Below are positions 1 to 64,000 of a stretch of 64,000 bases of DNA, in pieces. Positions within the stretch are counted from its first letter, which is position 1; the number at the start of each line of letters is the position of its first letter. The stretch is taken from positions 1-64,000 of IMG/VR virus record IMGVR_UViG_3300050120_000361, one strand, 5' to 3'. The notes beneath the pieces were generated by a model. It saw nothing but the letters and a program-made list of their open reading frames with translations. It made no database searches and was not told the origin of the DNA. A program made the position numbers and the translations under genes.

Positions 1-127
1 TTTCCTGCAGGTATACTATCGCTTCCGAGGTGTGCAGCATCTCCATGTCGGCTTGCGTGAACTTCTCCTTTGTTCCGTTCCAGTGCTGCCATATCGCCAA
101 AAGGCATATAAGCTTTGTCGTTTCCAT
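1..127 (-). CDS. hypothetical protein, runs off window edge (METTKLICLL...)
   Basis: ATG at 127 after A-rich leader and cassette hairpin; frame open to position 1; not in ORF track. Confidence 0.65.
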   Translation of the reverse strand, partial: METTKLICLLAIWQHWNGTKEKFTQADMEMLHTSEAIVYLQE

Positions 128-142
128 AAATTAAATGTGTTT

Positions 143-180
143 GATACCCATTAAAGGCCGACACTCACGCGCCGGCCTGC
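143..180 (-). promoter_or_regulatory. cassette hairpin + linker
   Basis: AGGCCG...CGGCCT stem followed on sense strand by TTTAATGGGTATC and A-rich leader. Confidence 0.55.
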
Positions 181-196
181 ATTAATCAATTTTCGG

Positions 197-496
197 TTAC
201 CCCCACTGGACTACGTAACCGCATCTCGAGCAAGACCACCCGTGCGACCCGTTTGGCCTTTCGAAGTATTCGGGACTCACGTGCTCTGCCATGTCCGCGT
301 CATCGCCACAGCACTCGCGTATCTCATTCAATTGTTGCTGTGTGTTCATTTCAGGTATCGGCATGAAACTGTCCATGCCCCGGACCTTGTCGACATTGTT
401 AGCCGAAAGGAATTTGGCGAACTCCTGAAGCTCTTCATCCGTAGCTACTATCGCATGCTCCATTCCGCCGCGCCTTCCGTAACCCCTACTGCTCAT
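197..496 (-). CDS. hypothetical protein with C-terminal CxxC zinc-ribbon-like motif
   Basis: 99 aa ORF; GWSCSRCG; start could be 463. Confidence 0.7.
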   Translation of the reverse strand: MSSRGYGRRGGMEHAIVATDEELQEFAKFLSANNVDKVRGMDSFMPIPEMNTQQQLNEIRECCGDDADMAEHVSPEYFERPNGSHGWSCSRCGYVVQWG

Positions 497-1160
497 CGCT
501 CGTTTCCCCCTTTCTGTGTATTGGGTGCTCAGGGTCGAATATCGGCTTCCACCACGCGAGCGGCATGCACTCGTTGGCCCATTTGAGCGCCGCCTTGTGG
601 GTGTTGCGCTCCCACATAGAAATCAGAAGGTTCGGGCAGTCATTGCGGCTGTCCCATTGGATGCTGTAGGCCGTGCGCGGGTCCTCGCCCTTCTGCTTGT
701 TCGCAAGCTCGGCCTCTATTTCTGTTATGGCGAGCCTCACGACAGCGGCGCACATGTCCTCGAAAAGCCCGCAAGCGTAAAGCCTTGCCTCGAGTTCCAT
801 ACGCACCGTTCTGCGCTGTTTGAGGATTGGATCCTTCTGTTCCGCACCGTCGCTGAAATGCGTCACCTTATCGAAGCCCTTGCAGGTCTCGTAGGCCTTG
901 ACGCATTCCTCAGCGGTTACGTAGTCTCCGAGCATTTCCATAACCCTTGAGCCTTCGCCGTCCCTGTGCGTCCACCTCGACAGGCCGAATGGCTTGTCCT
1001 CGTAAAGCGCGACGGACACCATGTAGGTTCCATCGATGTCAACTCCGGCGTCCGTCAGGTTGCCCTCGTCGAGCGGCGTAACCTCATTGGGGATTACCCC
1101 AATCTGCCAGAGCAGCCTCGCCACCCTGACCTCGTTCTTTAGTTCGTCTTCTATAAACAT
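486..1160 (-). CDS. hypothetical protein
   Basis: 224 aa ORF, A-rich leader, typical codon usage. Confidence 0.8.
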   Translation of the reverse strand: MFIEDELKNEVRVARLLWQIGVIPNEVTPLDEGNLTDAGVDIDGTYMVSVALYEDKPFGLSRWTHRDGEGSRVMEMLGDYVTAEECVKAYETCKGFDKVTHFSDGAEQKDPILKQRRTVRMELEARLYACGLFEDMCAAVVRLAITEIEAELANKQKGEDPRTAYSIQWDSRNDCPNLLISMWERNTHKAALKWANECMPLAWWKPIFDPEHPIHRKGETSDEQ

Positions 1161-1167
1161 GATTTTT

Positions 1168-1212
1168 GTTTCTTACCAATTAAAGCTCCACATCAATGAT
1201 GTGGAGCTTGTT
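1168..1212 (-). promoter_or_regulatory. cassette hairpin + linker
   Basis: AAGCTCCACATC/GATGTGGAGCTT stem then sense TAATTGGTAAGAAAC. Confidence 0.7.
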
Positions 1213-1222
1213 TCCATGCCTG

Positions 1223-1432
1223 TCAGGCGGACACGTACTCGGCGCTCTTTGCGGGGTCGCCGTAGAAGACTACCTGGTTCTTCAGGGAGTCCACTATCTG
1301 GACCACCTCATAGCCCACGCACGGAAGGGCCGCGAGCCCGGCGTCGACGGCCTTGTCGTGGCTGCTGTGGAAGTCCCCGAAGCCGCCCATAGGCTCTCCA
1401 GGGTTGAACTTGAATACCCAAAACCTTTTCAT
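1223..1432 (-). CDS. hypothetical protein
   Basis: 69 aa, ATGA-coupled to upstream gene. Confidence 0.75.
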   Translation of the reverse strand: MKRFWVFKFNPGEPMGGFGDFHSSHDKAVDAGLAALPCVGYEVVQIVDSLKNQVVFYGDPAKSAEYVSA

Positions 1433-1827
1433 AATTTCTTTTCGTTTATTGTTACAAGTCTACCAAGATTAACTCCTTTGTTAAGGTCTGCTGTCATGCC
1501 ACTCGTTACTGTGGTGTTACGCATTACCATTGCAACGCCGTATCTTTCAATTTCCTTGTAGTTAGCAATTCCAAAAAGTAGTACAGCAGTTGTCTTATCA
1601 GCGGCTTTGTCATAAGCTTCGCCAAAAGCCTTACAGAGCTTGGCGAGCTGTTCATCCACTTTGTCGCGAATGTGCGGTTTTGCGTACTTATTAAGCAGAA
1701 GCCATTCCTTGATTTTCCTGCTCTTATCGTCCTTGTTTAGCTCTTCCTTGAACTTTTCCTGGGCTTTATCCCAGTTAGCATCGGAAACCTTATGCTCCCT
1801 TCCGCTTATCAATATAATGTGGCTCAT
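1429..1827 (-). CDS. hypothetical protein
   Basis: 132 aa, ATGA overlaps both sides. Confidence 0.75.
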   Translation of the reverse strand: MSHIILISGREHKVSDANWDKAQEKFKEELNKDDKSRKIKEWLLLNKYAKPHIRDKVDEQLAKLCKAFGEAYDKAADKTTAVLLFGIANYKEIERYGVAMVMRNTTVTSGMTADLNKGVNLGRLVTINEKKL

Positions 1828-2117
1828 GACTCAAGCATTTTAATGTAACCCAAAGATAATGCTTTGTCGATAAGCGTGTCGCTTAGCATGTCCTTCACCT
1901 GCTCCTCAGTGGACCTTTTGAAGGTGTCCCTATGGTCCGTGTAGTCTCCGCCGTCCGGTGCGAGCCAAGCGAACTTGGTGCCCATAATCCCCTTAAAAGC
2001 CTCGTCAGACACGCACCACGCGCTCGAGGCGAAGCACCCCTTAACGGCAATTCCCAAGGCCTTATTATCCGTTGTCAGGACGAAGGGCTTGATGTCAATG
2101 ATTTCAAATTCTTTCAT
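1824..2117 (-). CDS. hypothetical protein
   Basis: 97 aa, cassette leader upstream. Confidence 0.75.
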   Translation of the reverse strand: MKEFEIIDIKPFVLTTDNKALGIAVKGCFASSAWCVSDEAFKGIMGTKFAWLAPDGGDYTDHRDTFKRSTEEQVKDMLSDTLIDKALSLGYIKMLES

Positions 2118-2132
2118 GATTTTTATTGTTTT

Positions 2133-2177
2133 TGTTTCTTACCAATCAAAGCCCAAGCGTCTCCGCCCGGGCTTTTT
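2133..2177 (-). promoter_or_regulatory. cassette hairpin + linker (contains 27-bp direct repeat copy 1)
   Basis: AAAGCCCAAGCGTCTCCGCCCGGGCTT at 2148-2174; sense linker TTTGATTGGTAAGAAAC. Confidence 0.7.
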
Positions 2178-2192
2178 GCTATTGGCTCGCCT

Positions 2193-2702
2193 TCAGTCGA
2201 GTATCTCTCCGAACAGCCATTCGCGCAGCTCCATCATCAGGTACTTCATTCCAATGTATGTATCTGCATTGAATTTTTGGTTTCTGTCTGGGTAGGGAAG
2301 TGGCTCGTTCTCAAGTACTGATTTAACGTTCCGAGACGCTTCAGAGTCTGTTAATTCGACTCTTTGGTCCCTCTCTATTTCGCAGTGCCTCATTCTGAGG
2401 TCCAGCCACCCTTTCAGGATTGTGACTTCCTTGCGCTCGAGAAGTATCTCATTATTCGCGCCCCACCTTAGCTCCATGTTCATTATGGATAGCTTTGAAA
2501 GGAGCCTGGTCTCGTCGTAGTTGTTGCCGTCCTCAGTTTCAAGCTTGATGGCGTGTCCAGCAATGAACTGGAATATTGAGAATTCTGAAAAGGAGAAAAT
2601 AGCTCCCTGATTGAACCTTACGAGCCGCCTGTCCTCGACGAAATCGTTCTTTTGTGCAACGAACCCGGTTTCGGGTATGTTGGCATGATTGTGTTTTTCC
2701 AT
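2193..2702 (-). CDS. hypothetical protein
   Basis: 169 aa; start moved to ATG 2702, just after cassette leader. Confidence 0.75.
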   Translation of the reverse strand: MEKHNHANIPETGFVAQKNDFVEDRRLVRFNQGAIFSFSEFSIFQFIAGHAIKLETEDGNNYDETRLLSKLSIMNMELRWGANNEILLERKEVTILKGWLDLRMRHCEIERDQRVELTDSEASRNVKSVLENEPLPYPDRNQKFNADTYIGMKYLMMELREWLFGEILD

Positions 2703-2709
2703 TTGTTTG

Positions 2710-2755
2710 TTTCTTTTATACCAATTAAAGCCCAAGCGTCTCCGCCCGGGCTTCT
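2710..2755 (-). promoter_or_regulatory. cassette hairpin + linker (27-bp direct repeat copy 2)
   Basis: identical 27-mer at 2727-2753; sense linker TTTAATTGGTATAAAAGAAAC. Confidence 0.7.
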
Positions 2756-2772
2756 TAAGAAACGAAACAAGC

Positions 2773-3135
2773 TCATGAAAGCTCGTCCCCTTCCGCTTCA
2801 ATTTCCTTGAACAGTTCGGCGTACATATGCGATGCACCCTCTTCCATATCGTATATGTTCCCTATCTGTTCTGTATAGTACTCGGTGTCGCTGAAGTCCA
2901 CAACGCTTTCCTTCCTGAACGCGCAGTCCCTGTTTACTTCAATGAACATCCGCTTCATACTCTTCGCATGCTCGTATATTTCCAGCACAATTCCCAATTC
3001 CTCGGGAGTGGCCGTTGAGCCGAATATGCTCTCCAATCTTTTCTGTTTGTGGAGGCGCGTAAGCCCCTTCACATTCTCCGACATGATGACCGTCATGATG
3101 TCGTGCTGCTTGAGCGTAAGTCCCGTTATCTTCAT
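2773..3135 (-). CDS. hypothetical protein
   Basis: 120 aa ORF. Confidence 0.75.
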   Translation of the reverse strand: MKITGLTLKQHDIMTVIMSENVKGLTRLHKQKRLESIFGSTATPEELGIVLEIYEHAKSMKRMFIEVNRDCAFRKESVVDFSDTEYYTEQIGNIYDMEEGASHMYAELFKEIEAEGDELS

Positions 3136-3149
3136 GTTCTTTCGTTTTG

Positions 3150-3191
3150 GTTTCCTACCAGTTCAGGCCCTGAGCGTTGAAGCTCAGGGCC
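3150..3191 (-). promoter_or_regulatory. cassette hairpin + linker
   Basis: GGCCCTGAGC/GCTCAGGGCC stem then sense TGAACTGGTAGGAAAC. Confidence 0.65.
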
Positions 3192-3221
3192 ATTCCTGTC
3201 AATCATACATATCCGATAATG

Positions 3222-4001
3222 TCAATCGTTATGGGCAATCCTCTCGATTTCGGGGTACTCGTTAGCCGTTATCCTGATAACCACGTCCCCGCACATGACA
3301 ATGAAGTGGGTGCCCTTGCGCACCAGCTCGAGCTCCGTGGTCTGCTTGAGCTTCATAAGCTTGGCTACCCTGATGCCGTCGTAGTACGCGAAGGACGCCA
3401 TGTGGCTCTCGCCGTCGTCCTCGTACAGCCAGACGTCGATTGTCTTTGGCTTCGTCTCCTTCAGCTCGTTGCGCTCGTCCAGTGCTGTTATGGTCGTTCC
3501 GAGCATGATGTTGAGGTCCGTGAGGGTGTTCCTGAAGTCACCGCTCGGAACGGCGTTTATCCATCGCTCGAGCCTTTCGCCGAATGCCCTGAGGGTTTCA
3601 ATTCCTATGTCCGTGCGCTCGGCGTCGCTTCTTACCTTGTCGGCGATGCGCTTCACGTCCGCGTCCCTGAACCTTACGAACCACTCCATTGCGTCCTCAA
3701 GGTACTTCTTCCTGTCGGACAGTTTTACGAAGTGGTAGGCGTCCAGAGTCACCTTGTCACCCAAGTTGGCCTTTATCTTATCCGATATTAGCATGAAGCC
3801 GTTTATCGCTGATACGTCCACCTTCACGTGCATTACGCCCTTTTCATCGAGTTCTCCCCAGTCCCACATCACGAGCATCCTGTCGAGGATTGTGTCGTGG
3901 TGTATAACCATTTCGGAGTTCTCATTAAGCCACCGGCACATTTCGCCGGTGTTGGAGAGCACCAGCTTGAGCTGGTGCTCTGTAGGTCTTTTGAGTTCCA
4001 T
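3222..4001 (-). CDS. hypothetical protein
   Basis: 259 aa ORF. Confidence 0.8.
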   Translation of the reverse strand: MELKRPTEHQLKLVLSNTGEMCRWLNENSEMVIHHDTILDRMLVMWDWGELDEKGVMHVKVDVSAINGFMLISDKIKANLGDKVTLDAYHFVKLSDRKKYLEDAMEWFVRFRDADVKRIADKVRSDAERTDIGIETLRAFGERLERWINAVPSGDFRNTLTDLNIMLGTTITALDERNELKETKPKTIDVWLYEDDGESHMASFAYYDGIRVAKLMKLKQTTELELVRKGTHFIVMCGDVVIRITANEYPEIERIAHND

Positions 4002-4011
4002 ATACTTGTTT

Positions 4012-4058
4012 TCGTTTTACACCAATTCAAGCCCGCACGGAGACGTGCGGGCTTTTAA
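4012..4058 (-). promoter_or_regulatory. cassette hairpin + linker
   Basis: AAGCCCGCACG/CGTGCGGGCTT stem then sense TGAATTGGTGTAAAACG. Confidence 0.7.
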
Positions 4059-4059
4059 A

Positions 4060-4488
4060 TTAGATTGTGTGCTGTTCCGTGAAGTCCTCAACGGCCTGCC
4101 ACACGGCCAGCGCGATTGACTCGGCCAGGTAGCCGCTCTCCACGTATTCCAAATTCTTTGGGTTGTCGACTCCCCAACTCCTTCCAAAGCCGGCGTAGCT
4201 TATGAAGTGCTCGCCTGGGGCTGTTGGGTGGTGCTCGAAGTTCACGTGGCATTCGGCGCTCACTGCTGGGACGCTTTTCCAGCAGTTCAGCTCGTATTCG
4301 GAGCCAGCGGTCTTGTTGCCCTTCACGAACATAATGAACTTTCTTGGATTGTCGCTTCCAATTGTGAACTCGAACGGTTTGGCGAACTTTCCCGATTTCC
4401 GGAGCTCTTCCACAGCTCCCTTGGCCGTCTTGGAGACATAGGCTATAAGCTTTTCCGCATCCTGTTTGGTTTTTTCTGCTTTGTCCAT
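4060..4488 (-). CDS. hypothetical protein
   Basis: 142 aa; start ATG 4488 after cassette leader. Confidence 0.75.
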   Translation of the reverse strand: MDKAEKTKQDAEKLIAYVSKTAKGAVEELRKSGKFAKPFEFTIGSDNPRKFIMFVKGNKTAGSEYELNCWKSVPAVSAECHVNFEHHPTAPGEHFISYAGFGRSWGVDNPKNLEYVESGYLAESIALAVWQAVEDFTEQHTI

Positions 4489-4495
4489 AAGTGTT

Positions 4496-4541
4496 GTTTC
4501 TTTAACCGTCAAAGGCCCATCGGTTAACCGATGGGCCTTTT
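4496..4541 (-). promoter_or_regulatory. cassette hairpin + linker
   Basis: near-perfect palindrome AAAGGCCCATCGGTTAACCGATGGGCCTTT then sense GACGGTTAAAGAAAC. Confidence 0.7.
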
Positions 4542-4543
4542 TA

Positions 4544-4786
4544 TTACCTTTCCCTGAATTTCACGTACTTATCGAGATGCACTCCTTTTGAAAGGTCCGA
4601 TATGAATTTTGTGGGTATTCCCGAAAGTTTGACAATCTTGGGCATCACGCCTATTTCAGACAGCTGCTTGGCATGCCTCAAACCGAACAGTATTACCTGT
4701 ATGGACTGTTCGTGGCGTTGGGCGTTGTTCCATGCGCCGTGGAGCTTCTCCGCAAGCGCCTGAATTTCCAATGGAATTACTTCCAT
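4544..4786 (-). CDS. small HTH-like protein
   Basis: 80 aa; ILFGLRHA...SGIP...KGVHLDKYV resembles a widespread small helical family (from recollection). Confidence 0.5.
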   Translation of the reverse strand: MEVIPLEIQALAEKLHGAWNNAQRHEQSIQVILFGLRHAKQLSEIGVMPKIVKLSGIPTKFISDLSKGVHLDKYVKFRER

Positions 4787-4788
4787 GG

Positions 4789-4923
4789 CTATTGAAGTCT
4801 TACGTGGTTTACTATCTCAACAGCTTCCATGCGCACAAGCGCCCTGTCTACGTCCTCAACCACCTTGTGCACAGGATAGTCGTCCTTGACTTCCACGCTA
4901 ATTTGAATTACAACCGTTTTCAT
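4789..4923 (-). CDS. hypothetical protein (44 aa, MKTVVIQISV...)
   Basis: read by hand; cassette leader upstream, stop 2 nt before next ATG. Confidence 0.65.
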   Translation of the reverse strand: MKTVVIQISVEVKDDYPVHKVVEDVDRALVRMEAVEIVNHVRLQ

Positions 4924-4933
4924 GATTTTTATG

Positions 4934-4980
4934 TTTCGTTTTAACCGTCAAAGGCCCAATGCTTGCGCACCGAGCCTATT
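4934..4980 (-). promoter_or_regulatory. cassette hairpin + linker (imperfect stem)
   Basis: shares TTTAACCGTCAAAGGCCCA with 4501-4519. Confidence 0.6.
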
Positions 4981-4990
4981 TTAAAATTCC

Positions 4991-5188
4991 TTAGTCTTTG
5001 TATTGTTCGAGTTTCTCCCTGAGCGCCGTGCGCCTCGCAAGGCTCTCAGACAGGGTAATGTTCGCCTTTATGCCGTCTTCTGAGGAAAGGTTTTCCTTCA
5101 TTTGGGCCTTGGTTTTCGTTATCGAAAGTGACAGCACATAGTGCATAAGGTCGATTTCTTCACTTTCCAATGGAATGCTTTTTGTCAT
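4991..5188 (-). CDS. hypothetical protein
   Basis: 65 aa ORF. Confidence 0.7.
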   Translation of the reverse strand: MTKSIPLESEEIDLMHYVLSLSITKTKAQMKENLSSEDGIKANITLSESLARRTALREKLEQYKD

Positions 5189-5199
5189 GATTTTTAGTG

Positions 5200-5250
5200 T
5201 TTCGTTTCTTACCTATTAATGCCCGATACACTTGCGCGTACCAGGCCTAC
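5200..5250 (-). promoter_or_regulatory. cassette hairpin + linker (degenerate)
   Basis: sense TTAATAGGTAAGAAAC after imperfect GC stem. Confidence 0.5.
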
Positions 5251-5254
5251 CTCA

Positions 5255-5650
5255 TTAATAGGTCCGTTTGTGGTTTTCCTTGAGGTATGCTATGACCTCT
5301 TCGAAAGTGCCTATCAGGACGGGCATTTTGCGTAGGTTGTTCACGTCGCATGCGGAACTGTCTCCCGTATATGTTCCGATATAAACCTCAAAGCCTTTCG
5401 CGTATACGCAAATCTGTCCCTCATTTCCGCCAAGAGACACGTCTATTGAGTGTTCGGAAGTTCTTCCGACATCCTCGAAACCCTCATCGTAGAACTTTTT
5501 GCGAAGCTCATCCGTGAATTTTTTCGAAGCACCTGTGAGCTTTTCTATATTCTCTTTGGTATCGTATTGCGGATAGTATTCCCATGCGCGTCTTTCCTGC
5601 ATGCGGTTCCATCCATTTTCTCGACTTTCGTCAAATGGCACTACTTTCAT
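5255..5650 (-). CDS. hypothetical protein, first gene of cassette array
   Basis: 131 aa; ATG 5650 lies just downstream of promoter motif. Confidence 0.75.
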   Translation of the reverse strand: MKVVPFDESRENGWNRMQERRAWEYYPQYDTKENIEKLTGASKKFTDELRKKFYDEGFEDVGRTSEHSIDVSLGGNEGQICVYAKGFEVYIGTYTGDSSACDVNNLRKMPVLIGTFEEVIAYLKENHKRTY

Positions 5651-5677
5651 GATTTGTCTTGTTTTCTTATATTGTAC

Positions 5678-5705
5678 ATATCCCATAAACGTCCGTATTA
5701 TAGGG
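5678..5705 (-). promoter_or_regulatory. phage promoter-like motif
   Basis: CCCTATAA-N13-GGGATAT. Confidence 0.75.
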
Positions 5706-5737
5706 CATTCGTTACGTTTCGACAAGCGTCCGCCCAA

Positions 5738-6023
5738 GCGCACCGGTGCAACGGGCCTTTTTGACGGCACGCCTTGGCAAATGGCTTGGAATATCCCGAA
5801 AGTACCGTATTATTGCGTATTTTCCGGTGCGCCGGGTTGTTGCTCCCCATGGCTCGGGTGCGTCGAATTGAATGCCCGTAATGTATGGGTTTCAGTGGGA
5901 TATGCCATGTTTTGGGAACCTTTCAATTGTGCGCACCGGATATGGAGGCCATTCGGCCGTTATCCTTGGCAAATGCCTTTGCGGTTTTGTGGGAACCCCT
6001 TATTGTGGCATTGTCCGGTGCGC
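5738..6023. repeat. five-site inverted-repeat module A
   Basis: GCGCACCGG 5738, CCGGTGCGC 5824, CGGGTGCGT 5855, GCGCACCGG 5931, CCGGTGCGC 6015 (spacing 86/31/76/84). Confidence 0.9.
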
Positions 6024-6074
6024 ATTGGCGGAACGGGCAATAGAAAAGTCCCAATTGGGACTTGAATGCGAATG

Positions 6075-6227
6075 CTATTTAACTGTCAAATGGAACACCG
6101 CCCTGCAAACCTCCTTGATATGGAACATGTCATGCTCGTGCAAATCAATGGACAAATAGCCGAATGTTAGGGAAACGATGATTTCGAAAAGGGATTTAGT
6201 TGTTTGTTTCTTGATTAGTTTCTGCAT
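6075..6227 (-). CDS. hypothetical protein (50 aa, MQKLIKKQTT...)
   Basis: read by hand; has its own promoter motif at 6277-6303. Confidence 0.6.
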   Translation of the reverse strand: MQKLIKKQTTKSLFEIIVSLTFGYLSIDLHEHDMFHIKEVCRAVFHLTVK

Positions 6228-6276
6228 GACGTTTGGGTTTTAGTTTATGATAAATGATTGTTTTCTTATATCATTT

Positions 6277-6303
6277 ATATCCTGAAACTCCAAACATTAT
6301 AAG
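6277..6303 (-). promoter_or_regulatory. phage promoter-like motif
   Basis: CTTATAA-N13-AGGATAT. Confidence 0.7.
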
Positions 6304-6354
6304 ATAATCGAGCATTATCCGCAATATATGCCCAATACCTTATTGCACAACTGC

Positions 6355-6448
6355 GCGCACCGGATACGGGACCAAAACAGGGGCTGTCCTTGACTAATGC
6401 CTTGCCAAACAGTTTGGCCTGCATTCTGACGATAAGTTTCCGGTGCGC
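6355..6448. repeat. single 94-bp inverted-repeat unit
   Basis: GCGCACCGG 6355, CCGGTGCGC 6440 (spacing 85); central AATGCCTTGCCAAAC. Confidence 0.9.
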
Positions 6449-6468
6449 ATGCGGCCTATGGGCAAAAT

Positions 6469-6501
6469 AAAAGGGTCACCGAACTCGCTTCGGGACCCTT
6501 T
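6469..6501 (-). terminator. intrinsic terminator of 126-aa gene
   Basis: AAAGGGTC...GACCCTTT stem with sense-strand U tract. Confidence 0.65.
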
Positions 6502-6545
6502 CAACCTAAACCTTATCACAATCTGCGGCGGTTGCCGCATTCTCT

Positions 6546-6926
6546 TTATGCTACGACCAATTCGGCTTTTGCGGCTTTGGCTTTCGCCTTTGAAGCGCGG
6601 CTTGCCTTGTTGCGGGCCAAACGTGCTTTCTTTTCTTCAGGAGTTTCAACTTTTGCAACTGTTTCGATAACTTCAACCTTGTGGGTTACGGGAACGATTT
6701 TCGCAAGCATTGCGTCCTTAACGCTGTTGGTTGCGGCTTCGATGAACAGGCCCTTGAAAACAGGCAGTTCGATAACGTCTTCTGAACCAGCTTCGATACG
6801 GTCAGCGATTTCGAATGCAACGTCTTTTTTGATGCTCAAACGTTTTGCGGTTGCAACTACGAAGTTTAATTTTGCGCCGAATGATTTAGTTGAATACAAT
6901 GCGGCTGATTTGAATGATGCTTTCAT
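6546..6926 (-). CDS. small protein with Lys/Ala-rich C-terminal tail (putative DNA-binding)
   Basis: 126 aa; tail KKARLARNKASRASKAKAKAAKA; monocistronic. Confidence 0.7.
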   Translation of the reverse strand: MKASFKSAALYSTKSFGAKLNFVVATAKRLSIKKDVAFEIADRIEAGSEDVIELPVFKGLFIEAATNSVKDAMLAKIVPVTHKVEVIETVAKVETPEEKKARLARNKASRASKAKAKAAKAELVVA

Positions 6927-6979
6927 GATTTTAATTTTTTAAGTTTGTTTAAATAATTTGTTTGTTTCTTATGATAATT

Positions 6980-7007
6980 ATATCCTGAAAACCCAAACAA
7001 TATAGGG
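6980..7007 (-). promoter_or_regulatory. phage promoter-like motif
   Basis: CCCTATAT-N13-AGGATAT. Confidence 0.75.
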
Positions 7008-7041
7008 AATACGGGAAAATAGTTCATATAGTTATGCTTAC

Positions 7042-7329
7042 GCGCACCGGTACATCATGAATTATTGGTTGTATGCAGGGCATTTGGCAACCAATCCCGA
7101 ATACATGGCCTTTTCTGTTCCCAATACCGGTGCGTACGGTTGCGTACCAATAAGGTACTGGTGCGCGCGGTTGTATCGATTATTCAATGGGAATATCGGG
7201 CATTGCATGGCAAACGGAAACCAATTGCGTTCCATGCGCACCAGACAGTCATTGAATATCTGCCATTGACAAGGCATTATGCCTGATGGTTCCAATACGG
7301 TCCCAATACGGTCAACAGTGCCGGTGCGC
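7042..7329. repeat. five-site inverted-repeat module B
   Basis: sites at 7042(R), 7127(L), 7158(L), 7236(R), 7321(L); spacing 85/31/78/85. Confidence 0.9.
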
Positions 7330-7347
7330 GCGAACGGCCGTATACAG

Positions 7348-7372
7348 AAAAAGCCCGACTTTCGTCGGGCTT
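7348..7372 (-). terminator. intrinsic terminator of 253-aa gene
   Basis: AAGCCCGAC-TTTC-GTCGGGCTT with sense-strand U tract. Confidence 0.75.
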
Positions 7373-7403
7373 AATCTTCATTAGTCAGTTAATTGTTTCT
7401 TTA

Positions 7404-8165
7404 TTACAACGCCTCGATTGCAACGGTTTGCTTAACCGAAAGAGGGATAAGGTATGCCTTCAATGAAGCGTTGCCGTCATTGGCATCCTTGAATTTGATT
7501 TTGGCCTCTTCGAAAGCCGCAACGGGAACGTCGTATATTTCGCCGTCGATTTGCAGCGGTTTTGTAACGACTTTGGTAGATAGCGGTTTGCGGGGTTTGT
7601 AGTAGGTTTTGGCGTAGCGTATACGGTCAATACCTGTTTGCATTTCGGCGATGATGTCAACCTCTTTGGCAAGTTCAACTTGCATGTAGACATCGGCAGC
7701 GTAGCCCTTAGCAGCGGCCTCGTCGTCAATCATTTTCTTGATTGCTGTACGGGCGGGCTTAACTTCCCACCATGAAGACAACAGCAACAGGAGAGGATTG
7801 ATTGATTGGCCTGCAATCTGAATGGTTGAGATAACCTTCAAACCGTCCAAAATCTTAGGCTCGCGCTCTTTGTCGTATTTGGACGATGCAACGGTCTCGT
7901 TGATATAGTCCAATGGGCTGTGAGCTTCCAACCATTCGCGGTCCGTGAACTGCGGAGTGTTTTCATCAACAACGTGCATTGACAAATTGCCTTGCGCGGC
8001 GTCTTCCAGGTCATTTCCAAGCTCGGGGTCAGCGGCGCCAGCGTTTGGCTGTTCGTTCTGAGCTCCTTCGTTTTGCTCGTTTTGTGCGCCTTCTTTGTTG
8101 GCTGCTACTGATTGGTTTTGTTGTGCTTTAGCGGCTTTTTCAGCGGCTCTGTTTTTGTTTGACAT
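7404..8165 (-). CDS. early paralogue-family protein (253 aa), acidic/disordered N-terminus
   Basis: C-terminal half aligns with 11584-12150 and 12210-12524. Confidence 0.8.
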   Translation of the reverse strand: MSNKNRAAEKAAKAQQNQSVAANKEGAQNEQNEGAQNEQPNAGAADPELGNDLEDAAQGNLSMHVVDENTPQFTDREWLEAHSPLDYINETVASSKYDKEREPKILDGLKVISTIQIAGQSINPLLLLLSSWWEVKPARTAIKKMIDDEAAAKGYAADVYMQVELAKEVDIIAEMQTGIDRIRYAKTYYKPRKPLSTKVVTKPLQIDGEIYDVPVAAFEEAKIKFKDANDGNASLKAYLIPLSVKQTVAIEAL

Positions 8166-8206
8166 GACTTTAATTTTTGGATTGATTAATTTGTTTCTTA
8201 TTTACT

Positions 8207-8235
8207 GTATCCCAAAAATGATGGAATTATAAGGG
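8207..8235 (-). promoter_or_regulatory. phage promoter-like motif
   Basis: CCCTTATAA-N13-GGGATAC. Confidence 0.7.
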
Positions 8236-8299
8236 ATTTGGAAAGTTTTTTCGTTTTGTTTTCGTTTAGATGTTCAAATCCTCATCGCTTATATTATAT

Positions 8300-8326
8300 A
8301 TATCCCAAAAAACGTTATTATATAGG
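8300..8326 (-). promoter_or_regulatory. phage promoter-like motif (tandem with 8207)
   Basis: CCTATAT-N13-GGGATAT. Confidence 0.75.
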
Positions 8327-8369
8327 AATATCGGAAACTTTGTGCTAATAGGCAGTTATGGACAGTCGC

Positions 8370-8657
8370 GCGCACCGGTTATTCGGCATATTTTAAGGTT
8401 GTGCAAGGCATTTATCCTCATGGCTTTCCTACACGGCATTCAATAAATAGTGTTCCGGTGCGCTTGGATGTTATAGTCTTTGCGGGCCGGTGCGCCGGGT
8501 TGAGCCTCCAAAACTGAAAAAGCCCCTGTTTCCCAAGCATTTTTGGCATACCGACAGCATCTATGCGCACCGGATATTATCCGATAATCCAGAAACCGTT
8601 GGCATTCATCAGGGCTTTAACAGTATTCGGAGGCTTCCGCAGGATTGTCCGGTGCGC
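8370..8657. repeat. five-site inverted-repeat module C
   Basis: sites at 8370(R), 8455(L), 8487(L), 8565(R), 8649(L); spacing 85/32/78/84. Confidence 0.9.
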
Positions 8658-8670
8658 ACAGCACAACAAA

Positions 8671-8699
8671 CCCTATAAGTATTGGCGTCCAACGGATAT
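8671..8699 (+). promoter_or_regulatory. phage promoter-like motif
   Basis: CCCTATAA-N14-CGGATAT, 13 bp from module C. Confidence 0.7.
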
Positions 8700-8722
8700 A
8701 ATTTCTGTTAAAACTTACGAAC

Positions 8723-8947
8723 ATGCAACAGCACACAACCTCAGAACTAATCGACCATTTGGCCCATATCATATATGATTTGGGATGGCCCATAGTAATA
8801 CCAATAATCATACTCGCTCTGGTGCTGATGGCTCTGGTGCGCGTACTGAGATTGATATTCAAAATCCCTATATTAACATGGATTTTCGGATATATAATAT
8901 ACAAGAGAACATCAAACAAAGACAAACAACCAAAATGGAAACAATAA
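8723..8947 (+). CDS. small membrane protein
   Basis: 74 aa, long hydrophobic stretch then basic tail. Confidence 0.65.
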   Translation: MQQHTTSELIDHLAHIIYDLGWPIVIPIIILALVLMALVRVLRLIFKIPILTWIFGYIIYKRTSNKDKQPKWKQ

Positions 8948-9180
8948 CCAAAATCGTAGACGGTCTGAAAGGCCAGCCAATCTACATACAAGCAGCAGCA
9001 ATCCTTTTCGCATTAGCGTTGGGACTTTTCATCGGATTGCTGCCAAAAGTGATACTCGTTGACATCATGGGATTGCCGTTCAATCCACCAAAACTGAAAT
9101 TCTTAGGGGCCAACAGAGCCCCTAAAATTTTGCCTGTTCGGAGCGTGCGCACCAGCGCACGCTCCCAGAGCATCGTGTAA
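8935..9180 (+). CDS. small membrane protein
   Basis: 81 aa from ATG 8935; one or two hydrophobic segments. Confidence 0.6.
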   Translation: METITKIVDGLKGQPIYIQAAAILFALALGLFIGLLPKVILVDIMGLPFNPPKLKFLGANRAPKILPVRSVRTSARSQSIV

Positions 9181-9238
9181 TTAAATTGCCTTGGCAAACG
9201 CCCGCAAATACGGCAATAATTGGAAATGCCCGGTGCGC
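9147..9238. repeat. single 92-bp inverted-repeat unit
   Basis: GCGCACCAG 9147, CCGGTGCGC 9230; central TTGCCTTGGCAAAC; left arm inside hairpin GAGCGTGCGC/GCGCACGCTC. Confidence 0.85.
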
Positions 9239-9253
9239 GTGAATGTCTTAAAT

Positions 9254-9281
9254 CCCTATCTTTTCGGCTTGCATGGGATAT
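9254..9281 (+). promoter_or_regulatory. phage promoter-like motif
   Basis: CCCTATCT-N13-GGGATAT. Confidence 0.7.
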
Positions 9282-9306
9282 AGGAAACTAAGAAACATAC
9301 AATAAC

Positions 9307-9582
9307 ATGGAAGACAACACGAAAACAGACAGCACCGAGCAAAAAGCTCAGGTGGAAATTGGGCCAATGCCCACGCTGCACGAGGACATGGTGCTCACTT
9401 GGCAGGAGGCCGACATGCTCGCCGCTTTCAGGCTGATGGGACTTACCCCAGAAACGGTGGTAGTCCTCATAAGGGGCACGATTGACATACTGTCAATAAG
9501 GACGGGCGGAACGGAGCAAATCAGGCTTCTTACCCAAAAGGAGAACCTCAGCTCACTGTTGAACCTTTTAACGGTAAAATAA
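9307..9582 (+). CDS. hypothetical protein
   Basis: 91 aa, follows promoter. Confidence 0.75.
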   Translation: MEDNTKTDSTEQKAQVEIGPMPTLHEDMVLTWQEADMLAAFRLMGLTPETVVVLIRGTIDILSIRTGGTEQIRLLTQKENLSSLLNLLTVK

Positions 9583-9998
9583 TGGAAAAGGTAAGAATAT
9601 CAAAGCACAAGACCCTCGGCTACATTGAAGTACAATTCGAGTTCGATGAGGAGAACGCCACGGGCAAGGAGGCCATAGTAAGGGGCATATCACAGCCTGG
9701 AAGCTACACCGTGAAGCAGAAGGACTACAAATCCTCTGAAATTGAGGTTGACTGCTGGGACGGGGTGTATGAAAAGGGCGTTGTGGCGCATCTCGCCAAG
9801 GGGCTCCTGCTGCTCGCCGTGGACCCAAATGACGGCATGATTGAGCACCTGCACCTGATGAACGTCAGGGCGATAAGGTGTCCAGCGAAGGGCGAGCGAA
9901 TACTGATTGAGTGGATTAACTACGCGCACATCGAGCAGAACCGCAAGACGTACGCCACGGACATCTGCATAGTCAACGAAACCCTCTGGAATGACTAA
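9582..9998 (+). CDS. hypothetical protein
   Basis: 138 aa, TAATG coupling. Confidence 0.75.
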   Translation: MEKVRISKHKTLGYIEVQFEFDEENATGKEAIVRGISQPGSYTVKQKDYKSSEIEVDCWDGVYEKGVVAHLAKGLLLLAVDPNDGMIEHLHLMNVRAIRCPAKGERILIEWINYAHIEQNRKTYATDICIVNETLWND

Positions 9999-10075
9999 AA
10001 TTGTGAAAATGACGGTAGACGCGATAGTCGTGGTCATACGTACGCTTTAAGACATGTTTTCTTATGTGTTGTCAA

Positions 10076-10120
10076 ATGCCTGCTGGTTAAAATCAGCGGG
10101 CTTTGTCCGTTAAAAAACAA
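10076..10120 (+). promoter_or_regulatory. cassette hairpin + linker
   Basis: GCCTGCTG/CAGCGGGC stem then TTTGTCCGTTAAAAAAC, like the 4496 element. Confidence 0.6.
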
Positions 10121-10129
10121 ACCATTAAA

Positions 10130-10651
10130 ATGAAAAAGACAAGACCATCGCACTTCACGAATTACCCGTGGAGCAGCGTAAAGCAGAAATCCGAATGGGA
10201 GTCGATAGCGCAGAACATCATGAGAGTGATGTCAGAGCACGGCAACGACTTCTCGATAGGCCTCAGCCTGGAACAGTACACCGCCTACAGGGAAAAGGAG
10301 GGCGGTTCGGTGCGCATCTCCCAAGAGAGTTTTGATGAACTTATGGAGTACTGCAAAAGCGCTGAAACGGCTAAGCTGTTCAGTAAGGACTGGAAAGACG
10401 GCGTGCACATGGAAGTATTCGGCAACGACGAAAAGACCTCCAATGAAGACCATAACTCTCGCGAGATAAGCGTTGTAATGACTGTTGGGAACCGCGGGCT
10501 CATTGAAGCCGCCTTGAACCATTACTGGAACGACGCCAACGCCAACCTGCAGCGCAGCGACCTGGGCGACCTTGAGCGCTTTATGTACGAAAAGACCAAG
10601 ACATCCACAAAGGAATTGCTAATGGTTATTGACCTAAACTGGTACCTGTAA
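10130..10651 (+). CDS. hypothetical protein
   Basis: 173 aa from ATG 10130; HFTNYPWSSV motif. Confidence 0.75.
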   Translation: MKKTRPSHFTNYPWSSVKQKSEWESIAQNIMRVMSEHGNDFSIGLSLEQYTAYREKEGGSVRISQESFDELMEYCKSAETAKLFSKDWKDGVHMEVFGNDEKTSNEDHNSREISVVMTVGNRGLIEAALNHYWNDANANLQRSDLGDLERFMYEKTKTSTKELLMVIDLNWYL

Positions 10652-10655
10652 ACAT

Positions 10656-11372
10656 ATGGAACTTTCAAAGAAAGAACAGGACCTGATGCTCAGAGCATTG
10701 GGTTTCCTCCGCAAGGCAATGGCGTGTTCGGAAGAGCAGGAAGACCTGGAAAACGAAAAGGCCCTGGCATCGATGATGGTTTCCGTTAAGGAGGCGCCAA
10801 CCTACGAGAGCACCTCGCGCTACCAGATAGCATCCTTCAAGGAGGACAAGCAACTGATGGTGATGCTCCACAGGGACCTGCTCGCGGCTCTGAAGCCTAT
10901 TGACAGGAAGTACGGCGTTAGGATAACTGGCGGAACGCTCAGGTATGAGGACAAGGGTTTCGGATTGCGCCTGCAGTGCGTGATACCAGCAGGGAGCATG
11001 GAACAGCTCGTAGCGGGGCTCCGCGAGGGCGACCAGTTCAAGCGCAAGGGCACCATATTCACGGTAACATCGATAGACCATCAAACAAAAAAGGTTTCGG
11101 CAATCACCGAGCGCAGGAAGCGGTACCTTGTAAGGTTCGACCAGCTGATGCAGATGATTAAGGTTGAGCGTTTCGCCGGCGGCGCGATGGCCTTTAAGGA
11201 GCTTCAGACATTCGTCAACGTTTCAGAGGCAACCAGGGATGTTGACCAATTGGACTTCGCGAACCTGCCCGTCGGGGACGGAAACGGTGAGATTGTCGTT
11301 GACGAGCCGCTAAAGAAGAAGCTCCTGATTAATGGCAAGCTTTGGAACGTGGACGACATAGAGGTTATCTGA
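10656..11372 (+). CDS. hypothetical protein
   Basis: 238 aa; ends DDIEVI. Confidence 0.8.
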   Translation: MELSKKEQDLMLRALGFLRKAMACSEEQEDLENEKALASMMVSVKEAPTYESTSRYQIASFKEDKQLMVMLHRDLLAALKPIDRKYGVRITGGTLRYEDKGFGLRLQCVIPAGSMEQLVAGLREGDQFKRKGTIFTVTSIDHQTKKVSAITERRKRYLVRFDQLMQMIKVERFAGGAMAFKELQTFVNVSEATRDVDQLDFANLPVGDGNGEIVVDEPLKKKLLINGKLWNVDDIEVI

Positions 11373-11397
11373 TAATTCAGACCAAATGAAAACGCTA

Positions 11398-11426
11398 GGG
11401 CCCGACGGAAATCCGTCGGGCCCTTT
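11398..11426 (+). terminator. terminator of plus-strand island
   Basis: GGGCCCGACGG-AAAT-CCGTCGGGCCC-TTT. Confidence 0.75.
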
Positions 11427-11517
11427 ACGTCTTGTTTAAATGCTGTAAACCAATTCTGATGAAGCCGTACAATTACATCACCAGTTAAGGTAAGGGGAAC
11501 CCTCGCGGTTCCCACCC

Positions 11518-11551
11518 AAAAAAGCCCTGTGGAATTTCCACAGGGCTTTTT
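11518..11551. terminator. bidirectional terminator
   Basis: AAAAAAGCCCTGTGGA-ATT-TCCACAGGGCTTTTT. Confidence 0.8.
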
Positions 11552-11583
11552 ATCATTCCGATTGAACGGGGCAGGTGGGGAGG

Positions 11584-12150
11584 TTACAATACCTCTACGC
11601 CTTCGTTCTTTTTGGTGTTCGGGTCTGCTAACAATGCAGCGCGTTTCGAAGCTGCGTCCATACCTGACAGTGATGCCAAGAAGTCTGCCGATACTTCGTA
11701 AAGGTCGCCGCTGATGCTTACCTGGATCAGTTTTGTTTTCGCGGTTGTTGCGCGACGGGCGTAGAATGATTTTACGTTGTTCAGCGTTGAAGCCGCTTTC
11801 TGCAAGCCATTGATAACTGCCAATTCTGTTTGGAAGTCGCCGTCGATGTAATTTTTGAACTCTTCCGAACCGCCGAAGCTTTCGATAACCGAAGCCTTAA
11901 CCGGAGCTGAAGCGTCTTTGTCATGCCATACCGGCACCAGGCTCAATACCTTCGCGAAGTTAGCGCTAACGCCGAACTCGTTGATTTTGGCAACTGCAGC
12001 TGTAAGGCCGGCAATTTCTTCAGGGGTTAATTCTTTCGGCTCTTTTGAGCTTTTCTTGGTTTCAGTACCTTCAGCCGGTGCTGTTGAAGTTTCCAAATCG
12101 GAAACGTTTAATTCCTGGTCTTCAGCAGGAGATTGTGCGTCGTTTGACAT
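11584..12150 (-). CDS. early paralogue-family protein (188 aa)
   Basis: aligns with 7404-8165. Confidence 0.8.
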   Translation of the reverse strand: MSNDAQSPAEDQELNVSDLETSTAPAEGTETKKSSKEPKELTPEEIAGLTAAVAKINEFGVSANFAKVLSLVPVWHDKDASAPVKASVIESFGGSEEFKNYIDGDFQTELAVINGLQKAASTLNNVKSFYARRATTAKTKLIQVSISGDLYEVSADFLASLSGMDAASKRAALLADPNTKKNEGVEVL

Positions 12151-12209
12151 GTTATTGGTGTTTAATGATTAATTAATTATTTTTGTTATCTCTTGTTATT
12201 CGGTATTTC

Positions 12210-12524
12210 CTATATCTCAAGGACTGGTGGGGCCGAGGCTATTATCTCATCGATGAGCTTTTGCTTGCTCTTCTCCGACTTCATCTCCTTCAGCCTCTCG
12301 TACATCACCAGGCTTATCGTGTAGTGTCTGCCCTTGAGGGTGACGGCTATGCTTCCTGTTGGCGTGCGTGGCTTCTTAGCCTTTTCCTCTTTGACTCGAG
12401 CAGTCTGTTCGGCAAGTTTTTGTTCGAGCTCGTTGAACTGGTCTATGTCGAGGTTGTTCCAATCAACCTGTGAAAAGTCGATTATTTCGGTTTCCTTTTG
12501 ACCTTGCGCATTTACGTTGCTCAT
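12210..12524 (-). CDS. early paralogue-family protein (104 aa)
   Basis: shares the C-terminal V-x-I/L-x-G-x2-Y module. Confidence 0.75.
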   Translation of the reverse strand: MSNVNAQGQKETEIIDFSQVDWNNLDIDQFNELEQKLAEQTARVKEEKAKKPRTPTGSIAVTLKGRHYTISLVMYERLKEMKSEKSKQKLIDEIIASAPPVLEI

Positions 12525-12578
12525 ATACAGGCCTCCTTACTTTCTCATGTTTTAATATGTTTTTCTCTTATGATTATA

Positions 12579-12606
12579 TTATCCTTGAAAAGGAATTAAT
12601 ATAGGG
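12579..12606 (-). promoter_or_regulatory. phage promoter-like motif
   Basis: CCCTATAT-N13-AGGATAA. Confidence 0.7.
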
Positions 12607-12690
12607 AGAATAGGGCAAAATGGCAAACTATTTTAAAATTGTCTTTGGACTGGATTTGCGTGGTATCGGGTCGGATATAGGCCGGACAGT

Positions 12691-12984
12691 TTATCCTCTG
12701 CTCGGCCTTGGCATGCCCAGCCTTCCGCACATTTCGTCAATGGTCTTGCTCTCAGACGATGCAGGCATGTAGTCGACGCACAGGACGCCCTCATGCGCCA
12801 CGTAGCCGAACTCCACCACTATCCACTTGGCCCTTTCGAAAATTCGCTCACCATAGGAGTAGTCGTAATCGTGCCGTAAAGCGTTGAATTTGGCTTTCCA
12901 CTCCTCGTTCAGGAATGCTCCCGTCTTTTGGTGCATGCCCCTTTCTTCCAGGGCTGTTTTGTCAGACTCTTCGGTATTTTCCAT
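12691..12984 (-). CDS. hypothetical protein
   Basis: 97 aa. Confidence 0.7.
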   Translation of the reverse strand: MENTEESDKTALEERGMHQKTGAFLNEEWKAKFNALRHDYDYSYGERIFERAKWIVVEFGYVAHEGVLCVDYMPASSESKTIDEMCGRLGMPRPSRG

Positions 12985-12988
12985 GATA

Positions 12989-13267
12989 TTATTGCTGCTG
13001 GGTTGCTATCTTTTTCTGGTCCTGCTCGTGCTGCCAAGACATGTTGTTCTCAACCGTTCCGTATATGTGCAGTTCCATGAACAGGTCATACTCCTCCTTG
13101 GTTATCTCCTGCCACGATATGATGCTGTACCTGTAGTTGCTGCCGTCGTTCATTTCCTTAACGGCCCTGAACGGGTGCTTGTCCTTGCTGACGCAAGACA
13201 GAACCGCCATGTGCGGCGGTTCGTAGTACTGGGCCGCCGAGTAGAAGTAGTGTTTGGTTCTCGCCAT
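12989..13267 (-). CDS. hypothetical protein
   Basis: 92 aa. Confidence 0.7.
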   Translation of the reverse strand: MARTKHYFYSAAQYYEPPHMAVLSCVSKDKHPFRAVKEMNDGSNYRYSIISWQEITKEEYDLFMELHIYGTVENNMSWQHEQDQKKIATQQQ

Positions 13268-13271
13268 TGTC

Positions 13272-14123
13272 TTATTGTCTAAATGGGCAAAGTAAACAGG
13301 CGTTTTGACACCTTATCGGGTTCGTGGCGGAAATCACGTTCACTATCGGCTTCCACCTGTTGTTGTTCTCGTATGTTATCAGTTTAGTTATGGTGCCGTC
13401 CCTTTCCGTCCATGAGTTGTTCAGGCCGAACGGAAGCAGTTCGCGCACGCCAATCAGGCTTTCTTCGCCCTTGTCGACCGTCAGTATGGCCTCATACTTC
13501 TTGAGGAGCTTGTAGTAGTCGCGCGTGAAGGACTCGGTCTTTATCAGGTAAGGCATTATTCCCTTGGTTGAGGGGCGCTTGTTTATGTTGTTGTTTGCCA
13601 CCATGTACTTGGTGGCACCCTTCTTCTTGAGGTATTCGGGCTGCGGCTTGTCGTCGGCGTACCTGTAGGAAAGCAGCTGGACCCGAAGGTTCCTGAGCCT
13701 GAGTATCTTGAACTCCGTGAAGACGCGCAGGAGCAGCTCAAGAGCCCTGAGCCCGTTGTCGTTGGACAGGACAGGGTTCACGAAAACCAGCACCTGCTTG
13801 GCCGGGAACCCTCCCCTTATGAGCTTTGCGAGCTGGAAGAACGTCTCCTTTACCGATGGGATGTTCGGCTCGAGCGTGGTTTTGCCCATGCCCGTAATGT
13901 TGACGTGCAGGTATATGCGGGCCTGCTCCCTTATGCAGAACTCCACGAAATCATCGCTGAGCCTCTTGGTGAGTATCACGTTTATCTCCGTAAGCTGGGG
14001 GACCCATGCAAAATTGACATTGCATGGGTCCCCAGACTTCCAGTAGGATATTGTTGGCCTGTCGCGCCACTCCCTTATGTTGGGGAGTTCGTTACGCTGC
14101 CTTAGTTCGCTGAGTGTCGCCAA
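13272..14123 (-). CDS. DUF1848/spore-photoproduct-lyase-like protein
   Basis: ILTK...YLHVNITGMG..LEPNIP...GFP...VNPV and terminal C-x3-C-x2-C (CQNACLLC). Confidence 0.5.
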   Translation of the reverse strand: MATLSELRQRNELPNIREWRDRPTISYWKSGDPCNVNFAWVPQLTEINVILTKRLSDDFVEFCIREQARIYLHVNITGMGKTTLEPNIPSVKETFFQLAKLIRGGFPAKQVLVFVNPVLSNDNGLRALELLLRVFTEFKILRLRNLRVQLLSYRYADDKPQPEYLKKKGATKYMVANNNINKRPSTKGIMPYLIKTESFTRDYYKLLKKYEAILTVDKGEESLIGVRELLPFGLNNSWTERDGTITKLITYENNNRWKPIVNVISATNPIRCQNACLLCPFRQ

Positions 14124-14649
14124 TGCTTATATGGTTAATGTGCTTCAACTCCTCAAAAGAGCGCACGGTTTCAATGCAGCTCTGCTTTATGTGCTCCGGG
14201 TGGAAGGCGGATATGAACTCGAGCACGCCCGTAAGCGCCGTGGGGTTGAAGTGCTTGACGTCCTCGCCGTTCTCCTCAATTCCCCACACGTTGCTTTCAG
14301 CAAGGTATGACAGCACCACCGGCGTGTCCCCGCGCGTGGTGAGCATCAGCTTGGGCATGTCCTTCTGCCTGATGCCTGCTGCGGCAAGCGCCTTTGTGTC
14401 CCTTCCCATCCTGAACATCGTGGCAAGGAACACCTGGTATGGCGTTAGCTTGTCGATGTCGTTGAGGTCGATTTCCTCAATTTTGTTGTTTTTCATTTCT
14501 TCAAAGTTTTTGAACGCCTCGCACAGGTGATGTCTTTTGTGCGTTCGTATTTCCTTACGTGGGCCGCTTTTCACGTCAGGAAATACGAGAGGCTTGTTTT
14601 GGTTACGGCCTTTCCTCTTTCTTTCATCGGTTCGGTTATGGTACCCCAT
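14092..14649 (-). CDS. hypothetical protein
   Basis: 185 aa, follows promoter motif. Confidence 0.7.
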   Translation of the reverse strand: MGYHNRTDERKRKGRNQNKPLVFPDVKSGPRKEIRTHKRHHLCEAFKNFEEMKNNKIEEIDLNDIDKLTPYQVFLATMFRMGRDTKALAAAGIRQKDMPKLMLTTRGDTPVVLSYLAESNVWGIEENGEDVKHFNPTALTGVLEFISAFHPEHIKQSCIETVRSFEELKHINHISIGDTQRTKAA

Positions 14650-14680
14650 GGTAGTAAAATATTTAACTGTGATGTAAATT

Positions 14681-14707
14681 ATATCCTATGGCTTTGGATT
14701 GTATAGG
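14681..14707 (-). promoter_or_regulatory. phage promoter-like motif
   Basis: CCTATAC-N13-AGGATAT. Confidence 0.75.
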
Positions 14708-14755
14708 CTATCAGTTCGGTTTCGAGAAAACTATTTAACTGACTGCTTTGAAGAG

Positions 14756-14989
14756 TTAGCGCCTGTTTTTTGGCTTGAGCAACTCGAGGTCCACTGGCCT
14801 GAAGCCGAGGAAGTAGTCCATTTCAGGCATGAAGACGAAGACCTTGCCCTCTTTTTCGGGACCCATCACGGTTCCCGTCAGGCCAACGAAATACTCGTGC
14901 CCGTCGCCAATTGCTTTGTGGTGCTGTCCGTCGGAAACTGAAACAATTTCGACTTCGTCGCCTTCCTGGTATTCTGGTTCATTACTCAT
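14756..14989 (-). CDS. small SH3/KOW-like beta protein
   Basis: 77 aa; GDEVEIV...GLTGTV...VFV pattern. Confidence 0.5.
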   Translation of the reverse strand: MSNEPEYQEGDEVEIVSVSDGQHHKAIGDGHEYFVGLTGTVMGPEKEGKVFVFMPEMDYFLGFRPVDLELLKPKNRR

Positions 14990-15158
14990 TGTCTTTGATT
15001 TTTATGGTTCTTTTGCGGGAGCGTATCTCCGATACGAGCCTGTCCCTTGCGGACTTGCCTGCGGAGTAGGCGTACCATATTATGTACGCTGTAACGCTGA
15101 AACCAGTAAATGCTATAGCTATAGCCCAGAACTTCAGTGCTCCCATAAGCCTAAACAT
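14982..15158 (-). CDS. small membrane protein (58 aa, MFRLMGALKF...)
   Basis: read by hand; one TM then basic tail; fills the gap with short overlaps. Confidence 0.65.
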   Translation of the reverse strand: MFRLMGALKFWAIAIAFTGFSVTAYIIWYAYSAGKSARDRLVSEIRSRKRTIKIKDNE

Positions 15159-15489
15159 TTGGGACGCGTTCGGGTATCAAGTCCTTGCGGGACAATTGCC
15201 TGTGCATTTCGAAGAGCGCCGTCTTTAGCGACGAAATCACCATAGGAGCTTCAGGGTGCCGGGGGCTCCTTGAGTCTGGGAAGTTCGTGCGGTACTGCAC
15301 AACCCACAGCGCCCCGCCGCCGTCTATTGAAATCGAAAGCCCGAATGGCTCGCAATGGTAAAGCTTTTTTGGAAGCCTCTCGAGCAGTTCCTCTATGGTG
15401 AATTTCCTTTCGACTTCGCGCTGAGTCTTGATGCGCACGATGCCCGTTTCAGCTACTTCCTGCGCCTTTGTCTTCTTTTCAGTTTCCAT
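15151..15489 (-). CDS. hypothetical protein
   Basis: 112 aa. Confidence 0.7.
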   Translation of the reverse strand: METEKKTKAQEVAETGIVRIKTQREVERKFTIEELLERLPKKLYHCEPFGLSISIDGGGALWVVQYRTNFPDSRSPRHPEAPMVISSLKTALFEMHRQLSRKDLIPERVPNV

Positions 15490-15703
15490 TTCCTGTCCTC
15501 CGCTTCGCTGTCCATAGTATTCTGGCTATTCTCCATAGCCCGAGAAGCAGGCCTGCCGAGCCGAGCAATGTCGCCCCGCCGAGGCATGCGTTGGAAAGCA
15601 CGCCAAACCACCAAAGCATTAACAGCGCCCCGGACGCGAGCAGAAGCACTACCGCGAAAACCCCCTCGCCTCCGTAGTTCAGTTCATTCTTGTCTATTTT
15701 CAT
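15479..15703 (-). CDS. small membrane protein
   Basis: 74 aa, two hydrophobic segments. Confidence 0.7.
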   Translation of the reverse strand: MKIDKNELNYGGEGVFAVVLLLASGALLMLWWFGVLSNACLGGATLLGSAGLLLGLWRIARILWTAKRRTGNGN

Positions 15704-15730
15704 GATTTTTATGATTTATCGTTGCTCCAC

Positions 15731-15758
15731 ATATCCCATGGGATATGGTGTTATAGGG
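15731..15758 (-). promoter_or_regulatory. phage promoter-like motif
   Basis: CCCTATAA-N13-GGGATAT. Confidence 0.8.
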
Positions 15759-15951
15759 CATCATTGCCCGTGCGTTTATCCCAAGGTAGTGAGCTTGTAA
15801 GCAACGTCAAAGCGCAAAAGGACAGTACGAATATTGCGGTATTGGTCTGAACATCATTAAATGGCGTCCAATCCCTTGAGTAGTGGAAGTACCACAGCAG
15901 CAGTATGTCAAGCAGTCACCCTACGCCAAAACCAAATGAATTCCATTTCAT
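15751..15951 (-). pseudogene. small membrane protein interrupted by in-frame TGA
   Basis: MKWNSFGFGVG*LLDILLLWYF...NDAL; TGA at 15916-15918; fills the whole gap. Confidence 0.55.
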
Positions 15952-15953
15952 GT

Positions 15954-17906
15954 TCAGAGCTTTAGGAATGTCACGCGCTTGGTTATGAAGTCCTGCGTCT
16001 TGAATATGAGCTTCTCCAATGAGGAGTCGAGCAGGTATGTTACAGACCAGTCCTCTACGAAGCGGTTGGTACGGCCAATGGCCTGAACCAGCTTCTCAAG
16101 CGTCTGCCTCTCGTACCAGAAAGCGAACCTGTCCATCTTCTTTTTTGTGTATTCCGTCAGGCCTGAGTAAGGCGCCTTGACCACGATGTTGAAGCGCCCC
16201 ATGTCACCAGAAAGGTCGAGGCCCTCGTACAGGGACGGCCCTACGATGACGTACGGCGGAGAAGACAGGTCCTTCATCCTGCGCACAGCCTCCTCCTTCT
16301 CGGCGGAGTTCGTGTAGAACAGGTACCTGTGCGGGTGGGTTACGGCGCCGGCCCGGTACACGGCCTCCTTGAGCTTTTCAGCTATCTGGAATGTTGACGT
16401 GTGTATGATGCCCTTCTCCTTTGGGTGCCTCTTCTCAGCAACCTTAATGGCGTCCAGGAGGACTGAGTGTATGTTCTCATTGAACTTAGAGTAGTTGAGG
16501 TAGCCTGACTTGGTCAGGTATATCGGCGACTTGTCGAAGTTGAAGTTGGACGCGAGCCTGAAGCCGGAGTACTCCTCCTTCTTCATGCCCATCAGCAGAG
16601 CGAACTCGTCCACGTTTCCGAGCGTGGCGCTCATGAACACCGCGCGGTCAACCTTTGTCAGGAAGTGCTTCCTGCACATCTCGGCCTCGTTCATGTCGTA
16701 CACGGTGTGCCTGAAAGTCTTGTACGAGCCGCCCTCGATTATGCTGTTCGTCACGAACTCGCTTTCTATGAAAAGGTCGTCAGGCCTAAGCGCGAGCTCG
16801 TCCAGGTACTTGATGTCAGGCATGCCCTTCATCTCCTCCACGATCTTCTTCACCTCCTTGTCGAACATCTGCTTGAAGGTCTCGTTCTTGGCCTTCATCT
16901 CCGTGTTCAGCGCTGCGAGCCACTTGACCAGGAGCAGGTAGTTGTCAACGTGCTCGCGTATGTCGTCCAGCGTGGGCCTGTCCATACTGAACAGCTTGAA
17001 GGCGGCCATCAGGGGCTCCCTGCCCTCCTTGAGCATCGCGCCGGCCGCGTTCTTGAAGTTTATCTCGACCTGCTGGAATATCTTGTATATCCTGTTCATG
17101 CCCCACTGCGTGAGGGCCAGGTTGAAGTGGCTGAGCACTATGTCAGGAACCAGGTGGGCCTCATCGCATATCGTTAGCGGCCTGATGCCGAAGTACGGGT
17201 TCTGCTTCATCTTCATTATGTTGATGAAGTACGCGTAGTTAAGCACGGCGCAGCCGGCCTCCGAGGTCTGGAACCTCTTCTGTATGTACGGGCACGTGTC
17301 GTAGCAGCCGAGCGCCATTATGTCTGGGCGCTTCATTCCCAGACAGTACCTGTCAGGGTACTTCACTGGAACCTTCTCCTCCTCGGTCAGGAGCGTGCAA
17401 AGGTAGTTGGACGTGCCCTTAAGCATTGAGAACCAGCGGTGCATGTCGAACTTGTCGAAGTCCTGCTCGAGCTGTTCCTGCAGGGCCTTGGAACTCGTCA
17501 GGAAGTAGGAGTGCCCGCTGAAGTTCCGCAGGTATGCTCCCTCGCCGTCTATGGGGTCAACGCCCTCCATCACCCAGTCAAGGTAGGCCGTGCAGTAGTG
17601 TATCATGTCGCCTATTATCGACTTGCCCGTGCCGGTGGGTGCCGACAGCAGAACGTAAGGCTTCTTCTCAATGTAGAGCGACTTCAGCACGCTGTAGAGA
17701 GTTATTATGAGGGTCTCATCCTTCCTGAAGAGCGGGTTGAAGTTGAGGCATGTACCCAATGCGACCCTGATATGGCTGTCCATTTCAGCCGCGTTCGGGA
17801 ACAGCACCTGTTCGTGCTGGCTTGGCTCCTCCTCAGGAGCTGGGATTATAGCTGTCTCTCCAAGGGGGTCTTCATCGTCCCAGTCAAGGTCTCCGTATTC
17901 AATCAT
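15954..17906 (-). CDS. dinG: DinG/XPD-family ATP-dependent DNA helicase
   Basis: SAPTGTGKS, DEAH, four-Cys Fe-S region, GIIHT, QAIGR. Confidence 0.9.
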   Translation of the reverse strand: MIEYGDLDWDDEDPLGETAIIPAPEEEPSQHEQVLFPNAAEMDSHIRVALGTCLNFNPLFRKDETLIITLYSVLKSLYIEKKPYVLLSAPTGTGKSIIGDMIHYCTAYLDWVMEGVDPIDGEGAYLRNFSGHSYFLTSSKALQEQLEQDFDKFDMHRWFSMLKGTSNYLCTLLTEEEKVPVKYPDRYCLGMKRPDIMALGCYDTCPYIQKRFQTSEAGCAVLNYAYFINIMKMKQNPYFGIRPLTICDEAHLVPDIVLSHFNLALTQWGMNRIYKIFQQVEINFKNAAGAMLKEGREPLMAAFKLFSMDRPTLDDIREHVDNYLLLVKWLAALNTEMKAKNETFKQMFDKEVKKIVEEMKGMPDIKYLDELALRPDDLFIESEFVTNSIIEGGSYKTFRHTVYDMNEAEMCRKHFLTKVDRAVFMSATLGNVDEFALLMGMKKEEYSGFRLASNFNFDKSPIYLTKSGYLNYSKFNENIHSVLLDAIKVAEKRHPKEKGIIHTSTFQIAEKLKEAVYRAGAVTHPHRYLFYTNSAEKEEAVRRMKDLSSPPYVIVGPSLYEGLDLSGDMGRFNIVVKAPYSGLTEYTKKKMDRFAFWYERQTLEKLVQAIGRTNRFVEDWSVTYLLDSSLEKLIFKTQDFITKRVTFLKL

Positions 17907-18367
17907 CTCTTGTTTGCTAATTTGTTGTAGTAGTAGTGCCTTTCGATTATCAGCTCAATGTACCTGCACACCGTGTCAAAATCGAGCATGGTGTCATCCT
18001 CGTCGTAAAGCACGTCCTTGACGTCCGGATGGCGCATAACGGTCACGTACTCCAAAGGCTCGCATATCTCAAGCAGACGTTCAGTTATGGGTTCAAATGC
18101 CTTGTGGTCGTCAAGCTCATTGTCTTCAAAGCCCGTATTGGCCCCGTAGTACCAGTCTACCGTGAACCCGATAGCATTGTCCTCCGGGAACACGAGTATG
18201 GTCAAATCGTTTTTGAAGCAGTCGTAGGTCAGCATCGCCCTGTCAGTGCCGGTTATGCCGACGGCTATCTGCTTTTTGCCATCGTGCAGCACGGCCTTTT
18301 CCATCAGGAAAGTGAACATGTCCTGCAGCACAGGACTGAGCGTGGTTATGTCTATATTGTTTTCCAT
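17903..18367 (-). CDS. hypothetical protein
   Basis: 154 aa. Confidence 0.75.
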   Translation of the reverse strand: MENNIDITTLSPVLQDMFTFLMEKAVLHDGKKQIAVGITGTDRAMLTYDCFKNDLTILVFPEDNAIGFTVDWYYGANTGFEDNELDDHKAFEPITERLLEICEPLEYVTVMRHPDVKDVLYDEDDTMLDFDTVCRYIELIIERHYYYNKLANKR

Positions 18368-18378
18368 TCAAATTTGGC

Positions 18379-19116
18379 TTAAAAGTTCCCGTAACAGAAC
18401 AGGTTAATCACGAATTTTTCGGCGTCCTCCATGCGCACCACAGAGCCGTACAGCTTGTCGTACTCGAGGAACCTAACATTGTCAAGCGAGCGGTTCTCGT
18501 TGAGGTCGGACGACAACACCTTGAATATGGTGTAGTTGAATGACACGCTGTTGTTCTGGCTGAACTTGATTATGTACTCGAAGCGGTTGTACATCTTCTG
18601 CATGAAGACCTGCTGGTTCTCAAGCTTTCCGCCGATCTTGGACTTGTATGGGATGAGGAAGTACGAGTTGGTCAGTAGGTCATGGTACTTCGGCTTCTCA
18701 ATCATGTTCACTATGTTCCTGATGAGCTGGTTGGGAACGTCGTTGTAGCCCAGGCACACGCGGTTGTACATCTGCAGGTACTGGAAGAAGCACGTCTCCA
18801 CCTCGAGCATGTTCCTGTTGATGGACTGCATTATCTTCATCTCCTCTGGGCCCATTGGCTTCAAGGCGTGCACGAGCATTTCGTTCCTTTCCACCATAAG
18901 CTTTACAAAGCCCATGATGATTATGCTGTCCGAATTGAATATGAGGTCCGACTTGATGTTGAGCTGGTTGGGCGCTGCGACGCGGGAGTAAGGCCCGTAT
19001 ATGACGTCGTTGAGGCGGTCGCTTATCTGCAGCTGGAAGTTGTTGAATGCGCTCAGAGGGCTCTCTATCTCCCTGAATGCCTTGTCGAGTACTGGTGATT
19101 GGTTGTTGGCGCTCAT
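18379..19116 (-). CDS. hypothetical protein
   Basis: 245 aa from ATG 19116. Confidence 0.75.
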   Translation of the reverse strand: MSANNQSPVLDKAFREIESPLSAFNNFQLQISDRLNDVIYGPYSRVAAPNQLNIKSDLIFNSDSIIIMGFVKLMVERNEMLVHALKPMGPEEMKIMQSINRNMLEVETCFFQYLQMYNRVCLGYNDVPNQLIRNIVNMIEKPKYHDLLTNSYFLIPYKSKIGGKLENQQVFMQKMYNRFEYIIKFSQNNSVSFNYTIFKVLSSDLNENRSLDNVRFLEYDKLYGSVVRMEDAEKFVINLFCYGNF

Positions 19117-19262
19117 GTCTCTATATCTTTTCAACTACCTTGAGAATTTCAGAACAGTGCGGTTTCTTGCGGAACAGTCCAGCTACGACTTTCAGTATCG
19201 AAAGGAGTCTGAACCTTATGGATTGGGGCCTTCTCATGCTATTTGCGTTTATCTTGTTATCG

Positions 19263-19670
19263 TTAATTTTTGGTTTCTGGTGGTGCGGGGTTTTCCGCCT
19301 TTTCCTTGCTGAGCCTGTAGTACTCGTTCCAGTAAGCCACCTTCTCGTTTATCAGGGGTATGAACTTGGTCTCGAACGTGTCTTCGTACCAGCTGGTGGT
19401 GTTTATTATCGCGGACATCTGCATCATTTCGAACGCCTCGTCCTGGTCGAGGCCTCCCTTGTATGGGAAGTCCCCGTGGTTTGTCACGCCGTAGGAGCCT
19501 ACGCTCATGCTGCCGCCGTTGCAGTACAGCAGGTAGGCGTAGCGCACCCACCGCTCAACAGTCGGGTTCTCCAGGGGCATGTGTGGCTGTTGGTGGTGCT
19601 TGTGGCTTCCGTGCAGTTGGTTGTCAATTAGGGTTGTCATCCAAACCGTAAGTGGTGATGTTTCAGGCAT
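19263..19670 (-). CDS. hypothetical protein
   Basis: 135 aa. Confidence 0.7.
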   Translation of the reverse strand: MPETSPLTVWMTTLIDNQLHGSHKHHQQPHMPLENPTVERWVRYAYLLYCNGGSMSVGSYGVTNHGDFPYKGGLDQDEAFEMMQMSAIINTTSWYEDTFETKFIPLINEKVAYWNEYYRLSKEKAENPAPPETKN

Positions 19671-20094
19671 TGTCGTTTGGGTTTTTCTTTACCATAAAAT
19701 CGAATTTGTTTCCCTTCATCATCGGGTTGCTTCCGCAGAATGCTATAGTACCTATGTGGTAGTCGGACGCTGACCAGCTGAAGTAGCCCTGGCGCCTCTC
19801 GATAAAGGCCTCCGTTCCCTGCAGGTCCACCCTGTCGTTAACGTGGAGCATTATGCCGAATGACTGGTTGTCAGGGAATATAGGTATGAGCATCCCGGTG
19901 GGCTCGCACATGGTGTGCGGAAGCACCTCAACGTAGCTTTCTATTTCGAGCATGTTTATCTTTGAGCGCATGAAGTACCAGGCCTCCCCTATGTATATCG
20001 GATAGCCGAAGCACCAGTGCCCTTCAACGCTAACCGCCTTCCATGGGGCTGTATTCGGTCCGTCAATGAATTTCAGGTTGTTCCTCATTATCAA
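19663..20094 (-). CDS. YopX-like protein
   Basis: WCFGY...VEVLPHTMCEPTG pattern. Confidence 0.4.
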   Translation of the reverse strand: MIMRNNLKFIDGPNTAPWKAVSVEGHWCFGYPIYIGEAWYFMRSKINMLEIESYVEVLPHTMCEPTGMLIPIFPDNQSFGIMLHVNDRVDLQGTEAFIERRQGYFSWSASDYHIGTIAFCGSNPMMKGNKFDFMVKKNPNDNA

Positions 20095-21100
20095 GTATGT
20101 TTTTAATGTCAGCGCCCATAGTAAGCCTCCTCTGAAGCTCGGTTAGGAAACCGCGCATCGCGTCAGACTCGCCTATGTTCATCTCCCCTTCGAAAGTGTT
20201 CCTTATCATGTTGAGCCCCTTGCCAAAGTCCCTGTAAACCGCGAGAACCATAAGGTACAGGGCGTGCGCCGGCTGCTGGTTGTCATCCGTTTTGGGTATG
20301 CCGGCAATCCAAAGCCTCTTGGCCCTGTGGTCGACTTCCGCCCTGAGCTGGTTGTTAAACCAAATGGTGTTCACTCCGTTTCGCGCGTTCAGCAGCAGCA
20401 CCCCATTGTCGGCAATATCCACGTAGTGGGAAAGAAGTGGCTCGTTTCGGTGCCTCCACTGCAGGTTTGGCACATTCAGCACAAGGCCTTTCTTCCAAAC
20501 CAGGTCAATGCCCAAACGCCACATGTCCTCGCGGAACTGCCTGTACGATGTGACGGGCAGGTCGTAGGTGTGCACTGTTGGCTTCTTGCCCATTCCAGCG
20601 TTCACCAGAACCTCCCAGGCCATTGGCCTGTTCAGGTAGGGCGCGCAATACTTTATGATGTGCTGAGTGGCGCCGTACTCGTCGGTCACGTTCCAAACTC
20701 CCTGCTTGTCAAGGACAACGTTTTCGTAGTACTGCTCAATAGCCTCCCTGTTGAAGCTCTCGTCCACGTCATGCCGCGAAGGATGCCACCTATCGCAGTC
20801 GTAAAACCACCCGATGGTTTCCTTCTGTTTGGAGTGCCTGGCCACATCGTCTTCGTGTATTGTACGCCAATTGTCCTTGGAGTCAAGGACCTTAACACGC
20901 ACGGCGCACTCCGCGAAGTAGCATATTGACTCGTTGGCCGGAACCACGATGTGCTTCTCCCAATGCCTTTTGGATATTGCCGCGTCTGAATTGTGCTCCT
21001 TTTCGAACTTGTCCCACAATTCTTGCTCGTACCGCTTGCTGAATGGGTTGACGTACATGACCTTGCCGTATACGTACTGCAGTATGTGGTTGTTAAGCAT
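20063..21100 (-). CDS. hypothetical protein
   Basis: 345 aa. Confidence 0.8.
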   Translation of the reverse strand: MLNNHILQYVYGKVMYVNPFSKRYEQELWDKFEKEHNSDAAISKRHWEKHIVVPANESICYFAECAVRVKVLDSKDNWRTIHEDDVARHSKQKETIGWFYDCDRWHPSRHDVDESFNREAIEQYYENVVLDKQGVWNVTDEYGATQHIIKYCAPYLNRPMAWEVLVNAGMGKKPTVHTYDLPVTSYRQFREDMWRLGIDLVWKKGLVLNVPNLQWRHRNEPLLSHYVDIADNGVLLLNARNGVNTIWFNNQLRAEVDHRAKRLWIAGIPKTDDNQQPAHALYLMVLAVYRDFGKGLNMIRNTFEGEMNIGESDAMRGFLTELQRRLTMGADIKNILDNEEQPEIH

Positions 21101-21105
21101 TGACG

Positions 21106-22080
21106 TCAGTCGGCCATCTCAACCAGTATGTCCGAAACGGATACCAGGCTCTGCGCGTAACCCTGGAACAGCTCGCGGAGCTTGTCTATGCCCTCGGACG
21201 CGTCAAGGAACTCCTGCACGTCAAACTTGGTGGTGGTTCCAGCGTTGGTGAACCTGTAGAAGGTCAGTTCGAAACGTCCCTTAATGGCGGTTATCTTGGC
21301 GTAGTTGATGCTCTCTCCGTCTGAGGAGTAGGGTATGCCGTTCCCGCTGAATATGAAGTCGGAGAAGTTGAATATCCGGTTCAGGCCTATCTTGTTGTAG
21401 TCGCGCTCCTCCTTGGATTTGGTAAGCTCGGCAATCATTTCCTTTGTGGAGATTTCCGACCTTACGGTGAATTCCCTGAACTCGACGTACTCGCCCTCGT
21501 TGCCGCCATCAATGGTGAGCCTGTCGCGGAATATCACGGTAACGTCCGTTGCGTCGTCGCCCACAACGTTTATCTTCAGCAGGATGTTCTCAGACCACGG
21601 AAGTATCTTGTTGACCAGCTGCTTGTAAGCCGGGTTCTGCTGCAGGCGGGACTTCTTCTCCTTGAGGACGGACTCGCGTATCAGGTCCAAAAGGGTTGAC
21701 TTGTTGCTGGATGGGAGCTGCACATTCCATATAATGCGCCTTATATCAAAGTCTATTGGGAACTCGTACCATGCCCCGCGGGACACGAGAAGCTTGGAAT
21801 TCTCAGGATTTTTGTGGTCCACCTGGCGTATAACCGTTATTGGAAGCATTATGTTTCCGTCGAGTATCACCTTGTCGCCCTCTGGCGGTGTCTCGTAGTA
21901 GTACTCGCGCGTTCCCGTATTGAACTTGATAACGCCCTTGGCGAGCAGGGTCTCCACTATATCGTTGAGCGTCTTTTCGGAAACTGACATGTTCGCCTTC
22001 AAGGCGTCAAAGGTCCGAAAGCCTTCGTTGAATTTTGACAAGAATGTGGCCTCAAGAGAGGTCAAGGATTTGACTTCCAT
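21106..22080 (-). CDS. hypothetical protein with N-terminal winged-HTH-like segment
   Basis: TFDALKANMSVSEKTLNDIVETLLAKGVI...EYY. Confidence 0.55.
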   Translation of the reverse strand: MEVKSLTSLEATFLSKFNEGFRTFDALKANMSVSEKTLNDIVETLLAKGVIKFNTGTREYYYETPPEGDKVILDGNIMLPITVIRQVDHKNPENSKLLVSRGAWYEFPIDFDIRRIIWNVQLPSSNKSTLLDLIRESVLKEKKSRLQQNPAYKQLVNKILPWSENILLKINVVGDDATDVTVIFRDRLTIDGGNEGEYVEFREFTVRSEISTKEMIAELTKSKEERDYNKIGLNRIFNFSDFIFSGNGIPYSSDGESINYAKITAIKGRFELTFYRFTNAGTTTKFDVQEFLDASEGIDKLRELFQGYAQSLVSVSDILVEMAD

Positions 22081-22111
22081 TAGTTTATATTAATTAGTAC
22101 GTTTAAGATTT

Positions 22112-22399
22112 TTAATTCAAGTTGATGTCCATGAACTCTTCCATGAACATCCTGCTCAGTCTCTTGCGCTTGGGTTGCGCTTTGGAGGCGGGCTTCTCCT
22201 GCCCCTTTATGGATAGGGCTTTGATGTTGGTCAGGTCGTCCCAAGGTATCTCTTCAGTGGTGGCGAGTTCGGTGACTATGGACACGTAGCCCGTCTTGGC
22301 GTGCATGTAGGTGCGCCCGATTACGTACAGGCCGTCGTAGTACGCGGTTACCCAGATGTCGTTCACGAATTTCACCTTTCCTGGGCTTTGTGCGTTCAT
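22112..22399 (-). CDS. hypothetical protein
   Basis: 95 aa, follows promoter motif. Confidence 0.75.
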   Translation of the reverse strand: MNAQSPGKVKFVNDIWVTAYYDGLYVIGRTYMHAKTGYVSIVTELATTEEIPWDDLTNIKALSIKGQEKPASKAQPKRKRLSRMFMEEFMDINLN

Positions 22400-22427
22400 G
22401 GCTGTTTTGTTTTATTCGATAGATAAC

Positions 22428-22454
22428 ATATCCTGCGGAGCGGATATTTATAGG
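22428..22454 (-). promoter_or_regulatory. phage promoter-like motif
   Basis: CCTATAA-N13-AGGATAT. Confidence 0.8.
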
Positions 22455-22520
22455 CTTTCTAACGCAACTCGCACGATTATTTCTAACATGCGGGCCGCGT
22501 CAGTTTTATGGCGCATGGTA

Positions 22521-24377
22521 TCAGGCCTCGCCTTTCAGGCCCTGTTCGTAGGTCAGTATTCTGAGGTTGTATTTCCGAGCACGATTTAATTTGCTGCTGT
22601 TTGAGCTCAGGGTGTCAACGAAAAGCACCTTCGTGTCCTTCGTCAGGGAGACGTGCACCGAGTTCGGGTACTGCTGCTTCAGCTTGGCAGCGAACTCCCC
22701 CTTGGTCATGCCAGGCGGGGTTCCCGTCATTTCGAATGTTAGGCTGCTGTCGTCAATCTTTATGGGACGCACGACCCTGACTCCGTATGTAACCAAAAGC
22801 TTCATAGCGTCGTTTATGCGCTTGAAGCCCTCTCCCCGGCACACCATATTCAGCACGTTCTTGTCTATGCCCGCAACCGACTGCGACTTGTCTCCGAGTA
22901 TTATGTTCGCAAACGTCCTGCTCAGGACCTTGCCGCAGCCGTTGAACTGTAGCAGGTTTATGAGCATGTCCAGGGTGAGTGTCCTGGTCTGGTAGAATAT
23001 GTCGAACTTGTCCCACACCTTGCCGCCGCCAAGAACCAGCCTTATTGCGGGCTTGTTCGCAGTGTCGAAAAGCTTGATTATGTCGTAGTCCACTATGGCT
23101 CCAATCTGCATCGCAAGGGTCTCGCCTATCCCGTCTATCTGTAGCAGTTTCAGGCCGAGAACGAACTTGTAGCTCGTGGACACCTCCATGTTAACGGCGT
23201 ACATGTGCTTTCCGGAGATGTAGTACTCGACATCGGGCATTGGTATGTTGTCAGAGCGCTTAAGGACCTTGTCCACTACAGGTATTATGTCCCCCGACTT
23301 GGTTATAAGGACCTCGGCTCCGATGCCTATGTGCAGCACCTTCAAATTGTTGTAGTTGTATGCGGTCGCGCGGGAAGGGTAGGAGCCGTCAAGCAGCACT
23401 GGGTCGTAAAGCACCACAGGGGTAAGGGCTCCAGACTTCTTTTGGGTATATATTATGTCCTTTATGGTGACCTTTGCCGATGGCGCCTTGAACTTAACGG
23501 CAATCATGTTCTTGACGTAGTTGTCCTTAATCTCCTGCTTCTCAGCCGGATAGCCCACCACCACCCCGTCCGTCTGGTATGGGAAATCGTCTGATTTGAA
23601 GAACTGGTGGGCCGCCTCTATGCCGTATATCTCCTGCTCGTTGTTGAAGGCCTTCCAGATGTTCTGCCTGTTGGACCCGTCAAGTGGCTGAAGCGGCGAT
23701 ATCCCGTCAGTGCACGGCATGAACTTCAGGTCGTTCGGGTCACGCTTCAGGACGCCAGGAACCGCGTTGCGCGCGTTGACGTAAGGGTGTATGTTGCCAG
23801 ACTCTTCTGACCACTTCTCGAGGAAAAGCCTCTTGGGCAGCACGAGCTCCCCGTGTATCAGCAGCGTGCCGATGTTCCAGTCCTTTTCAGAGAACTGAAA
23901 GTCCTTGTGGAACATGAGTATGTCCGTGACGTCAAGCCCGCCCCGCGTTATAATCATTTTCGGCTGGTAGTAGCCGTTTATGGGCGGGTCGAGAAACACC
24001 TTAATGGCGATGCCGTCCAGCTTGGGCCCGTACATCAGACCCACTCGCCTGTCAAGGAATTTAAGCAATACCAGGACGCTCGCGCGGCTCTCGTACTTCT
24101 CCTTCTTGAGGGAAACCATCTGCGATACCGCCTCAGTGGCTGGAACCAGTCCGCCCTCAGACCATATGGTGGTTGTCAGCCATTTGGTCAGCTCCGGCAC
24201 GTTCAGCGAGAGGAGCTCGGAGTGCAGCTGCTCGAACTGCTCGTCGCTCATCAGCGGCTCATCCTCGGACTCGCCCTTGGATATGTCGTAGTAGGACTGG
24301 TTTGCGTCAAGCCAAAGGCTGAACTTTTCCTTGTCTTCATGGGATAGCCCCAACGCGTCAATGGCTTCAGTCGTCAT
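22521..24377 (-). CDS. ligA: NAD+-dependent DNA ligase
   Basis: KLDG adenylation motif, TRG, NARN, DGVV, AVKF, SGDIIP, C-terminal BRCT. Confidence 0.95.
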   Translation of the reverse strand: MTTEAIDALGLSHEDKEKFSLWLDANQSYYDISKGESEDEPLMSDEQFEQLHSELLSLNVPELTKWLTTTIWSEGGLVPATEAVSQMVSLKKEKYESRASVLVLLKFLDRRVGLMYGPKLDGIAIKVFLDPPINGYYQPKMIITRGGLDVTDILMFHKDFQFSEKDWNIGTLLIHGELVLPKRLFLEKWSEESGNIHPYVNARNAVPGVLKRDPNDLKFMPCTDGISPLQPLDGSNRQNIWKAFNNEQEIYGIEAAHQFFKSDDFPYQTDGVVVGYPAEKQEIKDNYVKNMIAVKFKAPSAKVTIKDIIYTQKKSGALTPVVLYDPVLLDGSYPSRATAYNYNNLKVLHIGIGAEVLITKSGDIIPVVDKVLKRSDNIPMPDVEYYISGKHMYAVNMEVSTSYKFVLGLKLLQIDGIGETLAMQIGAIVDYDIIKLFDTANKPAIRLVLGGGKVWDKFDIFYQTRTLTLDMLINLLQFNGCGKVLSRTFANIILGDKSQSVAGIDKNVLNMVCRGEGFKRINDAMKLLVTYGVRVVRPIKIDDSSLTFEMTGTPPGMTKGEFAAKLKQQYPNSVHVSLTKDTKVLFVDTLSSNSSKLNRARKYNLRILTYEQGLKGEA

Positions 24378-24750
24378 CTCTCTTGAATTTTATGTTTATC
24401 CTGAAATCTCCCTGAGGCATGCGCAATTCGTAGATTTCGCGCTCAATGTCTATAAGGGATATTATGTCGTTTGACCACCATCCACCCAATTCACCTGGGT
24501 GGTTCTTAAGCTGCTCGTCGTGCCATGAGGCACGGAGGCTGAGCGTGGTTTTGCTCTTCTTTATATCGAGCCCGTATCCCAAATCGCCCTCCTTCTCAAC
24601 CGTGACTACGACCTCGTAGTCGCCGGCCGGTATGCATGATAGCTCCAGCGCGTGCTGTATGTCCACGCGCTCATCGGCGCCGGCGTACCTTATGTCGCTT
24701 CCCTCGATGCGGCACTTTATCTCGAACTCGGTTTCGTTTTCCACTTTCAT
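24367..24750 (-). CDS. hypothetical protein
   Basis: 127 aa. Confidence 0.7.
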   Translation of the reverse strand: MKVENETEFEIKCRIEGSDIRYAGADERVDIQHALELSCIPAGDYEVVVTVEKEGDLGYGLDIKKSKTTLSLRASWHDEQLKNHPGELGGWWSNDIISLIDIEREIYELRMPQGDFRINIKFKRDDD

Positions 24751-24753
24751 CGA

Positions 24754-24891
24754 CTATTCCCCCATAGGTATTTTGTTGGAATTGCCTGGTGCCGCGGTTG
24801 TCGTCTTTCTGACTATTCCGCAGGAGCACAGCCACATAGCGGCCAGGAATGCGACGAGCAGTATCAGTTTGGTCCTGTTTCCTATTCTCAT
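24754..24891 (-). CDS. small putative lipoprotein
   Basis: 45 aa; hydrophobic signal then LCSC. Confidence 0.55.
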   Translation of the reverse strand: MRIGNRTKLILLVAFLAAMWLCSCGIVRKTTTAAPGNSNKIPMGE

Positions 24892-24967
24892 AATATATTT
24901 GTTTATTGTGCATATCCCATGGAATGTCGCCGCAAAGGGCAACTTATTGGAATTGGCAATAATTTAA

Positions 24968-25333
24968 TTAAAGCTTTGGCTTTGGCTTGCCCTCAGGCCA
25001 CAGGGAGTGGCTGGTGGCGCAGTGGAACAGGTAAGGCTCAAGTATCGGCACGTCCCAAATGGCCTGTACCCTGTTGCACTGATGGGCCGTCATGTCCAAT
25101 TGCCCGCAGTTCCATGCTATGCAGAGTATCTGGCAGTCGCGGAACTTCTGAAACCCCTGCTGGTCGGACTGTATCAGCTGGTCGGCGTACTGGTTCACCA
25201 TTACCGGGTACCAGCCCGACTTGAACTTGATTGCTCCTATCTTGGTTTCTGTGCGGAACTCTACAGCCACCATGGGGTGCTGAAGCTCAACCGGGCGCTT
25301 GTCGGCTATTTTGATGTTGTTCTCTATGCGCAT
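24968..25333 (-). CDS. hypothetical protein
   Basis: 121 aa. Confidence 0.7.
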   Translation of the reverse strand: MRIENNIKIADKRPVELQHPMVAVEFRTETKIGAIKFKSGWYPVMVNQYADQLIQSDQQGFQKFRDCQILCIAWNCGQLDMTAHQCNRVQAIWDVPILEPYLFHCATSHSLWPEGKPKPKL

Positions 25334-25346
25334 GTCGTTATTGTTG

Positions 25347-26657
25347 TTATGGCCTGTTATTGTTATTGAAAAGAAGCATGAACCTGTCCAGACCTATCCT
25401 GCACCCGGCGGAGCCTTCGTGCCCGCCGCCGTTGTCGAGTCCCACATTTGAAGCGAGTTCGGCGCAGTTGATGTTCCCGCCTATGTCCCTGAACGACAGC
25501 TTGACGACCCTTTTGATGAAGTCTATCTTGTAGGACATGAGCACTTCGGAGGCGGGCATCCAGTCGTGCAAGTGCATACTCGCCATTCGGTCCGTGTCGG
25601 TCTTGAGCTCGCGTATGAACTGCGAGTTGTAGTGGTCCGCCTGGCCCTGACAAGTAACGCAGTGCACCGGATTTCCCTTTGGCCCGACGCCAGGAAGTAT
25701 CACCATGGTGTAGTCCTTGTTACGGGCGGCCTTCTGCTTGTCGCGCAGGTAGCGCCATCCGACGTTGGTTTTGTCAACCCAGTTGGGCTCCCACGCGCCG
25801 AGCACAGCCTCGTGGCTCTTCCACTTGATGTCCTTCCAATTGCCCGCGTTCCTGCCGAAGAAGCAGTCGTAAACGAACTGCATGTTGAAGTCCGAGCGCT
25901 CCAGCCCGTAGAACCACTCATTGAACGCCAAAGGGTCCATTGAGCGCTGCGCCCAGCTCTCATCTCTTTGGGCTGCGGGTATTGCCGACCATTCGGCGTA
26001 CCACCCCCAAGTGTCGAACCTGCTCACCATGTCCACTATTGGTTGGAAGTACTTCTGCGTGAGCCACCGGTCGAGCCCCTCGCGTATCGCGCTTCTCATC
26101 TTGCGCTTCGGCAGCAGGTTCCGTATGCGCCCTATCACGTTACCGTCCATGTTAAGCCGGTCTATGAGCGGGTCAATCCAGAACCTCATCTCGTAAAGGG
26201 AGTTGTGGTATATCTTGGCGCCGCTCTCGTCCGAACAGAACCACCACTTAACGTGGTCTGAAGGCCAGTCCTCGGTATCCTTCATCGCCTCCGTCATGTC
26301 CCCAATCAGCTGCTGCCACCCCTTGTAGACGAATGGGTGGTGGTCGAAAACCTCCACTACCGGGTGCCATGGGCCATTGTCCAGGCGTAACGTCTGTCCC
26401 TTCATTGAGAAGGTCTTTTCAATCCAATCAAGGGGCGGAGTAACGTCTATGAACTGGTAGTGGTCGTAGGGTTCGGCTATGATGTCAAGCCACTTGTCCT
26501 GTTTGGGGTCGGTGCCGTAGTTGTACCCGACGTGCTCCGCGTCGAAGTCCAATTCCTTGGACACTATCTCCAACGCCTTTTTTGCGATAGCGCCCGACAT
26601 CAGCCCGTCCATGTCCGCGCTGTGGTGCACCACGAGCATTCTGTATCTTCTGTTCAT
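25347..26657 (-). CDS. DHH-family phosphoesterase (DHH + DHHA1)
   Basis: HHSADMDG, FIDV, FDHH, SFR, GGGHEGSAG. Confidence 0.85.
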   Translation of the reverse strand: MNRRYRMLVVHHSADMDGLMSGAIAKKALEIVSKELDFDAEHVGYNYGTDPKQDKWLDIIAEPYDHYQFIDVTPPLDWIEKTFSMKGQTLRLDNGPWHPVVEVFDHHPFVYKGWQQLIGDMTEAMKDTEDWPSDHVKWWFCSDESGAKIYHNSLYEMRFWIDPLIDRLNMDGNVIGRIRNLLPKRKMRSAIREGLDRWLTQKYFQPIVDMVSRFDTWGWYAEWSAIPAAQRDESWAQRSMDPLAFNEWFYGLERSDFNMQFVYDCFFGRNAGNWKDIKWKSHEAVLGAWEPNWVDKTNVGWRYLRDKQKAARNKDYTMVILPGVGPKGNPVHCVTCQGQADHYNSQFIRELKTDTDRMASMHLHDWMPASEVLMSYKIDFIKRVVKLSFRDIGGNINCAELASNVGLDNGGGHEGSAGCRIGLDRFMLLFNNNNRP

Positions 26658-26687
26658 TGTTATCCTGTGTTATCGGTAAATTACTGT

Positions 26688-27734
26688 TTAGTCCTGAACC
26701 CTTACGGTTCCCTCGAAGAACGCCTCTGTTGTCACAGTAAGGCTGAATGTGCCGTCCTGGCCCTGTACCATGTCCGGGTACGGGCCGCCAACGAGTGTGT
26801 CGTACCATCCCTCCTTGTACGCTGTCATGGAGGCTATCGCGTCCTGTCCGACAAGGTCGGTGAGCGCCTGCTGATTGCGCTCAAGTATCGGAGGTATGAG
26901 GAAATCTATCGGCTTCAGAGTTATCTTTATGAGGTGGTGGTCATCCTCGTCATTGGCGGGCACCGCATCCCAATACTCAACGAATGTCGTGTTGTCGTTT
27001 GAGAAGTATGGGGACAGGTAGTTCTGTGTGAGGTGCCTGTCAACAGCCTGCAATTGGTTCGCCTGCACCTGAAGCCTGTAGATTTGGTACAGGACCGGGG
27101 TTTCGATACCTATCGGCACCTGCGCCGCTACCGAGCCCGCGAATATCGCGGAGGCGTCCGCGAGTGCGTTGGCGGACGCCCATGAGCCGAGGAGCTGGGA
27201 CTTGAGGTCCTGTCCAGTGGTAGAGTAACCGGTCTTGACGATTTCGTTCAGGTATTGGAACGTGTACCTCAGGTCCTCTCTCGTCACGTCGTTCAGGTAC
27301 ATGGAGCACCACAGCTCGAAATGGTCAACGAGCGCGAGGACTGTAACGAGCTGGCGGTAGAAGGAAACTGAGTCCGCCTCAGTCAGCAGCCATCCGCTGA
27401 ACACCTTCGCAACTGTCATCGCCTCGCCCATTGGCACTATCACAGCCCCGAGGTTTTGCTGCCAATTGGGCGGCGCGTACGCGAACAGTATGACCGACTT
27501 CTGGTTGGCTAGAAGCGTTGTCAACGATGCCTGGTTAGGCGGAAGCTCAAAGAAGATGTACCTGTCGTACGCGTTAGCGGTCTGCGGGTCTATCGGGAGC
27601 TCGGTGAGGTTCCTGCCGTCGTACGGTATGAACACGTCTCCCGTCAAGGAAAGGTACCCCATGTAGTTCTTGTACAGGAACGTGCACAGAAGGCTGTCGA
27701 TGCTGTTCGCGTCGTAGTAGATTATTGTTTTCAT
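26688..27734 (-). CDS. degenerate DHH-like paralogue
   Basis: N-terminus aligns with neighbour (YDRYIFFELPP vs YDHYQFIDVTPP); DHH motifs absent. Confidence 0.55.
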   Translation of the reverse strand: MKTIIYYDANSIDSLLCTFLYKNYMGYLSLTGDVFIPYDGRNLTELPIDPQTANAYDRYIFFELPPNQASLTTLLANQKSVILFAYAPPNWQQNLGAVIVPMGEAMTVAKVFSGWLLTEADSVSFYRQLVTVLALVDHFELWCSMYLNDVTREDLRYTFQYLNEIVKTGYSTTGQDLKSQLLGSWASANALADASAIFAGSVAAQVPIGIETPVLYQIYRLQVQANQLQAVDRHLTQNYLSPYFSNDNTTFVEYWDAVPANDEDDHHLIKITLKPIDFLIPPILERNQQALTDLVGQDAIASMTAYKEGWYDTLVGGPYPDMVQGQDGTFSLTVTTEAFFEGTVRVQD

Positions 27735-27756
27735 TTATTGACTGTTTTATGGGTTT

Positions 27757-28116
27757 CTAATCTTGATTAGTCATTGCATCGAATTCGGTCTGAAGCCTGC
27801 CATTGTCGAATGCCTTGAATATGGGGCTTGTCTTCATGCGTTGAGCGTCCTTTTCGTCGTACTCGAAAACAACGAACGGTTCCTTTATGACTTCGGATAT
27901 TGGCGTATGTATGAACCAGTAGGCCGCTGTGATTTCCCACTTGCGCCTGGCCTTCGCCCTTGACTTCAGAGTGCCGCCGTACACCTCGCCCTTAATGGTG
28001 CAGGAGTGCCCGTGCTTCTTGGCGAACCAGAACACAGTTTCCTTCACGGTTCCTTTGGGCGGGTCGCCGATTTCGTGGGCAGGCTGTATAGGCCTCTGCG
28101 GGGTGTTGTATCTCAT
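27757..28116 (-). CDS. hypothetical protein
   Basis: 119 aa from ATG 28116 (ATGA coupling). Confidence 0.7.
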   Translation of the reverse strand: MRYNTPQRPIQPAHEIGDPPKGTVKETVFWFAKKHGHSCTIKGEVYGGTLKSRAKARRKWEITAAYWFIHTPISEVIKEPFVVFEYDEKDAQRMKTSPIFKAFDNGRLQTEFDAMTNQD

Positions 28117-28535
28117 AATATATGTTTTTTCCTTGATTTGGCGTAAGTCCTGAACATCCTGTATGTGGCAGAGCATCCGGCTATTATAATCGGCGAGCCT
28201 ATCGCGAAGTAGTGCCAATCCCTCAGGCCCATTACAACCGTAAGCCCCACGGCGAAGAACAGTCCGAAGAAAGCCACGAAAGACAGCCCAATCACTGCGC
28301 CCATGCCGAAGCCGAGAAGCCTCTCATTAGGAGCTGAAAGGTCGTTGAACCATTGGGGCCTGATTGAGTACACGAGACCGAATACGAAGCACGCGAGCAA
28401 GAGCATCCCAATAGGCATGAACTGGAACCTGCCCCTGGCTATTTGCGTCGCGCACACGACCGTCATTGGCGCAGAGGCCGCGAGTATCAGAAACGGCAGT
28501 ATTGTCCGCAGCTTGTCAAGTCTTGATTTCTTCAT
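28113..28535 (-). CDS. four-TM membrane protein
   Basis: 140 aa, four hydrophobic segments. Confidence 0.75.
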   Translation of the reverse strand: MKKSRLDKLRTILPFLILAASAPMTVVCATQIARGRFQFMPIGMLLLACFVFGLVYSIRPQWFNDLSAPNERLLGFGMGAVIGLSFVAFFGLFFAVGLTVVMGLRDWHYFAIGSPIIIAGCSATYRMFRTYAKSRKKHIL

Positions 28536-28619
28536 CTATGTCAGTCGTGTATTCACGGATTTAGCCCGCACGTTTCCGCGCAGGCCTTGTCCGTCCTTAT
28601 TGGGTCAGTCAACCAATTC

Positions 28620-30698
28620 CTATTGTTCTACCAGTCCTACCACGGAAGTGTACCCGTTCTCCCACTCCCGCTGCTGGTCTGGGTGCTGGTACGGGTTGAA
28701 CGCTATCCCGTTCTGTCCGTCCTCAACACCCTTGTTGAATGCTATGTCCTTGTACCTCTGGCCGTTCTTCTCGCCTATCCCCCACCCCTGCAGCCATATA
28801 GAGTGCTTGAGCGGCTCCAAAACAACATTGAACGGGTTCTCGTCATCGGTTATGTAGCCCTCTATGCCGGCCTCTATGATCTTCTCCTTCTCGCCGGGCT
28901 CCATTATCAATAGCTCGTCCTTTGCCCTCTCCTCAGCCAGCTGCCAGCCGTCGGCCCACAGCTCGAACTCTTCGGTTGACTTCGCCCTGTCATACGGGTT
29001 CTCGTTCTTGTTGGCGAGAGACTGCACGTAGGCGGTGAAGCCCTCGCACTCAGGGGGCTGAAGGTCCGACAGGCCCATAGTCCTCCTGACGCCCTTTTTA
29101 GGCAGCGTGTCCTCGGCGCGCAGAAGGGAGCATTCGTATATGAAGCCCTGGTCCCATGCCGCGGATGGAGTAAGCAGCCCCTTGCCCAAATCGTCGGTAT
29201 TGCCGAAAGGGTTCTGGTCGAGCGAGCCTCCGTGCTGCTTCCATATCCTGCCGCCCTCGAAGTGCCAGTTCATCTTGTCCTGGTAGCGGGCGTTCCTGCA
29301 GAGCTCTGACTTTGACGCGAGCAGCCACCCCTCCTCCCAGGCCTTAGCGGCCTCGTCGCTCGTGTATGGGTTGTCATCCAAGTCCTTACCCTCCGAGTAG
29401 GCGCCGTGCCCGGTGTGGAAGGCGTTCTCCTGGAACTGCGTGCGGTTGCCGGACTCCTGCTTGGTGTATGCCGCCAGGAACTCGTTGTGCCTGTCTTCCC
29501 AGCCGCGCGTCCATATAGCTATCCGCTCATCCCCGTCCAATGGGCATTCTGTGAGCTGCATTCCTTCAGCGTACTGCCTGCGCCCCATCTCGTACAGTGA
29601 GCTTTCGATAGGCCTTTCGCGCTTGGACTCCGTTTCCCTGCACACCGCATCTGCGGACTTCCAGCCAAGGTCCCACTCGCCCACGAAGCCTATGGCCTTT
29701 ATGGTTTTCATGAAGTCCTTGGCGTAAACCGTGTTCTCTACGAGGTGCGGGTTCGAGCACCTGCGCATGTCGTTGAAGCGGGCCTCGTATCCTGCCTGGA
29801 ACTGCTCAGGCGCGTCCTTTTCGTACACTGGAACCTCGCCAATCACCTTCTTCTCCATTGAGTCGAAACGCTCGGATATGTCCTTGTCGAAAAGTGAACG
29901 CTTTCCCCACCCGGCATTCCACGACTGCCATACGAATGTGTCCAAATCGGACTTGAAAGGCTCGTCACCGACACCGAATGGATTATCCGCTTTTGTAAGC
30001 CCCCTGTCGTACGCCCTCTTGCCCATGTCCCCACAAATAGTGCCAATCTCCCCAGCGGTTTTGTCATTGATGGCGTTCCACATATTCCTAAGCTGTCTGA
30101 GGGTCTTTATCTCCGAATTCGAGAAGGTGAACTCGATGCTGTCGGCGTCAACAAGCCCGATAAGAGGCGTTGCCTTTTTGGACATGAACTCCTTTTCCAT
30201 GGCGGAATTGTTGGCCACGTGCCATCCGTCAGCCCAGTTGGTGGCTGCGTTGTCCTTGGCGTCCGGCGTAACTATCCACGGATTGTCGGTAAGCGCCTTG
30301 CCGGCAACGAACGCCCGCTGGCCCTCATTGTACTGGTTCCCATTGTCCCACCCGATCGACCACATCTTCTGCATCATGCCAGGCCCGAATGGGTTCTTGA
30401 ACTTGTCAATGCCCGTAATAACGGCATCCTTCCAGCCACGAGCCTTGGCCTCGGCGTACTTCTCCTCATTCGCGTTGCGAGGGTTCTCGATGTCAAGCAC
30501 CACCTGACGCTCAACCACATCCGGCTGTATGCTTCCAGCTATCTGGTTCAGAATGTCCTGCTTTGAGTGCTCCATTATGCCGAGTATCTCGTATGGAGTG
30601 AACCCGTCGTTGCGGCGCTTGATGCTCATTGCGCCCTCGCCGTCCTCAACGCTCATGGTGTACACGCGCTTTTTGCTGTCCTTGTTTTCTTTGTCCAT
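28620..30698 (-). CDS. protein with 10 RMF/CrpP-like repeats
   Basis: 10x G-x(8-12)-[NC]P[FYW]-x(7-25)-W-x2-G[WFY]. Confidence 0.75.
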   Translation of the reverse strand: MDKENKDSKKRVYTMSVEDGEGAMSIKRRNDGFTPYEILGIMEHSKQDILNQIAGSIQPDVVERQVVLDIENPRNANEEKYAEAKARGWKDAVITGIDKFKNPFGPGMMQKMWSIGWDNGNQYNEGQRAFVAGKALTDNPWIVTPDAKDNAATNWADGWHVANNSAMEKEFMSKKATPLIGLVDADSIEFTFSNSEIKTLRQLRNMWNAINDKTAGEIGTICGDMGKRAYDRGLTKADNPFGVGDEPFKSDLDTFVWQSWNAGWGKRSLFDKDISERFDSMEKKVIGEVPVYEKDAPEQFQAGYEARFNDMRRCSNPHLVENTVYAKDFMKTIKAIGFVGEWDLGWKSADAVCRETESKRERPIESSLYEMGRRQYAEGMQLTECPLDGDERIAIWTRGWEDRHNEFLAAYTKQESGNRTQFQENAFHTGHGAYSEGKDLDDNPYTSDEAAKAWEEGWLLASKSELCRNARYQDKMNWHFEGGRIWKQHGGSLDQNPFGNTDDLGKGLLTPSAAWDQGFIYECSLLRAEDTLPKKGVRRTMGLSDLQPPECEGFTAYVQSLANKNENPYDRAKSTEEFELWADGWQLAEERAKDELLIMEPGEKEKIIEAGIEGYITDDENPFNVVLEPLKHSIWLQGWGIGEKNGQRYKDIAFNKGVEDGQNGIAFNPYQHPDQQREWENGYTSVVGLVEQ

Positions 30699-30724
30699 TT
30701 TGACTGACTGTTACTTTATGGTTT

Positions 30725-31255
30725 TTACTTTATCTCTGGAATGTTCACGACCTGCAGAACCTCTGTTCCCATGCGGTGGAGAAACGCACGCGGTGAGTAG
30801 TACCCTATGTCGAATTTGGTCTCATGCTTCTCGATGAACAGGAGCCGGTGTATGCCGACATGGGCAGTCATCTTTGAGCACTGCAGGCACGGCGCGTATG
30901 ACACGTACATTGTCATGTTGTCCAAGTTGCCCCTGTTCTGCATCTTCATGTAGTGAATGGCGGCCTGCTCCTCGGCGTGTATAACGTAGGGTATCGAAAG
31001 CTGGTCGTCCACGTCGTCCTCGCACCTCTGCACGCCCAGGCTGTCGAACATTTTATTGTACCCTATCGACAGCATGACGCCGGTCTTGTGGTCGCCTATT
31101 ATGGCGCCAACCTTCTTCTTGACGGCGGGCGAGAGCATGCGTATCGCGTTCAGCTGCGTTACGAGAAGCTGCTCCTTTACGGTCAGTTTCAAATAGTCTA
31201 TCCTTTTTGTGTCTATGAAGTACTTCTCTCTGTCGAAGCTGAGCTCTTCCGCCAT
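30725..31255 (-). CDS. dCMP deaminase-family protein
   Basis: KVGAII, SIGYN, HAEE, PCLQC; start 31255 after promoter. Confidence 0.85.
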   Translation of the reverse strand: MAEELSFDREKYFIDTKRIDYLKLTVKEQLLVTQLNAIRMLSPAVKKKVGAIIGDHKTGVMLSIGYNKMFDSLGVQRCEDDVDDQLSIPYVIHAEEQAAIHYMKMQNRGNLDNMTMYVSYAPCLQCSKMTAHVGIHRLLFIEKHETKFDIGYYSPRAFLHRMGTEVLQVVNIPEIK

Positions 31256-31284
31256 GTTCAATCGTGTTTTTTGTTGTAAATGAA

Positions 31285-31311
31285 ATATCCCGCAGACCAT
31301 GTAGTTATAGG
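31285..31311 (-). promoter_or_regulatory. phage promoter-like motif overlapped by an inverted repeat
   Basis: CCTATAA-N13-GGGATAT; CCCGCAGACC/GGTCTGCGGG arms. Confidence 0.75.
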
Positions 31312-31353
31312 TCTGCGGGACAGTTTCGGCCCTAAAGTTGCTAACGCCGGGCG

Positions 31354-31737
31354 CTACTTGGCGTTTATCAGCGCCAAAATGTACTTCTGCTTCTGCGCGG
31401 TATCGGCCCTCAAAAGCTTTATCTCGTGCAGCAGAGGCTCCTTGCCGGACTGTTTCAATATCCTGCGGAGTTCCATGTTCTCGCGCTTCAGGCCCGCAAC
31501 CACGACGGAGCGCAGCACGTATGTAGGAAAGAATACCGTGTCCCTGCCGTAGAACACTATGGAAACCTTGCTTGAAGTGTCTCCTCCAGAAATCTCCTGC
31601 TTGTAGGCGTAGTCGATAACCGATTGTGTCAATTGTCGCTGACAGTTCCAGCGCTCGTACCACCCTGTCAGCAGGATGAGGGTTACGGTCCATGCCATTA
31701 CGACTATTTTCTGCTGTTTGTTGAGGTTCAGTTTCAT
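31354..31737 (-). CDS. membrane-anchored protein
   Basis: 127 aa, N-terminal TM. Confidence 0.7.
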   Translation of the reverse strand: MKLNLNKQQKIVVMAWTVTLILLTGWYERWNCQRQLTQSVIDYAYKQEISGGDTSSKVSIVFYGRDTVFFPTYVLRSVVVAGLKRENMELRRILKQSGKEPLLHEIKLLRADTAQKQKYILALINAK

Positions 31738-32150
31738 GGCTGTGTTTGGTTTGATGGGTTTGCCTGGCTTTCAAGCGAAGACAGTTGCGGAAGTATGTCG
31801 TTGAGGCACTCCCTCAACAGGCTCATTAGCTCGTACATTTTCAAGTTGGCCGGCGAATGGTCACTGTACTGGTACACCTTGAACATCTGCTCCTCAAGGT
31901 TTTTCTGGTATTCGGCCAACTGCTCGTGACTGAACTTCTGGTGCAGGAACCTGAGGTCGTCGTGGTGCAGCTGCAGCAGGGACATGTCGCTGCCATCCAA
32001 TTTGGGCGTGAAAGTGGCGAACATGTTCCAGGCGTCCCCGTTCACTGCAACGGCCTGACACAGTATCCCCTTGTCCCGCCTCTCGTCACCGAGCACCTCG
32101 AGTAGGCCGTCTATGGTGTGGAACGGCTCCGTCCTATCAGTCCTTGGCAT
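31734..32150 (-). CDS. hypothetical protein
   Basis: 138 aa. Confidence 0.7.
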   Translation of the reverse strand: MPRTDRTEPFHTIDGLLEVLGDERRDKGILCQAVAVNGDAWNMFATFTPKLDGSDMSLLQLHHDDLRFLHQKFSHEQLAEYQKNLEEQMFKVYQYSDHSPANLKMYELMSLLRECLNDILPQLSSLESQANPSNQTQP

Positions 32151-32457
32151 GCTGGGGCTTGTTGCGTATGTCCCTTGACGGATAGTATGTCTCGAATTGG
32201 AACGTGCCGCGCGAGAAGCGCTTGGTTTGAACGTGCGTTGGTACCATGGCGAACTCGTAAAGCTCCTCCTTTGTCATGAGGTCCAACAGCTCCTTGCTCG
32301 CCTTGAAGTGCACTACCTTGCTCGTTTCCCAGTATATTGTCAATTCGCCCCCCTCGAGCGTTTTCACTGCGAGTGACTGGTTGTCCTCGCGCTGCAGCAG
32401 GTTGCGTATCAGTGAGCCCTTTTTGGGCATTTCTTTCAATTGTCTTGTGACAGCCAT
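32137..32457 (-). CDS. hypothetical protein
   Basis: 106 aa. Confidence 0.7.
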   Translation of the reverse strand: MAVTRQLKEMPKKGSLIRNLLQREDNQSLAVKTLEGGELTIYWETSKVVHFKASKELLDLMTKEELYEFAMVPTHVQTKRFSRGTFQFETYYPSRDIRNKPQHAKD

Positions 32458-32504
32458 AATCTTATATTATTGTTTTGTTATTATTCCTTTGGTAATCAAC
32501 GAGT

Positions 32505-32535
32505 AAAGGGCGGCAACCTAAATCACCGCCCTTTT
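32505..32535. terminator. terminator after endolysin
   Basis: AAAGGGCGG...CCGCCCTTTT. Confidence 0.7.
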
Positions 32536-32559
32536 GGTAGAAGCCGAACTGCGAGGCCT

Positions 32560-33144
32560 TTACGCCGCCTTGGCGTATGTCTTAAGTCTGGATGTCCACA
32601 CCTTTCCGTATATAGGCCAGTCCTTGTCGCGCTTGTAGTGCACGAGGCGCTGGTCGTTTATCGTGCCGTACAGCTTCTCCTGGTCGCACCTCGCCTGGGC
32701 CTGAAGCGTCTTGGGCCCGATGCCGCCGTCCGAAACTACCGTGCCGGAACCCAAAAGGATGTTTATCGAGTCCTGCAGGATGTGCGCCGCCATTCCCGTG
32801 CCCTGGTTGACCCCGCAGTCGTAGAGGTTGTCAGCCACCTGGTTGTCGGTAACCTGAGACAGGAGGTTCACGTTCCAGAAATTGGCCATATAGAACCCGC
32901 TCACCAGCTGGACAACCACTGGGTTTCCGCGGAGCTCAAGGTTTATGTTGTGGGTGTCCGCCTGCGTGGCGCCATTGTTGAATTTCGCCATCGCGGCGCG
33001 CACGTACGGCCACCCGCCCCATTTGGGCCAGAACGTGCTGGCTATGCCTGCGTATGTTAGGCCGCCGTGGTCTTGAGGATCATTGGTAAATCCGCCTTCG
33101 TTTATGGCGGTAAGGTGGTCCGCCTCGTTGAAATTTCCGTTCAT
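32560..33144 (-). CDS. glycoside hydrolase family 108 endolysin with peptidoglycan-binding C-terminus
   Basis: EGGFTNDPQDHGGLTYAGI, FY..NFW, DCGVNQG, DGGIGPKT. Confidence 0.9.
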   Translation of the reverse strand: MNGNFNEADHLTAINEGGFTNDPQDHGGLTYAGIASTFWPKWGGWPYVRAAMAKFNNGATQADTHNINLELRGNPVVVQLVSGFYMANFWNVNLLSQVTDNQVADNLYDCGVNQGTGMAAHILQDSINILLGSGTVVSDGGIGPKTLQAQARCDQEKLYGTINDQRLVHYKRDKDWPIYGKVWTSRLKTYAKAA

Positions 33145-33327
33145 AATGTAATGATTTGATTTTCATTACATATCCGGAAAATTACCGCGGATTTAAGAAG
33201 TCCTCAATGGCCTATCGGCTCGTCCTAGTCCTCTGTCACGATGAACGGAAGGCACAGCAGGAACAATACGATTATAGCGCAATAGCCGACCATTGGCCGG
33301 TTCGTGTTCCCCCAATGGATTGCCTTA

Positions 33328-33639
33328 TCAATGGCCTTCATCATCCGCTACTTGCTTGTAGATTTCGCCCTGGGGCAGTCCCATGCAAAGCTTATCCACA
33401 TAGGCTATGGAGTCCTTCAGGGATTTTGGCTTTTCACGTCTTGGGTCGTGGTGGAAGGACTTTATCGCCATCAGCCTTCCGTCCCTTTTCCATATGGCCT
33501 TTATTTGCTCGTCCTTTTCAGGTCCAAGCGACTCTATTAGCATGGAATTCACGAGCTCGGCCACCATGCTCAGTTCATGCTTGCTTAGCTTGTTGAGCCA
33601 TTTCTCGAATGACTCAAAGTTTTGTGGTGTATTTTCCAT
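33328..33639 (-). CDS. hypothetical protein
   Basis: 103 aa. Confidence 0.7.
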   Translation of the reverse strand: MENTPQNFESFEKWLNKLSKHELSMVAELVNSMLIESLGPEKDEQIKAIWKRDGRLMAIKSFHHDPRREKPKSLKDSIAYVDKLCMGLPQGEIYKQVADDEGH

Positions 33640-33643
33640 AATG

Positions 33644-33943
33644 TCAAACTGATGTCAGCGGTGTCGTGATGCCTCCCCACGGGGAGCTGTTCGTGGCGAC
33701 GCACCGAGTTAGTTTCAGCTTCAGACCGTGCAGCAGGTTCACGGAGGCTACCGCCTGTTTTGCGTGCCCTACGGCGTCGTCCATTGTATCGACGCCCTGC
33801 CGCCAGCAGCAGTTGAATGGAAGCGTGAGCTCCCTGTCGTTGTTCTTCCACGCCTTGTGGTAATCGTGCTTCTCGACAAGGCAGTCTATAACCTTGTCCA
33901 AATGGGTGTTGTCGTTCAGTTCAATCGCGAGTACCGGGTACAT
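33644..33943 (-). CDS. hypothetical protein
   Basis: 99 aa. Confidence 0.65.
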   Translation of the reverse strand: MYPVLAIELNDNTHLDKVIDCLVEKHDYHKAWKNNDRELTLPFNCCWRQGVDTMDDAVGHAKQAVASVNLLHGLKLKLTRCVATNSSPWGGITTPLTSV

Positions 33944-34211
33944 GTCCTTTTTCCTTTAGTTTTTCGTGTATCTTTTCGTATGCGTCCGGCAGAAGGCCGT
34001 TCAGAATGAACTCCCTCTCATCGGCGCTGTGCCTTGGGAAGGCCTCCTGCACCTTCATGCCGTCTTCGGCGAAGGCCTTTATTCTGTCCGTGTCGGCCGC
34101 CGGCATATCCATTTGGAATGGGCCGTTGCCGAACAAATCGTTTCTGGTGACCCTCATCATTTCACCTCTGTTTGGGTCCGTGAAGAATTCGAATGTCGTC
34201 GTAGCGTTCAT
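33921..34211 (-). CDS. hypothetical protein
   Basis: 96 aa; VQEAFP..SADEREFILNG motif common in phage proteins. Confidence 0.7.
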   Translation of the reverse strand: MNATTTFEFFTDPNRGEMMRVTRNDLFGNGPFQMDMPAADTDRIKAFAEDGMKVQEAFPRHSADEREFILNGLLPDAYEKIHEKLKEKGHVPGTRD

Positions 34212-34232
34212 GGTTTTTCTTGTTTGTGTCAA

Positions 34233-34580
34233 TCATCTTTCGAGAGGCTCGTAAGTAGGTATGCCGAGTTCCTCAAGCTCTGTAAGCAGCAGTTCATCGG
34301 CATTGCTTTCCTCGGTTTGGCCGACGCTTGCGGTCTTCCGAAAGCGCCAAGTAGCGAACGCCGGTTCCTGTGTCCTGTTTATTATTTTGAAGTATATCGG
34401 TATGTTGCGTATTTCCTCGAGAAGCACCCCAGTTACTATGTTGTCGTTGTGGTACACTTCCCTGACTGTATACTCCTGTCCCTTGACCACCCATTGCTGG
34501 TAGGCGTGCAGGAATTCGAGTATGAACTCGCTTTTTACCGATTGGTCCACGCAGATGACTCTTTCGCCTATTTCAAACAT
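34233..34580 (-). CDS. hypothetical protein
   Basis: 115 aa; MFEIGERVICVD SH3-like start. Confidence 0.7.
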   Translation of the reverse strand: MFEIGERVICVDQSVKSEFILEFLHAYQQWVVKGQEYTVREVYHNDNIVTGVLLEEIRNIPIYFKIINRTQEPAFATWRFRKTASVGQTEESNADELLLTELEELGIPTYEPLER

Positions 34581-34804
34581 GTTTTAATGACTTTACGTTT
34601 CCTAACCAAAAGTGTAATGACACCAATCAATAAGTACAGCGGTCCCAGTAAAAAGCTAAAGAGAATATATGCAACCCACCAAAATGGTTTCCGATTTTCA
34701 TAGTGTTCTGGTCGGGTTTTTCTTAAAATGAAGTATGCTGCTACGCCTTGTATTGCCCATAGCAAACGAGCAATTTCCACATTATCTTTAATTAGTTGTA
34801 TCAT
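34568..34804 (-). CDS. small membrane protein, AT-rich
   Basis: 78 aa, two hydrophobic segments; lower GC than neighbours. Confidence 0.65.
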   Translation of the reverse strand: MIQLIKDNVEIARLLWAIQGVAAYFILRKTRPEHYENRKPFWWVAYILFSFLLGPLYLLIGVITLLVRKRKVIKTCLK

Positions 34805-34821
34805 TTGTTTTCCATTGATTT

Positions 34822-35061
34822 TTATCGTGTTTTCCTTATGGCCTTGACGGCCCGCCAGACCGTTCTCCTGTCGGTTCGGTGCTCCCTGACCGTCATGTCC
34901 ACCGATTTGCTTATGCCGTTTCCCATCTCCATCTACGCGGCAACCGAGTAGAAATACTTCGAATACCTGAAATACTTAGGCGATATGAAGCCCGTGCCTA
35001 TGAGGTATTCGAGCGTACCGTCCTGTTCCGCATTCAGCAGAACCTCCTTCTTCTCAAGCAT
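34822..35061 (-). pseudogene. small HTH-like gene interrupted by in-frame TAG
   Basis: MLEKKEV...YSVAA*MEMGNGISKSVDMTVREHRTDRRTVWRAVKAIRKTR; TAG at 34933-34935. Confidence 0.55.
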
Positions 35062-35066
35062 GTCAG

Positions 35067-35405
35067 TCAGAGTCTGGGTGAGAGAACGAGCCGCCCATTT
35101 TCATTAAAAAGAATACGGCGCAACCCCAGAAAATACCAACTTATCTGCATCAGCATCTTCTCGTTCGACTCCCTCCTGCTTTCGGGAAGGTCGCTTATCT
35201 CCATGGAGTGCACTCGAAGCAGCGCCTGAGTTATTCCGAGCACCTCGCACATATTCTTGATGGTTCCTGGGTGCGGCCTGACCTTGTTTGACTCTATGTG
35301 AGAGAGCGCCGTCTGCGTTATACCAACCGCCCTGGCGAACTCAACCTGTCCGATGCCCAAGCCGCTCGCCCTGCGAAGGTCTTTTACGGCCTTTCCGAGG
35401 TTCAT
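35067..35405 (-). CDS. XRE-family HTH transcriptional regulator
   Basis: LGKAVKDLRR...QVEFARAVGITQTALSHIESNK..P. Confidence 0.85.
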   Translation of the reverse strand: MNLGKAVKDLRRASGLGIGQVEFARAVGITQTALSHIESNKVRPHPGTIKNMCEVLGITQALLRVHSMEISDLPESRRESNEKMLMQISWYFLGLRRILFNENGRLVLSPRL

Positions 35406-36088
35406 GGCTTGCTCCCCTTCCAAACGAATATCCTGTTCAGGGACTGGTCCGCCGCGCGCGTTATAAGCCATGGGAATTGTAGTTCCTCGTGAGGAAGCTT
35501 GAGTAGGGGCTCGTTCCTGTGGGTCTTCAGGTTGCCGACCATCACGTACATCTTAAGCAGCTTCAGGAAGCCCATGGTGTCCGGTCCGTAGACGTTCCCG
35601 CTCTGGGTGGCGTCATCGAACCTGTGGGTTATGAAGCACCCGAAAGCAGTGTCCGAGGCGTAGTGCCTGATGGCCTCGGTCGCCTCCATCTTCACGACGT
35701 CTTCGGGGTACTCGGTTGGCGGCTGCTTAAGAGCGAGCATGTACATTCGGTACTCGAGAGAGTCGTGCATCTTTGAGTCGGTTATGGGGAACCCGAGGTC
35801 CCTGCCTATGGCGCCGTTTCCGCAACCTATTTCGACCCTTCGGCCCACGCAGCAGTTGGACACCCAGTCGGAAAGCTCCCTTGTGGGCACCACGTACATC
35901 CCGTGCTTCCACATGAAGGTCTGCACGGCGTCCAATCCCCAATCATTCCAGAAAGCCGCTGACCTTACGATTAGCTTGTTGCCGTTCAGGAACTGCTTCT
36001 CCATTTTCATGAGAGTTTCCTGGGACACTCCTCCGAGACGGGTCCCCTGCGGCGCCTTTACAGTTTCATGCATGACGCCTCCTTCCAT
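35402..36088 (-). CDS. class I SAM-methyltransferase-like protein
   Basis: YVVPTREL...VEIGCGNG glycine-rich motif I. Confidence 0.55.
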   Translation of the reverse strand: MEGGVMHETVKAPQGTRLGGVSQETLMKMEKQFLNGNKLIVRSAAFWNDWGLDAVQTFMWKHGMYVVPTRELSDWVSNCCVGRRVEIGCGNGAIGRDLGFPITDSKMHDSLEYRMYMLALKQPPTEYPEDVVKMEATEAIRHYASDTAFGCFITHRFDDATQSGNVYGPDTMGFLKLLKMYVMVGNLKTHRNEPLLKLPHEELQFPWLITRAADQSLNRIFVWKGSKP

Positions 36089-36786
36089 GGGAACACGTGG
36101 TTGGGGTGCAGGTTGATGCGGAGCAGCTGCCTGTTGCAGTGGAACCCGGGCGCAATCCCCTCGTGGATGCCCAGCGCGTTGACGTAGTAGACGGTGTTCG
36201 CGTCCATTGGAACCATCTCCAATCCGTCAAGCGATACCTGCGAGCAGTCCCCGCCAGGCAGTATGTTCCCCTCGAACCGTCCGCGCCAGCCGTTGCATGC
36301 GTAGACGTTGGAGAGCATCAGCATTCCGCCGTGCGTCTCGTCTTTTGAAGCTCCTGGGTAGTGGTCATGTCCCGGATGCCTACGGTGCCCGTGTCCTGAC
36401 CCTAAGTCATGCACGCCCTTGACAGGCACGTGGTCTGGATGAGCTGTTGGCACAACAGCCCTGTGGTACGGCATGCCGTCAGTGTGTCGGCCGCTTCCAG
36501 CGCCGTCGTGTGCCGTCGCGCCTTCATGCCAGTTGTAGTCCACGTGCACTCCCGGCCTGCGATGCACTTGGTTCGGCTTGAGCCACTTCTCGTCGATTGT
36601 TACGTAGGCCGTTATCTCCCGCTCGGGGAGCTGGCGCGCTATTTGCTGCAGCGCGACCGACCAGTCCGCGAAAGCGATGGGCAGGACCAGCTGGTCCATC
36701 CTTACCTTCTCCATGTATAGGAGCCTGTCGCCCCTGAACGGGGGCATGTCCACCGCGTACGGCAGACCCTGTATCACGCTTTCCAT
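36058..36786 (-). CDS. 2OG-Fe(II) oxygenase-like protein
   Basis: RRPGVHVD (HxD), distal HE, RQLLRI; His-rich insert. Confidence 0.6.
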   Translation of the reverse strand: MESVIQGLPYAVDMPPFRGDRLLYMEKVRMDQLVLPIAFADWSVALQQIARQLPEREITAYVTIDEKWLKPNQVHRRPGVHVDYNWHEGATAHDGAGSGRHTDGMPYHRAVVPTAHPDHVPVKGVHDLGSGHGHRRHPGHDHYPGASKDETHGGMLMLSNVYACNGWRGRFEGNILPGGDCSQVSLDGLEMVPMDANTVYYVNALGIHEGIAPGFHCNRQLLRINLHPNHVFPWKEASCMKL

Positions 36787-36789
36787 GTC

Positions 36790-36936
36790 CTATCTGAAGG
36801 CGTTATCGAAAATGTTTGGTGTCTTCGGCTGTGGCGGGACCTGCTGCTTGGGCGCGAATAGGGCCGTTGTGAACTCCTTTGATGCTGGCTGCTTGATGCG
36901 GGGCCTCTTGGCTTTTTGATTGTTCTGGTTTATCAT
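36790..36936 (-). CDS. hypothetical protein (48 aa)
   Basis: read by hand, MINQNNQKAK...NAFR. Confidence 0.55.
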   Translation of the reverse strand: MINQNNQKAKRPRIKQPASKEFTTALFAPKQQVPPQPKTPNIFDNAFR

Positions 36937-36958
36937 GATTTTTGGATTTGTTTTCTGT

Positions 36959-37537
36959 TTACTTCCTTAGGTTCCGCAGGTCTTCGACAATGGATGCCAG
37001 CAGAGATATGCGCATGTCGTCCAGTTCCTCGAAATCGAACTCGTTGTGCCTCTGCTCCTTTGTCTTCTGCGCTATTTCCAGAGCGGTCTTGTACTTCAGC
37101 AGGTCCCTGTCTATCAGGGCCTGCATAGGATAGTAGTCGAACAGGGCCCAGCACAGGCACTTGAAGCGCCACGAGCCCTTCACGGCCGCGTACTGCATAA
37201 GGGAGTGCACCATCACCATTCCCTCTGTTCCCGAGTACAGCTTCGAATAGTCCTCGGCGGTGATGGGGCGCTCGTCCCCGTATATCGCGAGCCTGGTGCT
37301 GATGTCATTTGCGCATTGGTGCCAAAGCTCCCAAGTAACTAATGAGTCTTTGTCCCATTTCTGCATTCCCTCGCTGCCGTGGGCTATCCCGTATATGACC
37401 TCTATCTGGTACCGCAGGCAAGACTGCAGCTCCCCGTTCCCGAACATGAAGTGCATTAGAGACGCCTTGTCCCTGTTGGTCATAAGGTCGCTATTAGCGT
37501 TTGTATGCTCAGAGTAGTTGTATATTGTTTCTTCCAT
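36959..37537 (-). CDS. hypothetical protein
   Basis: 192 aa. Confidence 0.75.
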   Translation of the reverse strand: MEETIYNYSEHTNANSDLMTNRDKASLMHFMFGNGELQSCLRYQIEVIYGIAHGSEGMQKWDKDSLVTWELWHQCANDISTRLAIYGDERPITAEDYSKLYSGTEGMVMVHSLMQYAAVKGSWRFKCLCWALFDYYPMQALIDRDLLKYKTALEIAQKTKEQRHNEFDFEELDDMRISLLASIVEDLRNLRK

Positions 37538-37538
37538 A

Positions 37539-37775
37539 TCAGTTTTGTATTGTCTCCATTATGCCGTATTTCTGTACCATCTTCTCATAGCACCCTCGGC
37601 CGATAAGCGCCGTTTTCTCATCGGTTCTATCGGCCTTCCTGAACCAGGGGTTTTCAGTGTGCACCACTATTCGCAGAGCCTCCTGTCCGGAAACTATCTT
37701 TTGCTTGCAGCGTTCGCAGTGCCTTCCATCAGGAACTTTGGCGTTATTGTCTGGGTCTAAGTAGTACCAATCCAT
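37539..37775 (-). CDS. small CxxC protein
   Basis: 78 aa; HCERC...GRGC. Confidence 0.65.
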   Translation of the reverse strand: MDWYYLDPDNNAKVPDGRHCERCKQKIVSGQEALRIVVHTENPWFRKADRTDEKTALIGRGCYEKMVQKYGIMETIQN

Positions 37776-37858
37776 GTTCGCAATTTGGTTAAATGAAAAC
37801 GCCCGCAACTACCAAACGATAGTATGCGGGCGCATGTCAGTATTTGGTTACATTACAT

Positions 37859-37885
37859 ATATCCTATGGGAATATGCCGTATTGG
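37859..37885 (-). promoter_or_regulatory. phage promoter-like motif (one mismatch)
   Basis: CCAATAC-N13-AGGATAT. Confidence 0.55.
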
Positions 37886-37906
37886 ATAACCGGCCGAATT
37901 CGGGCA

Positions 37907-38491
37907 TTATTTTTGGGCGTCCAGCTTGTCCATGATTGCCTTAAGGCCCTGCAGTGTCGCGACGCTCACATCTGTCAGCTTGTTCGGAACGGCTGGGAAG
38001 TGGAGCGGCACTGTGGACGCGATGTACTTCATGTTGTGCTCGATGTATATGTCCTCGGGCGTGAAGCCGAAGACCCCGTCGCCGTTGGTCCCGTAGCTTC
38101 CGTCCTCAGCGGGCGAGGGGAGCACCCCGTACCCTCCGCCGGAGCCGCCGTACACGAGCTGCATGGTATTCGTAAGCTGGCTGTTGACGGATGAGACCTT
38201 GTTTATCTGGTAGTACCCCACAGGCACACGGTCCCCCTCTATGAACACGTACATGTAGAACACCACGCCGCGGTCGTTCATCAGCAGGAAGCGCTTTATA
38301 AGGTTCTCCCGCTCGAGCGACCACTTAACGTTTGGAGGAGGCTGCGTCCTGTTCAGGGAGCGCTGGTTCAGCTCCGTATGGGCCTGCTCATCCTTGGCCG
38401 AGGTGTTCGATGGCCTGTCGTCGCAGCCCTCCGAGGACATCAGTGCGAATAGCCCGATGCATGCTATTATTGTCAGTAGTCTGGTTTTCAT
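37907..38491 (-). CDS. lipoprotein
   Basis: signal peptide + EGC; WSLERENL, KVSSVNSQLT, EDGSYG. Confidence 0.75.
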   Translation of the reverse strand: MKTRLLTIIACIGLFALMSSEGCDDRPSNTSAKDEQAHTELNQRSLNRTQPPPNVKWSLERENLIKRFLLMNDRGVVFYMYVFIEGDRVPVGYYQINKVSSVNSQLTNTMQLVYGGSGGGYGVLPSPAEDGSYGTNGDGVFGFTPEDIYIEHNMKYIASTVPLHFPAVPNKLTDVSVATLQGLKAIMDKLDAQK

Positions 38492-38503
38492 TTCCTTATG
38501 TTT

Positions 38504-38881
38504 TTACGGTGTTTGTGTGCAAATGGTGTTTGGGTCCAATTGGTACGGAAGGTCCTTGCGCTTCCACAGGCTTTTGCGGAACTTGTGCGTGTTTGCGTTG
38601 TATTCGCTGACAACCTTTGACAGGTTCATCTCAAGGGCGGATATGCGGTCCTCGTTGGAGAAGTTCGCGTCGCTCGTCTTCTTCGCCTTAAGCACCTGTA
38701 TGTTCTGGCATATCTTCTGGCAGGCGGCGTACTCGTCCTCGAACTCCTCGTACGAGCTTATAACGTTTTCGGTGCTGACGGTGGCGTCGAACAGGCCCAC
38801 TCCGGTATTGCATGACCGTATCACGAGTCCTGCGAATATCAGGCCGACAACAATTCCTATTATCTGTAGCGTGGTTTTCAT
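38504..38881 (-). CDS. membrane-anchored helical protein (LemA-like C-terminal pattern)
   Basis: N-terminal TM, coiled coil, YNA...LP.QL. Confidence 0.65.
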   Translation of the reverse strand: MKTTLQIIGIVVGLIFAGLVIRSCNTGVGLFDATVSTENVISSYEEFEDEYAACQKICQNIQVLKAKKTSDANFSNEDRISALEMNLSKVVSEYNANTHKFRKSLWKRKDLPYQLDPNTICTQTP

Positions 38882-39660
38882 ATCGATGTCTCTCCTCCCC
38901 TTCTTCTGTTATTGGTTTTCGGCGCGTTTGCCTGTTTCGGCTTGGCGGCATCGCCGTCCGCCTGCTTCTTACTGCGCGGCTGCTGTGCTCTTTTCTTTGC
39001 TGGAACCGCAGGGTCCTTGGGGTCTCCCTTGGCTTTAACGAACTTCGACACCTTAGCTGGGTCGGCCGCACCCGGGTGGGTGTCCGAGCGCTTGTCGCGA
39101 GCTATCTGCGAGGCCATAGCCTCGGCCGTCATCTGCGGCTTGTCGGAACCGAGTATCTGCTTTGCCTGCTCGCGCTTGTCCTGAGCGTGAGCGACCTCCT
39201 TCTTGCCGCGCTCCCCAGGCTCGTTCCTGTAGTTTCCGTCGTGGTAGAAGCGCATGTCGGCCGTAACTTTGGTAAGGTCAACGATTATCGGAGGTATGGT
39301 CCACCACTGGTAGTCCAGTCCGGCCATCTGCAGCGGGTTGATTGTCACCACGTCCTGTGTTACAAGGGTCTTGGTGAACCTGTGCGCTTCCCACACGCTC
39401 AGCGGGTAGTGCTGGCGCAGTATCTCGCGCTCCAGCTGGTACGGCAGGCAGTCGGCTGACTTCACTATCAGGTGCCATGTCGTGGCACTGCTCAGGCCGT
39501 GCCACCTCTTCTTGCGCACTCCCCTGTAGAGTTCAAGCCTGTTGCGGCTCGTCATTGTCTGAATTTCCTCCACTTTGTAGTGGACCGGCTTCAGCTTCTT
39601 CCAGGCGGCCGTCTTCTCGTCCTCGGACAGCTGACGCTCCTGTTGTCTTTCATTGCTCAT
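38878..39660 (-). CDS. hypothetical protein with basic low-complexity tail
   Basis: 260 aa. Confidence 0.75.
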   Translation of the reverse strand: MSNERQQERQLSEDEKTAAWKKLKPVHYKVEEIQTMTSRNRLELYRGVRKKRWHGLSSATTWHLIVKSADCLPYQLEREILRQHYPLSVWEAHRFTKTLVTQDVVTINPLQMAGLDYQWWTIPPIIVDLTKVTADMRFYHDGNYRNEPGERGKKEVAHAQDKREQAKQILGSDKPQMTAEAMASQIARDKRSDTHPGAADPAKVSKFVKAKGDPKDPAVPAKKRAQQPRSKKQADGDAAKPKQANAPKTNNRRRGGETSI

Positions 39661-39696
39661 TGGCTTTTCGTTTTTGGTTTCTATTTATCGGTTAAT

Positions 39697-39906
39697 TTAT
39701 TCGTATCCGTCGTAGCCTTCCCAGTTTAGGGAGGTGTTGTTTGCCCGCTGCTCAACCGCGAATGTCCTGATGCGGTGCACGCGCTGTGCGTGCGTCTCGC
39801 CGGCGTGCTCCGCCTTCTTGGCCTTAGACTTCGCGCGGTTCCTGTTGGCGCCGTTGGGTCTGTGCTTATTCCTGCTGCCGGCCATGCTTTTCGGTATCGG
39901 TTTCAT
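39697..39906 (-). CDS. small basic protein
   Basis: 69 aa (start may be 39885); R/K-rich. Confidence 0.6.
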   Translation of the reverse strand: MKPIPKSMAGSRNKHRPNGANRNRAKSKAKKAEHAGETHAQRVHRIRTFAVEQRANNTSLNWEGYDGYE

Positions 39907-40228
39907 TGCCTTCCCTGTGGCTCAAAAGGGCCTCTTTTATCTCACGGATTGGAGTCACCATGTCATCAGATTTCTCCCAAGCCCTAACCACATTCCTGAG
40001 AAGGGATATGCACTTCAGGTGGGCGCCCACGCCATTGGTCTTGGAATTGGACCAGGTTACCATTACCCCGTAATTGACCGTCTGCCTTGTTGCAATGTCC
40101 GTGTCGCTCATTTGGTCGATGCGGGTTTCAAGCAGTATCGGAGTAATTGTGTGGACGCGCTTTTCGGGGTTGTCGAGCTGCCATTCGGCAAGCTCATCGT
40201 CTGTTTCGAATTGTTGGAAGTGTATCAT
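39866..40228 (-). CDS. hypothetical protein
   Basis: 120 aa. Confidence 0.65.
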   Translation of the reverse strand: MIHFQQFETDDELAEWQLDNPEKRVHTITPILLETRIDQMSDTDIATRQTVNYGVMVTWSNSKTNGVGAHLKCISLLRNVVRAWEKSDDMVTPIREIKEALLSHREGNETDTEKHGRQQE

Positions 40229-40238
40229 TTCTGTGTTG

Positions 40239-40802
40239 TTATTTCAATAGGTGCTTTGATGGGTCGACGCGGAAGTCCCAGCCCCATTGGAGCATGGACT
40301 GACAGGCGCGCGGGTACAGTTCCCGAGCGTTTCCCATGGGTTCGCCGCGCCTTTCCATCTTATTGGCCAGCCCTTTCCATTGCCTGCTGACGAATGAACG
40401 GAACCTGTCTATCTGCCTCGCGTCGTCGTATGTGCGCCTGCCCGAATGGTAGTTGATGTACCACTGGTACCAGCCGTAAGGGTCCATTGGGTCGAGCAGT
40501 CCCTTGTCGCGCCACCAAAAGAAATCTAAACCAGCCCTTATGTGAAAGTGGTTCACTTTCTTGAAGTCTGGGCAGTTCCTCAGGTTCGGCCACGAAAGTA
40601 TTTCTGGGGTTTTGTCCGCCTGCCTGTCGAATTCCGTATTAGGAATAGCCTGCTCGTAAAAGTACCCGCCCCCAAAGACGCCCATAAGAGCCATCTCTTC
40701 AGGGGTGTGGCATGTGCTGAAGTATTCGCTGTACTTGTTCATATTTTGCTTATACCTGTAAAAGCCGGCGAAAGTTTCCGCCGGCTTGTTTTTGATTTTC
40801 AT
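40239..40802 (-). CDS. conserved hypothetical protein (family also seen in giant viruses and eukaryotes)
   Basis: TPEEM..GVFGG.YF, DPYGWYQWY..Y..GRR..DD.RQI.R. Confidence 0.6.
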   Translation of the reverse strand: MKIKNKPAETFAGFYRYKQNMNKYSEYFSTCHTPEEMALMGVFGGGYFYEQAIPNTEFDRQADKTPEILSWPNLRNCPDFKKVNHFHIRAGLDFFWWRDKGLLDPMDPYGWYQWYINYHSGRRTYDDARQIDRFRSFVSRQWKGLANKMERRGEPMGNARELYPRACQSMLQWGWDFRVDPSKHLLK

Positions 40803-40830
40803 GGATTTTTAAATTTGTTTATGAAATCCA

Positions 40831-40858
40831 CTATCCCGTGGGATGTTCCGTTATAGGG
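40831..40858 (-). promoter_or_regulatory. phage promoter-like motif
   Basis: CCCTATAA-N13-GGGATAG. Confidence 0.75.
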
Positions 40859-40874
40859 TATCGGATAATGTGCG

Positions 40875-41546
40875 TCACTTCCGCCTGTGCTTGGGAACCC
40901 GCTGGACCTCAACCTCCGCCGGCCTGGAACGGTCGAGGTCCTCCTGCATCGTGGCGCGTATGGACTCCTCGTACTGCAGCTGCGTCCTGCCGGCAAGCTC
41001 CCTGTTTATGAAGGTGTTGACGACCGTGACGTTCTTGCCGTGCTTGTTTCCCAGCAGGAAGCCGCCGTCGACCACTCCGAACACCTCTTCCTCCTCGTTC
41101 CTGAGCAGCTTGAACACGACCTCGGCGTTAGCGTCGAAGAAGGCCTCAATCATGTCCATTGGCTGGACTATGCCCTTTCCGAGCCGTTCGTTCCATCGCT
41201 TGACCGCGTGGCTGTTGACCACTATGAACCCCTCCCTGAAGTCCTTGGCGGAGTTCACGGATATGGCCCGTATGCCCTTGGAGGTGTAGAAGTACACGAG
41301 CATGGTGCACCAGACGGCCTTGTCCCGCCCGGGCACCTTGTCTATCAGTATCATCCAGGTGTTCTTCCGCTTCGTCTTAATCATGAAGCGCCTCTTCCAC
41401 GTCTGGGAGTTGGGCACCTTGGCCTTCTGGCGGGCCCTGAGGTACTCGTCCTGCAGTCGCGACAGGGTGCTCGAGGTCCTTATCACCTCGGCGTCGGCCC
41501 GCGCCTCAGCGCACGCCTGGTCGAGAGTCATCGTCTCCAGTATCAT
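40875..41546 (-). CDS. hypothetical protein
   Basis: 223 aa from ATG 41546 (ATGA coupling). Confidence 0.75.
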   Translation of the reverse strand: MILETMTLDQACAEARADAEVIRTSSTLSRLQDEYLRARQKAKVPNSQTWKRRFMIKTKRKNTWMILIDKVPGRDKAVWCTMLVYFYTSKGIRAISVNSAKDFREGFIVVNSHAVKRWNERLGKGIVQPMDMIEAFFDANAEVVFKLLRNEEEEVFGVVDGGFLLGNKHGKNVTVVNTFINRELAGRTQLQYEESIRATMQEDLDRSRPAEVEVQRVPKHRRK

Positions 41547-41731
41547 TTCCTGGGCCCTTTCCAAACGAACCAGATTGCGAACAGGACGCAGGCGAGCACT
41601 ATGCCAAGTCCGACCTTCCACCAAAAGGGTATGTCAAGGGTCATGCAGTACGCCAGCATGTGAGCAGCTACAATGGCGTTTCCGGTCACTGCGTACTTTA
41701 TGGGGGAATTGTTAGGGTATAGCTTGTTCAT
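41543..41731 (-). CDS. small membrane protein
   Basis: 62 aa, two hydrophobic segments. Confidence 0.7.
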   Translation of the reverse strand: MNKLYPNNSPIKYAVTGNAIVAAHMLAYCMTLDIPFWWKVGLGIVLACVLFAIWFVWKGPRK

Positions 41732-41738
41732 GTCCTTA

Positions 41739-44700
41739 TCAGTTTATGTCTATGTACATGGAACCCTTTTCTGAGGGGATTACTTGAAACGCATGAGTCT
41801 CGAACATCTGCTCGAGGTTGTGGTCTATTACAAAGAGGTTCTTGGACTCAAAGCGGTTCAGAAGCGTTATGAACATCTCCTGATAATTCACTATATTCTC
41901 CTTTTTAGAGAGTTCTTTGCCGCTGTTGAGCTGACCCGAGAGCTCGTCTATGAATATGCATGAAACACTGTTCTTGACATTCAGGGTGGATATGGCGTAT
42001 ATTAGCGCAAGTCCCTGGAATGCTGTTTCCATGCCTGATACGAGCTGAACCGGCCTGAATACGGCGTGGCCGTCTTTCATCTCCACCATGTAAAGCTCGC
42101 CGCTCTCGTCCCAGAACAGTTTGAAGCTGAGCCCCTCAAGCAGCAGGTTGAGCGTGTTGTTCAAAAAGCTCCTGTAGTAGTTGAACACTATGTCCTTAAA
42201 GTCCCGCTTGATGAGCTTCTCGTATATCGCAAAAACCATGGACTTGCGCTGCCACTCCACGTACTCTCTGATGAGCTTCTCATTGGACTCTATCTTGAGT
42301 TCGTGCCTTTGGAGCGCGAGGCTGTGCTGCGCCCGTTGCGTGTTCATGACCGACATTGACTCGTTTTCGTCTCGCTCATTCCTTTCTTGCTCGTCAAGCC
42401 CGGCCACCGCCTCATCCCACATAGGCTCCTTAAGCCTCAGGTTTTCAAGAGTGGATGCCTCCAAAGCGTGTGTCTGCTTCAGCTGGTCAATGCTACGGTT
42501 GTGCTCATCGACAGTGAGGTTGTGCCGGCGCACGGCGTCCAAGGCTTCGTTGTGCGTCTTTAGCCTGTCGCCGTATGACTTCAAATCCTTTGAGTACTTT
42601 TCCGTGGCTTCGGTTGCCGCCCTGACTATTTTCTCAATGCCCTGGTACAGCAGGGCCATCTTGTCTGATGAGTCCTTTGCGCCTTTGGTCCACATATCCA
42701 ATTTGGCCTTGGCACCGGCCTGCTCATCGAACACCAGCAGTGTGGCGTCCTTTCGCAGGGTCACCTCCCGAAGCGCGGCGAGCTTGGTAAGCCTTGCGGT
42801 AATCACGTCCAATTCGATGTACAGGTTCTCATCGGCGCTGTAGTCCTTCTTCTGCTCCTTAGCGGCTTCGGCCGTTGTTTTGAGCCTGTTCCACTTGTCC
42901 CTTGCAGTCACGGTCGCGACAGCCAATGGGCGTATCGCGTCATTGTAGGACGCGTGCTCAGCAAGCACTGTATTCCAGTCGCTTTCAGCCGAGGCCACGC
43001 TTGCAAGTATTCCGTAGGTGTCGACATGCGTCTTCGCCGCTGCGGCGAGGCTTTGCTGCTTTTCCAGTTCAGGAGTGATTTGCGTCAACTCTATCACTAT
43101 CGCCTCATTGTCGTCCTTTAGCCGCTGCTTGAGAACCTCCCAATGCCCGGCATCCCCTGATATTGGTTTATTGCAGGTGGGGCATATGCCCGACTCGAGC
43201 TGATTTTTGTTGGAAGACAGCCTGTCGCTGAGCGCTTTCTGCCTGTCCTTGATTTCCTGGACCTTCTCATTGAATGTCTTTTCCTTGGCCTGCAGGACTT
43301 CGTGCGTTTCCCTCACCGCATCGAGGTAAGCGCCACCTGCGGTGTCAAGCTCTATTTTTGCGGTTGCCGCTGCATTGGCGTAGTCCTGTTCGATGCGCCA
43401 GTACTCCTTTGTAACCTCCTCCCAGCCTCCGTCAATTTCCGCTTGTGTCTGCTTCTCGAGGATGTCCCACATGGCGGCTATGTCATCAGCGTATGCTTCA
43501 TTTACCGTCTTCAGCGCGCCTATTTCATCAGCAAGTATTTCAATCTCTTCCTTATCAGCTTCTTTGGTGTCAGGCTCAATTGGCTCGGTTTCAGTGAATA
43601 TCGGCTCTTCCCGCTTTTCCCTGCTTTCGAATGAGTCCACGGCCGCCTTGGCGTTATCCACCTTGACCTGCTGCTCCTTAATGAGCGTTGGCACGTTGCC
43701 CAATTCGAGCTTTTTCTGGTGGCCCTCGGCTATTGCCCGCCTTATGTGATTGAGCCTGTTTTCTGTGAATGCCTTGGAGTCGTCGAGCAGCTCAATTTTG
43801 TTCTGGGCGGCGTTCCTGTCGGCAATCGCCATTATTATCTCCTCCTTGAGCTGGGTCATGTTCACCTTTGGCTTAACGAGGTCGTAGTATGACTTGACCG
43901 ACGCGAGGTTGCCTTCAAGCACCTGCAGGTAGTCTACGCCTATGTAGTTCAGGACCATTTGGGTCAGCTCCGCGGGCGGCATGTTCAGCATCGACAGTAT
44001 CTTCGCCTGGTTCAGTATCATTATGGTATTCGGAACCTCACCGAACCATCTGTCCAATAGCTGCTGGGCCTCGTCGCCTATCTTCTCCACTGGCTCCGCG
44101 CCCTCCTTGTGAACCTGAAGCTTCAGGTTCCGCGTCACGCCGCTCACGTACTGCTTCCAATTCAGGGAGCGCTTCATCTCGTCTGTGGTGTTCTGCTTCC
44201 ACGCGCGCTGCGCCCAGCGTATCGCGTGCACCTTTGTGCCGTTTGCGCGGAATATGAGCCTTACCATTATGGTGTCAATCTCCGGAAGCTTGTCGTTGAA
44301 CAGGTGCAGTGAGTTCTGAACCTTCTTGGCCTTCGGCATGCCCTCCATTATCTCGTCCTTCAGCACCCACCGCAGCATATTGTACATGGTGGTCTTGCCT
44401 ATTCCATTGGTGCCGGTTATGCGTGTCAGTCCTGGTATGTTCAGCTTTATCTTGTTTTTGCCGAGGGCCATGAAGCAGTTGCACTCGATGCTCTCGAGCT
44501 CGTTCACGTAGTTTGAGGTCTTGGTCAATGAGTTCGAGAGTTGCTCAGAGAACAATTGCCTTATCTCGGCCAGTATCTCATTGACGTCCTCCTCCTCAAC
44601 GAACTCCTTCTCAATCGTTTTCTTGTGTCCTTCGAGCACCTTGACGAACAGTGCGTGCAGCTTGGCCTCATCGAGTACCATCTCATCCATGGTTTCTTCA

Positions 44701-45827
44701 GGCTCTTCACCCTCTCCTTCCGTAACGGCCTCAGTAGGTTGGACTTCGCTTTGGTTCATTACGAACTTGTCGTACTGGCAGTTAACTGAAACGGTTCCCA
44801 TCCGCTGCGAGCCGAGCTCGTGCGTCACGCGTATCAGTTCGAGCTCGTGCTTTGAGTAGGTGCTCGAGAGCTTGAACTTTATGAACGTGTTGCACGTTCC
44901 CCAAACGCTGTCGAGCCTGAGCACCGCGAGAACCTGCTGCAGCCAGTTCTCAGAAACCGATGAGGTAGTCATGTCGAACGTCACGTAGCTTATCAGGTTT
45001 GTAAGCGGCTCATCCCTTACGGTCCATGAGCCGTTCTCGATGTCTATTATCTTGACTACCTTTTGGTCGCCTACCGCCAGTCCGGGCTTGTTGCGGACCT
45101 TGGCGAATGTGCCCTCGGAGTGGTCGCGCTGTATAGGCGAGCCTGGATATATGAAGGTTTTGGACTTGTCGATGCTCTGGACCGTCCAGTTCACGTGAAT
45201 GTCCCCTGCGAGGGTAAGCGTGGAGAGGAAGTCCTCAACGGACGCGAGCCTCTCGTACCTGTCCTTCTTTACCGGAAGCTTTGTGGCGTCAACGTACTCC
45301 CGCAGAATGTCGTGGTACACGCATATGTTGAAGGTGTAGGGGTCTATGCCTTCCGCCTTGATGTTAGCCCCGTTTGACGGCCCGTCCTCCAAAGAGTAGG
45401 AAATCCATCCGAGCCCTTCAACCCGTGACCTGTAGTACCGCTGCTCCTTCAGGTAGGTCACCTTCTTGCTGAGCTCGGGCTCAAGCTTGTCTATGAACGA
45501 CTTGAACGTGTCAACGGCGTTGTGCCCCTTCTCGGCCTCAAGCGCCTTCCGCATGTCGTGAAGGTCGTGGTTGCCGTTCATTACGCAAATCTCAACCAGG
45601 GTGGGTATCGCAAGGCATTCTGACAGGTGGTTGTATATCGCCTTCTTCTCAGCGTCATTCGAGGCCGCATACTCCGTAAGGTCGCCGGCCAGCAGGTATA
45701 CCTCAACGCCCTCGCGAACGATAATGTCCCGTATCTCCGCAAGCACAGAGGCGTACGGCTTGGTCAGGTCCCGCTCGCGCAGCTTGACCTGGATGTCTGC
45801 TGTGTGCAGTATTCTTGTTTTCAGCAT
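41739..45827 (-). CDS. fused SbcD/Mre11 nuclease - SbcC/Rad50 ATPase (gp47-gp46-like)
   Basis: HTADIQ, AGDL, GNHD, AGDIH; GTNGIGKTT, coiled coil with CPTC hook, VSGME signature, FIDE Walker B. Confidence 0.9.
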   Translation of the reverse strand: MLKTRILHTADIQVKLRERDLTKPYASVLAEIRDIIVREGVEVYLLAGDLTEYAASNDAEKKAIYNHLSECLAIPTLVEICVMNGNHDLHDMRKALEAEKGHNAVDTFKSFIDKLEPELSKKVTYLKEQRYYRSRVEGLGWISYSLEDGPSNGANIKAEGIDPYTFNICVYHDILREYVDATKLPVKKDRYERLASVEDFLSTLTLAGDIHVNWTVQSIDKSKTFIYPGSPIQRDHSEGTFAKVRNKPGLAVGDQKVVKIIDIENGSWTVRDEPLTNLISYVTFDMTTSSVSENWLQQVLAVLRLDSVWGTCNTFIKFKLSSTYSKHELELIRVTHELGSQRMGTVSVNCQYDKFVMNQSEVQPTEAVTEGEGEEPEETMDEMVLDEAKLHALFVKVLEGHKKTIEKEFVEEEDVNEILAEIRQLFSEQLSNSLTKTSNYVNELESIECNCFMALGKNKIKLNIPGLTRITGTNGIGKTTMYNMLRWVLKDEIMEGMPKAKKVQNSLHLFNDKLPEIDTIMVRLIFRANGTKVHAIRWAQRAWKQNTTDEMKRSLNWKQYVSGVTRNLKLQVHKEGAEPVEKIGDEAQQLLDRWFGEVPNTIMILNQAKILSMLNMPPAELTQMVLNYIGVDYLQVLEGNLASVKSYYDLVKPKVNMTQLKEEIIMAIADRNAAQNKIELLDDSKAFTENRLNHIRRAIAEGHQKKLELGNVPTLIKEQQVKVDNAKAAVDSFESREKREEPIFTETEPIEPDTKEADKEEIEILADEIGALKTVNEAYADDIAAMWDILEKQTQAEIDGGWEEVTKEYWRIEQDYANAAATAKIELDTAGGAYLDAVRETHEVLQAKEKTFNEKVQEIKDRQKALSDRLSSNKNQLESGICPTCNKPISGDAGHWEVLKQRLKDDNEAIVIELTQITPELEKQQSLAAAAKTHVDTYGILASVASAESDWNTVLAEHASYNDAIRPLAVATVTARDKWNRLKTTAEAAKEQKKDYSADENLYIELDVITARLTKLAALREVTLRKDATLLVFDEQAGAKAKLDMWTKGAKDSSDKMALLYQGIEKIVRAATEATEKYSKDLKSYGDRLKTHNEALDAVRRHNLTVDEHNRSIDQLKQTHALEASTLENLRLKEPMWDEAVAGLDEQERNERDENESMSVMNTQRAQHSLALQRHELKIESNEKLIREYVEWQRKSMVFAIYEKLIKRDFKDIVFNYYRSFLNNTLNLLLEGLSFKLFWDESGELYMVEMKDGHAVFRPVQLVSGMETAFQGLALIYAISTLNVKNSVSCIFIDELSGQLNSGKELSKKENIVNYQEMFITLLNRFESKNLFVIDHNLEQMFETHAFQVIPSEKGSMYIDIN

Positions 45828-46111
45828 TTTATGAGTGGTTTAGCTTTTTCGTATTTGTCCGCGTACAGATGCGGTAGGTTGTACTCGAATGTCTTGAACG
45901 ACTCGAGTATTTTCCACTTATCAGTGAGCGACACTATGTCGCCGTACATTATGCACAAATCCCTTCCACTATCAGATAGTGGAAGGGCGGTTAGTTTGAT
46001 GCGCTTTTCGTAGTTGGTTTCGGTTACGGCTTCCGCCGTGAAATCCAGTATATGCCCCGTGGGGAAGACGGCTATGGCCTCACGAGCCTGAAGCGTGAGT
46101 ATCGTTATCAT
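45821..46111 (-). CDS. hypothetical protein
   Basis: 96 aa. Confidence 0.65.
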   Translation of the reverse strand: MITILTLQAREAIAVFPTGHILDFTAEAVTETNYEKRIKLTALPLSDSGRDLCIMYGDIVSLTDKWKILESFKTFEYNLPHLYADKYEKAKPLIKC

Positions 46112-46335
46112 GGCTTAATCAGTGTATCGAACTTTGAGGCGGCTTCAGTCCTTATATGGGCGAGTATCTCCTTACCCCTATCGGACAGGCACCGCATTGT
46201 TGGATTAAATGCATGGTCCAACAGGCCCCTGTTATGCATTGACCTAAGGTCGCTTTCGAGCATTAGTGGAGGCATCTCACTGTTCTCCTCGAGCCACAGC
46301 ATTGCTATAAGCTCGGCATTGGTCATATCCCTCAT
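46108..46335 (-). CDS. hypothetical protein
   Basis: 75 aa, ATGA coupling. Confidence 0.65.
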   Translation of the reverse strand: MRDMTNAELIAMLWLEENSEMPPLMLESDLRSMHNRGLLDHAFNPTMRCLSDRGKEILAHIRTEAASKFDTLIKP

Positions 46336-46892
46336 ATGCTTCCAAAGTTTGGTATCTCCCTGTTGTAGTTTTCAAGCTTGGTGAGCTTTTCGTTCATGAT
46401 TATCTCGGCCTGCGTGTCGCTGAACCTGAAAAGGGCGCACAGCCTGTAGATATGGCACCTTACCTCCATGATGCCCTCGGCCATCGGGCCGAAGTCCTTT
46501 GTCGACTTGCGCTTTGTCACAAACTGCACGAGCATGCGCGCGAGTGCCGTGAAAGAGGAGACCGAGTTGAAGGTTCCGGAACTGTGCTCCCAATGCCCGT
46601 GCATCTCAATCTCCTTATCGATTTCCATGCGGTCCTTTATCAGTATGTCCTTTTCAGGGCTGCCGTGCCTTTCCTGCATAGCGGCGATAACGAGCATCAC
46701 GTCGCAGAGTTCCACGCAAACGTCATGGACTTGCTTGCGCCTGCCTACCTTAACGTCCGCGAACTTCAGGTACTTAAGAAGCTCCTCGGACAGTTCGAGA
46801 AGCTCCTCGGACGCCTTCATCAGCAGGTACTGGTCCGAGTGCTTGGAAGTTGCGTTCAGGAGGCGCTGCTTGACTGTACTGCTGAGTATCAT
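46332..46892 (-). CDS. MazG-like NTP pyrophosphohydrolase (tandem domains)
   Basis: KASEELLEL...VELCDV motif plus degenerate second copy; start 46892. Confidence 0.7.
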   Translation of the reverse strand: MILSSTVKQRLLNATSKHSDQYLLMKASEELLELSEELLKYLKFADVKVGRRKQVHDVCVELCDVMLVIAAMQERHGSPEKDILIKDRMEIDKEIEMHGHWEHSSGTFNSVSSFTALARMLVQFVTKRKSTKDFGPMAEGIMEVRCHIYRLCALFRFSDTQAEIIMNEKLTKLENYNREIPNFGSI

Positions 46893-47149
46893 TCGCCTTC
46901 TCCTTCCGCCTTCTTCTTGGCCTTTTCGTACTTCTTCTTGGTGTACGACACGACCCCGCGAAGGCTGCTGAACGTCATTCGGAACGGTATCCAGATGGGG
47001 CATGTAAGCAGGGTGTACTTCACTATTATTACCACAAGCCACCAAACGGCCGGCAGTATCAGGAACATCCACCAGTGGTTGAAGCCGGTGATGTCATCCT
47101 TGACGCCTTCGAGCATGTACTGAAGGTAGTCGGTTAGCAGTTTCTCCAT
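46889..47149 (-). CDS. small membrane protein
   Basis: 86 aa, hydrophobic core. Confidence 0.7.
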   Translation of the reverse strand: MEKLLTDYLQYMLEGVKDDITGFNHWWMFLILPAVWWLVVIIVKYTLLTCPIWIPFRMTFSSLRGVVSYTKKKYEKAKKKAEGEGE

Positions 47150-47153
47150 AGCG

Positions 47154-47975
47154 TTACATTTTCGTTGGCGGTACGATGCGTCTCCAGTGCGTTATGTCCT
47201 TGTTGTCGTACGCCCAGCCCGTGTTGTTCCAGGTCTGGTACTGCTGCTTCTTGCAGCCCGCGCGGTAAACCTCGTACTTTCCGTACTCCTTAGGCTTATC
47301 GTCTACCATCCTTACCCATCCTTTGTCCTCAAGGCTTGCCGGCGCAGTGCTGGCAGTCTCGACATCGGCCACAGGGTCGCACCGAAGAAGGTCCACGAAG
47401 CGGTACCCGTGTATGTTGCCCTCTGATGGCTGGTGGACCTCCTCGTTCAGTTCACGCCAGCCGTAGGGCCAGTCAGGCATTCCAGGAAATATTACGTACT
47501 CATTGTCTCCATGCGCATAAACCGTGGTGGCAATAACTGTCATGTGGAACACATCTATTACGTCCATTTCCAGAAACTTGGACCATATCTCAGAGCCTCC
47601 TATTACGTATGCGGTCATTGCCCTTTCATTGCCCTCCTGCATCAGCGCCCCAGCGAACAGCTGCGAGGCTATCTGCAAAGCACGCTCAGGGCTGTTCACG
47701 AGTATGGTCTCCCCATCAACCTGGTACCCCACGCGACGTGAAATCACTATGTTGTACCTGTCCTTCAGCGCTTTGCTGCCCATGCTCTCATAGGTCTTGC
47801 TGCCCATTATGACTATATTGCCCGTGGTTAACGCTTTGAAGCGGGCCATATCCGCCTTTTGCGTGCCGAATTTCCACGGCAACCGGCCGTTAATTCCCAC
47901 CACATTGTCGGCAGTTGTTGCCCCTATGCCGTGCACCGCCATTTTCGGCACCGCCCTGTTCTCATTCTCAATCAT
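47154..47975 (-). CDS. folA: dihydrofolate reductase with DUF551-like C-terminal domain
   Basis: VVGINGRLPW, DMARFK, IMGSKTY, L..R.NIVIS, IGGSEI; tail ends ITHWRRIVPP. Confidence 0.9.
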   Translation of the reverse strand: MIENENRAVPKMAVHGIGATTADNVVGINGRLPWKFGTQKADMARFKALTTGNIVIMGSKTYESMGSKALKDRYNIVISRRVGYQVDGETILVNSPERALQIASQLFAGALMQEGNERAMTAYVIGGSEIWSKFLEMDVIDVFHMTVIATTVYAHGDNEYVIFPGMPDWPYGWRELNEEVHQPSEGNIHGYRFVDLLRCDPVADVETASTAPASLEDKGWVRMVDDKPKEYGKYEVYRAGCKKQQYQTWNNTGWAYDNKDITHWRRIVPPTKM

Positions 47976-48015
47976 TGTCAGTGAATTTAGTGTAACTAAT
48001 TTTTGGTGTGGAAAC

Positions 48016-48052
48016 AAAAAAGGGCCCCACAGATTGCTCTCGGGACCCGTTT
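48016..48052 (-). terminator. terminator after acidic protein
   Basis: GGGCCCC/GGGACCC stem with sense-strand U6 tract. Confidence 0.55.
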
Positions 48053-48091
48053 CTCTGGTTAAACAAATCGGTTCAATCCTAAAACCGAAGG

Positions 48092-48310
48092 TTAGTCTTC
48101 TGAAGCCGTGTCGGCGTCTTCGTCTTCGTCTTCGGCGTCAGACGGGTCTGCGTCATCCTCGGTCAAATCCTCATCGGCCGGTTCGGCGTCAGACAAATCG
48201 TCATCGGATGTTGCGGCTTCGTCTCCGCCAGTTGTTTCTTCAGCTGCTTCGCTGGTTCCAGTTGTTTCTTCGTTTTCGTCGAATTGCTCTTCGCCTTGGT
48301 TGATGTTCAT
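48092..48310 (-). CDS. hyper-acidic 72-aa protein
   Basis: 33 D/E, no K/R/H; own promoter and terminator. Confidence 0.75.
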   Translation of the reverse strand: MNINQGEEQFDENEETTGTSEAAEETTGGDEAATSDDDLSDAEPADEDLTEDDADPSDAEDEDEDADTASED

Positions 48311-48361
48311 CGCTTTTGGATTTTGTTGTTTATGGTTTTTGTTAGTTACTTATTAGTATTC

Positions 48362-48390
48362 ATATCCCATTGGGCTTTACGGTTATAGGG
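48362..48390 (-). promoter_or_regulatory. phage promoter-like motif
   Basis: CCCTATAA-N14-GGGATAT. Confidence 0.75.
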
Positions 48391-48406
48391 CGGCGGACCG
48401 CAAATT

Positions 48407-49327
48407 TTAATACCCTCCCGGCCTGTTCTGACGCTCTATGTTGTGCGCGTTCTTGCTGAAATACATATTCACAATGTCCTGCATTCCCATTCCCATAACC
48501 TTAGCCATTTTGAGCAGTGCCACAAGGGCCTCGCACCACACGGAATGTATTTCCTGCTCCTCAACGAATGTTCTTTCGCCCATTGGTGAGCCATTTATAA
48601 AGTCGAACAATATCAAATACTGCTGCTGCCACTCCTTCTGCCTGTTGTCAATGTATGTCAGCAACATCGCATTGTTGCTTCGGTACGACTCCCACGGCGC
48701 ACCCTTGCCTATGTGGGCATACATCGAAAGCGACCAAGCGGGCATGCCCGTACCTCCAAAACGTGGCGCGCCCTTGACCGTTGAGCCGTAGGCCATCCAG
48801 ATGTCCCTTCCCTCTATTCCGAAAGCGTGCCCAACGTTGAAGTGAAAGTGCAGCAGGTCTATCAGTTCAAACCAAGCCTCAAGCCTGTCAGTATCCGTAA
48901 GATGCGAAAAGCCGTCGGCCTGCGCCTTTTTGTGGTCTGATTTCCATGTCTTCCAGAAAGCCATGCCCCACTTGGACATTCCGCCAAGGGCTGTATACAA
49001 TTCTCTGATTTCGTCCTGTTGAGCGTTCCAGTTCCAATTCACGAATTCCATCAGCTTATTCTCATCCGCTTGCAAGGAGTCAAAGTCTATTTTGTAAACG
49101 TCTCGCTGCACCTCGTATTGAAGCTGGTATATTGCTCCCAAACCGTCTCTGCCACTACGGGCGAGTTCAGACCATTTGTCAATTACTTGCAGGCCGGCGC
49201 ACGACTGAAAGTTCGCTGCTATGCCCTTTTCCGTTTCAAGCGTGAATTCTTCTGATTTAAAAGCATCCGGCATCCCGTCCATCATTTGGACCAGCCTGTC
49301 ATCATCCATGTTTTTTCTTTCTTCCAT
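48407..49327 (-). CDS. dimeric (all-alpha) dUTPase
   Basis: DEIREL, FWKTWK, ELIDLLHF, Y..KN..N..RQ..GY. Confidence 0.8.
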   Translation of the reverse strand: MEERKNMDDDRLVQMMDGMPDAFKSEEFTLETEKGIAANFQSCAGLQVIDKWSELARSGRDGLGAIYQLQYEVQRDVYKIDFDSLQADENKLMEFVNWNWNAQQDEIRELYTALGGMSKWGMAFWKTWKSDHKKAQADGFSHLTDTDRLEAWFELIDLLHFHFNVGHAFGIEGRDIWMAYGSTVKGAPRFGGTGMPAWSLSMYAHIGKGAPWESYRSNNAMLLTYIDNRQKEWQQQYLILFDFINGSPMGERTFVEEQEIHSVWCEALVALLKMAKVMGMGMQDIVNMYFSKNAHNIERQNRPGGY

Positions 49328-49331
49328 AATA

Positions 49332-50288
49332 TCAAACGGCTATTTTCGCTGGTATGTGCGGGTATGACTTGTAGTCGTAAATCTTGAGGTCTTGCAGGCC
49401 GTTTTCGAGCATGTCGTCCAGCCAGTGGTCTACCTCGAAGTCCCTGCGCGTGTAGGACGGCGCTATGAACAGGCTCGTCTTCCTCCCTATGAGCCTTTCC
49501 GGGTCGTTAACCCAATTGTCGAGGTACTTCCGCACGGCCTCCTCGTGGTTGAGGTACATGTGGTAGTCGGCTATCTGATAGTGTATGTGGCCGCACGGTA
49601 TGCCCACCATTTCGGATATTGCCCTGAAGAACATCGTGAAAAGCACGAAGTCGTACGGTATTCCCAGAAAGCTGTCGCCGCTTCGCTGCGTGACGTGCAT
49701 GTCCATCATAGGCGCGTCAGTCTCCTGGTCCAGATACACGCCCACCTGGTACATTAGGTGGCACGGCGGAAGCTTCTGCAGGTGGAGTTCCGTAGGGTTC
49801 CACAGGCTCATCATGTGGCGCCTGCTGTCCGGGTTGTTGCGTATGGAGTTTATCAGGTCTGAGAACTGGTCCTTTCCGCCGAAGTCGCGCATCTGCTTCC
49901 CGTATATAGGGCCCAACTGACCGTTCTCGTCCGCCCAGTCGTCCCAGTAGTGCACGTTGCGCTCGTGCAGGAACTGCAAGTCCGTGCGGCCCTTCATCAT
50001 CCAGAAAGCCTCAATGAATATCTTCTCTCCGTGTATCTTCTTGCCGTTCAGCATTGGAAGCGCCCCCTCGCGCACGTCGAGTCGGAAGTGCTGCCCCTGA
50101 ACCTTAATGGTTCCCGTTCCCGTGCGGTCCGCCGAGGGCCTTCCGTAGTTGAGCAGGTTGACGAGCGATGCCGCGTACTGCGCCTCGAAGTTCTCTTGAA
50201 ACAGCGTATCGTATCGGTCGGACTGCTGTATGAGGTATTGACCCATTTTGTGGGTTTCAAACCATTTTAGGTTTTTGCTGTTTTCCAT
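49332..50288 (-). CDS. thyA: thymidylate synthase
   Basis: DRTGTGT, WD.WA, LGPIYG.Q.R, DSRR, LPPCH, QRSGD.FLG.P.D. Confidence 0.95.
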   Translation of the reverse strand: MENSKNLKWFETHKMGQYLIQQSDRYDTLFQENFEAQYAASLVNLLNYGRPSADRTGTGTIKVQGQHFRLDVREGALPMLNGKKIHGEKIFIEAFWMMKGRTDLQFLHERNVHYWDDWADENGQLGPIYGKQMRDFGGKDQFSDLINSIRNNPDSRRHMMSLWNPTELHLQKLPPCHLMYQVGVYLDQETDAPMMDMHVTQRSGDSFLGIPYDFVLFTMFFRAISEMVGIPCGHIHYQIADYHMYLNHEEAVRKYLDNWVNDPERLIGRKTSLFIAPSYTRRDFEVDHWLDDMLENGLQDLKIYDYKSYPHIPAKIAV

Positions 50289-50297
50289 CAGGTATGG

Positions 50298-50863
50298 TTA
50301 TGAGGGCCTCGTGAATTTCATGGCCGGTCTTTCTATCCTGCAGAAATGCGTGGGTATAAAAGGGTGCAATTGCTTGTTCTTCCTGTAAGTGTCGTTCAGA
50401 ACCGTGTCGCCGGAACCGTGTCGCCGGAACCGTGCTCGCTTTCGAAGCGGAACCCTTTCTTGTCTATGCCCATTAGCTTGCCAACCGTGAACAGCTCCGT
50501 TGTCCTGTCTTCATGGTCCCCATCCTCTTCGAGGAACATCGCCAAAAAGACGCGCTCTTCGAATTCTGGCCTGTTGCTGCTGTCGAGTTTAATCCATTCC
50601 ATATTTTTAATCATTGATGCCATATCCCATTTGTGTTTTCTGTAGGTGCCCCTGCCGACCTTTCCCCATATCGGAAGCCAAACCTTTTCGCAGAACTGCA
50701 TGCAATCGGCGCACAGGTAAAGTTCGGGGTCTCCCAGGCATGCTGGCACGACCTTTACCTGTGCGCAGTGGCAGTGCGATTTGGCCACGCTCATTCCGTT
50801 GTGCGGGTTCTCGGGGTTCAGGGCCTCTATCCCGAAATTTGGCTTATTGTCCCTGTTCCCCAT
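50298..50863 (-). pseudogene. DUF551-like gene truncated by a 14-bp tandem duplication
   Basis: as sequenced stops at 50396; removing one 14-mer restores ...PTHFCRIERP... to TAA at 50298. Confidence 0.65.
50401..50434. repeat. 14-bp tandem repeat (ACCGTGTCGCCGGA x2.4)
   Basis: read directly. Confidence 0.9.
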
Positions 50864-51278
50864 TTGGAAATAGTTTGCTGTTCAACATGTCTGTAGCGGC
50901 CCTTATGGTTGAGAGCTCGTGGTACGAGAACACCGTGGCGCCCTTGAAGCTTATCTGGTTTATCGTGCACCCTCCAAACAGCAGTGGTTTGCCGTCAACT
51001 TCGGAAGTGCCGTACATTGCGGCCATGAAAAGGTGCGAGAGCATGCTGTCCTCTACGGTCATGTCCACGGTTATGCGCTGCCCCTTCATGAAACTGGTCC
51101 TTCCGAACATGTCCCTGACGTGCGGGTGGTTCAGCTGCTCTATGAGGTGCCCGCGCGACATGAAGTTAGAGAACAGTTTGAGGTGGTCGCTTATCGCCTT
51201 TTCGTTGTATTCGAGCACCCTTCCGTCAATCTCCAATGGTTCAGGCAGTTCCTGATCCTCTCTGTTTGTTTCCGCCAT
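50844..51278 (-). CDS. hypothetical protein
   Basis: 144 aa. Confidence 0.7.
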   Translation of the reverse strand: MAETNREDQELPEPLEIDGRVLEYNEKAISDHLKLFSNFMSRGHLIEQLNHPHVRDMFGRTSFMKGQRITVDMTVEDSMLSHLFMAAMYGTSEVDGKPLLFGGCTINQISFKGATVFSYHELSTIRAATDMLNSKLFPNGEQGQ

Positions 51279-51943
51279 TATTTCTTGTTTTTGTACTTAC
51301 TTCTTGATGCTGCCCGGCGCTCGGCGCGCGTTGGCTGTACTGCTGGTTGTTTTTCATTGCCTGTCGGTGAACTGACTACAACCGTACCGAATGCCGCGCT
51401 CTTGACCGTTATATTGTTTGTGTTTTCGTTTATGATGTCAGAGCCTGTGCGCTCGTCAACCAGGACGTGCGAGTGGTCGTGGCCCGGCAGGCGGCGCACT
51501 ACTTGCATCCTGCCACTGTTCTCGGCCCAGGCCAGATAATCCGGCTCCGCAACGTAACCGTTGTCCAGGCGGCTCCAAACAGCCGTCATCGGCAGGCTTT
51601 TCTGGTCCTTTGTGTCTGGGCCCTCCATCCAAAGCTGCTTGGCCCAGTCCCTGCGCGACATTGTGTTAGACGCCATGTAGGCGTGCCCAACGCCAACAAT
51701 ACCAAAATCCCTGAGCGGGTTCGGTCCTCCTATGGCAAATGGTCCGCACCCTGGCTGCATTGGCGGGTTCTCCGGGTCCCAGCCCGGTCCCTTGACGCGT
51801 GGGTCGTCTCCAGGCCCCTTTGGCCAGCGGTCCAGTGCCCGCATGAGCCTCATGGCGCGCAGCCGCGCCTCAACAGCCTCTATAAGCTCAGGCGACCATT
51901 CGCCTATTGACTCGTACAATTCCTGTTCCTTTTCCGTGAGCAT
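51278..51943 (-). CDS. hypothetical protein, Pro/Gly-rich middle
   Basis: 221 aa. Confidence 0.65.
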   Translation of the reverse strand: MLTEKEQELYESIGEWSPELIEAVEARLRAMRLMRALDRWPKGPGDDPRVKGPGWDPENPPMQPGCGPFAIGGPNPLRDFGIVGVGHAYMASNTMSRRDWAKQLWMEGPDTKDQKSLPMTAVWSRLDNGYVAEPDYLAWAENSGRMQVVRRLPGHDHSHVLVDERTGSDIINENTNNITVKSAAFGTVVVSSPTGNEKQPAVQPTRAERRAASRSKYKNKK

Positions 51944-51983
51944 GGTATGGCTATCCTCCGTTTACGTGCCTTCATCAGGCGTT

Positions 51984-53600
51984 TTAATCCTCGATCGCTT
52001 TCCAGTAGGATTTGCGCTTGCCGAGCGTTAGCCTGTTCTGACGCTCAAGACCTGTGGACATTATCAGCTTGGGGTCGTTGGTCATTAGGTTGGTGAAGCG
52101 CATGCCCTCCTCGTTGTTCAGCTTGTTCGGGTTGAGCGTGCCTGAAACAACCACGTCTATTATGTCGTTCTTTGATATTTCGTGCGCAGCTATCACGTCG
52201 AACATGTGCGTTATTACCGGAACGCAGTAGTTGGAGTAGTGCTTCACCAGCGATGCCCGGCCAATATCCTCAATGGCCCAGATGTCCTTCTCCACGCCGA
52301 AGACGCAGTACCCGCGCTCTATCAGGTAACGTGCCGCATTGGCCTTTCCGAGAACCTTCTCAACGGTGCGTATCACGCGGTTGTCAGTCATGAAGTCCTC
52401 GACAATCCTCACGTTCGCGAAGTGCCCTTTGAAGCTCACCCTGGTGAGCGTGCCGTAATCGTTCATGCGCCGGATGCACACTATGTCCCTGTAGGTCGTG
52501 TCGAGCATTGTGGTCAGAAGCGATTTGAGCACGTTCCTGTCGTACTCGTACTGCGAAGGGACCTTCCAGCGGGCCCAGTCTATTTGCGCCCTTATGGATG
52601 GCACCAGGTGCTCCTCGGCTATGAAGCACTCGTGGCTGTTGGCGAGGTAGTCCTTTCCTATCACGCCGTTTGTGGAGTGCACCCGTATCGTGAACTTTGA
52701 GGTGTATATGTAGAACTCGCGCGGGAACACGTATATGGAGTACTGACCCCTGTCGCCGTTGAACATCTGCACCAGGCACTTGTCAAGGGCCTCGTACAGC
52801 CGGTTCTTCATTGCCTCGGTCTCCTTCCACCAGGCGTGCAAGGTGTCGAGCTGCTGCTCCGATATGGCCACGGATGTCTTGGTGAATTTGGCGCAGGCCT
52901 GCGCGAGCTTCCTGTTTGATGTCGTGTCGGAAACCCATGTGGCCCTGAAGCCGAATGTGCCGCAGCGAAGCGCTGAGTATTCCATGAACTTGGCGAAAGC
53001 GGGCAGCTTGTAGAGTATGGGCCATGCGGACTGTAACAGTGACATGCCGTTCTTCGGCTTTGTCATCCTGCCAACAACCCCGCTTCCCCAGCCGTAACCC
53101 AGCTCAAATGGGGTGCTCTGCGGGCCGCTCATGGCGGCGCACCATATCCTGGTCGGTGTCATCTCCAGTTCCCAAACAACCTTATCGAGCCCCTTATTCA
53201 CCAGCGCCTCTTCCACGCGCACGTAGTGCAGGAACACCATGGTGCAGTACGCCATTATGCGGTCGTACTGGCGCAGGTTGCACATGAGCATGTTCTCGAA
53301 CGTGGCGTAGAGCTCCCGAAGGTCGCCTCTCACGTAGGCGTCCTTTTCCGCATCGGTTATTGTCGCGTTTATGAAGGGCTTTACCCGGAGATAGTCCGTG
53401 TCTTCAAACAGTAGTGGATTGTTCGTTATTAGCGATGACCACCTCCAGTCAAAGCCCTCTACCTTGTCGAAGTTGCTGGCGATGAAGTCGCCTACGTTCT
53501 TTACGTATTTCGTGTTTTCGAGGCTTGAGGACTCGAAAATAGAGCGCATGCTGATGACCTTTTCGCGGTCGGTCAGCAAGGCCTCCTTCTCATTTGACAT
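51984..53600 (-). CDS. hypothetical protein
   Basis: about 538 aa, no motif recognised. Confidence 0.8.
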   Translation of the reverse strand: MSNEKEALLTDREKVISMRSIFESSSLENTKYVKNVGDFIASNFDKVEGFDWRWSSLITNNPLLFEDTDYLRVKPFINATITDAEKDAYVRGDLRELYATFENMLMCNLRQYDRIMAYCTMVFLHYVRVEEALVNKGLDKVVWELEMTPTRIWCAAMSGPQSTPFELGYGWGSGVVGRMTKPKNGMSLLQSAWPILYKLPAFAKFMEYSALRCGTFGFRATWVSDTTSNRKLAQACAKFTKTSVAISEQQLDTLHAWWKETEAMKNRLYEALDKCLVQMFNGDRGQYSIYVFPREFYIYTSKFTIRVHSTNGVIGKDYLANSHECFIAEEHLVPSIRAQIDWARWKVPSQYEYDRNVLKSLLTTMLDTTYRDIVCIRRMNDYGTLTRVSFKGHFANVRIVEDFMTDNRVIRTVEKVLGKANAARYLIERGYCVFGVEKDIWAIEDIGRASLVKHYSNYCVPVITHMFDVIAAHEISKNDIIDVVVSGTLNPNKLNNEEGMRFTNLMTNDPKLIMSTGLERQNRLTLGKRKSYWKAIED

Positions 53601-54930
53601 CAATTCCCTCCACGCTTCTTGGGTTCACCTGTATGCCACTACGCGTCATCACCTCATCCATTGCGGCGGTCTGGTCGTCCCTGTTGTCCATGCAGATGTT
53701 CTGCACGTCGGACATTGAGATGCCCGCAGGGAAGGCCTGCTCGCTGAAGTACTGCTGCAGGTACTCCTCATTGCGCCCGTTTCCGTAGAACAGTGCGAAG
53801 TACTTCTCGATTGTCCTTTCGTCGGGGTTCTTGACGGTCAGGTGGTAGTCCATCCTGCCCGCCCGTATCAGTGCCGGGTCGAGCTCGGACTTGCGGTTCG
53901 TCGTGAATATTACAATCATGCCTGGCTTGTGCATGGCGCCCGATATGCTGTTGAGTACAGCCGAAAAGGACAGTTCGGACTTCTTGTTCCTTATCTCCCT
54001 GCCATTAAAGAACGTGTCGATGTCCTCCACCAGGAGTATCGCGTTTTCGCCTATGTTCTTCACTGCCATCTTCAAAGACATGTTGCCGTTCAGTTCGTTA
54101 AAGTCTATGGTGTACACGTCCCTGTTAAGGTGCGAGGCGAGCGCCAATGCCAATGTGGTTTTACCGTTTCCTGGGTCTCCGTCGAATATGTAGCCGCGCG
54201 TGTATGGTATGCCCATTCTCTCATACCAATCCCTGTCGCCCGCAAACCTCTGCATGTCAGCGAGCAGGTCGGTGACCGTGTCGTCGGTCATCACCACCTT
54301 GTCGAGAGGCTTCACGTCTATCTTGTTGGCGAGGTAGTACCATCCGCCGTAGTCGGCAGCGTACACGCGCACCGAGTTGGGGTTCTGCTTCTTGTTGGTT
54401 GCCTCAACTATTGTTTCCAGAAGCTCGTTTATCTCCTTCTTGGCTCGGACGCCTATTATCGTGTACTCGTTGAAGAACATGCTGAGCACACTGTTGGTGT
54501 TCGTGAGCCTTTCCTTGTTCTTGAAGATATAGACCCGCTTGCCGTTAAGGCGTATCACGAACTTGCCCTGGTTCTGCCTGTAGAACACCCTCCGCGCCTT
54601 CTCCACCTCCTTGCCGCTGTCACCCTCCTTGGGCAGCGCGGACTTGTCAACATGGTTTCCGAAAGCCTCGTACTCCTGGGTCGTCGCCACCACGTTGCGG
54701 TACTTTACGGAGTGGTTGGCGTAGAACCAGTTCTCAAAGTCGAAGTACAGCGGGTCGGTCTGGTTGATGTTGACCCGGTACATTACCAGGCCCTCGACCT
54801 TCCAGTAAATGGCCTGCGGGACAGTCCTCAAATAGTACAGTATGGAACCCATCGAGCCAGCGAGCGCGGCCGCGGAAAAGAACTGATTGGTCTCAAGCTG
54901 GTGCCTGACCCATAGCCATATTTCATGCAC
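53590..54930 (-). CDS. BCS1-like AAA+ ATPase
   Basis: N-terminal TM; GIPYTRG...GDPGNGKT, VEDID, TTN, LDPALIRAGRMD. Confidence 0.85.
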   Translation of the reverse strand: MHEIWLWVRHQLETNQFFSAAALAGSMGSILYYLRTVPQAIYWKVEGLVMYRVNINQTDPLYFDFENWFYANHSVKYRNVVATTQEYEAFGNHVDKSALPKEGDSGKEVEKARRVFYRQNQGKFVIRLNGKRVYIFKNKERLTNTNSVLSMFFNEYTIIGVRAKKEINELLETIVEATNKKQNPNSVRVYAADYGGWYYLANKIDVKPLDKVVMTDDTVTDLLADMQRFAGDRDWYERMGIPYTRGYIFDGDPGNGKTTLALALASHLNRDVYTIDFNELNGNMSLKMAVKNIGENAILLVEDIDTFFNGREIRNKKSELSFSAVLNSISGAMHKPGMIVIFTTNRKSELDPALIRAGRMDYHLTVKNPDERTIEKYFALFYGNGRNEEYLQQYFSEQAFPAGISMSDVQNICMDNRDDQTAAMDEVMTRSGIQVNPRSVEGIDVK

Positions 54931-55246
54931 GTTGAGTCCCTCCCATATTTGTTTGAAACTCGTGGTACAGGTAGTCTATCGGGTGCTCCGAAACCACGAG
55001 GGTTGTCATGAACCCGTTAACGCCTCCAAAGACCTTGGCCTCGCTCGGGAACCTGCCGAGTATCCGGTCTGGAAGGGATGTCATGCACAGCTCAAACCAG
55101 TGTATTTTCGGAAATGAGTTGGTTTCAACCATTCCGTCCTCCCCGCAGGTGCGCGGCCCGTACTTGTCCGGCCAGAACGCCTCAATCATCTCAGCGAGTT
55201 TGGCCCGCTGGTGCGGCGTTGTTTGCATTGTGAAATCTATCGGCAT
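54923..55246 (-). CDS. hypothetical protein
   Basis: 107 aa. Confidence 0.7.
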   Translation of the reverse strand: MPIDFTMQTTPHQRAKLAEMIEAFWPDKYGPRTCGEDGMVETNSFPKIHWFELCMTSLPDRILGRFPSEAKVFGGVNGFMTTLVVSEHPIDYLYHEFQTNMGGTQRA

Positions 55247-55250
55247 ATCA

Positions 55251-55778
55251 TTACTTTTTAAGCGTTTCCCTGAACCAAGAAATGAACCCCCAATTGGCTA
55301 TTCCAATTCCAATTCCAGGCTCTTCCGCTTTCACACGACCGAGCCTGTTGGCAATTTCATCATGCACTGGGAGTACGATTTCCTTACCGTCATAGCCCTG
55401 CCTGCCCTCTCGGGTCTTCTGCGCCCACCGGTCCTTCATTTCCTCGATGAATATGTCCATGTAGTCGAATGTAGTGAAAAGGTCGATGCGTTGCCTGGTG
55501 CTTAGGTCTTCAAGCCTGTTTTCTGCGTGCGCGTTCGAAGCCCTTTCGAGCGTTTCGCCGTGCCTTGTCATGGTGATGTAGTCGGCGCCGCACGCTATGG
55601 TCAGGAACTTGTCCACTGCCTCGCGCTGGTTCGGCGTCATGCCGTCATAGGTCCGCTCAATCATGGTCTCTATAACTTCCCCATTCTGCTCTGCCTTTTC
55701 GCGGAGCCTTAACGCCATTTGGTGCGGGAGTGTTAGCGGCTGCTGAAGCCTTTGCTGCATTGTTTTGTCGTTGCTCAT
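55251..55778 (-). CDS. hypothetical protein
   Basis: 175 aa (alternative start 55664). Confidence 0.7.
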   Translation of the reverse strand: MSNDKTMQQRLQQPLTLPHQMALRLREKAEQNGEVIETMIERTYDGMTPNQREAVDKFLTIACGADYITMTRHGETLERASNAHAENRLEDLSTRQRIDLFTTFDYMDIFIEEMKDRWAQKTREGRQGYDGKEIVLPVHDEIANRLGRVKAEEPGIGIGIANWGFISWFRETLKK

Positions 55779-56157
55779 ATTCTTGTGTTTTCTCGTGGTA
55801 GTTGTCCAATTCCCCGTTCAGGGCGCGCATCTGGAAGTCTCGCGCTATCGCCTTCTTGTCAGCTCCGGAACCGATGTCCATCTGTATGTACTTGCATACG
55901 GCCTCTGAGGTGTTCACGCCGAGTACAGAATGCACTGTGAACCAGCTCCTGGCCCCTCCCTGGGTCTTGACCTTTTCTGGAACGTTCAGCAGAACGAACC
56001 ATCCGACGTCTGGGACCCTGAAGCAGTAGTGCCTTCTGCCGTATTTGCAGAACTGTACCGTTATCGGCAGAGGCTTGACCTTGCCGCCGTGCACGTGGCT
56101 TTTGCCGCCCTTTCCAGAAGCGGCTTTGGGTATTACAGGGGTGCTGTATCTACTCAT
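55657..56157 (-). CDS. hypothetical protein
   Basis: 166 aa; overlaps next gene by 122 nt if 55778 is its start. Confidence 0.65.
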   Translation of the reverse strand: MSRYSTPVIPKAASGKGGKSHVHGGKVKPLPITVQFCKYGRRHYCFRVPDVGWFVLLNVPEKVKTQGGARSWFTVHSVLGVNTSEAVCKYIQMDIGSGADKKAIARDFQMRALNGELDNYHEKTQEYEQRQNNAAKASAAANTPAPNGVKAPRKGRAEWGSYRDHD

Positions 56158-56185
56158 TTCCTTATGTTAATTGTGTGTTTTGGTT

Positions 56186-56647
56186 TCAGTATATCTCCTC
56201 TGAAGTCAGTGGGTCGCCCTCCTTCCACCAGAGTATTTGCCCGCACCTGTACGCGAGCACCGCGGCCTCCTCCCTGCTGAGGAAGATGTTCTTGCTGGTG
56301 ACGAAGCCCTGTATTATGCGCCTCGGGCCTGTAAGCCTGGCGAGATTAACAATATCCCCCGATGGCATGCGCACTTCAGAGGGGCCAAGGCCGCCGCTAA
56401 GGGCCGACTTTGTGGCGTAGCAGTTGTCGTGCCTCTTTCCCGTTATCACGAACCCAGACTTGATATTGAACGGCTGTCCCCAATGCTCGTGGCCGTCATC
56501 GAACCAGATAGCGGACATCGCGACGTACTCGCGCCAGATGAGCACCCAGCGCCACCTGAGCCTGAACCTTTTGAAGCCTTTGAAGCCTTTCGCTATGTGG
56601 TGTATGTTCTTTCTCATCTGTTGAAGTATCTTAATTCCTTGCCGCAC
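56186..56647 (-). CDS. hypothetical protein
   Basis: SAIW...G.RH..C...QGFVTS...FL.REEA, a common phage family. Confidence 0.7.
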   Translation of the reverse strand: MRQGIKILQQMRKNIHHIAKGFKGFKRFRLRWRWVLIWREYVAMSAIWFDDGHEHWGQPFNIKSGFVITGKRHDNCYATKSALSGGLGPSEVRMPSGDIVNLARLTGPRRIIQGFVTSKNIFLSREEAAVLAYRCGQILWWKEGDPLTSEEIY

Positions 56648-56853
56648 CTTAGGCAGGTTAGGCCCTTGTCGTCGCTTAGGAAATTGCGCTTGGTTCCTGC
56701 AATAACGTATTCCTTATCCAGCTTGAACTCAATGCCATTGGATATTCTGTGACTTATGGCGCATATCACCGCTATCCCGTCAATTGTTACAGTTGCCGGC
56801 AATGGGTCCAAATGGCTGCCGATTTCGCACCGACACAATTCGTTTTCTTTCAT
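56614..56853 (-). CDS. small Cys-containing protein
   Basis: 79 aa; CRC...CLRC. Confidence 0.6.
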   Translation of the reverse strand: MKENELCRCEIGSHLDPLPATVTIDGIAVICAISHRISNGIEFKLDKEYVIAGTKRNFLSDDKGLTCLRCGKELRYFNR

Positions 56854-57284
56854 ATAGATTTGTAGATGTTCCTGCGCATGGCGTCCATCGCCTCGATGTC
56901 CCTGACGCGCTTTTCGGGGGATTTTGTCAGTCCGGTCCTGGCAACGTGCTCGAGCACCCACTGTATCTGGTGCGGGAGCTGCACGTTGCACCCGAGCCAG
57001 TGGTCCCAGTAACGGGATATTTTCCACTCGGGGTCCACAACCATCACGTCGACCTTCCAGTCCCGGATATGCATAGGCTCGTGCACCCTGACGGTGAATT
57101 CGGGGAATTCGAGGATGTTGACGAGCTTTCCGCCGTGCCTCCTCACTATGAGGTCCAGGTCATTCGGCACCCGCTCAAGGAAGCCGAGATGGTGCAGAGC
57201 CGCCGACCCTCCTAGAACGAACTCGGGGCAAAGGACACGCAGGTCCTGCAGCACCTTTAATACGCCCGTATCGGATGAAATCAA
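56850..57284 (-). CDS. nucleotidyltransferase-like protein
   Basis: FVLGGSAAL...NDLDLIV (GS + DxD, Pol-beta superfamily). Confidence 0.6.
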   Translation of the reverse strand: MISSDTGVLKVLQDLRVLCPEFVLGGSAALHHLGFLERVPNDLDLIVRRHGGKLVNILEFPEFTVRVHEPMHIRDWKVDVMVVDPEWKISRYWDHWLGCNVQLPHQIQWVLEHVARTGLTKSPEKRVRDIEAMDAMRRNIYKSI

Positions 57285-57757
57285 GCGTTCGCGGCCCTTC
57301 TAAGCTCCTCGCCGTTCAATAGCATGAAAGCGTATATGGCGGACACGTCCGCGGTGGGGCTCTCGCACAGTTTCCAAACCGCCTTATAGTCAGAGTATTT
57401 GGGAACCCTGTTCCCTGTTGTGGCGAATGCGAGCACGGCCGCGTTGTATATTCCGGGAAAGGTCTGCACCATTGCCATCCAATTGATTTCCTCCATTGTG
57501 GTCATATTGGTCGGTACGAGGTGGTTTCCCTGGTCTTTCTTCATTGGTATGAAGAACAGAACGTCAGAGGCGTCAATTGTCGCCATTCCAGTCTTGCCCT
57601 TGGGCTCGAGGCACAGGCAGTCGCCTTCCGGGTTCCGCTCAATCACCTGCACCAGCTTGCCTTCAAAGGCCTCATTGCCAGGCATGCAGTGGCTAGTCTT
57701 GCTCATTATCGGGTTTGCTATCATGGCGTGCCCTGTCTCCTTGTCATTTCCAAACAT
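57281..57757 (-). CDS. hypothetical protein
   Basis: 158 aa. Confidence 0.7.
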   Translation of the reverse strand: MFGNDKETGHAMIANPIMSKTSHCMPGNEAFEGKLVQVIERNPEGDCLCLEPKGKTGMATIDASDVLFFIPMKKDQGNHLVPTNMTTMEEINWMAMVQTFPGIYNAAVLAFATTGNRVPKYSDYKAVWKLCESPTADVSAIYAFMLLNGEELRRAANA

Positions 57758-57758
57758 T

Positions 57759-57983
57759 TTATTGCTCCTTGAGTACTGGGTTATTGTATATGTTGTCCTC
57801 TGTCACTATGTGGACTGCTGACGGGTTCAGGAGGACGTTTCCCTGTATGGTGCTGAATATCACCGCCTTGCCGTTGTTCCTTATCAGGTCTCCCATAAGG
57901 TCATGGAAGTTGTTCCTGCCGATTTCCTGTATCTCCTGGTTCGGCTGCATCGCGAAGTACTTGGTTTTTTCTGACATGTTCAA
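57759..57983 (-). CDS. hypothetical protein
   Basis: 74 aa. Confidence 0.7.
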   Translation of the reverse strand: MNMSEKTKYFAMQPNQEIQEIGRNNFHDLMGDLIRNNGKAVIFSTIQGNVLLNPSAVHIVTEDNIYNNPVLKEQ

Positions 57984-58720
57984 TCGGTTATTTCAACAGT
58001 GTAATTAATAAGTGCTATGTAAACATTATCGGTTATAAAGCCTTTCCATTTTTCAGCAAGCTCTTTCAGCTTAGTCTCCTTTTGCTCCTTATACCAAAGA
58101 AAGGCTTCTTCGGGTGTCGCGCACAGTGGCCCAAAAATCTTCTTGCCGTTATTGTCTAAAAGCTGTCCCCTGTAATATTTACCGTTAAGCATTACTCCAA
58201 TAGGTAAAACACCCCTTGCGCCATCGCTTTTGCAGAAGAAGTTGTTTATCTCCTTCGGCACGAAGCAGCACCTGAGCGGATGGTATGCCTTGTTGCCTTT
58301 TACGAGAATGTCCTTGTCCAGCTCCCAACCCTCAACGTAGTTCTCTTCGAACCAGTCGCCGAAAACCTGGAAATCAGCCCATCCCTTGAATACTGCTGTT
58401 TCAGCGTATGTCGGATTTCTTCCATGCAGCTTCTTGTCCATTACCCTCCTAATCATTGCCTGCCAAACAACATACTTTACGCAGGGTTTTTGGTCAACAT
58501 TGCATTTGTGCTTTCCTATACCCAAATAGCCAAAACCGTATATGTTCGGTATGTATGGGTTCCTGACCTTTCCACCAAGCAGGTTGCTGTACGACACCTT
58601 TTCAACCACGTGGCCGTCGTCAAACCTTACGGTTGCATCGTGCGGCCCCTTGTATTCTATTATCTCAAGAAACATGCCATTACCCATTTGCATTCGCTTT
58701 CCAGTAAAGTCTCTTGCCAT
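57980..58720 (-). CDS. HNH-like/AP2-domain homing-endonuclease-like protein
   Basis: W..M..R, W.DFQ.F.DWF, LDKDIL..GNK.Y....C.FVP..IN, AP2-like tail; AT-rich. Confidence 0.75.
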   Translation of the reverse strand: MARDFTGKRMQMGNGMFLEIIEYKGPHDATVRFDDGHVVEKVSYSNLLGGKVRNPYIPNIYGFGYLGIGKHKCNVDQKPCVKYVVWQAMIRRVMDKKLHGRNPTYAETAVFKGWADFQVFGDWFEENYVEGWELDKDILVKGNKAYHPLRCCFVPKEINNFFCKSDGARGVLPIGVMLNGKYYRGQLLDNNGKKIFGPLCATPEEAFLWYKEQKETKLKELAEKWKGFITDNVYIALINYTVEITD

Positions 58721-58721
58721 A

Positions 58722-59342
58722 TTAGTCTGTCTTGAAGTGCGTGAACTCGTTGTGCTCGAACATTACCATTACCCTGAGGTGCTCCGCGTTCGGCAGGTGA
58801 TCGAGCGCGACTATCAGGTCCGAGGCCTTAAGCGGGTAGCTGTCGGACTGGCCGAACAGCCAAAGCACGGGTTCCTTCCACAGGTAGGCTTCCAAGTCGA
58901 ATGACTGATGCACGTCGCGTGGCGTGTTCTTCATGGCGTTTTCGCACTGGTAGGAGTAGAAGCCGCCACCGAGCACCGCCCAACCTTCGGCCTCTGGAAA
59001 CAGCACGGAGTACTCATCGACTATTGCCTTGTGCGGCATGCGCCTGTTGGCGAACTGCCATGAGTACCGGTTCCCAGGGCCTCGAAGCACCACGTACTTA
59101 AGTGCTATGCACGGGTAAGTTGAAACCCTTTCCATGTAGCGCCTTTCCATGCCTGTTGGGGACGCGTTTTCAAGCGCTGTCCGCTCATCAAGAGTTATCA
59201 ACTGGCTCGCTTCCTGTATGTTTGAGTATTGGAGCAGTGACATTCCGGCACTCTTTATCTGGTAGAGGCCGTAGTCCAAATGCGTCATGTGCGTGTTGTC
59301 GCTGAAGTACACGAATTCAGGGTCTGTGTATATCACGTTCAT
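58722..59342 (-). CDS. hypothetical protein
   Basis: 206 aa from ATG 59342; PHK...LGGGF...L.GQS.SY. Confidence 0.7.
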   Translation of the reverse strand: MNVIYTDPEFVYFSDNTHMTHLDYGLYQIKSAGMSLLQYSNIQEASQLITLDERTALENASPTGMERRYMERVSTYPCIALKYVVLRGPGNRYSWQFANRRMPHKAIVDEYSVLFPEAEGWAVLGGGFYSYQCENAMKNTPRDVHQSFDLEAYLWKEPVLWLFGQSDSYPLKASDLIVALDHLPNAEHLRVMVMFEHNEFTHFKTD

Positions 59343-59608
59343 ATCTTTCCGTATTTGTGGAGCATTACGATAATTCCTATTGCTATTTCGATGTGTATTA
59401 TCCAAAAGTACCATCCCCACTGTATGAGCAGTGGCGTGGCACCTTCGGCGAATTCAGCGAGCGTGTGCTTGTGCCGCTTCCACGGGTGTTCCGGCCTCAT
59501 CCACGGAAAGCACGCGGCGTATATTAGCCATGGTATGAGCACGGCCACTTGGCGCCAGAAGCTTGAAGGGCCGTTCGGGCCGTCCAATAGTTCAAGGTTG
59601 TTCCCCAT
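59339..59608 (-). CDS. small membrane protein
   Basis: 89 aa from ATG 59608. Confidence 0.65.
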   Translation of the reverse strand: MGNNLELLDGPNGPSSFWRQVAVLIPWLIYAACFPWMRPEHPWKRHKHTLAEFAEGATPLLIQWGWYFWIIHIEIAIGIIVMLHKYGKI

Positions 59609-59619
59609 ATCAGTATCTT

Positions 59620-59931
59620 TTAATGTCGGTTCTGGCCAATGAGCTGTTTGAATGCCCAGAACCTGATGCGCTTTGCGGCTGGCCTGTTCGCCCAATGGAT
59701 GTTGAGAACCAATTGGAAGCAAAGCAGTACGACGCCAAGCCTCCACCAAGTGGTGGCGTGAGTTTTTGCGGATTGGTCTCGCACTATAAAAACAGCGGGC
59801 ATTGACAATCCAAAGCATGTCGTGAATGACCACTCGAACTTCAGGTCGAGTTCAGGATTGTCTGATGCCTTCAGCACAACAAGCGCCGAAACGAAAAAGG
59901 CGAATGCCGCAAAGTCTATGGCGTATATCAT
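59620..59931 (-). CDS. membrane protein
   Basis: 103 aa, three hydrophobic segments. Confidence 0.65.
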   Translation of the reverse strand: MIYAIDFAAFAFFVSALVVLKASDNPELDLKFEWSFTTCFGLSMPAVFIVRDQSAKTHATTWWRLGVVLLCFQLVLNIHWANRPAAKRIRFWAFKQLIGQNRH

Positions 59932-60185
59932 GGCTTTGACGTGTTTGGGTACGGCGCGTAAGGCCCAACGGACCTTGAATTGTAGTGCTGCTTCTGCAGA
60001 CCGTCAATAATTTCCTGGTAGCCCATCTCCAAATGGATTATGACGCTTTCCACGTGGCTGTTGAGCGTGCCCTCATCCATTACTCCTGATGTCTCTTCGG
60101 GAAAGAACTGGTAGCCCGTGTTTTCTATGCTTTCTATCAGCTTGACCATTTCAGGTAATGGCTGGTAACCGAATTTTGCTTTCAT
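59928..60185 (-). CDS. hypothetical protein
   Basis: 85 aa. Confidence 0.7.
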   Translation of the reverse strand: MKAKFGYQPLPEMVKLIESIENTGYQFFPEETSGVMDEGTLNSHVESVIIHLEMGYQEIIDGLQKQHYNSRSVGPYAPYPNTSKP

Positions 60186-60409
60186 TAGTTGTCGAAGGTT
60201 ATTTCGTGTATTGTCAGGCCGAAGCGGCCCTCGGCATCGTACTCAACGGAAGGCTTGCCCAAGTCCCAATCGGAACTGTCGCCTGAGCCCTTTGCGGAAC
60301 GGCACTCCTCGCTTTCGAGGAAGGCCTTTTCGAATGCGCCGCTTTCGAAGAACATCGCAACGGCGTTCGCGCCAATTTTGCTAAGTCCTGTAATCTTTAT
60401 GTCTGCCAT
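60185..60409 (-). CDS. hypothetical protein
   Basis: 74 aa from ATG 60409, follows promoter. Confidence 0.7.
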   Translation of the reverse strand: MADIKITGLSKIGANAVAMFFESGAFEKAFLESEECRSAKGSGDSSDWDLGKPSVEYDAEGRFGLTIHEITFDN

Positions 60410-60429
60410 AATAGTTGTGGTTTTATACG

Positions 60430-60457
60430 CTATCCCGTAAGCGCGTGCAGTTATAGG
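60430..60457 (-). promoter_or_regulatory. phage promoter-like motif
   Basis: CCTATAA-N14-GGGATAG. Confidence 0.7.
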
Positions 60458-60470
60458 CATTCAGGACAAA

Positions 60471-63400
60471 TCAGAACTGCTGTATGGCGAGCACGATGTG
60501 CTTCTGCTTCAGCTTGTTCTGCCTGTTGTCTATCAGCTCATGGCTCAGCTTGAACATGTTCGCGACTATGCCGTCGATGCTCCGCCTGTTCAGGACCTGC
60601 GCGCTGTCCGTTTCGGGCAGCCTGTTGTAGGTGAACCTTATGCCGTTCTTTCCCGAGGACTTGGTAGCAAGGTCGGCCAGCATCTCCTGCAGCCCGTCGC
60701 GTATCTTGTCGAAGCCGTACTTGGTGTTCACCCTGATGCCAAGGCTGTCGATGTACTCGTTGGTCCAAGCGTCAATAATGGCCTGGTGGGTCTCGTAGCC
60801 TATCCGGAAATCCTTGCGGGACTCGAACCTGTCCACGAGGTCGTACATCTTGCCGAGCGCCTGCGTTATCGGCTCCGCGAGCTCATTGGCCTCCGAACTG
60901 TCTATCAGCTTAAGCAGGTTGATGGCCCGGTTGAAGTTCTTAATCTTCAGTATCCCGTCGTCGCCCACGTACGAGTATATTATCTCGAGCGCCTTGACCA
61001 TTGAGTACTTGCGCACCATGTAGTGGGCAGAACGGTATATCTTGTCAAGCGCTTCCCGCGAACGGACCACTACCTGCTGCGGCGTGGCGAAAAGGTCGAA
61101 TATCACCGCCACGTGGCAAGGCTCTGGATTGCCCTCGGAGTCAAGCCGAGTGAGCTCCCTGTCCTCTATCACCTTGTCTGCGTGCTTGCCCACCCACTCG
61201 ACCACGTTGGAGAACTCGAGCCCGTGCTCGTTCACGTGCACGTCGCCCCTGACGAGGTCCACGTATGTGCCGACCAGCAGGTTGTGCTTGCGCACCTTCT
61301 CCTCCTTGGCCGCCTCTATGCCCATCTTCTTGAGGGTCTCCTTCTCGCTTTCAGACAGCCCCTCGTACTCGGTGCTCACAGAGACCTTGTAGCCGTACTT
61401 GGCCAGCTCGCGCGCGACCTTTATCGGGTGCTGCATGCACTCCGAGTACTTGTTCTCAAATGAGACCAGCTCGTACTCCTCGAGGTTGAACACTATCTTG
61501 CCGTTGAGCAGCGAGAAGCCTGGGGTTACTATGCGGTGCAGGACCGGGTCGTAAGTGGCTATGAACTCGGTCTTGGCGGAAGCGATGGCCTTGTCGTCTA
61601 TGAAGAACATCTGGTCCTCGTCGGTTATCTTCAGAAGCAGGTCGGGCTCGTTCATCAGGGAGTCGTTTATCGTGCCGTCCATCTTCGTGGTGGTTATGCA
61701 GTATATCGACCTGATGCCCATCCTGCGTATGCGCGCGTTGAACTGCTCAATCTCATAGCCGCTGAAAGCCCCGAGGTATATTGAGGCGAACTTGCACTCA
61801 TCGTTGATGTCAACCCCCACGCTCAGGTAGTTGGAGCAGAATATGATCTCGTAGTCCCCCACTGTGTTGTCCACGTTGATGAGCCTGCATATCTCCTGTT
61901 CGGTGTTCGAGCGCTTGTAGTAGCCGTACTTTACGGGCCGCTGCAGCAGGTATGAAACCATTCCAATTATCTTCTCTGAGTATATCTCGCCCTTGTTGGT
62001 GGGTATCATCAGCTTGTAGCCCTCCCGCAGGAGCTCCACCGCCTTCGCGGCAAGCCTCGTAACTGAGTCCAATGTGTCCCCGCACACCATGAACTCCATA
62101 AGCTTCTCGTGGCTTGGCTTGGTCATGCGTATCACGTTTGCAACCTGACTGAAGAAGCTCAGCTCCCCGGTCTCAGTGCCGGTGAGCATTACCAGTTTTG
62201 CGGCGAAAGGGTCGTTGGACGATATGAAGAACAGTTCCTTCATCTTCTTAATCACATTGGACGTTGCCTCTATGCGGTATGCGGAAGTGAACAGCAGGTG
62301 GCTCTCGTCTATCAGTATGTAGTCGAACATCCTGCTCAGCTTCTCGTAGTTCGACCTGCTGAACTTGTCGAAAGTGGTCACAGCGTTCCTGCCGTACTGT
62401 ATGTCCTTTATGTCCTGTGAGCCGTAGAAGGTGTCAAACATCTCCGTTATCGAGGCGTCATTGACCACCTTGTTCTTTATCACGCTTATGTACGGAAGCA
62501 CCAGCAGTATGCGCTTCCCGTCGCGCGCCATCTGCTTTATCCATTCGGTCTTACCGCTGCCGGGTGGGGACAGGACTATGTTCACCCTGTCGCCGACAAC
62601 GAGCTTGTAAAGCTGCTCCTTGTAGTCTGAAATGTACTCGTGCTCGGACATTATGAACATCGGCACCAGCACGTCGTTCTTCAGGCTCTTCATTATCTTT
62701 TCGGAGAAGTTCCGCCTGAAGTCGTTGTCCACCTTTTCGGCGACCTCGGGCTCTATGGACTTTATGATGCCTGACCGCTTGAGTATTTCAAGGCCGTATT
62801 TGGTGGGCTCCTTGCGGTTCGACATGGCGCAGGAGTAGAACGAGTTTATTTCGCCCTTGTTCTTGAGCTGCTCGGAGTTCAGTATAATGTGCGCTATGGG
62901 CAGTCCGTTCTTACCGAAAAGGGCCGCGAGCGTGTTGCATACGTTGTACCTTATGTTGTAGTCTATCTTTCCGGTAATGTGGACTATCGCGGAAAGGTCC
63001 CCTCCGAGCGCGACGAATTTGGACAGGTCGACCTTCTCCTCGCGCTTCCTCAAATGCTCCACGGGCTCCTCGACCACGAGCTCCTCGTTCAGGCGGGTGG
63101 TCAGCCGCGTGGTTCGCATCAGCACCCTGTCAATTGTCTTTTGGCTTTCATACCCGTCAGGCGTCTGGCCGAGCGCGAGCGAGCAGTGCAGGTCCATGAA
63201 GTTATGGTTTATCAGCGGCATTGGGTCGTAGGCGAGGCGTATGCCCGCGGTTATCCTCGCAACTACGTTGTCCATGTACCTGTTCTCAAACACCTGCTTT
63301 CCGTCGCCGTCCCTGTAGTCGAAGGAAATCCCATTACCGTTTATGTTGTGCAGGCGCCACAGGGCCTCGTGTATGTTGCTCGACTTGACGTGGTAGTTCA

Positions 63401-63986
63401 CCTGGTGCCAGTACTGTGAAACGTACTCGTTGTCGCTGTCCATGGTGTAGACGTGGTGCGGCGGGGTGGACTTGGTGTATATGTGCAGTCCGTTCCCAGA
63501 TGCGGACTTGCATATCCAAAGGTACCAGTGGAACTCGCACATCATGGCGTGAAGGGCTGTCTTCAGGAGTTCAAGGTCACCACCCATCTTCTTCCAGTCC
63601 TTCAAGTCCAAATCGAAAACCTGCATGCCGTTCCACTTGTGGTAGTCAGTCATAGCAGGCCTGAAGCCGTCATATGTCATGTATATCTGCTGCCTTTCGG
63701 CCTTCGACTGTTCCGACACGTCCACGTTAGTTATCTCGAGAAGCAGTTCCCCAAGCGTCCGCGTGCGGTACACGTGCTCCGCAGTCATGTTGTTGACGTA
63801 CATTGTCTCGTGGCAGGTGACGCTGTTGTTGGTTATGAAGGCCTTTGAGAAGAGCACTCCGAGCATCCTGTTAGAGATTATCTGCTGGTACACGAGCCCC
63901 TGCAGCGCCGAAAGCGCGCCTGTGACCGGAAGGAACTCATTGACTATGTTCTTGGCTGTGTCCCCGGAAGCTACCTTATTGAACAT
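60471..63986 (-). CDS. primase-like (BT4734/VirE-N or AEP-type) domain fused to SF2 helicase-like domain; may extend past window
   Basis: VFDLDLK, KSASGNGLHIY; SPPGSGKT, IDESH, SVGVDI, EQFNARIR; frame open upstream to the edge. Confidence 0.7.
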   Translation of the reverse strand: MFNKVASGDTAKNIVNEFLPVTGALSALQGLVYQQIISNRMLGVLFSKAFITNNSVTCHETMYVNNMTAEHVYRTRTLGELLLEITNVDVSEQSKAERQQIYMTYDGFRPAMTDYHKWNGMQVFDLDLKDWKKMGGDLELLKTALHAMMCEFHWYLWICKSASGNGLHIYTKSTPPHHVYTMDSDNEYVSQYWHQVNYHVKSSNIHEALWRLHNINGNGISFDYRDGDGKQVFENRYMDNVVARITAGIRLAYDPMPLINHNFMDLHCSLALGQTPDGYESQKTIDRVLMRTTRLTTRLNEELVVEEPVEHLRKREEKVDLSKFVALGGDLSAIVHITGKIDYNIRYNVCNTLAALFGKNGLPIAHIILNSEQLKNKGEINSFYSCAMSNRKEPTKYGLEILKRSGIIKSIEPEVAEKVDNDFRRNFSEKIMKSLKNDVLVPMFIMSEHEYISDYKEQLYKLVVGDRVNIVLSPPGSGKTEWIKQMARDGKRILLVLPYISVIKNKVVNDASITEMFDTFYGSQDIKDIQYGRNAVTTFDKFSRSNYEKLSRMFDYILIDESHLLFTSAYRIEATSNVIKKMKELFFISSNDPFAAKLVMLTGTETGELSFFSQVANVIRMTKPSHEKLMEFMVCGDTLDSVTRLAAKAVELLREGYKLMIPTNKGEIYSEKIIGMVSYLLQRPVKYGYYKRSNTEQEICRLINVDNTVGDYEIIFCSNYLSVGVDINDECKFASIYLGAFSGYEIEQFNARIRRMGIRSIYCITTTKMDGTINDSLMNEPDLLLKITDEDQMFFIDDKAIASAKTEFIATYDPVLHRIVTPGFSLLNGKIVFNLEEYELVSFENKYSECMQHPIKVARELAKYGYKVSVSTEYEGLSESEKETLKKMGIEAAKEEKVRKHNLLVGTYVDLVRGDVHVNEHGLEFSNVVEWVGKHADKVIEDRELTRLDSEGNPEPCHVAVIFDLFATPQQVVVRSREALDKIYRSAHYMVRKYSMVKALEIIYSYVGDDGILKIKNFNRAINLLKLIDSSEANELAEPITQALGKMYDLVDRFESRKDFRIGYETHQAIIDAWTNEYIDSLGIRVNTKYGFDKIRDGLQEMLADLATKSSGKNGIRFTYNRLPETDSAQVLNRRSIDGIVANMFKLSHELIDNRQNKLKQKHIVLAIQQF

Positions 63987-64000
63987 TATGGCCGAGAGCC

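Follow-up and report, generated by a model that had tools for sequence, protein, structure and literature searches.

We find that a 3.5-kb stretch of an uncultured 208-kb phage carries eight DNA units of approximately 94 bp, conserved in relatives from 22% to 52% G+C, whose sequence indicates tightly bent, protein-bound DNA beside a phage-specific set of promoters. We found no published description of such an element. Our best reading, which we hold with only middling confidence and in which binding and function are inferred from sequence alone, is that these are protein-wrapped or looped architectural operators that control this promoter set.

The window we analyzed is the first 64 kb (64,000 nucleotides) of IMGVR_UViG_3300050120_000361 (208,538 bp). 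A preliminary description of it had noted a 9-mer and its complement occurring about 19 times and forming eight inverted pairs, and this observation proved to be real. GCGCACCGG and its complement give 14 exact matches in the 64 kb, all between 5738 and 9238, while shuffled sequences give a mean of 0.65 and a maximum of 3. Allowing one mismatch adds sites at 7127, 7158, 7236, 8834 and 9147 inside the region, for a total of 19, and one-mismatch hits elsewhere in the window are at chance density. The start-to-start distances of the eight pairs are 86, 84, 85, 85, 85, 85, 84 and 83 bp, exactly as described. In the whole record, exact units occur only in the first 13.4 kb.

Six of the units pair into three five-site super-modules of 286–288 bp (5738-6023, 7042-7329 and 8370-8657), with spacings of 86/31/76/84, 85/31/78/85 and 85/32/78/84. 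The super-modules had been called identical, but this is true of their geometry only and not of their sequence. The preliminary description also considered the spacers mostly unrelated, and this needs correction, because they share a central element and a phased A/T periodicity of about 10 bp. The parts of the array are as follows.

5738-5832, unit U1 (type 1, promoter-proximal for the minus-strand gene 5255-5650), arms at 5738-5746 and 5824-5832, central element at 5772-5789.
5855-5863, lone arm-like site (CGGGTGCGT, two mismatches; the middle site of the first super-module), 31 bp outside the distal arm of U1.
5931-6023, unit U2 (type 2, next to a terminator), central element at 5964-5981.
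6355-6448, unit U3 (solo, between the terminator at ~6470-6500 and the promoter of gene 6075-6227), central element at 6388-6405.
7042-7135, unit U4 (type 1, upstream of the promoter of the 126-aa gene 6546-6926), right arm with one mismatch, central element at 7075-7092.
7158-7166, lone site (CTGGTGCGC), 31 bp outside the distal arm of U4.
7236-7329, unit U5 (type 2, directly after the terminator at 7351-7372), central element at 7269-7286.
8370-8463, unit U6 (type 1, upstream of the two tandem promoters of the 253-aa gene), central element at 8403-8420.
8487-8495, lone site (exact CCGGTGCGC), 32 bp outside the distal arm of U6.
8565-8657, unit U7 (type 2, where transcription diverges), polarity facing the 253-aa gene, ending 13 bp from the plus-strand promoter at 8671, central element at 8597-8614.
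9147-9238, unit U8 (solo, plus polarity, between the terminator at 9103-9125 and the promoter of gene 9307-9582), central element at 9189-9206.
5655-5706, minus strand, promoter-class motif CYTATAWW-N13-GGATAT-N7-ATAAGAAAC for gene 5255-5650.
6254-6305, minus strand, same promoter class, for the 50-aa gene 6075-6227.
6957-7008, minus strand, same promoter class, for the 126-aa gene 6546-6926.
8186-8328, minus strand, two tandem copies of the promoter class (8186-8235 and 8279-8328) for the 253-aa gene; the tandem pair is conserved in relatives.
8671-8722, plus strand, weaker copy of the promoter class, for the 74-aa membrane-like gene 8723-8947.
9255-9300, plus strand, promoter class for gene 9307-9582.
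7404-8165, minus strand, the 253-aa orphan protein.
6046-6063, minus strand, intrinsic terminator of gene 6075-6227, immediately before U2 in the direction of transcription.
7351-7372, minus strand, intrinsic terminator of the 253-aa gene, immediately before U5.
9103-9125, plus strand, terminator-like hairpin immediately before U8.

We next looked for the same arrangement in relatives. The arm core C[G/A]CACC[A/G]G, an arm spacing of 81–87 bp and a lone site 28–33 bp outside recur in at least 12 related metagenomic phage loci, which we number L046-L049, L050-L054, L056, L057, L059/L062, L066, L206, L307 and L308. These loci range from 22 to 52% G+C, and the neighboring protein is 31–65% identical. 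A homologue of the 253-aa protein is encoded next to the array in every related locus, including loci that we found by DNA pattern alone. However, this protein is acidic (its C-terminal domain has a pI of ~5.3) and has no fold or sequence match to DNA-binding proteins. The neighboring ORFs scanned had no Pfam or PHROG hits, and no DNA-binding candidate emerged.

The spacers carry an A/T periodicity of 9.75–10.25 bp that is phase-locked to the arms in all four G+C classes (0/2000 shuffles each, Rayleigh z 12–24). It also holds in the window's own eight units (period 10.25, 0/5000 shuffles). A/T peaks lie at ~11, 21.5, 31.5, 40.5, 51, 61.5, 70.5 and 81 from the arm. Such a phased pattern is typical of tightly bent DNA, although A/T phasing alone cannot separate a loop from a wrap, or protein-induced from intrinsic curvature. 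The spacers also share a central element of 16–18 bp at a fixed position, 44–59 from the distal arm core. It is offset by +4 to +6 bp toward the promoter-proximal arm in 19 of 24 promoter-adjacent units. All putative contact points fall at -3, 0, +4, +5 and +8 helical turns, so they lie on one face of the helix.

Because the arms are complementary, we considered whether the units could be small structured RNAs or RNA processing hairpins closed by a 9-bp stem. Single-sequence folds do close with that stem, with z-scores of -1.3 to -3.2. However, there were no tRNA hits and no Rfam hits at gathering thresholds, and the interior folds differ in every unit. Arm mismatches are G-U compatible on the top strand in 12 units and on the bottom strand in 15, so there is no strand bias. 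The lone third site has no pairing partner, and a 10-bp A/T periodicity is a property of duplex DNA. We consider an RNA very unlikely. We think it at least as unlikely that these are MITE-like mobile elements that spread within the region, despite their terminal inverted repeats and uniform length of 92–95 bp. The mean column identity of 60% is driven by the arms, the interiors are unrelated apart from the central element, and no target-site duplications are evident. The copies are clustered rather than dispersed in the 208-kb genome, and unit positions are syntenic in relatives whose neighboring protein is only 31–65% identical.

The units are not promoters either. We found no consistent -10/-35 pair, as expected of a sigma-70 promoter, inside units of the G+C-rich clade. 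A sigma-54 promoter requires GG at -24 and GC at -12, exactly 12 bp apart (TGGCAC-N5-TTGCW). The central TGGCAA-N5-TTGC-like strings lose GG or GC, or shift by 1 nt, in every unit, and relatives have CAAGGYATATRCCTTG instead. What the units do show is an association with a conserved promoter class, as they generally sit between the terminator of one small gene and the promoter of the next. The promoter motif occurs 8 times in the window against 0.01 expected and is conserved in relatives. It starts ~35–40 bp outside the proximal arm, and the distance from that arm to the GGATAT box clusters at 58–68 bp, though it is not fixed (46–81 bp). Promoters of this class also occur without units, at window positions 8867, 12580 and 22429 and at several sites in L050, L052 and L053. 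In addition, at least two units (L066 5859 and L052 8965) lie between convergent genes with no promoter nearby, so a promoter-independent role is possible.

In the explanation we favor, each unit is the DNA scaffold of a sequence-positioned nucleoprotein complex. A conserved protein, most likely phage-encoded, would recognize the asymmetric arm core, with the two inverted arms 8 helical turns apart and, in type 1 units, a third site 3 turns outside the promoter-distal arm. A dimeric factor would bind the central quasi-palindrome, which is CAAGGYATATRCCTTG in relatives and CCTTGGCAAATGCCTTG-like in this window. The 76-bp spacer, with A/T patches every ~10 bp, would be anisotropically bendable. 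On the usual rule that A/T minor grooves face the inside of a bend, the major grooves of all recognition sites would then face the inside of the curve, and the DNA would be wrapped around, or closed into a microloop by, the bound protein or proteins. With the proximal arm ~63 bp upstream of the GGATAT box and the units oriented with the gene, we propose that the complexes set the activity or timing of this promoter subset, which includes the doubly promoted 253-aa gene. The sites, their geometry, phasing, polarity and conservation come directly from our analysis, while protein binding, wrapping and a transcriptional role (whether activation, shut-off or insulation) are what we infer from them.

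The earlier interpretation is partly supported. Its core inference, that a sequence-specific protein binds paired sites on one DNA face and loops or wraps the spacer, with geometry conserved rather than sequence, is strongly supported, though not proven. Of the roles it offered, an enhancer or insulator fits best, since the units sit between terminators and a phage-specific promoter class and have a polarity that follows the downstream gene. That the genes concerned are the first expressed remains an assumption. As to an injection-stop or packaging signal, the arrays are internal in other large contigs.

A related but unlikely possibility is that the same complexes act as insulators or topological barriers, which would separate neighboring, strongly transcribed monocistronic units and block read-through and the spread of transcription-driven supercoiling rather than regulate the downstream promoter. 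Units always follow a terminator or lie at a strand switch, super-modules fill terminator-to-promoter gaps, and the two units between convergent genes and the promoters without units also fit this view. However, unit polarity follows the downstream promoter, the proximal arm keeps a clustered distance to it, and many other gene boundaries in the window have no units.

We find it still less likely that the array is a nucleation or anchoring site for a genome-organizing or centromere-like protein. In this view it would mark one region of the phage chromosome for positioning, compaction or protection, with the 253-aa gene as part of the system. There is a single clustered array per genome, it co-occurs strictly with one orphan gene family, and the two-armed layout around a putative central bend site resembles, by analogy, P1 parS. 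However, we found no ParA/ParB-type or other partition domains in the 20 neighboring ORFs scanned, the units are interleaved one-to-one with promoters and oriented with them, and the 253-aa protein is acidic.

A replication origin, in which the arms would be initiator-binding sites and the bent DNA would help to melt an adjacent A/T-rich region, also appears unlikely. The region has lower G+C than the rest of the window (0.45–0.46 against ~0.53) and lies at a divergent strand switch, and wrapped initiator complexes occur at other origins. However, iteron-type origins have tandem direct repeats about 2 turns apart in one compact locus next to an unwinding element. Here the sites are inverted, 84 and 31 bp apart, and the eight units are spread over 3.5 kb between genes. 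The GC-skew change simply follows the coding strand, and unit polarity tracks gene direction.

There is a more speculative reading, which we think improbable but cannot exclude, in which the units are sequence-programmed, nucleosome-like particles. A phage-specified protein core would wrap ~85 bp per unit, or ~150 bp where lone sites flank both arms, at exact positions set by the arms, the central element and the phased A/T. This would make a small stretch of "designed chromatin" that partitions the promoter-gene-terminator cassettes and gates a phage-specific RNA polymerase or sigma factor. It would be a new class of bacterial-virus DNA organizer with an unknown protein fold.

We regard the units as akin to looped-operator systems of the lac/gal type, whose two operators are separated by an integral number of helical turns, but the promoter motif here lies outside the unit and not within a loop. 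In the E. coli lac operon O3 - CAP site - O1 repression loop, the operators are ~92 bp apart (84–85 bp here), a dimeric bender site lies inside the loop, and function depends on helical phasing. The lac operators are palindromes and enclose the promoter, while here the arms are asymmetric 8-9-mers in inverted orientation, the spacer itself carries phased A/T, and there are eight copies. The gal repressosome (GalR at OE and OI with HU at the loop apex) is likewise a small loop closed by a regulator at two sites with an architectural protein near the apex. However, the gal loop is 113 bp and encloses the promoters, and HU binding there is not sequence-defined, while the central element here is a conserved quasi-palindrome placed 5 bp off the dyad.

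The P1 parS centromere is a two-armed site of ~80–90 bp in which ParB-binding arms flank an IHF bend that brings them together on one protein complex. P1 has a single copy next to parA-parB, while here eight copies are interleaved with promoters and no partition genes were detected in the neighbors scanned. Compared by eye only with the IHF consensus (WATCAANNNNTTR), the central element contains TATCAA in A/T-rich relatives but mostly lacks the TTR part, and the G+C-rich clade has CCWWGG-type half-sites instead. In the phi29 p4/p6 switch at the early/late promoter region, phage-encoded proteins also bend promoter-region DNA into a defined higher-order complex, and binding depends on phased sites and on bendability. 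The p4 sites are different inverted repeats in one compact region, p6 reads bendability with a 24-bp repeat, and no homologues of either protein were detected here.

E. coli BIME-1 / RIP elements are ~100-bp extragenic elements with two inverted REPs around a central IHF site, and they often follow terminators. REPs are themselves hairpin palindromes dispersed genome-wide, while here the arms are short and non-palindromic, and the units form one cluster and are oriented with promoters. Finally, in phiC31 many copies of one operator, the conserved inverted repeat (CIR), accompany a phage-specific, highly conserved promoter class in an early region built from promoter-gene-terminator units. The CIRs are single 17-bp palindromes, with no paired arms 8 turns apart, no phased spacer and no central element.

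The 9-mer GCGCACCGG and its complement occur 14 times exactly in the 64-kb window, and all of these sites lie between 5738 and 9238. Dinucleotide-preserving shuffles of the window gave 0.65 occurrences on average and never more than 3. When we allowed one mismatch, five more sites fell inside the region (7127, 7158, 7236, 8834 and 9147), while elsewhere the density of one-mismatch sites was at chance. The sites form eight inverted pairs, which we refer to as units:

U1, 5738-5832
U2, 5931-6023
U3, 6355-6448
U4, 7042-7135
U5, 7236-7329
U6, 8370-8463
U7, 8565-8657
U8, 9147-9238

The start-to-start spacings within the units are 86, 84, 85, 85, 85, 85, 84 and 83 bp, so the observation in the preliminary description, which had reported exactly these spacings, holds. 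Three five-site super-modules (5738-6023, 7042-7329 and 8370-8657) are 286-288 bp long and align site for site, although the middle site of the first one (5855) has two mismatches. The window is the first 64 kb of a 208,538-bp IMG/VR contig, and exact units occur nowhere else on that contig.

The units lie in the intergenic gaps of a cluster of small orphan genes, none of which has a Pfam or PHROG match. The genes and the intrinsic terminators of this cluster are as follows:

5255-5650, minus strand, orphan gene
6075-6227, minus strand, orphan gene
6546-6926, minus strand, orphan gene encoding a 126-aa protein
7404-8165, minus strand, orphan gene encoding a 253-aa protein
8723 onward, plus-strand genes
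6046-6063, intrinsic terminator
about 6470-6500, a further terminator identified by eye
7351-7372, intrinsic terminator
9103-9125, intrinsic terminator

Two small, hydrophobic, membrane-like proteins (8723-8947 and 8935-9180, plus strand) are encoded right after the point where transcription diverges. The second of these ORFs runs through a terminator-like hairpin and into the left arm of U8, so its true end is uncertain.

Each gene is preceded by a conserved three-part motif, CYTATAWW-N13-GGATAT-N7-ATAAGAAAC. The first two parts occur 8 times in the window against 0.01 expected. Five copies lie next to units on the minus strand, and the plus-strand copy next to U8 (9255-9300) was found by looser searches. 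Three further copies of CYTATAWW-N13-GGATA have no adjacent unit (12580-12605 and 22429-22454 on the minus strand, and 8867-8892 on the plus strand), so the motif class is used more widely than the units. The motif resembles neither the sigma-70 consensus nor the Bacteroidota consensus, and we treat it as a phage-specific promoter class, which is an inference from sequence alone. In the direction of transcription the layout is a terminator, a type-2 unit (the terminator-adjacent kind), about 67-78 bp (start to start), a lone arm-like site, 31 bp, a type-1 unit (the promoter-proximal kind), 30-60 bp, the putative promoter and then the gene. U3 and U8 are solo units between a terminator and a promoter, U6 and U7 sit where transcription diverges, and the 253-aa gene has two tandem promoters.

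The wider window encodes phage replication and repair proteins. Its helicase is 26-30% identical to those of Sphingomonas phage PAU, Tenacibaculum phages PTm1, PTm5 and pT24, and Chryseobacterium phages MA9V-1 and MA9V-2. A 692-aa ORF (28620-30698, minus strand) contains a strong match to the ribosome modulation factor domain (PF04957, E 8e-23) at residues 425-458, which is an RMF-like module embedded in a large phage protein. A 1362-aa ORF (41739-45827, minus strand) combines an N-terminal calcineurin-like phosphoesterase with an SMC/RecF-type ATPase and looks like a fused SbcD-SbcC-like nuclease. A 446-aa protein (53590-54930, minus strand) has a BCS1 N-terminal domain plus an AAA ATPase domain, an unusual family for a phage.

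We next looked for relatives. The 253-aa protein has 25 homologues in a collection of 5.8 billion proteins and 72 representative clusters (at 50% identity) in a library of 1.84 billion. This orphan family is found only in metagenomes: tblastn with three family members found none in 50,697 isolate-phage records, and blastn of the region against these records also found nothing. The first 50 kb of Tenacibaculum phage PTm1, the part that we scanned, has no array. The genomic contexts of the homologues, together with an independent DNA-pattern scan of IMG/VR, gave at least 12 distinct array loci, to which we gave handles beginning with L. Further pattern scans of genomes and metagenomes each gave at least 120 matches, filled with chance matches in high-G+C DNA, and among these only L206 was a new true array.

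Array loci, with their G+C content and arm sequence.
Window and L046-L049; G+C about 0.5; (AT)GCGCACCGG
L056 and L059/L062; G+C about 0.4; TTACGCACCGGTAAA or TAACACACCGGCAAA
L057, L066, L206, L307 and L308; G+C about 0.3; similar to the 0.4 class
L050-L054; G+C 0.22-0.23; AATAC[G/A]CACCAGTAAA

The 8-bp core C[G/A]CACC[A/G]G is kept throughout, and so are the 81-87 bp arm spacing and the lone site 28-33 bp outside one arm. The same super-module order is seen in most loci, and the promoter motif is conserved in most clades. In genomes of 22% G+C these G+C-rich 10-mers are among the most frequent words in the locus. Every array locus, including those found by DNA pattern alone, encodes a homologue of the 253-aa protein next to the array, and no other protein of the window's first 20 kb is shared so widely. 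In other large contigs the array is internal, so its position near the start of this contig carries no meaning. In L052, a terminator plus type-2 unit is duplicated almost exactly in front of two different genes (10640-10773 and 11585-11717), so the cassettes spread by local duplication. Several metagenomic contigs (L046, L047, L049 and L054) end inside the array, and the repeated arms and duplicated cassettes probably break short-read assemblies at this locus. A mobile origin of the MITE kind was rejected because the interiors are unrelated, the units are clustered and their synteny is deep.

Interior sequences of the units are unrelated in the ordinary sense, but two features are conserved. 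The first is the A/T content of the spacer, which oscillates with a period of about 10 bp in a fixed phase relative to the arms, with peaks at about 11, 21.5, 31.5, 40.5, 51, 61.5, 70.5 and 81 bp from the start of the arm core. The amplitude exceeded all 2000 shuffles in each of four G+C classes, with Rayleigh z of 12-24 for phase coherence. The window's own eight units exceeded all 5000 shuffles and all 2000 sets of random window segments, with a period of 10.25 bp. Some units are recent duplicates, which makes these tests somewhat optimistic, but the signal is nonetheless present in every clade.

The second feature is a central element. Type-1 units carry a 16-bp quasi-palindrome, CAAGGYATATRCCTTG, at positions 44-59 from the distal arm core, and in the window it appears as CCTTGGCAAATGCCTTG-like strings. 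Its centre coincides with an A/T peak and lies 4-6 bp off the unit midpoint, toward the promoter-proximal arm, in 19 of 24 promoter-adjacent units. Several of the five exceptions are mis-detections, and others are the shared unit at the divergence point, which faces the 253-aa gene. The central motif at first appeared to occur in two orientations, which suggested an invertible promoter, but this is explained instead by the quasi-palindromic nature of the element and its fixed +5 bp offset.

Measured from the centre of the distal arm, the lone site lies at -31 bp, the two central half-sites at +41.5 and +52.5 bp, and the proximal arm at +84 bp, which correspond to -3, +4, +5 and +8 helical turns. 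The arm centres lie about half a turn from the nearest A/T peak. If A/T minor grooves face the inside of a bend, as established for nucleosomal and CAP- or IHF-bent DNA, then the major grooves of all recognition sites face the concave side.

We considered whether the units could be promoters or RNA genes. A sigma-54 promoter in the unit centre was rejected on the spacing and identity of GG/GC, and on the different central sequence in relatives. A scan for sigma-70 promoters found TTGCCA-18-AATAAT in U4 and U8, but there is no consistent -10 across G+C-rich units, and this reading fails as well. The arms of the A/T clade (TAATACGCACCAG...) resemble T7-type promoters, but we set this reading aside because convergent promoters make no sense and it leaves the phased A/T unexplained. 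An RNA is unlikely, as Rfam and ARAGORN found nothing and folding both strands gave only the trivial closing stem, with no shared interior fold. In addition, G-U-compatible arm mismatches show no strand bias (12 against 15), the lone site has no partner, and a 10-bp A/T phase is a property of duplex DNA.

The most economical reading is a positioned nucleoprotein complex in which about 85-125 bp of DNA would be wrapped around, or closed into a microloop by, protein bound at the arms and at the central element. Three observations tie it to transcription: its place between terminators and the phage-specific promoters, the clustered distance from the proximal arm to GGATAT (58-68 bp), and a polarity that follows the gene. 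The sites, their geometry, phasing, polarity and conservation are shown by the analysis, while protein binding, the wrap or loop, and a role in transcription are inferred from sequence alone. The preliminary description had proposed that a protein binds paired sites on one DNA face and loops or wraps the spacer. This core inference is strongly supported, though not proven, and its interpretation as a whole is partly supported. Conservation of the arm core across a 30-point range of genome G+C argues for a conserved phage-encoded reader rather than a host factor, although this too is inference.

We could not identify this protein among those encoded in the first 64 kb of the 208-kb genome, the part examined for proteins. 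The 253-aa family is the only constant neighbour. It has invariant WWEVKPAR and DRIRYAKTYFKPR motifs, but its AF2 model (pLDDT 77, with a disordered N-terminus) has no fold match in PDB or BFVD, its profile has no PDB sequence match, and the protein is acidic. It may therefore be the chief regulated gene rather than the binder, and we regard it only as associated with the array. The 126-aa protein was considered as an HU-like bender, but it has no Pfam, PDB or PHROG hit and its homologues occur only in the G+C-rich clade. The only neighbour with a DNA-binding-type domain is a 132-aa protein (1429-1827, minus strand) with an HTH_73 domain (E 8e-9). A homologue lies near the array in the closest relative's 196-kb contig, but none was seen in the other array loci.

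An insulator or topological barrier is a serious rival to this reading. Units always follow terminators or sit at strand switches, and the same putative promoter class is found without units. In two relatives, units lie between convergent genes and their terminators with no promoter nearby (L066 5828-5950 and L052 8965-9053), which hints at a promoter-independent (boundary) role. A centromere-like or nucleation role fits the single cluster per genome and the strict link to one orphan gene, but it is weakened by the one-to-one, oriented association with promoters and by the absence of partition genes among the neighbours scanned. A replication origin is unlikely, because the sites are inverted and 84 bp apart, they are spread over 3.5 kb between genes, and the GC-skew change follows the coding strand.

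If our reading is right, a whole uncultured clade of phages of about 150-210 kb, distantly related to PAU/PTm1-type jumbo phages, controls a cassette of small orphan genes with a stereotyped DNA micro-architecture. This architecture would have five major-groove contacts on one helical face, an 8-turn wrap and a sequence-encoded bend, with an arm core that stays the same while genome G+C swings from 22% to 52%. It would then be a natural, highly constrained test bed for the physics of sub-persistence-length DNA loops. It would also be a handle for finding the unknown regulator and RNA polymerase specificity factor of this phage group, because the arm 8-mer, its geometry and the promoter motif are precise baits. 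The motif grammar also works as a specific DNA signature for finding members of this clade in metagenomes.

Literature searches for the motif strings and for the concept found nothing relevant, and no paper in the library searched mentions the motif. Functionally, the nearest analogues are the lac O3-CAP-O1 loop and the gal repressosome, which have phased operators with a bender inside the loop; P1 parS, which has two arms around a bend; the phi29 p4/p6 complex; E. coli BIME-1/RIP elements; and the phiC31 CIR operators. The element fails defining features of each. Its arms are not palindromic and the proposed loop does not enclose the promoter, no partition genes were found among the neighbours scanned, and the arms are not hairpin REPs and the units are not dispersed. 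We therefore class it with looped or wrapped operators, as a new form that is set apart by these features and is carried by an uncultured phage clade.

What the first reader, a model, noticed from the sequence alone, without database searches (positions are those of the whole stretch)
7404..12524. Three-member paralogue family with a shared C-terminal module and terminal hydrophobic-E-x-hydrophobic end
Seen: 253 aa (EVDIIAEMQTGIDRIRYAKTYYKPRK...KPLQIDGEIYDVP...AIEAL), 188 aa (ELAVINGLQKAASTLNNVKSFYARR...QVSISGDLYEVS...GVEVL) and 104 aa (KKPRTPTGSIAVTLKGRHYTIS...VLEI). The two longer ones also share LL-x3-W-x2-K and an acidic disordered N-terminus. The unrelated 238-aa plus-strand protein also ends IEVI. 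Inference: a hetero-oligomeric early complex, or a set of adaptors docking on one partner through the free C-terminus (host takeover, anti-defence, or the repeat-binding factor).
Basis: partly seen in the sequence, partly recalled or inferred. Interest (0 to 1): 0.62.

Follow-up and report, generated by a model that had tools for sequence, protein, structure and literature searches.

The report
Phage protein trio sharing one C-terminal domain
Three neighbouring genes of an uncultured 208-kb phage really are relatives that end in the same small, undescribed domain and the same four-residue tail, and the trio is kept in every related phage checked, but what it binds or does is still unknown.

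Summary
The three minus-strand ORFs (253, 188 and 104 aa) exist as described. The 253- and 188-aa proteins are paralogues from about residue 104/48 to the last residue (hhalign 97.8%, E 7e-13). The 104-aa protein shares only the last ~58 residues (92.8%, E 4e-7; decoys score at most 21 against 52). AlphaFold2 gives the 253- and 104-aa proteins the same C-terminal topology: basic linker, beta-hairpin, two helices, short tail.

A pooled domain profile finds 125 cluster representatives among 1.8 billion proteins. They fall into three length classes (45/39/36), and in the members of the three classes the domain sits at the extreme C-terminus. The tail [IV]-[ED]-x-[LFI]-COOH is strongly conserved; 176 of 178 members end in a hydrophobic residue. 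All six related contigs with enough sequence carry all three genes in the same order.

Pfam, PHROGs, NCBIfam, PDB sequence search, Foldseek and VIA-align give no match. Function is inferred only: most likely a docking or assembly module. The complex prediction gave no verdict. The 238-aa plus-strand protein is not a member.

Side finding: the 253-aa gene always lies within an array of conserved ~95-bp inverted-repeat elements.

The parts
7404..8165 (-). A1 paralogue (P0001, 253 aa). It has an acidic low-complexity N-terminus (aa 1-70) containing a short 'DLE' motif, a helical core (aa ~72-188, with the invariant WWEVKPAR stretch), and the C-terminal module.
   Evidence: ORF and translation. 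25 orthologues. AF2 pLDDT 79, with residues 14-46 below 50. hhalign to the A2 family 97.8%.
7407..7598 (-). C-terminal module of A1 (aa 190-253): basic linker KPRK, hairpin 201-214, helices 215-224 and 231-242, tail ending IEAL.
   Evidence: Secondary structure. Alignment A6. hhalign to the A3 family covers aa 189-253.
11584..12150 (-). A2 paralogue (P0002, 188 aa). It has an acidic N-terminus with the 'DLE' motif, a helical core homologous to that of A1, and the C-terminal module.
11587..11760 (-). C-terminal module of A2 (aa 131-188), tail ending VEVL.
   Evidence: Alignments A2 and A6. hhalign.
12210..12524 (-). A3 paralogue (P0003, 104 aa): an N-terminal helix (aa 27-48) followed by the module. 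Its family is basic (median pI 9.4). It lies 59 nt upstream of A2 with no promoter-like motif between, so the two are probably one transcript.
12213..12386 (-). C-terminal module of A3 (aa 47-104): hairpin 58-71, helices 72-80 and 84-97, tail ending VLEI.
   Evidence: hhalign with the A1 family 92.8%, E 3.9e-7. Decoy controls.
8199..8328 (-). Two copies of a promoter-like motif (CCTATAt-N14-GGGATAT, then an AAGAAACAAA leader) upstream of A1.
   Evidence: Repeat family D1/D8. Sequence. 14 copies of the motif in the genome.
12553..12607 (-). The same promoter-like motif upstream of the A3-A2 pair.
   Evidence: Repeat family D1.
7351..7372 (-). Intrinsic-terminator-like hairpin with a T run, 32 nt after the A1 stop codon. 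A1 therefore looks monocistronic.
11519..11551 (.). Perfect 16-bp hairpin flanked by A and T runs, between the convergent A2 gene and the 238-aa gene. Probably a bidirectional terminator.
   Evidence: Inverted repeat I12.
13272..14123 (-). Conserved upstream neighbour of A3-A2 (283 aa), DUF1848-like, with a C-terminal CX3CX2C. It is listed as context and is not a family member.
   Evidence: Conserved next to A3-A2 in L004, L005 and L008. Protein-language-model hits to DUF1848, score 0.95. No Pfam HMM hit.
10656..11372 (+). The 238-aa protein ending IEVI. It is not a member of the family on present evidence.
   Evidence: BLAST not significant. Domain profile E 17. No relatives in the related loci or in viral contigs.

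Best explanation
Shown: the three genes are an ancient triplication kept one-to-one-to-one in a clade of uncultured large phages. All three proteins end in the same ~60-residue unit: a basic linker, a beta-hairpin (x-I-x-I-x-G-x-x-Y-x-V), two helices, and a short tail ending [IV]-[ED]-x-[LFI]-COOH. The 253- and 188-aa proteins are paralogues over most of their length. They also share a helical core and a short 'G/D-L-E' motif in an otherwise variable acidic N-terminus. The 104-aa protein is a basic mini-version with only the module.

Inferred: the module with its free acidic-hydrophobic tail is a protein-docking unit. It would bring three different N-terminal parts to one common partner, in the way the acidic C-terminal tips of bacterial SSB, or of T7 gp2.5 and gp4, bind a pocket on their partners. 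The genes are driven by the same promoter-like motif as many genes of the replication and nucleotide-metabolism arm, so the partner is most likely part of the phage's DNA or RNA machinery. The partner itself is not identified.
For: Homology and topology:
- Profile comparisons and decoy controls.
- Reciprocal HMM cross-hits in the same register.
- The same hairpin-helix-helix end in two AF2 models.

Distribution:
- 125 representatives fall into three length classes of 45/39/36; in those three classes the module lies at the extreme C-terminus.
- All three genes occur, with A3 directly before A2 and A1 5-14 kb further on, in the window, the 196-kb JGI contig, L004, L005, L008 and the contig of L007.

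Docking idea:
- The tail is the best-conserved feature shared across the three families.
- The last residues have low model confidence (pLDDT 48-64), as expected of an exposed peptide.
- A second short motif in the disordered N-terminus is shared by the two long families: 47/72 and 44/60 members, against about 10 and 14 in shuffles. Two such motifs around a folded core is the layout of an adaptor.
- The shared promoter-like motif.
Against: No partner was found, and no binding of any kind has been shown.
- The three-chain complex prediction gave no verdict.
- The module can occur without a free end: as the first of two tandem copies in 150-155-aa phage proteins, and as 5-7 internal repeats in secreted proteins. 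The domain therefore does not need the tail, and the tail may serve folding or self-association instead.
- In both models a residue of the tail region makes a beta-bridge back to the domain, so the tail may pack in cis.
- No sliding-clamp gene, one obvious hub for C-terminal peptides, was detected in the genome.
- The deeper alignments were recruited with a pooled profile, which may slightly inflate the A1-A3 score.
Confidence: 0.38

Rival explanations
1. The module is a self-association domain. The three paralogues would form homo- or hetero-oligomers, for example by the tail of one subunit adding a strand to the hairpin of the next, giving one multi-subunit complex.
For: - Strict 1:1:1 retention and the A3-A2 adjacency.
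- Co-conservation of hairpin and tail.
- A beta-bridge between tail region and domain in the models.
- Tandem two-module proteins exist.
Against: The complex prediction of the three proteins did not reach the mark (0.11 against 0.32), which counts as no verdict. No coevolution or interface data exist. The internal repeats in secreted proteins lack tails.
Confidence: 0.24
2. The basic linker plus hairpin-helix-helix unit binds nucleic acid. The trio, or at least the 253-aa and the basic 104-aa proteins, would recognise the conserved ~95-bp inverted-repeat elements that surround the 253-aa gene, forming a phage-specific nucleoprotein array.
For: - The A1-family gene is embedded in 3-8 such elements in the window and in all seven related loci.
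- The elements lie between a terminator and the next promoter-like motif, so they look like DNA sites rather than RNA.
- A basic stretch precedes the hairpin in all three families.
- The A3 family is basic: median pI 9.4, module net charge +8.
Against: - The A1 and A2 proteins are acidic overall (median pI 5.5 and 5.2), with near-neutral modules.
- There is no HMM or fold match to any DNA-binding family.
- The polar residues of the hairpin differ between the three families.
- The A3-A2 pair has no elements nearby.
- Co-location is only circumstantial.
Confidence: 0.18
3. The proteins are packaged or ejected virion cargo, and the conserved C-terminus is a targeting or processing signal.
For: Disordered acidic N-termini, conserved termini and monocistronic, apparently strongly promoted genes.
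Against: The genes lie in the minus-strand arm with replication-type genes, not in the plus-strand arm. There is no similarity to known cargo or scaffold proteins. No proteome data exist.
Confidence: 0.07
4. The 104-aa protein only resembles the other two by chance (a short basic, hairpin-like motif), so the family has two members.
For: Pairwise BLAST is not significant. First-round hhalign probabilities were only 10-12%. The A2-A3 comparison remains at 50%.
Against: - The deeper A1-A3 comparison gives 92.8-95%, E 1e-7 to 1e-8, end to end, against decoys of at most 21.4.
- Cross-hits fall in one register in several phages.
- Predicted topology and module length are identical.
- The tail is the same.
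- Linkage to A2 is conserved.
Confidence: 0.05

Closest known systems
Acidic C-terminal tips that dock on partners: E. coli SSB-Ct (DDDIPF-COOH) and T7 gp2.5 and gp4 binding T7 DNA polymerase (established knowledge, not tested here)
   Same: A conserved acidic-then-hydrophobic extreme C-terminus whose last residue is L/F/I. It is shared by several proteins of one genome and predicted with low confidence, so it may be flexible.
   Different: There is no OB fold and no sequence or fold similarity, and the partner is unknown. Here the tail follows a small folded domain rather than a long disordered linker.
Clamp-binding C-terminal peptides of T4 gp43, gp33 and gp55, which bind the gp45 clamp (established knowledge)
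   Same: Several unrelated or related proteins are tethered to one ring-shaped hub by a free C-terminal peptide.
   Different: No gp45-like or beta-clamp gene was detected in this genome. The tail does not match the bacterial clamp-binding consensus.
Ribbon-helix-helix (Arc/MetJ/CopG) and other small strand-plus-two-helix DNA-binding modules
   Same: A basic segment, then beta structure, then two short helices, in about 45 residues. The 104-aa family is basic.
   Different: The model has a beta-hairpin rather than the single strand that pairs across a dimer. No Pfam hit and no fold match were found.
KTSC domain (PF13619; PDB 7x8c)
   Same: A weak structural match of the module of P0003: Z 3.4, rmsd 3.2 over 46 residues. 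A KTSC protein also appears low in the viral fold list. By eye both share a G-x-x-Y hairpin-then-helix pattern.
   Different: Z is far below significance. The KTSC HMM finds nothing in this genome even at E 10.
Secreted tandem-repeat proteins from metagenomes or transcript-like contigs (P0059, P0089, P0154); JGI labels one 'YlzI (FlbEa/FlbD family)'
   Same: Their 45-55-residue repeat unit aligns with the hairpin and both helices of the A2 module (hhalign 96.6%, E 5e-10). Whole-library E-values run from 2e-14 to 9e-5.
   Different: They carry a signal peptide and 5-7 internal copies, with no terminal tail. They have no Pfam FlbD match, and the FlbD HMM finds nothing in this genome. Their function is also unknown.

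Membership tests
Ribbon-helix-helix superfamily | Sequence match to an RHH family model (CopG, Arc, MetJ and similar) | tested here: not met
   No such family at E <= 1 in Pfam for P0001-P0003. None in NCBIfam.
Ribbon-helix-helix superfamily | A single N-terminal strand followed by two helices, with fold similarity to solved RHH dimers | tested here: not met
   The models show a two-stranded hairpin before the helices. No RHH chain appears among the Foldseek or VIA-align matches, where the best Z for the module region is 3.4. The isolated module was not folded alone.
KTSC domain (PF13619) | Match to the Pfam model | tested here: not met
   No match in the whole genome at E <= 10. No match in the Pfam scan.
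KTSC domain (PF13619) | Fold similarity to a solved KTSC protein | tested here: inconclusive
   7x8c_A: Z 3.4, rmsd 3.2, 46 residues aligned. This lies within the noise of that search.
FlbD/YlzI (PF06289) | Match to the Pfam model | tested here: not met
   No match in the genome at E <= 10. P0089, which JGI names so, has no Pfam FlbD hit.
SSB-Ct / T7 gp2.5-type C-terminal docking tail (a mechanism class, not a sequence family) | A conserved acidic residue or residues and a hydrophobic last residue at the free C-terminus | tested here: met
   Last residue hydrophobic in 176/178 members. Position -3 is E/D in 61/72, 53/60 and about 24/46. Position -4 is I/V in about 85%.
SSB-Ct / T7 gp2.5-type C-terminal docking tail (a mechanism class, not a sequence family) | The tail binds a pocket on a defined partner protein | not testable with these tools
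   No partner is known. The only complex job, among the three paralogues, gave no verdict.
SSB-Ct / T7 gp2.5-type C-terminal docking tail (a mechanism class, not a sequence family) | An OB-fold single-strand DNA-binding body | tested here: not met
   The models are helical plus a hairpin-helix-helix end. No SSB family hits were found.
Any described phage protein family (PHROGs) | A significant match to a PHROG | tested here: not met
   The best E-values are 0.038, 0.22 and 0.092, all to PHROGs of unknown function.

The most novel reading that the evidence does not exclude
The trio and the array of conserved ~95-bp symmetric elements around the 253-aa gene would be two halves of one undescribed phage system. 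Each element has an outer inverted repeat with a CACC-R-G core and a central CAAGRCAT-ATGYCTTG-type palindrome. The hairpin-helix-helix domain would bind these sites, and the free C-terminal tails would recruit or bridge partners. Together they would build a nucleoprotein structure such as an origin, a partition or centromere-like site, or a genome-organising array.
Probability: 0.12. Interest if true: 0.7.

Novelty: new variant of a known kind. Interest (0 to 1): 0.42.

Why it matters
This defines an undescribed domain family. It has about 125 clusters at 50% identity, is absent from Pfam, PHROGs and NCBIfam, and has no fold match. It is kept as a fixed trio in a clade of uncultured large phages that is only distantly related (helicase ~30% identity) to phages PAU, PTm1 and MA9V.

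The sharply conserved free C-terminus and the second motif at the N-terminus give direct handles for experiments: truncation, peptide pull-down, and in-silico partner screens.

If the link to the symmetric intergenic elements holds, the locus would be a new kind of phage nucleoprotein system. If not, it is one more conserved family of unknown function, worth a family entry but not surprising.

Tried and rejected
- **Family libraries.** Pfam, PHROGs and NCBIfam scans of the three proteins, their neighbours and 30 family members gave nothing.
- **PDB by sequence.** Profiles found only compositional hits: eL19, and Cag3 at E 0.25.
- **Fold searches.** Foldseek PDB, Foldseek BFVD, VIA-align wide, VIA-align second look and the ESM Atlas shape search gave nothing above noise. 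Best Z was 4.5 for P0001 and 3.8 for P0003; Atlas TM was at most 0.38. The module was never folded alone, so 'no known fold' is not proven.
- **Protein atlas by features.** No usable hit for P0001.
- **Complex prediction.** P0001 95-253 + P0002 45-188 + P0003 gave no verdict, score 0.11. This is neither for nor against binding.
- **Phage collections.** megablast and tblastn found no match. The A1 profile has no match in PAU, PTm1, pT24, MA9V-2 or LR756500. One genome search failed.
- **Specific HMMs on this genome.** KTSC, FlbD, gp45 and beta-clamp models found nothing.
- **P0004 as a fourth member.** Rejected.
- **'Near the genome end, so early'.** Rejected. The direct terminal repeat is a 127-bp exact overlap typical of a circular assembly. 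GC skew is uninformative.
- **The ~95-nt elements as RNA.** No tRNA, no Rfam family, and no conserved inner fold; only the outer stem is conserved.
- **Literature.** The search for KTSC returned nothing relevant.
- **Genetic code and sequence restrictions.** Only genetic code 11 was used.


Full report
**Where the window lies.** The window is the first 64 kb of a 208,538-bp IMG/VR virus record. Its 'direct terminal repeat' is an exact 127-bp overlap, which is the signature of a circular assembly, so coordinates near 1 carry no biological meaning. AT skew shows a minus-strand arm (about 1-106 kb) and a plus-strand arm (about 106-208 kb). The minus arm carries replication-type genes: helicases, an NAD-dependent ligase, an SbcCD-like fusion and a BCS1-like AAA protein. 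The nearest cultured phages by helicase are Sphingomonas phage PAU, Tenacibaculum phages PTm1 and pT24, and Chryseobacterium phages MA9V-1 and MA9V-2, at about 26-30% identity.

**The observation.** I call them A1 (P0001, 253 aa, 7404-8165), A2 (P0002, 188 aa, 11584-12150), A3 (P0003, 104 aa, 12210-12524) and P0004 (238 aa, plus strand). Pairwise BLAST alone would not carry the claim: A1-A2 gives E 0.007 and the pairs with A3 are not significant.

Each protein has its own set of orthologues in metagenomes: 25, 21 and 6. With these first alignments:
- hhalign gave A1-A2 83.9% (E 7.7e-6);
- A1-A3 gave E 0.0026 and A2-A3 gave E 0.0034;
- all three comparisons fell in one register: basic stretch, x-I-x-I-x-G-x-x-Y-x-V, then a helix.

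HMM searches of all ORFs of the genome and of seven related loci gave reciprocal cross-hits in the same register. A1 and A2 hit each other at 1e-5 to 1e-7, and the A1 or A2 models hit A3 members at 0.007-0.02.

After recruiting more members (below), the deeper alignments gave:
- A1-A2: 97.8%, E 7.2e-13 over 137 columns, P0001 104-253 against P0002 48-188, to the last residue;
- A1-A3: 92.8%, E 3.9e-7 over 57 columns, P0001 189-253 against P0003 47-104;
- A2-A3: 50.5%, E 1.6e-4.

Reversed and 30 column-shuffled decoys of the A3 alignment never exceeded score 21.4, against 52.2 for the real comparison. One caveat applies. The extra members were found with a pooled profile of all three families, which could favour consensus-like sequences. 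Each was, however, assigned to its family at E < 1e-10 by models built before pooling.

**Predicted structure.** AlphaFold2 on the A1 alignment gave mean pLDDT 79, and on the A3 alignment 73. Both models end in the same order of elements:
- a long helix;
- a basic linker;
- a hairpin (201-206/209-214 in A1; 58-63/66-71 in A3);
- helix 1 (215-224; 72-80);
- helix 2 (231-242; 84-97);
- one short beta-bridge, then a low-confidence tail.

From the hairpin glycine to the C-terminus there are 40-43 residues in all three families.

**Distribution.** A 62-position profile of the module (alignment A6) found 125 representatives at E <= 0.001 among 1.84 billion proteins. Classified with the family models they split into 45 A1-like (about 190-297 aa), 39 A2-like (160-193 aa, apart from two secreted repeat proteins that score best against the A2 model) and 36 A3-like (71-119 aa). 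In the members of these three classes the module lies at the very end of the protein.

Exceptions are informative:
- 150-155-aa phage proteins with two modules in tandem (P0058, and L007 8676-9143, next to the A1 gene);
- a 70-aa protein that is little more than the module (P0085);
- a 150-aa protein with another N-terminal part (P0137);
- three secreted proteins with 5-7 internal repeats. Their repeat unit aligns with the A2 module at 96.6%, E 5e-10. One lies on a 1.6-kb single-ORF, transcript-like contig.

So the hairpin-helix-helix unit is an autonomous domain that can exist without a free end.

**Synteny.** A3 directly precedes A2, and A1 lies 5-14 kb further on in the same direction. This holds in the window, the 196-kb JGI contig, L004, L005, L008 and the contig of L007. 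The other contigs are too short upstream to judge. A 283-aa DUF1848-like gene sits upstream of A3-A2 in the window (13272-14123) and in L004, L005 and L008. The cultured PAU-like phages have no A1 relative.

**The termini.** Over 178 family members:
- the last residue is hydrophobic in 176 (L, then F or I);
- position -4 is I/V in about 85%;
- position -3 is E/D in 61/72 (A1), 53/60 (A2) and about 24/46 (A3).

The pattern hydrophobic-[DE]-x-hydrophobic at the end occurs in 8 of 348 long ORFs of the same genome, family members included.

A1 and A2 are therefore paralogues along nearly their whole length, with conserved short motifs at both ends.

The A1 and A2 proteins are acidic (median pI 5.5 and 5.2). 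A3 is basic (median pI 9.4, module charge +8).

**P0004.** The IEVI end of P0004 matches the tail pattern, and a hairpin-like 'LLINGKLWNV' precedes it. However, the module profile scores it at E 17. BLAST is not significant. No relatives were found in the related loci or in viral contigs, so conservation cannot be judged. About 2% of ORFs show the pattern by chance, so one such neighbour is unremarkable. It is not counted as a member.

**Expression signals.** A 55-nt promoter-like motif (CCTATAt-N14-GGGATAT, followed by an AAGAAACAAA leader) lies upstream of A1 (two copies), of A3-A2, of the 126-aa gene after A1, and in inverted orientation before the plus-strand island that ends with P0004. 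The motif has 14 copies in the genome, mostly in the minus-strand arm, so it is a general promoter class and not specific to the trio. A1 is followed by an intrinsic terminator (7372-7351). A2 is followed by a perfect bidirectional hairpin (11519-11551).

**Comparison with known families.** Pfam, PHROGs and NCBIfam give no match. PDB sequence profiles give none. Foldseek against PDB and BFVD, VIA-align against 48,161 chains, a second look at Foldseek's list, and the ESM Atlas give no fold match.

Three leads were tested and not met:
- ribbon-helix-helix: the models have a hairpin rather than a single strand, and no match was found;
- KTSC: Z 3.4 only, and no HMM hit;
- FlbD/YlzI: a JGI label on one repeat protein, with no HMM hit.

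The module was not folded on its own, so I do not claim a new fold.

**How it most likely works.** The evolutionary and architectural picture above is shown. Its role is inferred. I favour a docking module (confidence about 0.38). Across three diverged families the most conserved shared feature is a free acidic-hydrophobic C-terminus, and the two long paralogues add a second short motif in a disordered N-terminus. That is the layout of adaptors such as SSB-Ct or T7 gp2.5 and gp4 (established knowledge). Partner and pocket are unknown, and no phage clamp gene was found.

The main rival is self-assembly into homo- or hetero-oligomers through the module (0.24). The one complex prediction gave no verdict and is not evidence either way.

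The second rival is nucleic-acid binding (0.18). It rests on the basic linker, the basic A3 family, and the striking genomic company of A1 described next.

**Side finding.** Eight ~92-95-bp elements lie between 5.7 and 9.3 kb. Each is bounded by GCGCACCGG...CCGGTGCGC at a fixed 83-87-bp spacing, and most have a central near-palindrome (for example CAAGGCATTATGCCTG). The exact 9-mers occur nowhere else in the 208-kb genome.

Every related locus (L002-L008) has 3-7 equivalent elements flanking the A1 gene and the next few genes. The outer repeat varies from phage to phage around a CACC-R-G core. The central CAAGRCAT-ATGYCTTG-type palindrome recurs across phages of very different base composition.

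In the window the elements sit between a terminator and the next promoter-like motif. They show no conserved inner RNA fold, no Rfam match and no tRNA. They look like DNA-level sites. Whether the trio binds them is untested.

**Verdict.** This is an undescribed but otherwise ordinary-looking conserved phage family with unusually clear handles for experiment. The link to the symmetric elements is the part that could make it more than that.

Noticed in passing
window 5738-5832, 5930-6024, 6355-6448, 7043-7134, 7236-7329, 8370-8463, 8564-8658, 9147-9238; also L002-L008 around the A1 gene: Eight ~92-95-bp symmetric elements, each with an outer 9-bp inverted repeat GCGCACCGG/CCGGTGCGC at fixed spacing and a central near-palindrome. 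They are confined to this 3.5-kb stretch of the genome. Equivalent elements (3-7 per locus) flank the A1-family gene in all seven related loci; their outer repeat varies around a CACC-R-G core. They lie between terminators and the next promoters, have no Rfam or tRNA match, and show no conserved inner RNA fold.
   Followed up: partly
window 5677-5704, 6979-7006, 8299-8326, 8672-8700, 8867-8894, 9255-9282, 12553-12607, 14680-14707, 15730-15757, 22427-22454, 31284-31311, 48361-48389: A promoter-like motif, CCTATAt-N14-GGGATAT, followed by an AAGAAACAAA-type leader, lies upstream of many genes. A pattern search finds 14 copies in the genome; the 12553-12607 copy is more diverged and was found by the repeat search. 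It is probably a phage-specific promoter class.
   Followed up: partly
window 13272-14123 (-): A 283-aa protein ending in a CX3CX2C cysteine cluster. It is DUF1848-like by protein-language-model features (score 0.95) but below Pfam HMM detection. It is conserved upstream of the A3-A2 pair in three related phages.
   Followed up: partly
window 28620-30698 (-): A 692-aa ORF with a strong match to the ribosome modulation factor domain (PF04957, E 8e-23, aa 425-458) embedded in a much larger protein. This is an unusual context for RMF.
   Followed up: no
window 6546-6926 (-): The 126-aa protein after A1 has its own promoter-like motif and a Lys/Ala-rich, histone-H1-like C-terminal tail. It has no family match, and the gene at this position is not conserved in sequence among relatives.
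   Followed up: partly
window 41739-45827 (-) and 53590-54930 (-): A 1362-aa fusion of a calcineurin-like phosphoesterase with an SMC/RecF-type ATPase (SbcCD-like, in one polypeptide), and a BCS1-like AAA protein with a BCS1 N-terminal domain.
   Followed up: no
proteins P0059, P0089, P0154 (L018 for P0059): Secreted proteins from short, transcript-like contigs carry 5-7 tandem copies of a unit related to the module's hairpin and two helices (E-V-S-I-N-G-V-S-Y-L-V-D... repeats). Their origin and function are unknown.
   Followed up: partly
L007 8676-9143 (-), and P0058: 150-155-aa phage proteins with two tandem copies of the module after a basic, repetitive N-terminus. They are encoded next to the A1 gene, inside the element array.
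   Followed up: partly
window 8935-9180 (+): A small plus-strand ORF with a predicted hydrophobic, membrane-like segment. It sits behind an inverted copy of the promoter-like motif and overlaps element 9147-9238.
   Followed up: no

What the first reader, a model, noticed from the sequence alone, without database searches (positions are those of the whole stretch)
28620..30698. 692-aa protein made of ten RMF/CrpP-like repeats
Seen: ten units of G-x3-(aromatic)-x2-G-x(4-6)-[NC]P[FYW]...W-x2-G[WFY], e.g. YEMGRRQYAEGMQLTECPLDGDERIAIWTRGW, FHTGHGAYSEGKDLDDNPYTSDEAAKAWEEGW and FNKGVEDGQNGIAFNPYQHPDQQREWENGY. Established: E. coli ribosome modulation factor is a single 55-aa domain (RGYQAGIAGRSKEMCPY...WLGGW) that binds the 30S subunit and promotes 100S hibernation; the small CrpP proteins share this pattern. 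Here the units are acidic rather than basic. Inference: a multivalent polymer of this fold that could sequester ribosomes, titrate hibernation or defence factors, or scaffold another partner. I do not know of a described ten-repeat form.
Basis: partly seen in the sequence, partly recalled or inferred. Interest (0 to 1): 0.76.

Follow-up and report, generated by a model that had tools for sequence, protein, structure and literature searches.

The report
Jumbo-phage protein with ten RMF-fold repeats
A 208-kb phage from peat encodes a 692-residue acidic protein made of a small unannotated N-terminal domain plus ten diverged copies of the ribosome-modulation-factor fold; the copies keep the fold's core but not the residues RMF uses to grip ribosomal RNA, so it is more likely a protein-binding scaffold than a hibernation factor.

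Summary
Window 28620-30698 (-) is one 692-aa ORF with ten units G-x3-aromatic-x2-G-x(4-6)-[NC]P[FYW]...W-x2-G-[WFY]. Pfam RMF scores 80.7 bits. A profile of the units finds only RMF in the PDB. Among 48,161 solved chains, the best structural match to the AlphaFold model is E. coli RMF (Z 7.7, 2.1 A, 52 of 53 residues, unit 6).

The units keep RMF's structural core. At the four rRNA-contact positions (R3, K5, R11, R45) they are basic only at chance level, and most units are net acidic. They share only about 23% identity with each other, so they are not ten equal binding sites.

It occurs alone in most of the 259 representative hits, in clusters that are mostly viral, and matches nothing in Pfam, PHROGs or the PDB.

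The gene holds one fixed position, after dCMP deaminase, in five related ~200-kb phage lineages. Unit number varies from about 6 to 10, and it is the fastest-diverging gene of its block. Leader sequences lack Shine-Dalgarno motifs, and the RMF family was not found in 151 sampled Bacteroidota genomes.

Most likely it is a cytoplasmic modular adaptor that engages host or phage proteins. A ribosome role is unsupported but not excluded.

The parts
28620..30698 (-). Whole ORF, 692 aa (= P0001). No signal peptide or hydrophobic N-terminus by eye, pI 4.9.
30465..30698 (-). N-terminal domain, aa 1-78: beta-hairpin (12-20, 23-31) plus a long helix (35-54). Motif Y-x-I/V...R-x-NDGF-x3-E-L-L-G...Q-x2-G-x-I-x-PD. 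A separate, unannotated and mostly viral domain family.
30339..30455 (-). RMF-fold unit 1 (aa 82-120), conserved in all five family members.
30213..30344 (-). RMF-fold unit 2 (aa 119-162). Its first helix is continuous with the second helix of unit 1.
30045..30212 (-). Non-RMF insert (aa 163-218) with a small predicted beta element and the conserved motif FTFSNSE. Shared with P0002 only.
29898..30044 (-). RMF-fold unit 3 (aa 219-267), long loop. No Pfam hit on its own, but beats 500 of 500 shuffles in the leave-one-out test.
29652..29813 (-). RMF-fold unit 4 (aa 296-349), 23-residue loop, conserved in all five family members.
29490..29606 (-). RMF-fold unit 5 (aa 365-403). The only unit with C-P, as in true RMF. 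Present only in this phage, with no ortholog in the four relatives.
29316..29432 (-). RMF-fold unit 6 (aa 423-461). Best RMF match: 31.4 bits alone, and superposes on solved E. coli RMF at Z 7.7, rmsd 2.1 A.
29133..29273 (-). RMF-fold unit 7 (aa 476-522), 16-residue loop. The weakest unit: no Pfam hit alone, and 3 of 500 shuffles reach its leave-one-out score.
28935..29060 (-). RMF-fold unit 8 (aa 547-588). Absent from P0005.
28773..28898 (-). RMF-fold unit 9 (aa 601-642), conserved in all five family members.
28641..28757 (-). RMF-fold unit 10 (aa 648-686). The most conserved unit: 17 invariant residues across the five proteins, several of them polar or charged.
30725..31250 (-). Upstream dCMP deaminase, 26 nt from this gene's ATG and its neighbour in every relative. 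The listed 349-aa ORF is over-extended; orthologs are 169-202 aa. The upper coordinate given here is approximate.

Best explanation
The gene encodes a probably cytoplasmic, non-enzymatic modular adaptor of a jumbo phage. It has a small N-terminal beta-hairpin/helix domain followed by a chain of ten helix-loop-helix hairpins that descend from the RMF/CrpP fold.

Shown:
- The units are homologous to RMF and keep its structural core (the two Gly, the N/C-Pro turn and the Trp...Gly-aromatic pair).
- Unit 6 is predicted to superpose on solved RMF.
- The rRNA-contact arginines and lysines of RMF are not kept, and the surface charge is reversed.
- The units are old and individually specialised: about 23% identity to each other, against 40-79% to their positional orthologs.
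- The ends (N-domain plus unit 1, unit 4, units 9-10) are conserved, while the middle gains and loses units.
- The gene is the fastest-diverging member of a conserved replication and nucleotide-metabolism block.

Inferred:
- The RMF hairpin has been re-used here as a protein-protein interaction module, not as an rRNA clamp.
- The conserved ends hold one or more constant partners. The N-domain may add self-association.
- The variable, fast-evolving middle tracks changing partners, most plausibly host proteins during takeover or counter-defence.
- It is not an RMF-type hibernation factor.
For: Homology and fold:
- Pfam RMF 80.7 bits; Rmf_CrpP_fam 37.3 bits.
- A profile of the units finds only the three RMF sequences in the PDB.
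- RMF chain 4v8g_AV is rank 1 of 48,161 solved chains (Z 7.7, rmsd 2.1 A, 52 of 53 residues).
- The ESM model of unit 6 matches clusters carrying PF04957 at TM 0.81-0.91.
- The AF2 model has pLDDT 81.8 and a helix-loop-helix at each unit.

Loss of RNA-binding features:
- Positions equivalent to R3, K5, R11 and R45 are basic in 7, 10, 7 and 6 of 42 units, about the K+R background (residue roles from PMC8126665).
- pI is 4.9-5.4 in all five orthologs.

The fold is used off the ribosome:
- An Acidobacteriota protein combines a lipoprotein signal, an RMF-like unit and an OmpA domain.
- Atlas clusters show the domain fused to RND transporters and GapR-like proteins.

Specialised units: identity matrix; no DNA-level repeats.

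Conserved position and fast evolution:
- Synteny in L003, L004, L005 and two further contigs.
- 49% identity against 93% for the neighbouring deaminase; 28% against 35-73% for the rest of the block.
- Unit gain and loss across the five proteins.

Host context:
- No Shine-Dalgarno enrichment upstream of genes, but A-rich leaders.
- PF04957 found in 0 of 151 sampled Bacteroidota genomes.

The N-domain is an independent, mostly viral module.
Against: - No partner has been identified, and nothing here measures binding.
- The global arrangement of the units is not predicted with confidence (pTM 0.34).
- Fold similarity to solved RMF was shown for one unit only, on a predicted model, at a Z that the tool itself calls middling for helical proteins.
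- The fixed-offset mapping of R3, K5 and R11 is approximate for units with indels in their first helix.
- The host is inferred only from leader composition and distant phage relatives.
- Fast divergence is also compatible with relaxed constraint on a mere spacer.
- The N-domain dimer prediction gave no answer.
- No RNA run was listed, so expression is not shown.
Confidence: 0.45

Rival explanations
1. Ribosome-directed factor. Some or all units dock on the small subunit at or near the RMF site, or bind ribosomal proteins. The array would tether or silence host ribosomes, or block host hibernation factors, to the phage's benefit.
For: True homology and fold similarity to RMF. One N-domain relative is fused to a KOW motif, which is common in ribosomal and NusG-type proteins. 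The ESM model of the N-domain has a weak shape resemblance to SUI1 (TM 0.40).
Against: The rRNA-contact residues are not conserved and the charge is reversed. The units differ from each other, so they are not a multivalent copy of one site. RMF's target includes the anti-SD, yet this phage's genes show no SD use. The RMF family was not found in 151 sampled Bacteroidota genomes. The fold also occurs in an exported lipoprotein. The KOW and SUI1 hints are single or sub-threshold.
Confidence: 0.15
2. Acidic decoy. The charge-reversed RMF hairpins imitate a negatively charged surface (nucleic-acid-like) and soak up basic nucleic-acid-binding proteins, such as host defence nucleases, nucleoid proteins or free ribosomal proteins.
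For: Net charge is -34, and the later units carry -3 to -7 each. The gene evolves fast, as counter-defence genes tend to. It lies among early or middle-type replication genes.
Against: A pI of 4.9 is only moderately acidic. By my recollection, known DNA mimics such as Ocr and ArdA are more extreme. Units 1-4 are neutral or slightly basic. No periodic acidic pattern was demonstrated, and no similarity to known mimics was found in the PDB or BFVD.
Confidence: 0.15
3. Internal organiser of the phage's own replication and nucleotide-metabolism machinery. The array would bring together dCMP deaminase, thymidylate synthase, ligase, the DHH phosphoesterase and similar enzymes, in the manner of the T4 dNTP-synthetase complex.
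For: The gene is always immediately downstream of dCMP deaminase (26-nt gap) and inside a conserved block with ligase, DHH-like protein, ThyA, helicases and SbcCD. Individually distinct units would suit several different clients.
Against: Its presumed clients are far better conserved than it is (93% against 49%). A scaffold for conserved enzymes would be expected to co-evolve slowly. Unit number varies while the neighbouring gene set does not.
Confidence: 0.15
4. Virion-internal or ejected protein that is packaged and released into the cell envelope on infection.
For: The top, non-significant BFVD shape matches are internal virion proteins. RMF-like units occur in envelope lipoproteins. A GH108 lysozyme lies 2 kb upstream.
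Against: All those structural matches have E > 0.02 and TM of about 0.1. The gene sits in a replication block, not among structural genes. It has no hydrophobic or signal sequence.
Confidence: 0.05

Closest known systems
Ribosome modulation factor (RMF; Pfam PF04957; E. coli RMF, PDB 4V8G/6H4N; Vibrio 2JRM)
   Same: The same two-helix hairpin with the same core signature (G...G...[C/N]P-aromatic...W-x2-G-W). The match is significant in both directions. Unit 6 superposes on solved RMF at 2.1 A over 52 residues.
   Different: RMF is a single ~55-aa basic protein, described as highly conserved among Gammaproteobacteria (PMC8126665). Its R3, K5, R11 and R45 contact 16S rRNA (PMC8126665). Here there are ten tandem, acidic, mutually diverged units in a 692-aa phage protein, those positions are not kept, and the NCBIfam equivalog cut-off is not reached (28.8 against 40 bits).
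Rmf/CrpP family small proteins (NCBIfam NF041886): CrpP on Pseudomonas ICEs and plasmids, and single 'RMF domain superfamily' proteins in phages such as Agrobacterium phage Milano
   Same: RMF-like domain carried by mobile elements. The HMM is passed at 37.3 bits against a cut-off of 28. Function is unsettled in both cases.
   Different: Those are stand-alone single domains. This protein is a ten-unit array fused to a further N-terminal domain. No tandem form was found in the literature or in GenBank phages.
Acidobacteriota Pal/OmpA-like lipoproteins with an N-terminal RMF-like unit (e.g. L130:1408-2121)
   Same: An 'NPY'-type RMF-like unit used as a module inside a larger, non-ribosomal protein.
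   Different: One unit only, exported, and fused to a peptidoglycan-binding OmpA domain. Bacterial, not viral.
Alpha-helical repeat scaffolds (Sel1-like, TPR, ARM/HEAT)
   Same: Tandem helix-turn-helix units of about 40 aa that typically serve as protein-binding platforms (my own knowledge). These are the kinds of structures Foldseek ranks first for the whole model.
   Different: No sequence match to any such Pfam family at E <= 1. The structural matches are not significant (E > 0.07, TM ~0.1). A regular solenoid packing is not predicted (pTM 0.34).

Membership tests
Ribosome modulation factor sensu stricto (RMF) | Matches the Pfam RMF model (PF04957) above the gathering score | tested here: met
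   80.7 bits against a cut-off of 27.9, 4 stretches. Unit 6 alone scores 31.4 bits.
Ribosome modulation factor sensu stricto (RMF) | Reaches the NCBIfam equivalog model PRK14563 (NF011162) cut-off | tested here: not met
   28.8 bits against a cut-off of 40.
Ribosome modulation factor sensu stricto (RMF) | Two-helix hairpin fold superposable on solved RMF | tested here: met
   Unit 6 of the AF2 model against 4v8g_AV: Z 7.7, rmsd 2.1 A, 52 of 53 residues, rank 1 of 48,161 chains. The other nine units show the same helix-loop-helix pattern but were not superposed individually.
Ribosome modulation factor sensu stricto (RMF) | Structural core residues G16, G23, C29-P30, W40, G43, W44 | tested here: met
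   [N/C]-P 10 of 10, W40 10 of 10, G43 10 of 10, aromatic at position 44 10 of 10. G16 and G23 each 6 of 10 by fixed offsets, the rest being shifted by one-residue indels.
Ribosome modulation factor sensu stricto (RMF) | Basic rRNA-contact residues R3, K5, R11 (helix 28) and R45 (anti-SD C1536), required for ribosome binding and dimerisation (PMC8126665) | tested here: not met
   Basic in 2, 2, 1 and 1 of the 10 units here, and in 7, 10, 7 and 6 of 42 units across the family. That is the K+R background level.
Ribosome modulation factor sensu stricto (RMF) | Single-domain protein of about 55 aa, strongly basic | tested here: not met
   692 aa, ten units plus an extra domain, pI 4.9, net charge -34.
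Ribosome modulation factor sensu stricto (RMF) | Binds the 30S subunit and promotes 100S dimers | not testable with these tools
   Needs sucrose-gradient or cryo-EM experiments.
Ribosome modulation factor sensu stricto (RMF) | Chromosomal gene of Gammaproteobacteria | tested here: not met
   Encoded by a 208.5-kb virus record. Leaders lack SD motifs. PF04957 was found in 0 of 151 sampled Bacteroidota genomes and, among the 14 control genomes, only in E. coli.
Rmf/CrpP family (NCBIfam NF041886, subfamily model) | Matches the family HMM above its cut-off | tested here: met
   37.3 bits against a cut-off of 28.
Rmf/CrpP family (NCBIfam NF041886, subfamily model) | Small stand-alone single-domain protein | tested here: not met
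   Ten tandem units plus the N-domain.
TPR / Sel1-like helical repeat proteins | Sequence match to a TPR or SEL1 family model, or a significant structural match | tested here: not met
   Pfam at E <= 1 returns only RMF. Foldseek against Sel1 protein 6ok3_A gives E 0.34 and TM 0.10.

The most novel reading that the evidence does not exclude
The array is a phage translation modulator of a new type. Charge-reversed RMF hairpins, anchored by the N-domain, would dock on ribosomal proteins around the mRNA-exit/RMF site, or capture free basic ribosomal proteins or hibernation factors. The phage would thereby reprogram or protect ribosomes in a host that does not use Shine-Dalgarno pairing. It would be the first poly-RMF factor, and the first link between the widespread mobile-element RMF/CrpP-like proteins and a defined ribosomal function.
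Probability: 0.12. Interest if true: 0.85.

Novelty: new variant of a known kind. Interest (0 to 1): 0.52.

Why it matters
RMF-like and CrpP-like mini-proteins are common on phages, ICEs and plasmids, yet their function is unsettled. CrpP was described as a ciprofloxacin-modifying enzyme, and later surveys found that crpP-like genes do not always go with resistance.

This protein shows the fold being used as a repeat module. It is multiplied ten times, it lacks RMF's RNA-binding residues, and each copy has specialised. Together with the exported OmpA fusion, this argues that 'RMF domain' annotations on mobile elements should not be read as 'ribosome hibernation'.

The work also brings to light an unannotated ~70-aa N-terminal domain family. 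It accounts for most of the 259 representative hits, its clusters are mostly viral, and it has no match in Pfam, PHROGs or the PDB. That makes it a candidate for small-protein host-takeover studies.

If the array did act on ribosomes, it would be a new kind of phage translation control.

Tried and rejected
- Whole-protein phmmer against the PDB: no hit. The RMF link only appears with a profile of the units.
- PHROGs for the protein, its relatives and the N-domain: nothing useful.
- tblastn of the whole protein, the N-domain and a three-unit piece against 50,697 GenBank phages: no match.
- IMG/VR scan with the two-sequence profile: no relatives.
- Word-seeded search with a three-unit piece: no hits.
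- Degenerate-pattern scan of bacterial genomes for the N-domain motif: 120 loci, of which only 2 are real by HMM, both stand-alone copies in MAG contigs (L063 from a Verrucomicrobia MAG). No host signal.
- N-domain homodimer prediction: 0.36 against a mark of 0.42, 'no answer'. Not used as evidence.
- Fold searches of the N-domain model in the PDB and AFDB clusters: no significant match.
- Foldseek of the 692-aa model against the PDB and BFVD, and the Atlas shape search: only non-significant generic helical proteins. Only the Foldseek-independent VIA-align scan recovered RMF.
- Paralogs of either module elsewhere in the 208.5-kb genome: none.
- DNA-level repeats in the gene: none, so recent duplication is rejected.
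- RNA runs: none was listed.
- Promoter and terminator scan around the gene: no excess over shuffles worth interpreting.
- Literature searches for tandem or phage RMF-like proteins and for a CrpP structure: nothing relevant beyond phage Milano's two single-domain proteins.
Full report
**1. The observation**

Window 28620-30698 (minus strand) is a single ATG-initiated ORF of 692 aa. A motif scan finds ten [NC]P[FYWLH] cores, each followed 8-23 residues later by W-x2-G-[WFY]. This gives units at aa 82-120, 119-162, 219-267, 296-349, 365-403, 423-461, 476-522, 547-588, 601-642 and 648-686.

The resemblance to RMF is statistically real:
- Pfam RMF (PF04957) scores 80.7 bits (E 8e-23, four stretches).
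- NCBIfam's Rmf/CrpP family model scores 37.3 bits against a cut-off of 28. The stricter RMF equivalog model stays below its cut-off, at 28.8 against 40 bits.
- Scanned individually, six units hit Pfam RMF at E < 0.05, and unit 6 passes the gathering score alone.
- The four units that do not hit alone (3, 7, 8, 9) still belong. When each unit is scored against a profile of the other nine, every unit beats at least 98.8% of 500 shuffles of its own composition, and seven beat all of them.
- The match is reciprocal. A profile of the 19 units from this protein and its closest homolog retrieves exactly three PDB sequences at E <= 10, all of them RMF (6h4n_v, 4v8g_AV, 2jrm_A; E about 1e-3).

There is no repetition at the DNA level.

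**2. Fold**

AlphaFold2, run on an alignment of 122 sequences, gives mean pLDDT 81.8 but pTM 0.34. The local structure is therefore confident and the overall arrangement is not. After the N-terminal domain the protein is all-helical. Each unit is helix, then a loop carrying the NP-aromatic turn, then helix. In several places the second helix of one unit runs into the first helix of the next (for example 108-131 and 448-488).

Foldseek searches with the whole model return only non-significant generic helical repeat proteins. A Foldseek-independent scan of 48,161 solved chains ranks E. coli RMF on the ribosome (4v8g_AV) first: Z 7.7, rmsd 2.1 A, 52 of 53 residues, against model residues 417-469, which is unit 6. 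The tool warns that Z below about 8 can be a common arrangement for helical proteins. The weight of this result comes from its being rank 1, covering the whole RMF chain, and agreeing with the sequence evidence.

Independently, the ESM Atlas model of the same stretch matches cluster representatives carrying PF04957 at TM 0.81-0.91 normalised by the query.

**3.

An exhaustive profile search of 1.84 billion representative proteins found 259 hits at E <= 0.001. Only four are long relatives: P0002 (653 aa), P0003 (636 aa), P0004 (522 aa) and P0005 (472 aa). Among the 150 best hits listed, all the others match only the first ~75 positions of the profile.

Residues 1-78 are thus a separate domain. 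It usually occurs alone in proteins of 53-100 aa (median 77 aa). It also occurs:
- duplicated in tandem (P0006);
- fused to one RMF-like unit (P0014);
- fused to a KOW motif (P0012);
- fused to DUF4406 (P0054);
- fused to unannotated sequence.

The Atlas clusters nearest to it are 94-100% viral. The contigs examined are arrays of small, same-strand ORFs without Pfam hits.

The domain has no consistent match in Pfam, PHROGs or the PDB by sequence. Its AF2 model (pLDDT 83.7) is a beta-hairpin at 12-20/23-31 plus one long helix at 35-54. That model has no significant structural neighbour in the PDB or the AlphaFold DB clusters. A homodimer prediction fell below the tool's mark and is not evidence either way.

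**4. Genomic and evolutionary setting**

The window is the first 64 kb of a 208,538-bp virus record with direct terminal repeats, estimated complete. It is seen in three peat metagenome runs.

Genes nearby are:
- an NAD-dependent ligase;
- a dCMP deaminase, whose stop codon lies 26 nt upstream of this gene's ATG;
- a GH108 lysozyme;
- thymidylate synthase;
- helicases;
- a fused SbcD-SbcC-like protein;
- a BCS1-like AAA ATPase.

The ligase's nearest isolated relatives are the ~220-kb phages Sphingomonas PAU, Chryseobacterium MA9V and Tenacibaculum pT24, at about 25-27% identity.

Every long relative lies in the same gene order: GH108, small genes, dCMP deaminase, this gene, two small genes, a ~343-aa gene, a ~418-aa gene, then ligase. 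This holds on contigs of up to 196.5 kb. The gene is therefore a positional ortholog in a clade of jumbo phages.

It is the most diverged gene of that block:
- Against L003 it is 49% identical, while the adjacent deaminase is 93% identical.
- Against L005 it is 28% identical, against 35-73% for twelve neighbours.

The five-protein alignment shows that the N-domain and units 1, 4, 9 and 10 are conserved. Unit 10 has 17 invariant residues, many of them polar. Units 2, 3 and 5-8 are gained, lost or unalignable. Unit 5 is unique to this phage, P0003 has an extra unit after the N-domain, and P0005 lacks unit 8.

Within the protein the units share on average 23% identity (maximum 41%). With their positional counterparts in P0002 they share 40-79%. 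The array is therefore old, each unit has its own identity, and there is no concerted evolution. Neither module has a paralog elsewhere in the genome.

**5. Does it work like RMF?**

Mutagenesis and structures of E. coli RMF (PMC8126665, read) separate two classes of residue:
- Structural: G16, G23, G43, C29, P30, W40, W44.
- Functional: R3, K5 and R11 (ribosome binding; R3 and K5 contact helix 28 of 16S rRNA) and R45 (contacts C1536 of the anti-SD and is needed for dimerisation).

In the ten units the structural set is kept. The [N/C]-P pair, W40, G43 and an aromatic at position 44 are present in 10 of 10 units, and the two Gly are in register in 6 of 10 and otherwise shifted by one residue. 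The functional set is not kept. The R45 position reads D, H, G, K, E, L, I, Q, G, T. Across 42 units in the family, the four positions are basic in 7, 10, 7 and 6 cases, about what a 12% K+R composition gives. The aligned RMF core (aa 13-44) carries net +3, while the units carry +2 to -7.

Three further observations weaken a ribosome reading:
- Upstream of 217 ORFs of this phage, GGAG occurs in 6.0%, against 5.8% in random genomic windows. TAAA and AAAA occur in 27-28%, against about 3.5%. This leader style without Shine-Dalgarno motifs is, to my knowledge, typical of Bacteroidota. It fits the distant Chryseobacterium and Tenacibaculum phage relatives.
- PF04957 was found in 0 of 151 sampled Bacteroidota genomes, in 9 of 151 Acidobacteriota, in 10 of 151 genomes of the class containing Aeromonas, and only in E. 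coli among 14 control genomes.
- The Acidobacteriota hits are proteins of about 240-295 aa. In the one examined, a lipoprotein signal peptide and lipobox are followed by one RMF-like 'NPY' unit (30.9 bits) and an OmpA domain (70.3 bits). The fold is therefore used outside the cytoplasm. The Atlas also lists it fused to RND transporters and GapR-like viral proteins.

**6. Most likely mechanism**

Shown: an RMF-derived helical hairpin has been multiplied and diversified. Its RNA-binding residues are gone. Its ends are conserved and its middle is plastic. It evolves faster than its neighbours.

Inferred: the protein is a cytoplasmic adaptor that offers a series of different protein-binding surfaces. 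The N-domain plus unit 1, and units 9-10, would hold constant partners. The centre would adapt to variable ones, most plausibly host proteins during takeover or counter-defence. I put this at about 0.45.

Rivals:
- a ribosome-directed factor (0.15);
- an acidic decoy for basic nucleic-acid-binding proteins (0.15);
- an organiser of the phage's own nucleotide and replication enzymes (0.15);
- a packaged internal protein (0.05).

That it is not a canonical RMF-type hibernation factor I hold at about 0.8.

**7. Comparison and novelty**

It belongs to the RMF/CrpP superfamily by sequence and fold. It fails the defining functional features of RMF proper: the equivalog score, the basic contact residues, and the single small basic domain.

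Single RMF-like proteins are known on phages (Milano) and on ICEs (CrpP). A ten-unit tandem array joined to a further domain was not found in the literature searches, in GenBank phages, or beyond five lineages in the 1.84-billion-representative search. It is a new variant of a known kind: a new architecture and probably a new use of a known fold, with function still unproven.

**8. Limits**

- No binding data exist.
- Only one unit was superposed on solved RMF, and on a predicted model.
- The host is inferred, not known.
- Expression is not shown; no RNA run was listed.
- The family is tiny and known only from metagenomes.

Noticed in passing
window 30465-30698 (-); relatives P0006-P0151: The ~70-aa N-terminal domain (beta-hairpin plus helix, motif R-x-NDGF-x3-ELLG...Q-x2-G-x-I-x-PD) is a large, mostly viral family. 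It accounts for most of the 259 representative hits and has no Pfam, PHROG or PDB match. It occurs alone, in tandem (P0006), or fused to KOW (P0012), DUF4406 (P0054) and unknown domains.
   Followed up: partly
L130:1408-2121 (+), Acidobacteriota genome G282: A 237-aa protein with a lipoprotein signal and lipobox (LGSLAC), one RMF-like unit (Pfam RMF 30.9 bits) and an OmpA/Pal-like domain (70.3 bits). An RMF-fold module in an exported protein. Similar ORFs occur in 6 of 151 sampled Acidobacteriota genomes.
   Followed up: partly
whole genome G000 (217 ORFs): Gene leaders show no Shine-Dalgarno enrichment (GGAG 6.0% against 5.8% background) but strong A-rich tracts (TAAA/AAAA 27-28% against about 3.5%, peaking at -14 to -11). 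This suggests a Bacteroidota-like host for this peat jumbo phage.
   Followed up: partly
window 25347-26657 (-): A 436-aa protein with clear DHH/DHHA1 motifs by eye (HHSADMDG, FDHHPF, GGGHEGSAG) but no Pfam hit at E < 0.01. Probably a very divergent NrnA/RecJ-like phosphoesterase. It is conserved in the syntenic block (40-42% identity to its counterparts in L004 and L005).
   Followed up: no
window 30725-31774 (-): The listed 349-aa TTG-initiated ORF over-extends the dCMP deaminase. Orthologs are 169-202 aa, and the deaminase domain lies at aa 210-313 of the listed ORF. The true start is probably an internal ATG (MAEELSFDREKYF...).
   Followed up: partly
window 41739-45827 (-): A 1362-aa protein combining a calcineurin-like phosphoesterase N-terminus (SbcD/Mre11-like) with an SMC_N/AAA_23 region (SbcC/Rad50-like). 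It appears to be a single-chain fusion of the two subunits.
   Followed up: no
window 53590-54930 (-): A 446-aa AAA ATPase with a BCS1 N-terminal domain and a BCS1-type lid. This architecture is best known from the mitochondrial chaperone BCS1 and is unusual to see in a phage replication region.
   Followed up: no
window 28113-28535 (-): The ORF just downstream is hydrophobic (several predicted membrane helices by eye). Only about 30 aa align with the 71-aa protein at the same position in L004, so the listed 140-aa ORF may be over-extended or may overlap the next gene (27757-28218).
   Followed up: no
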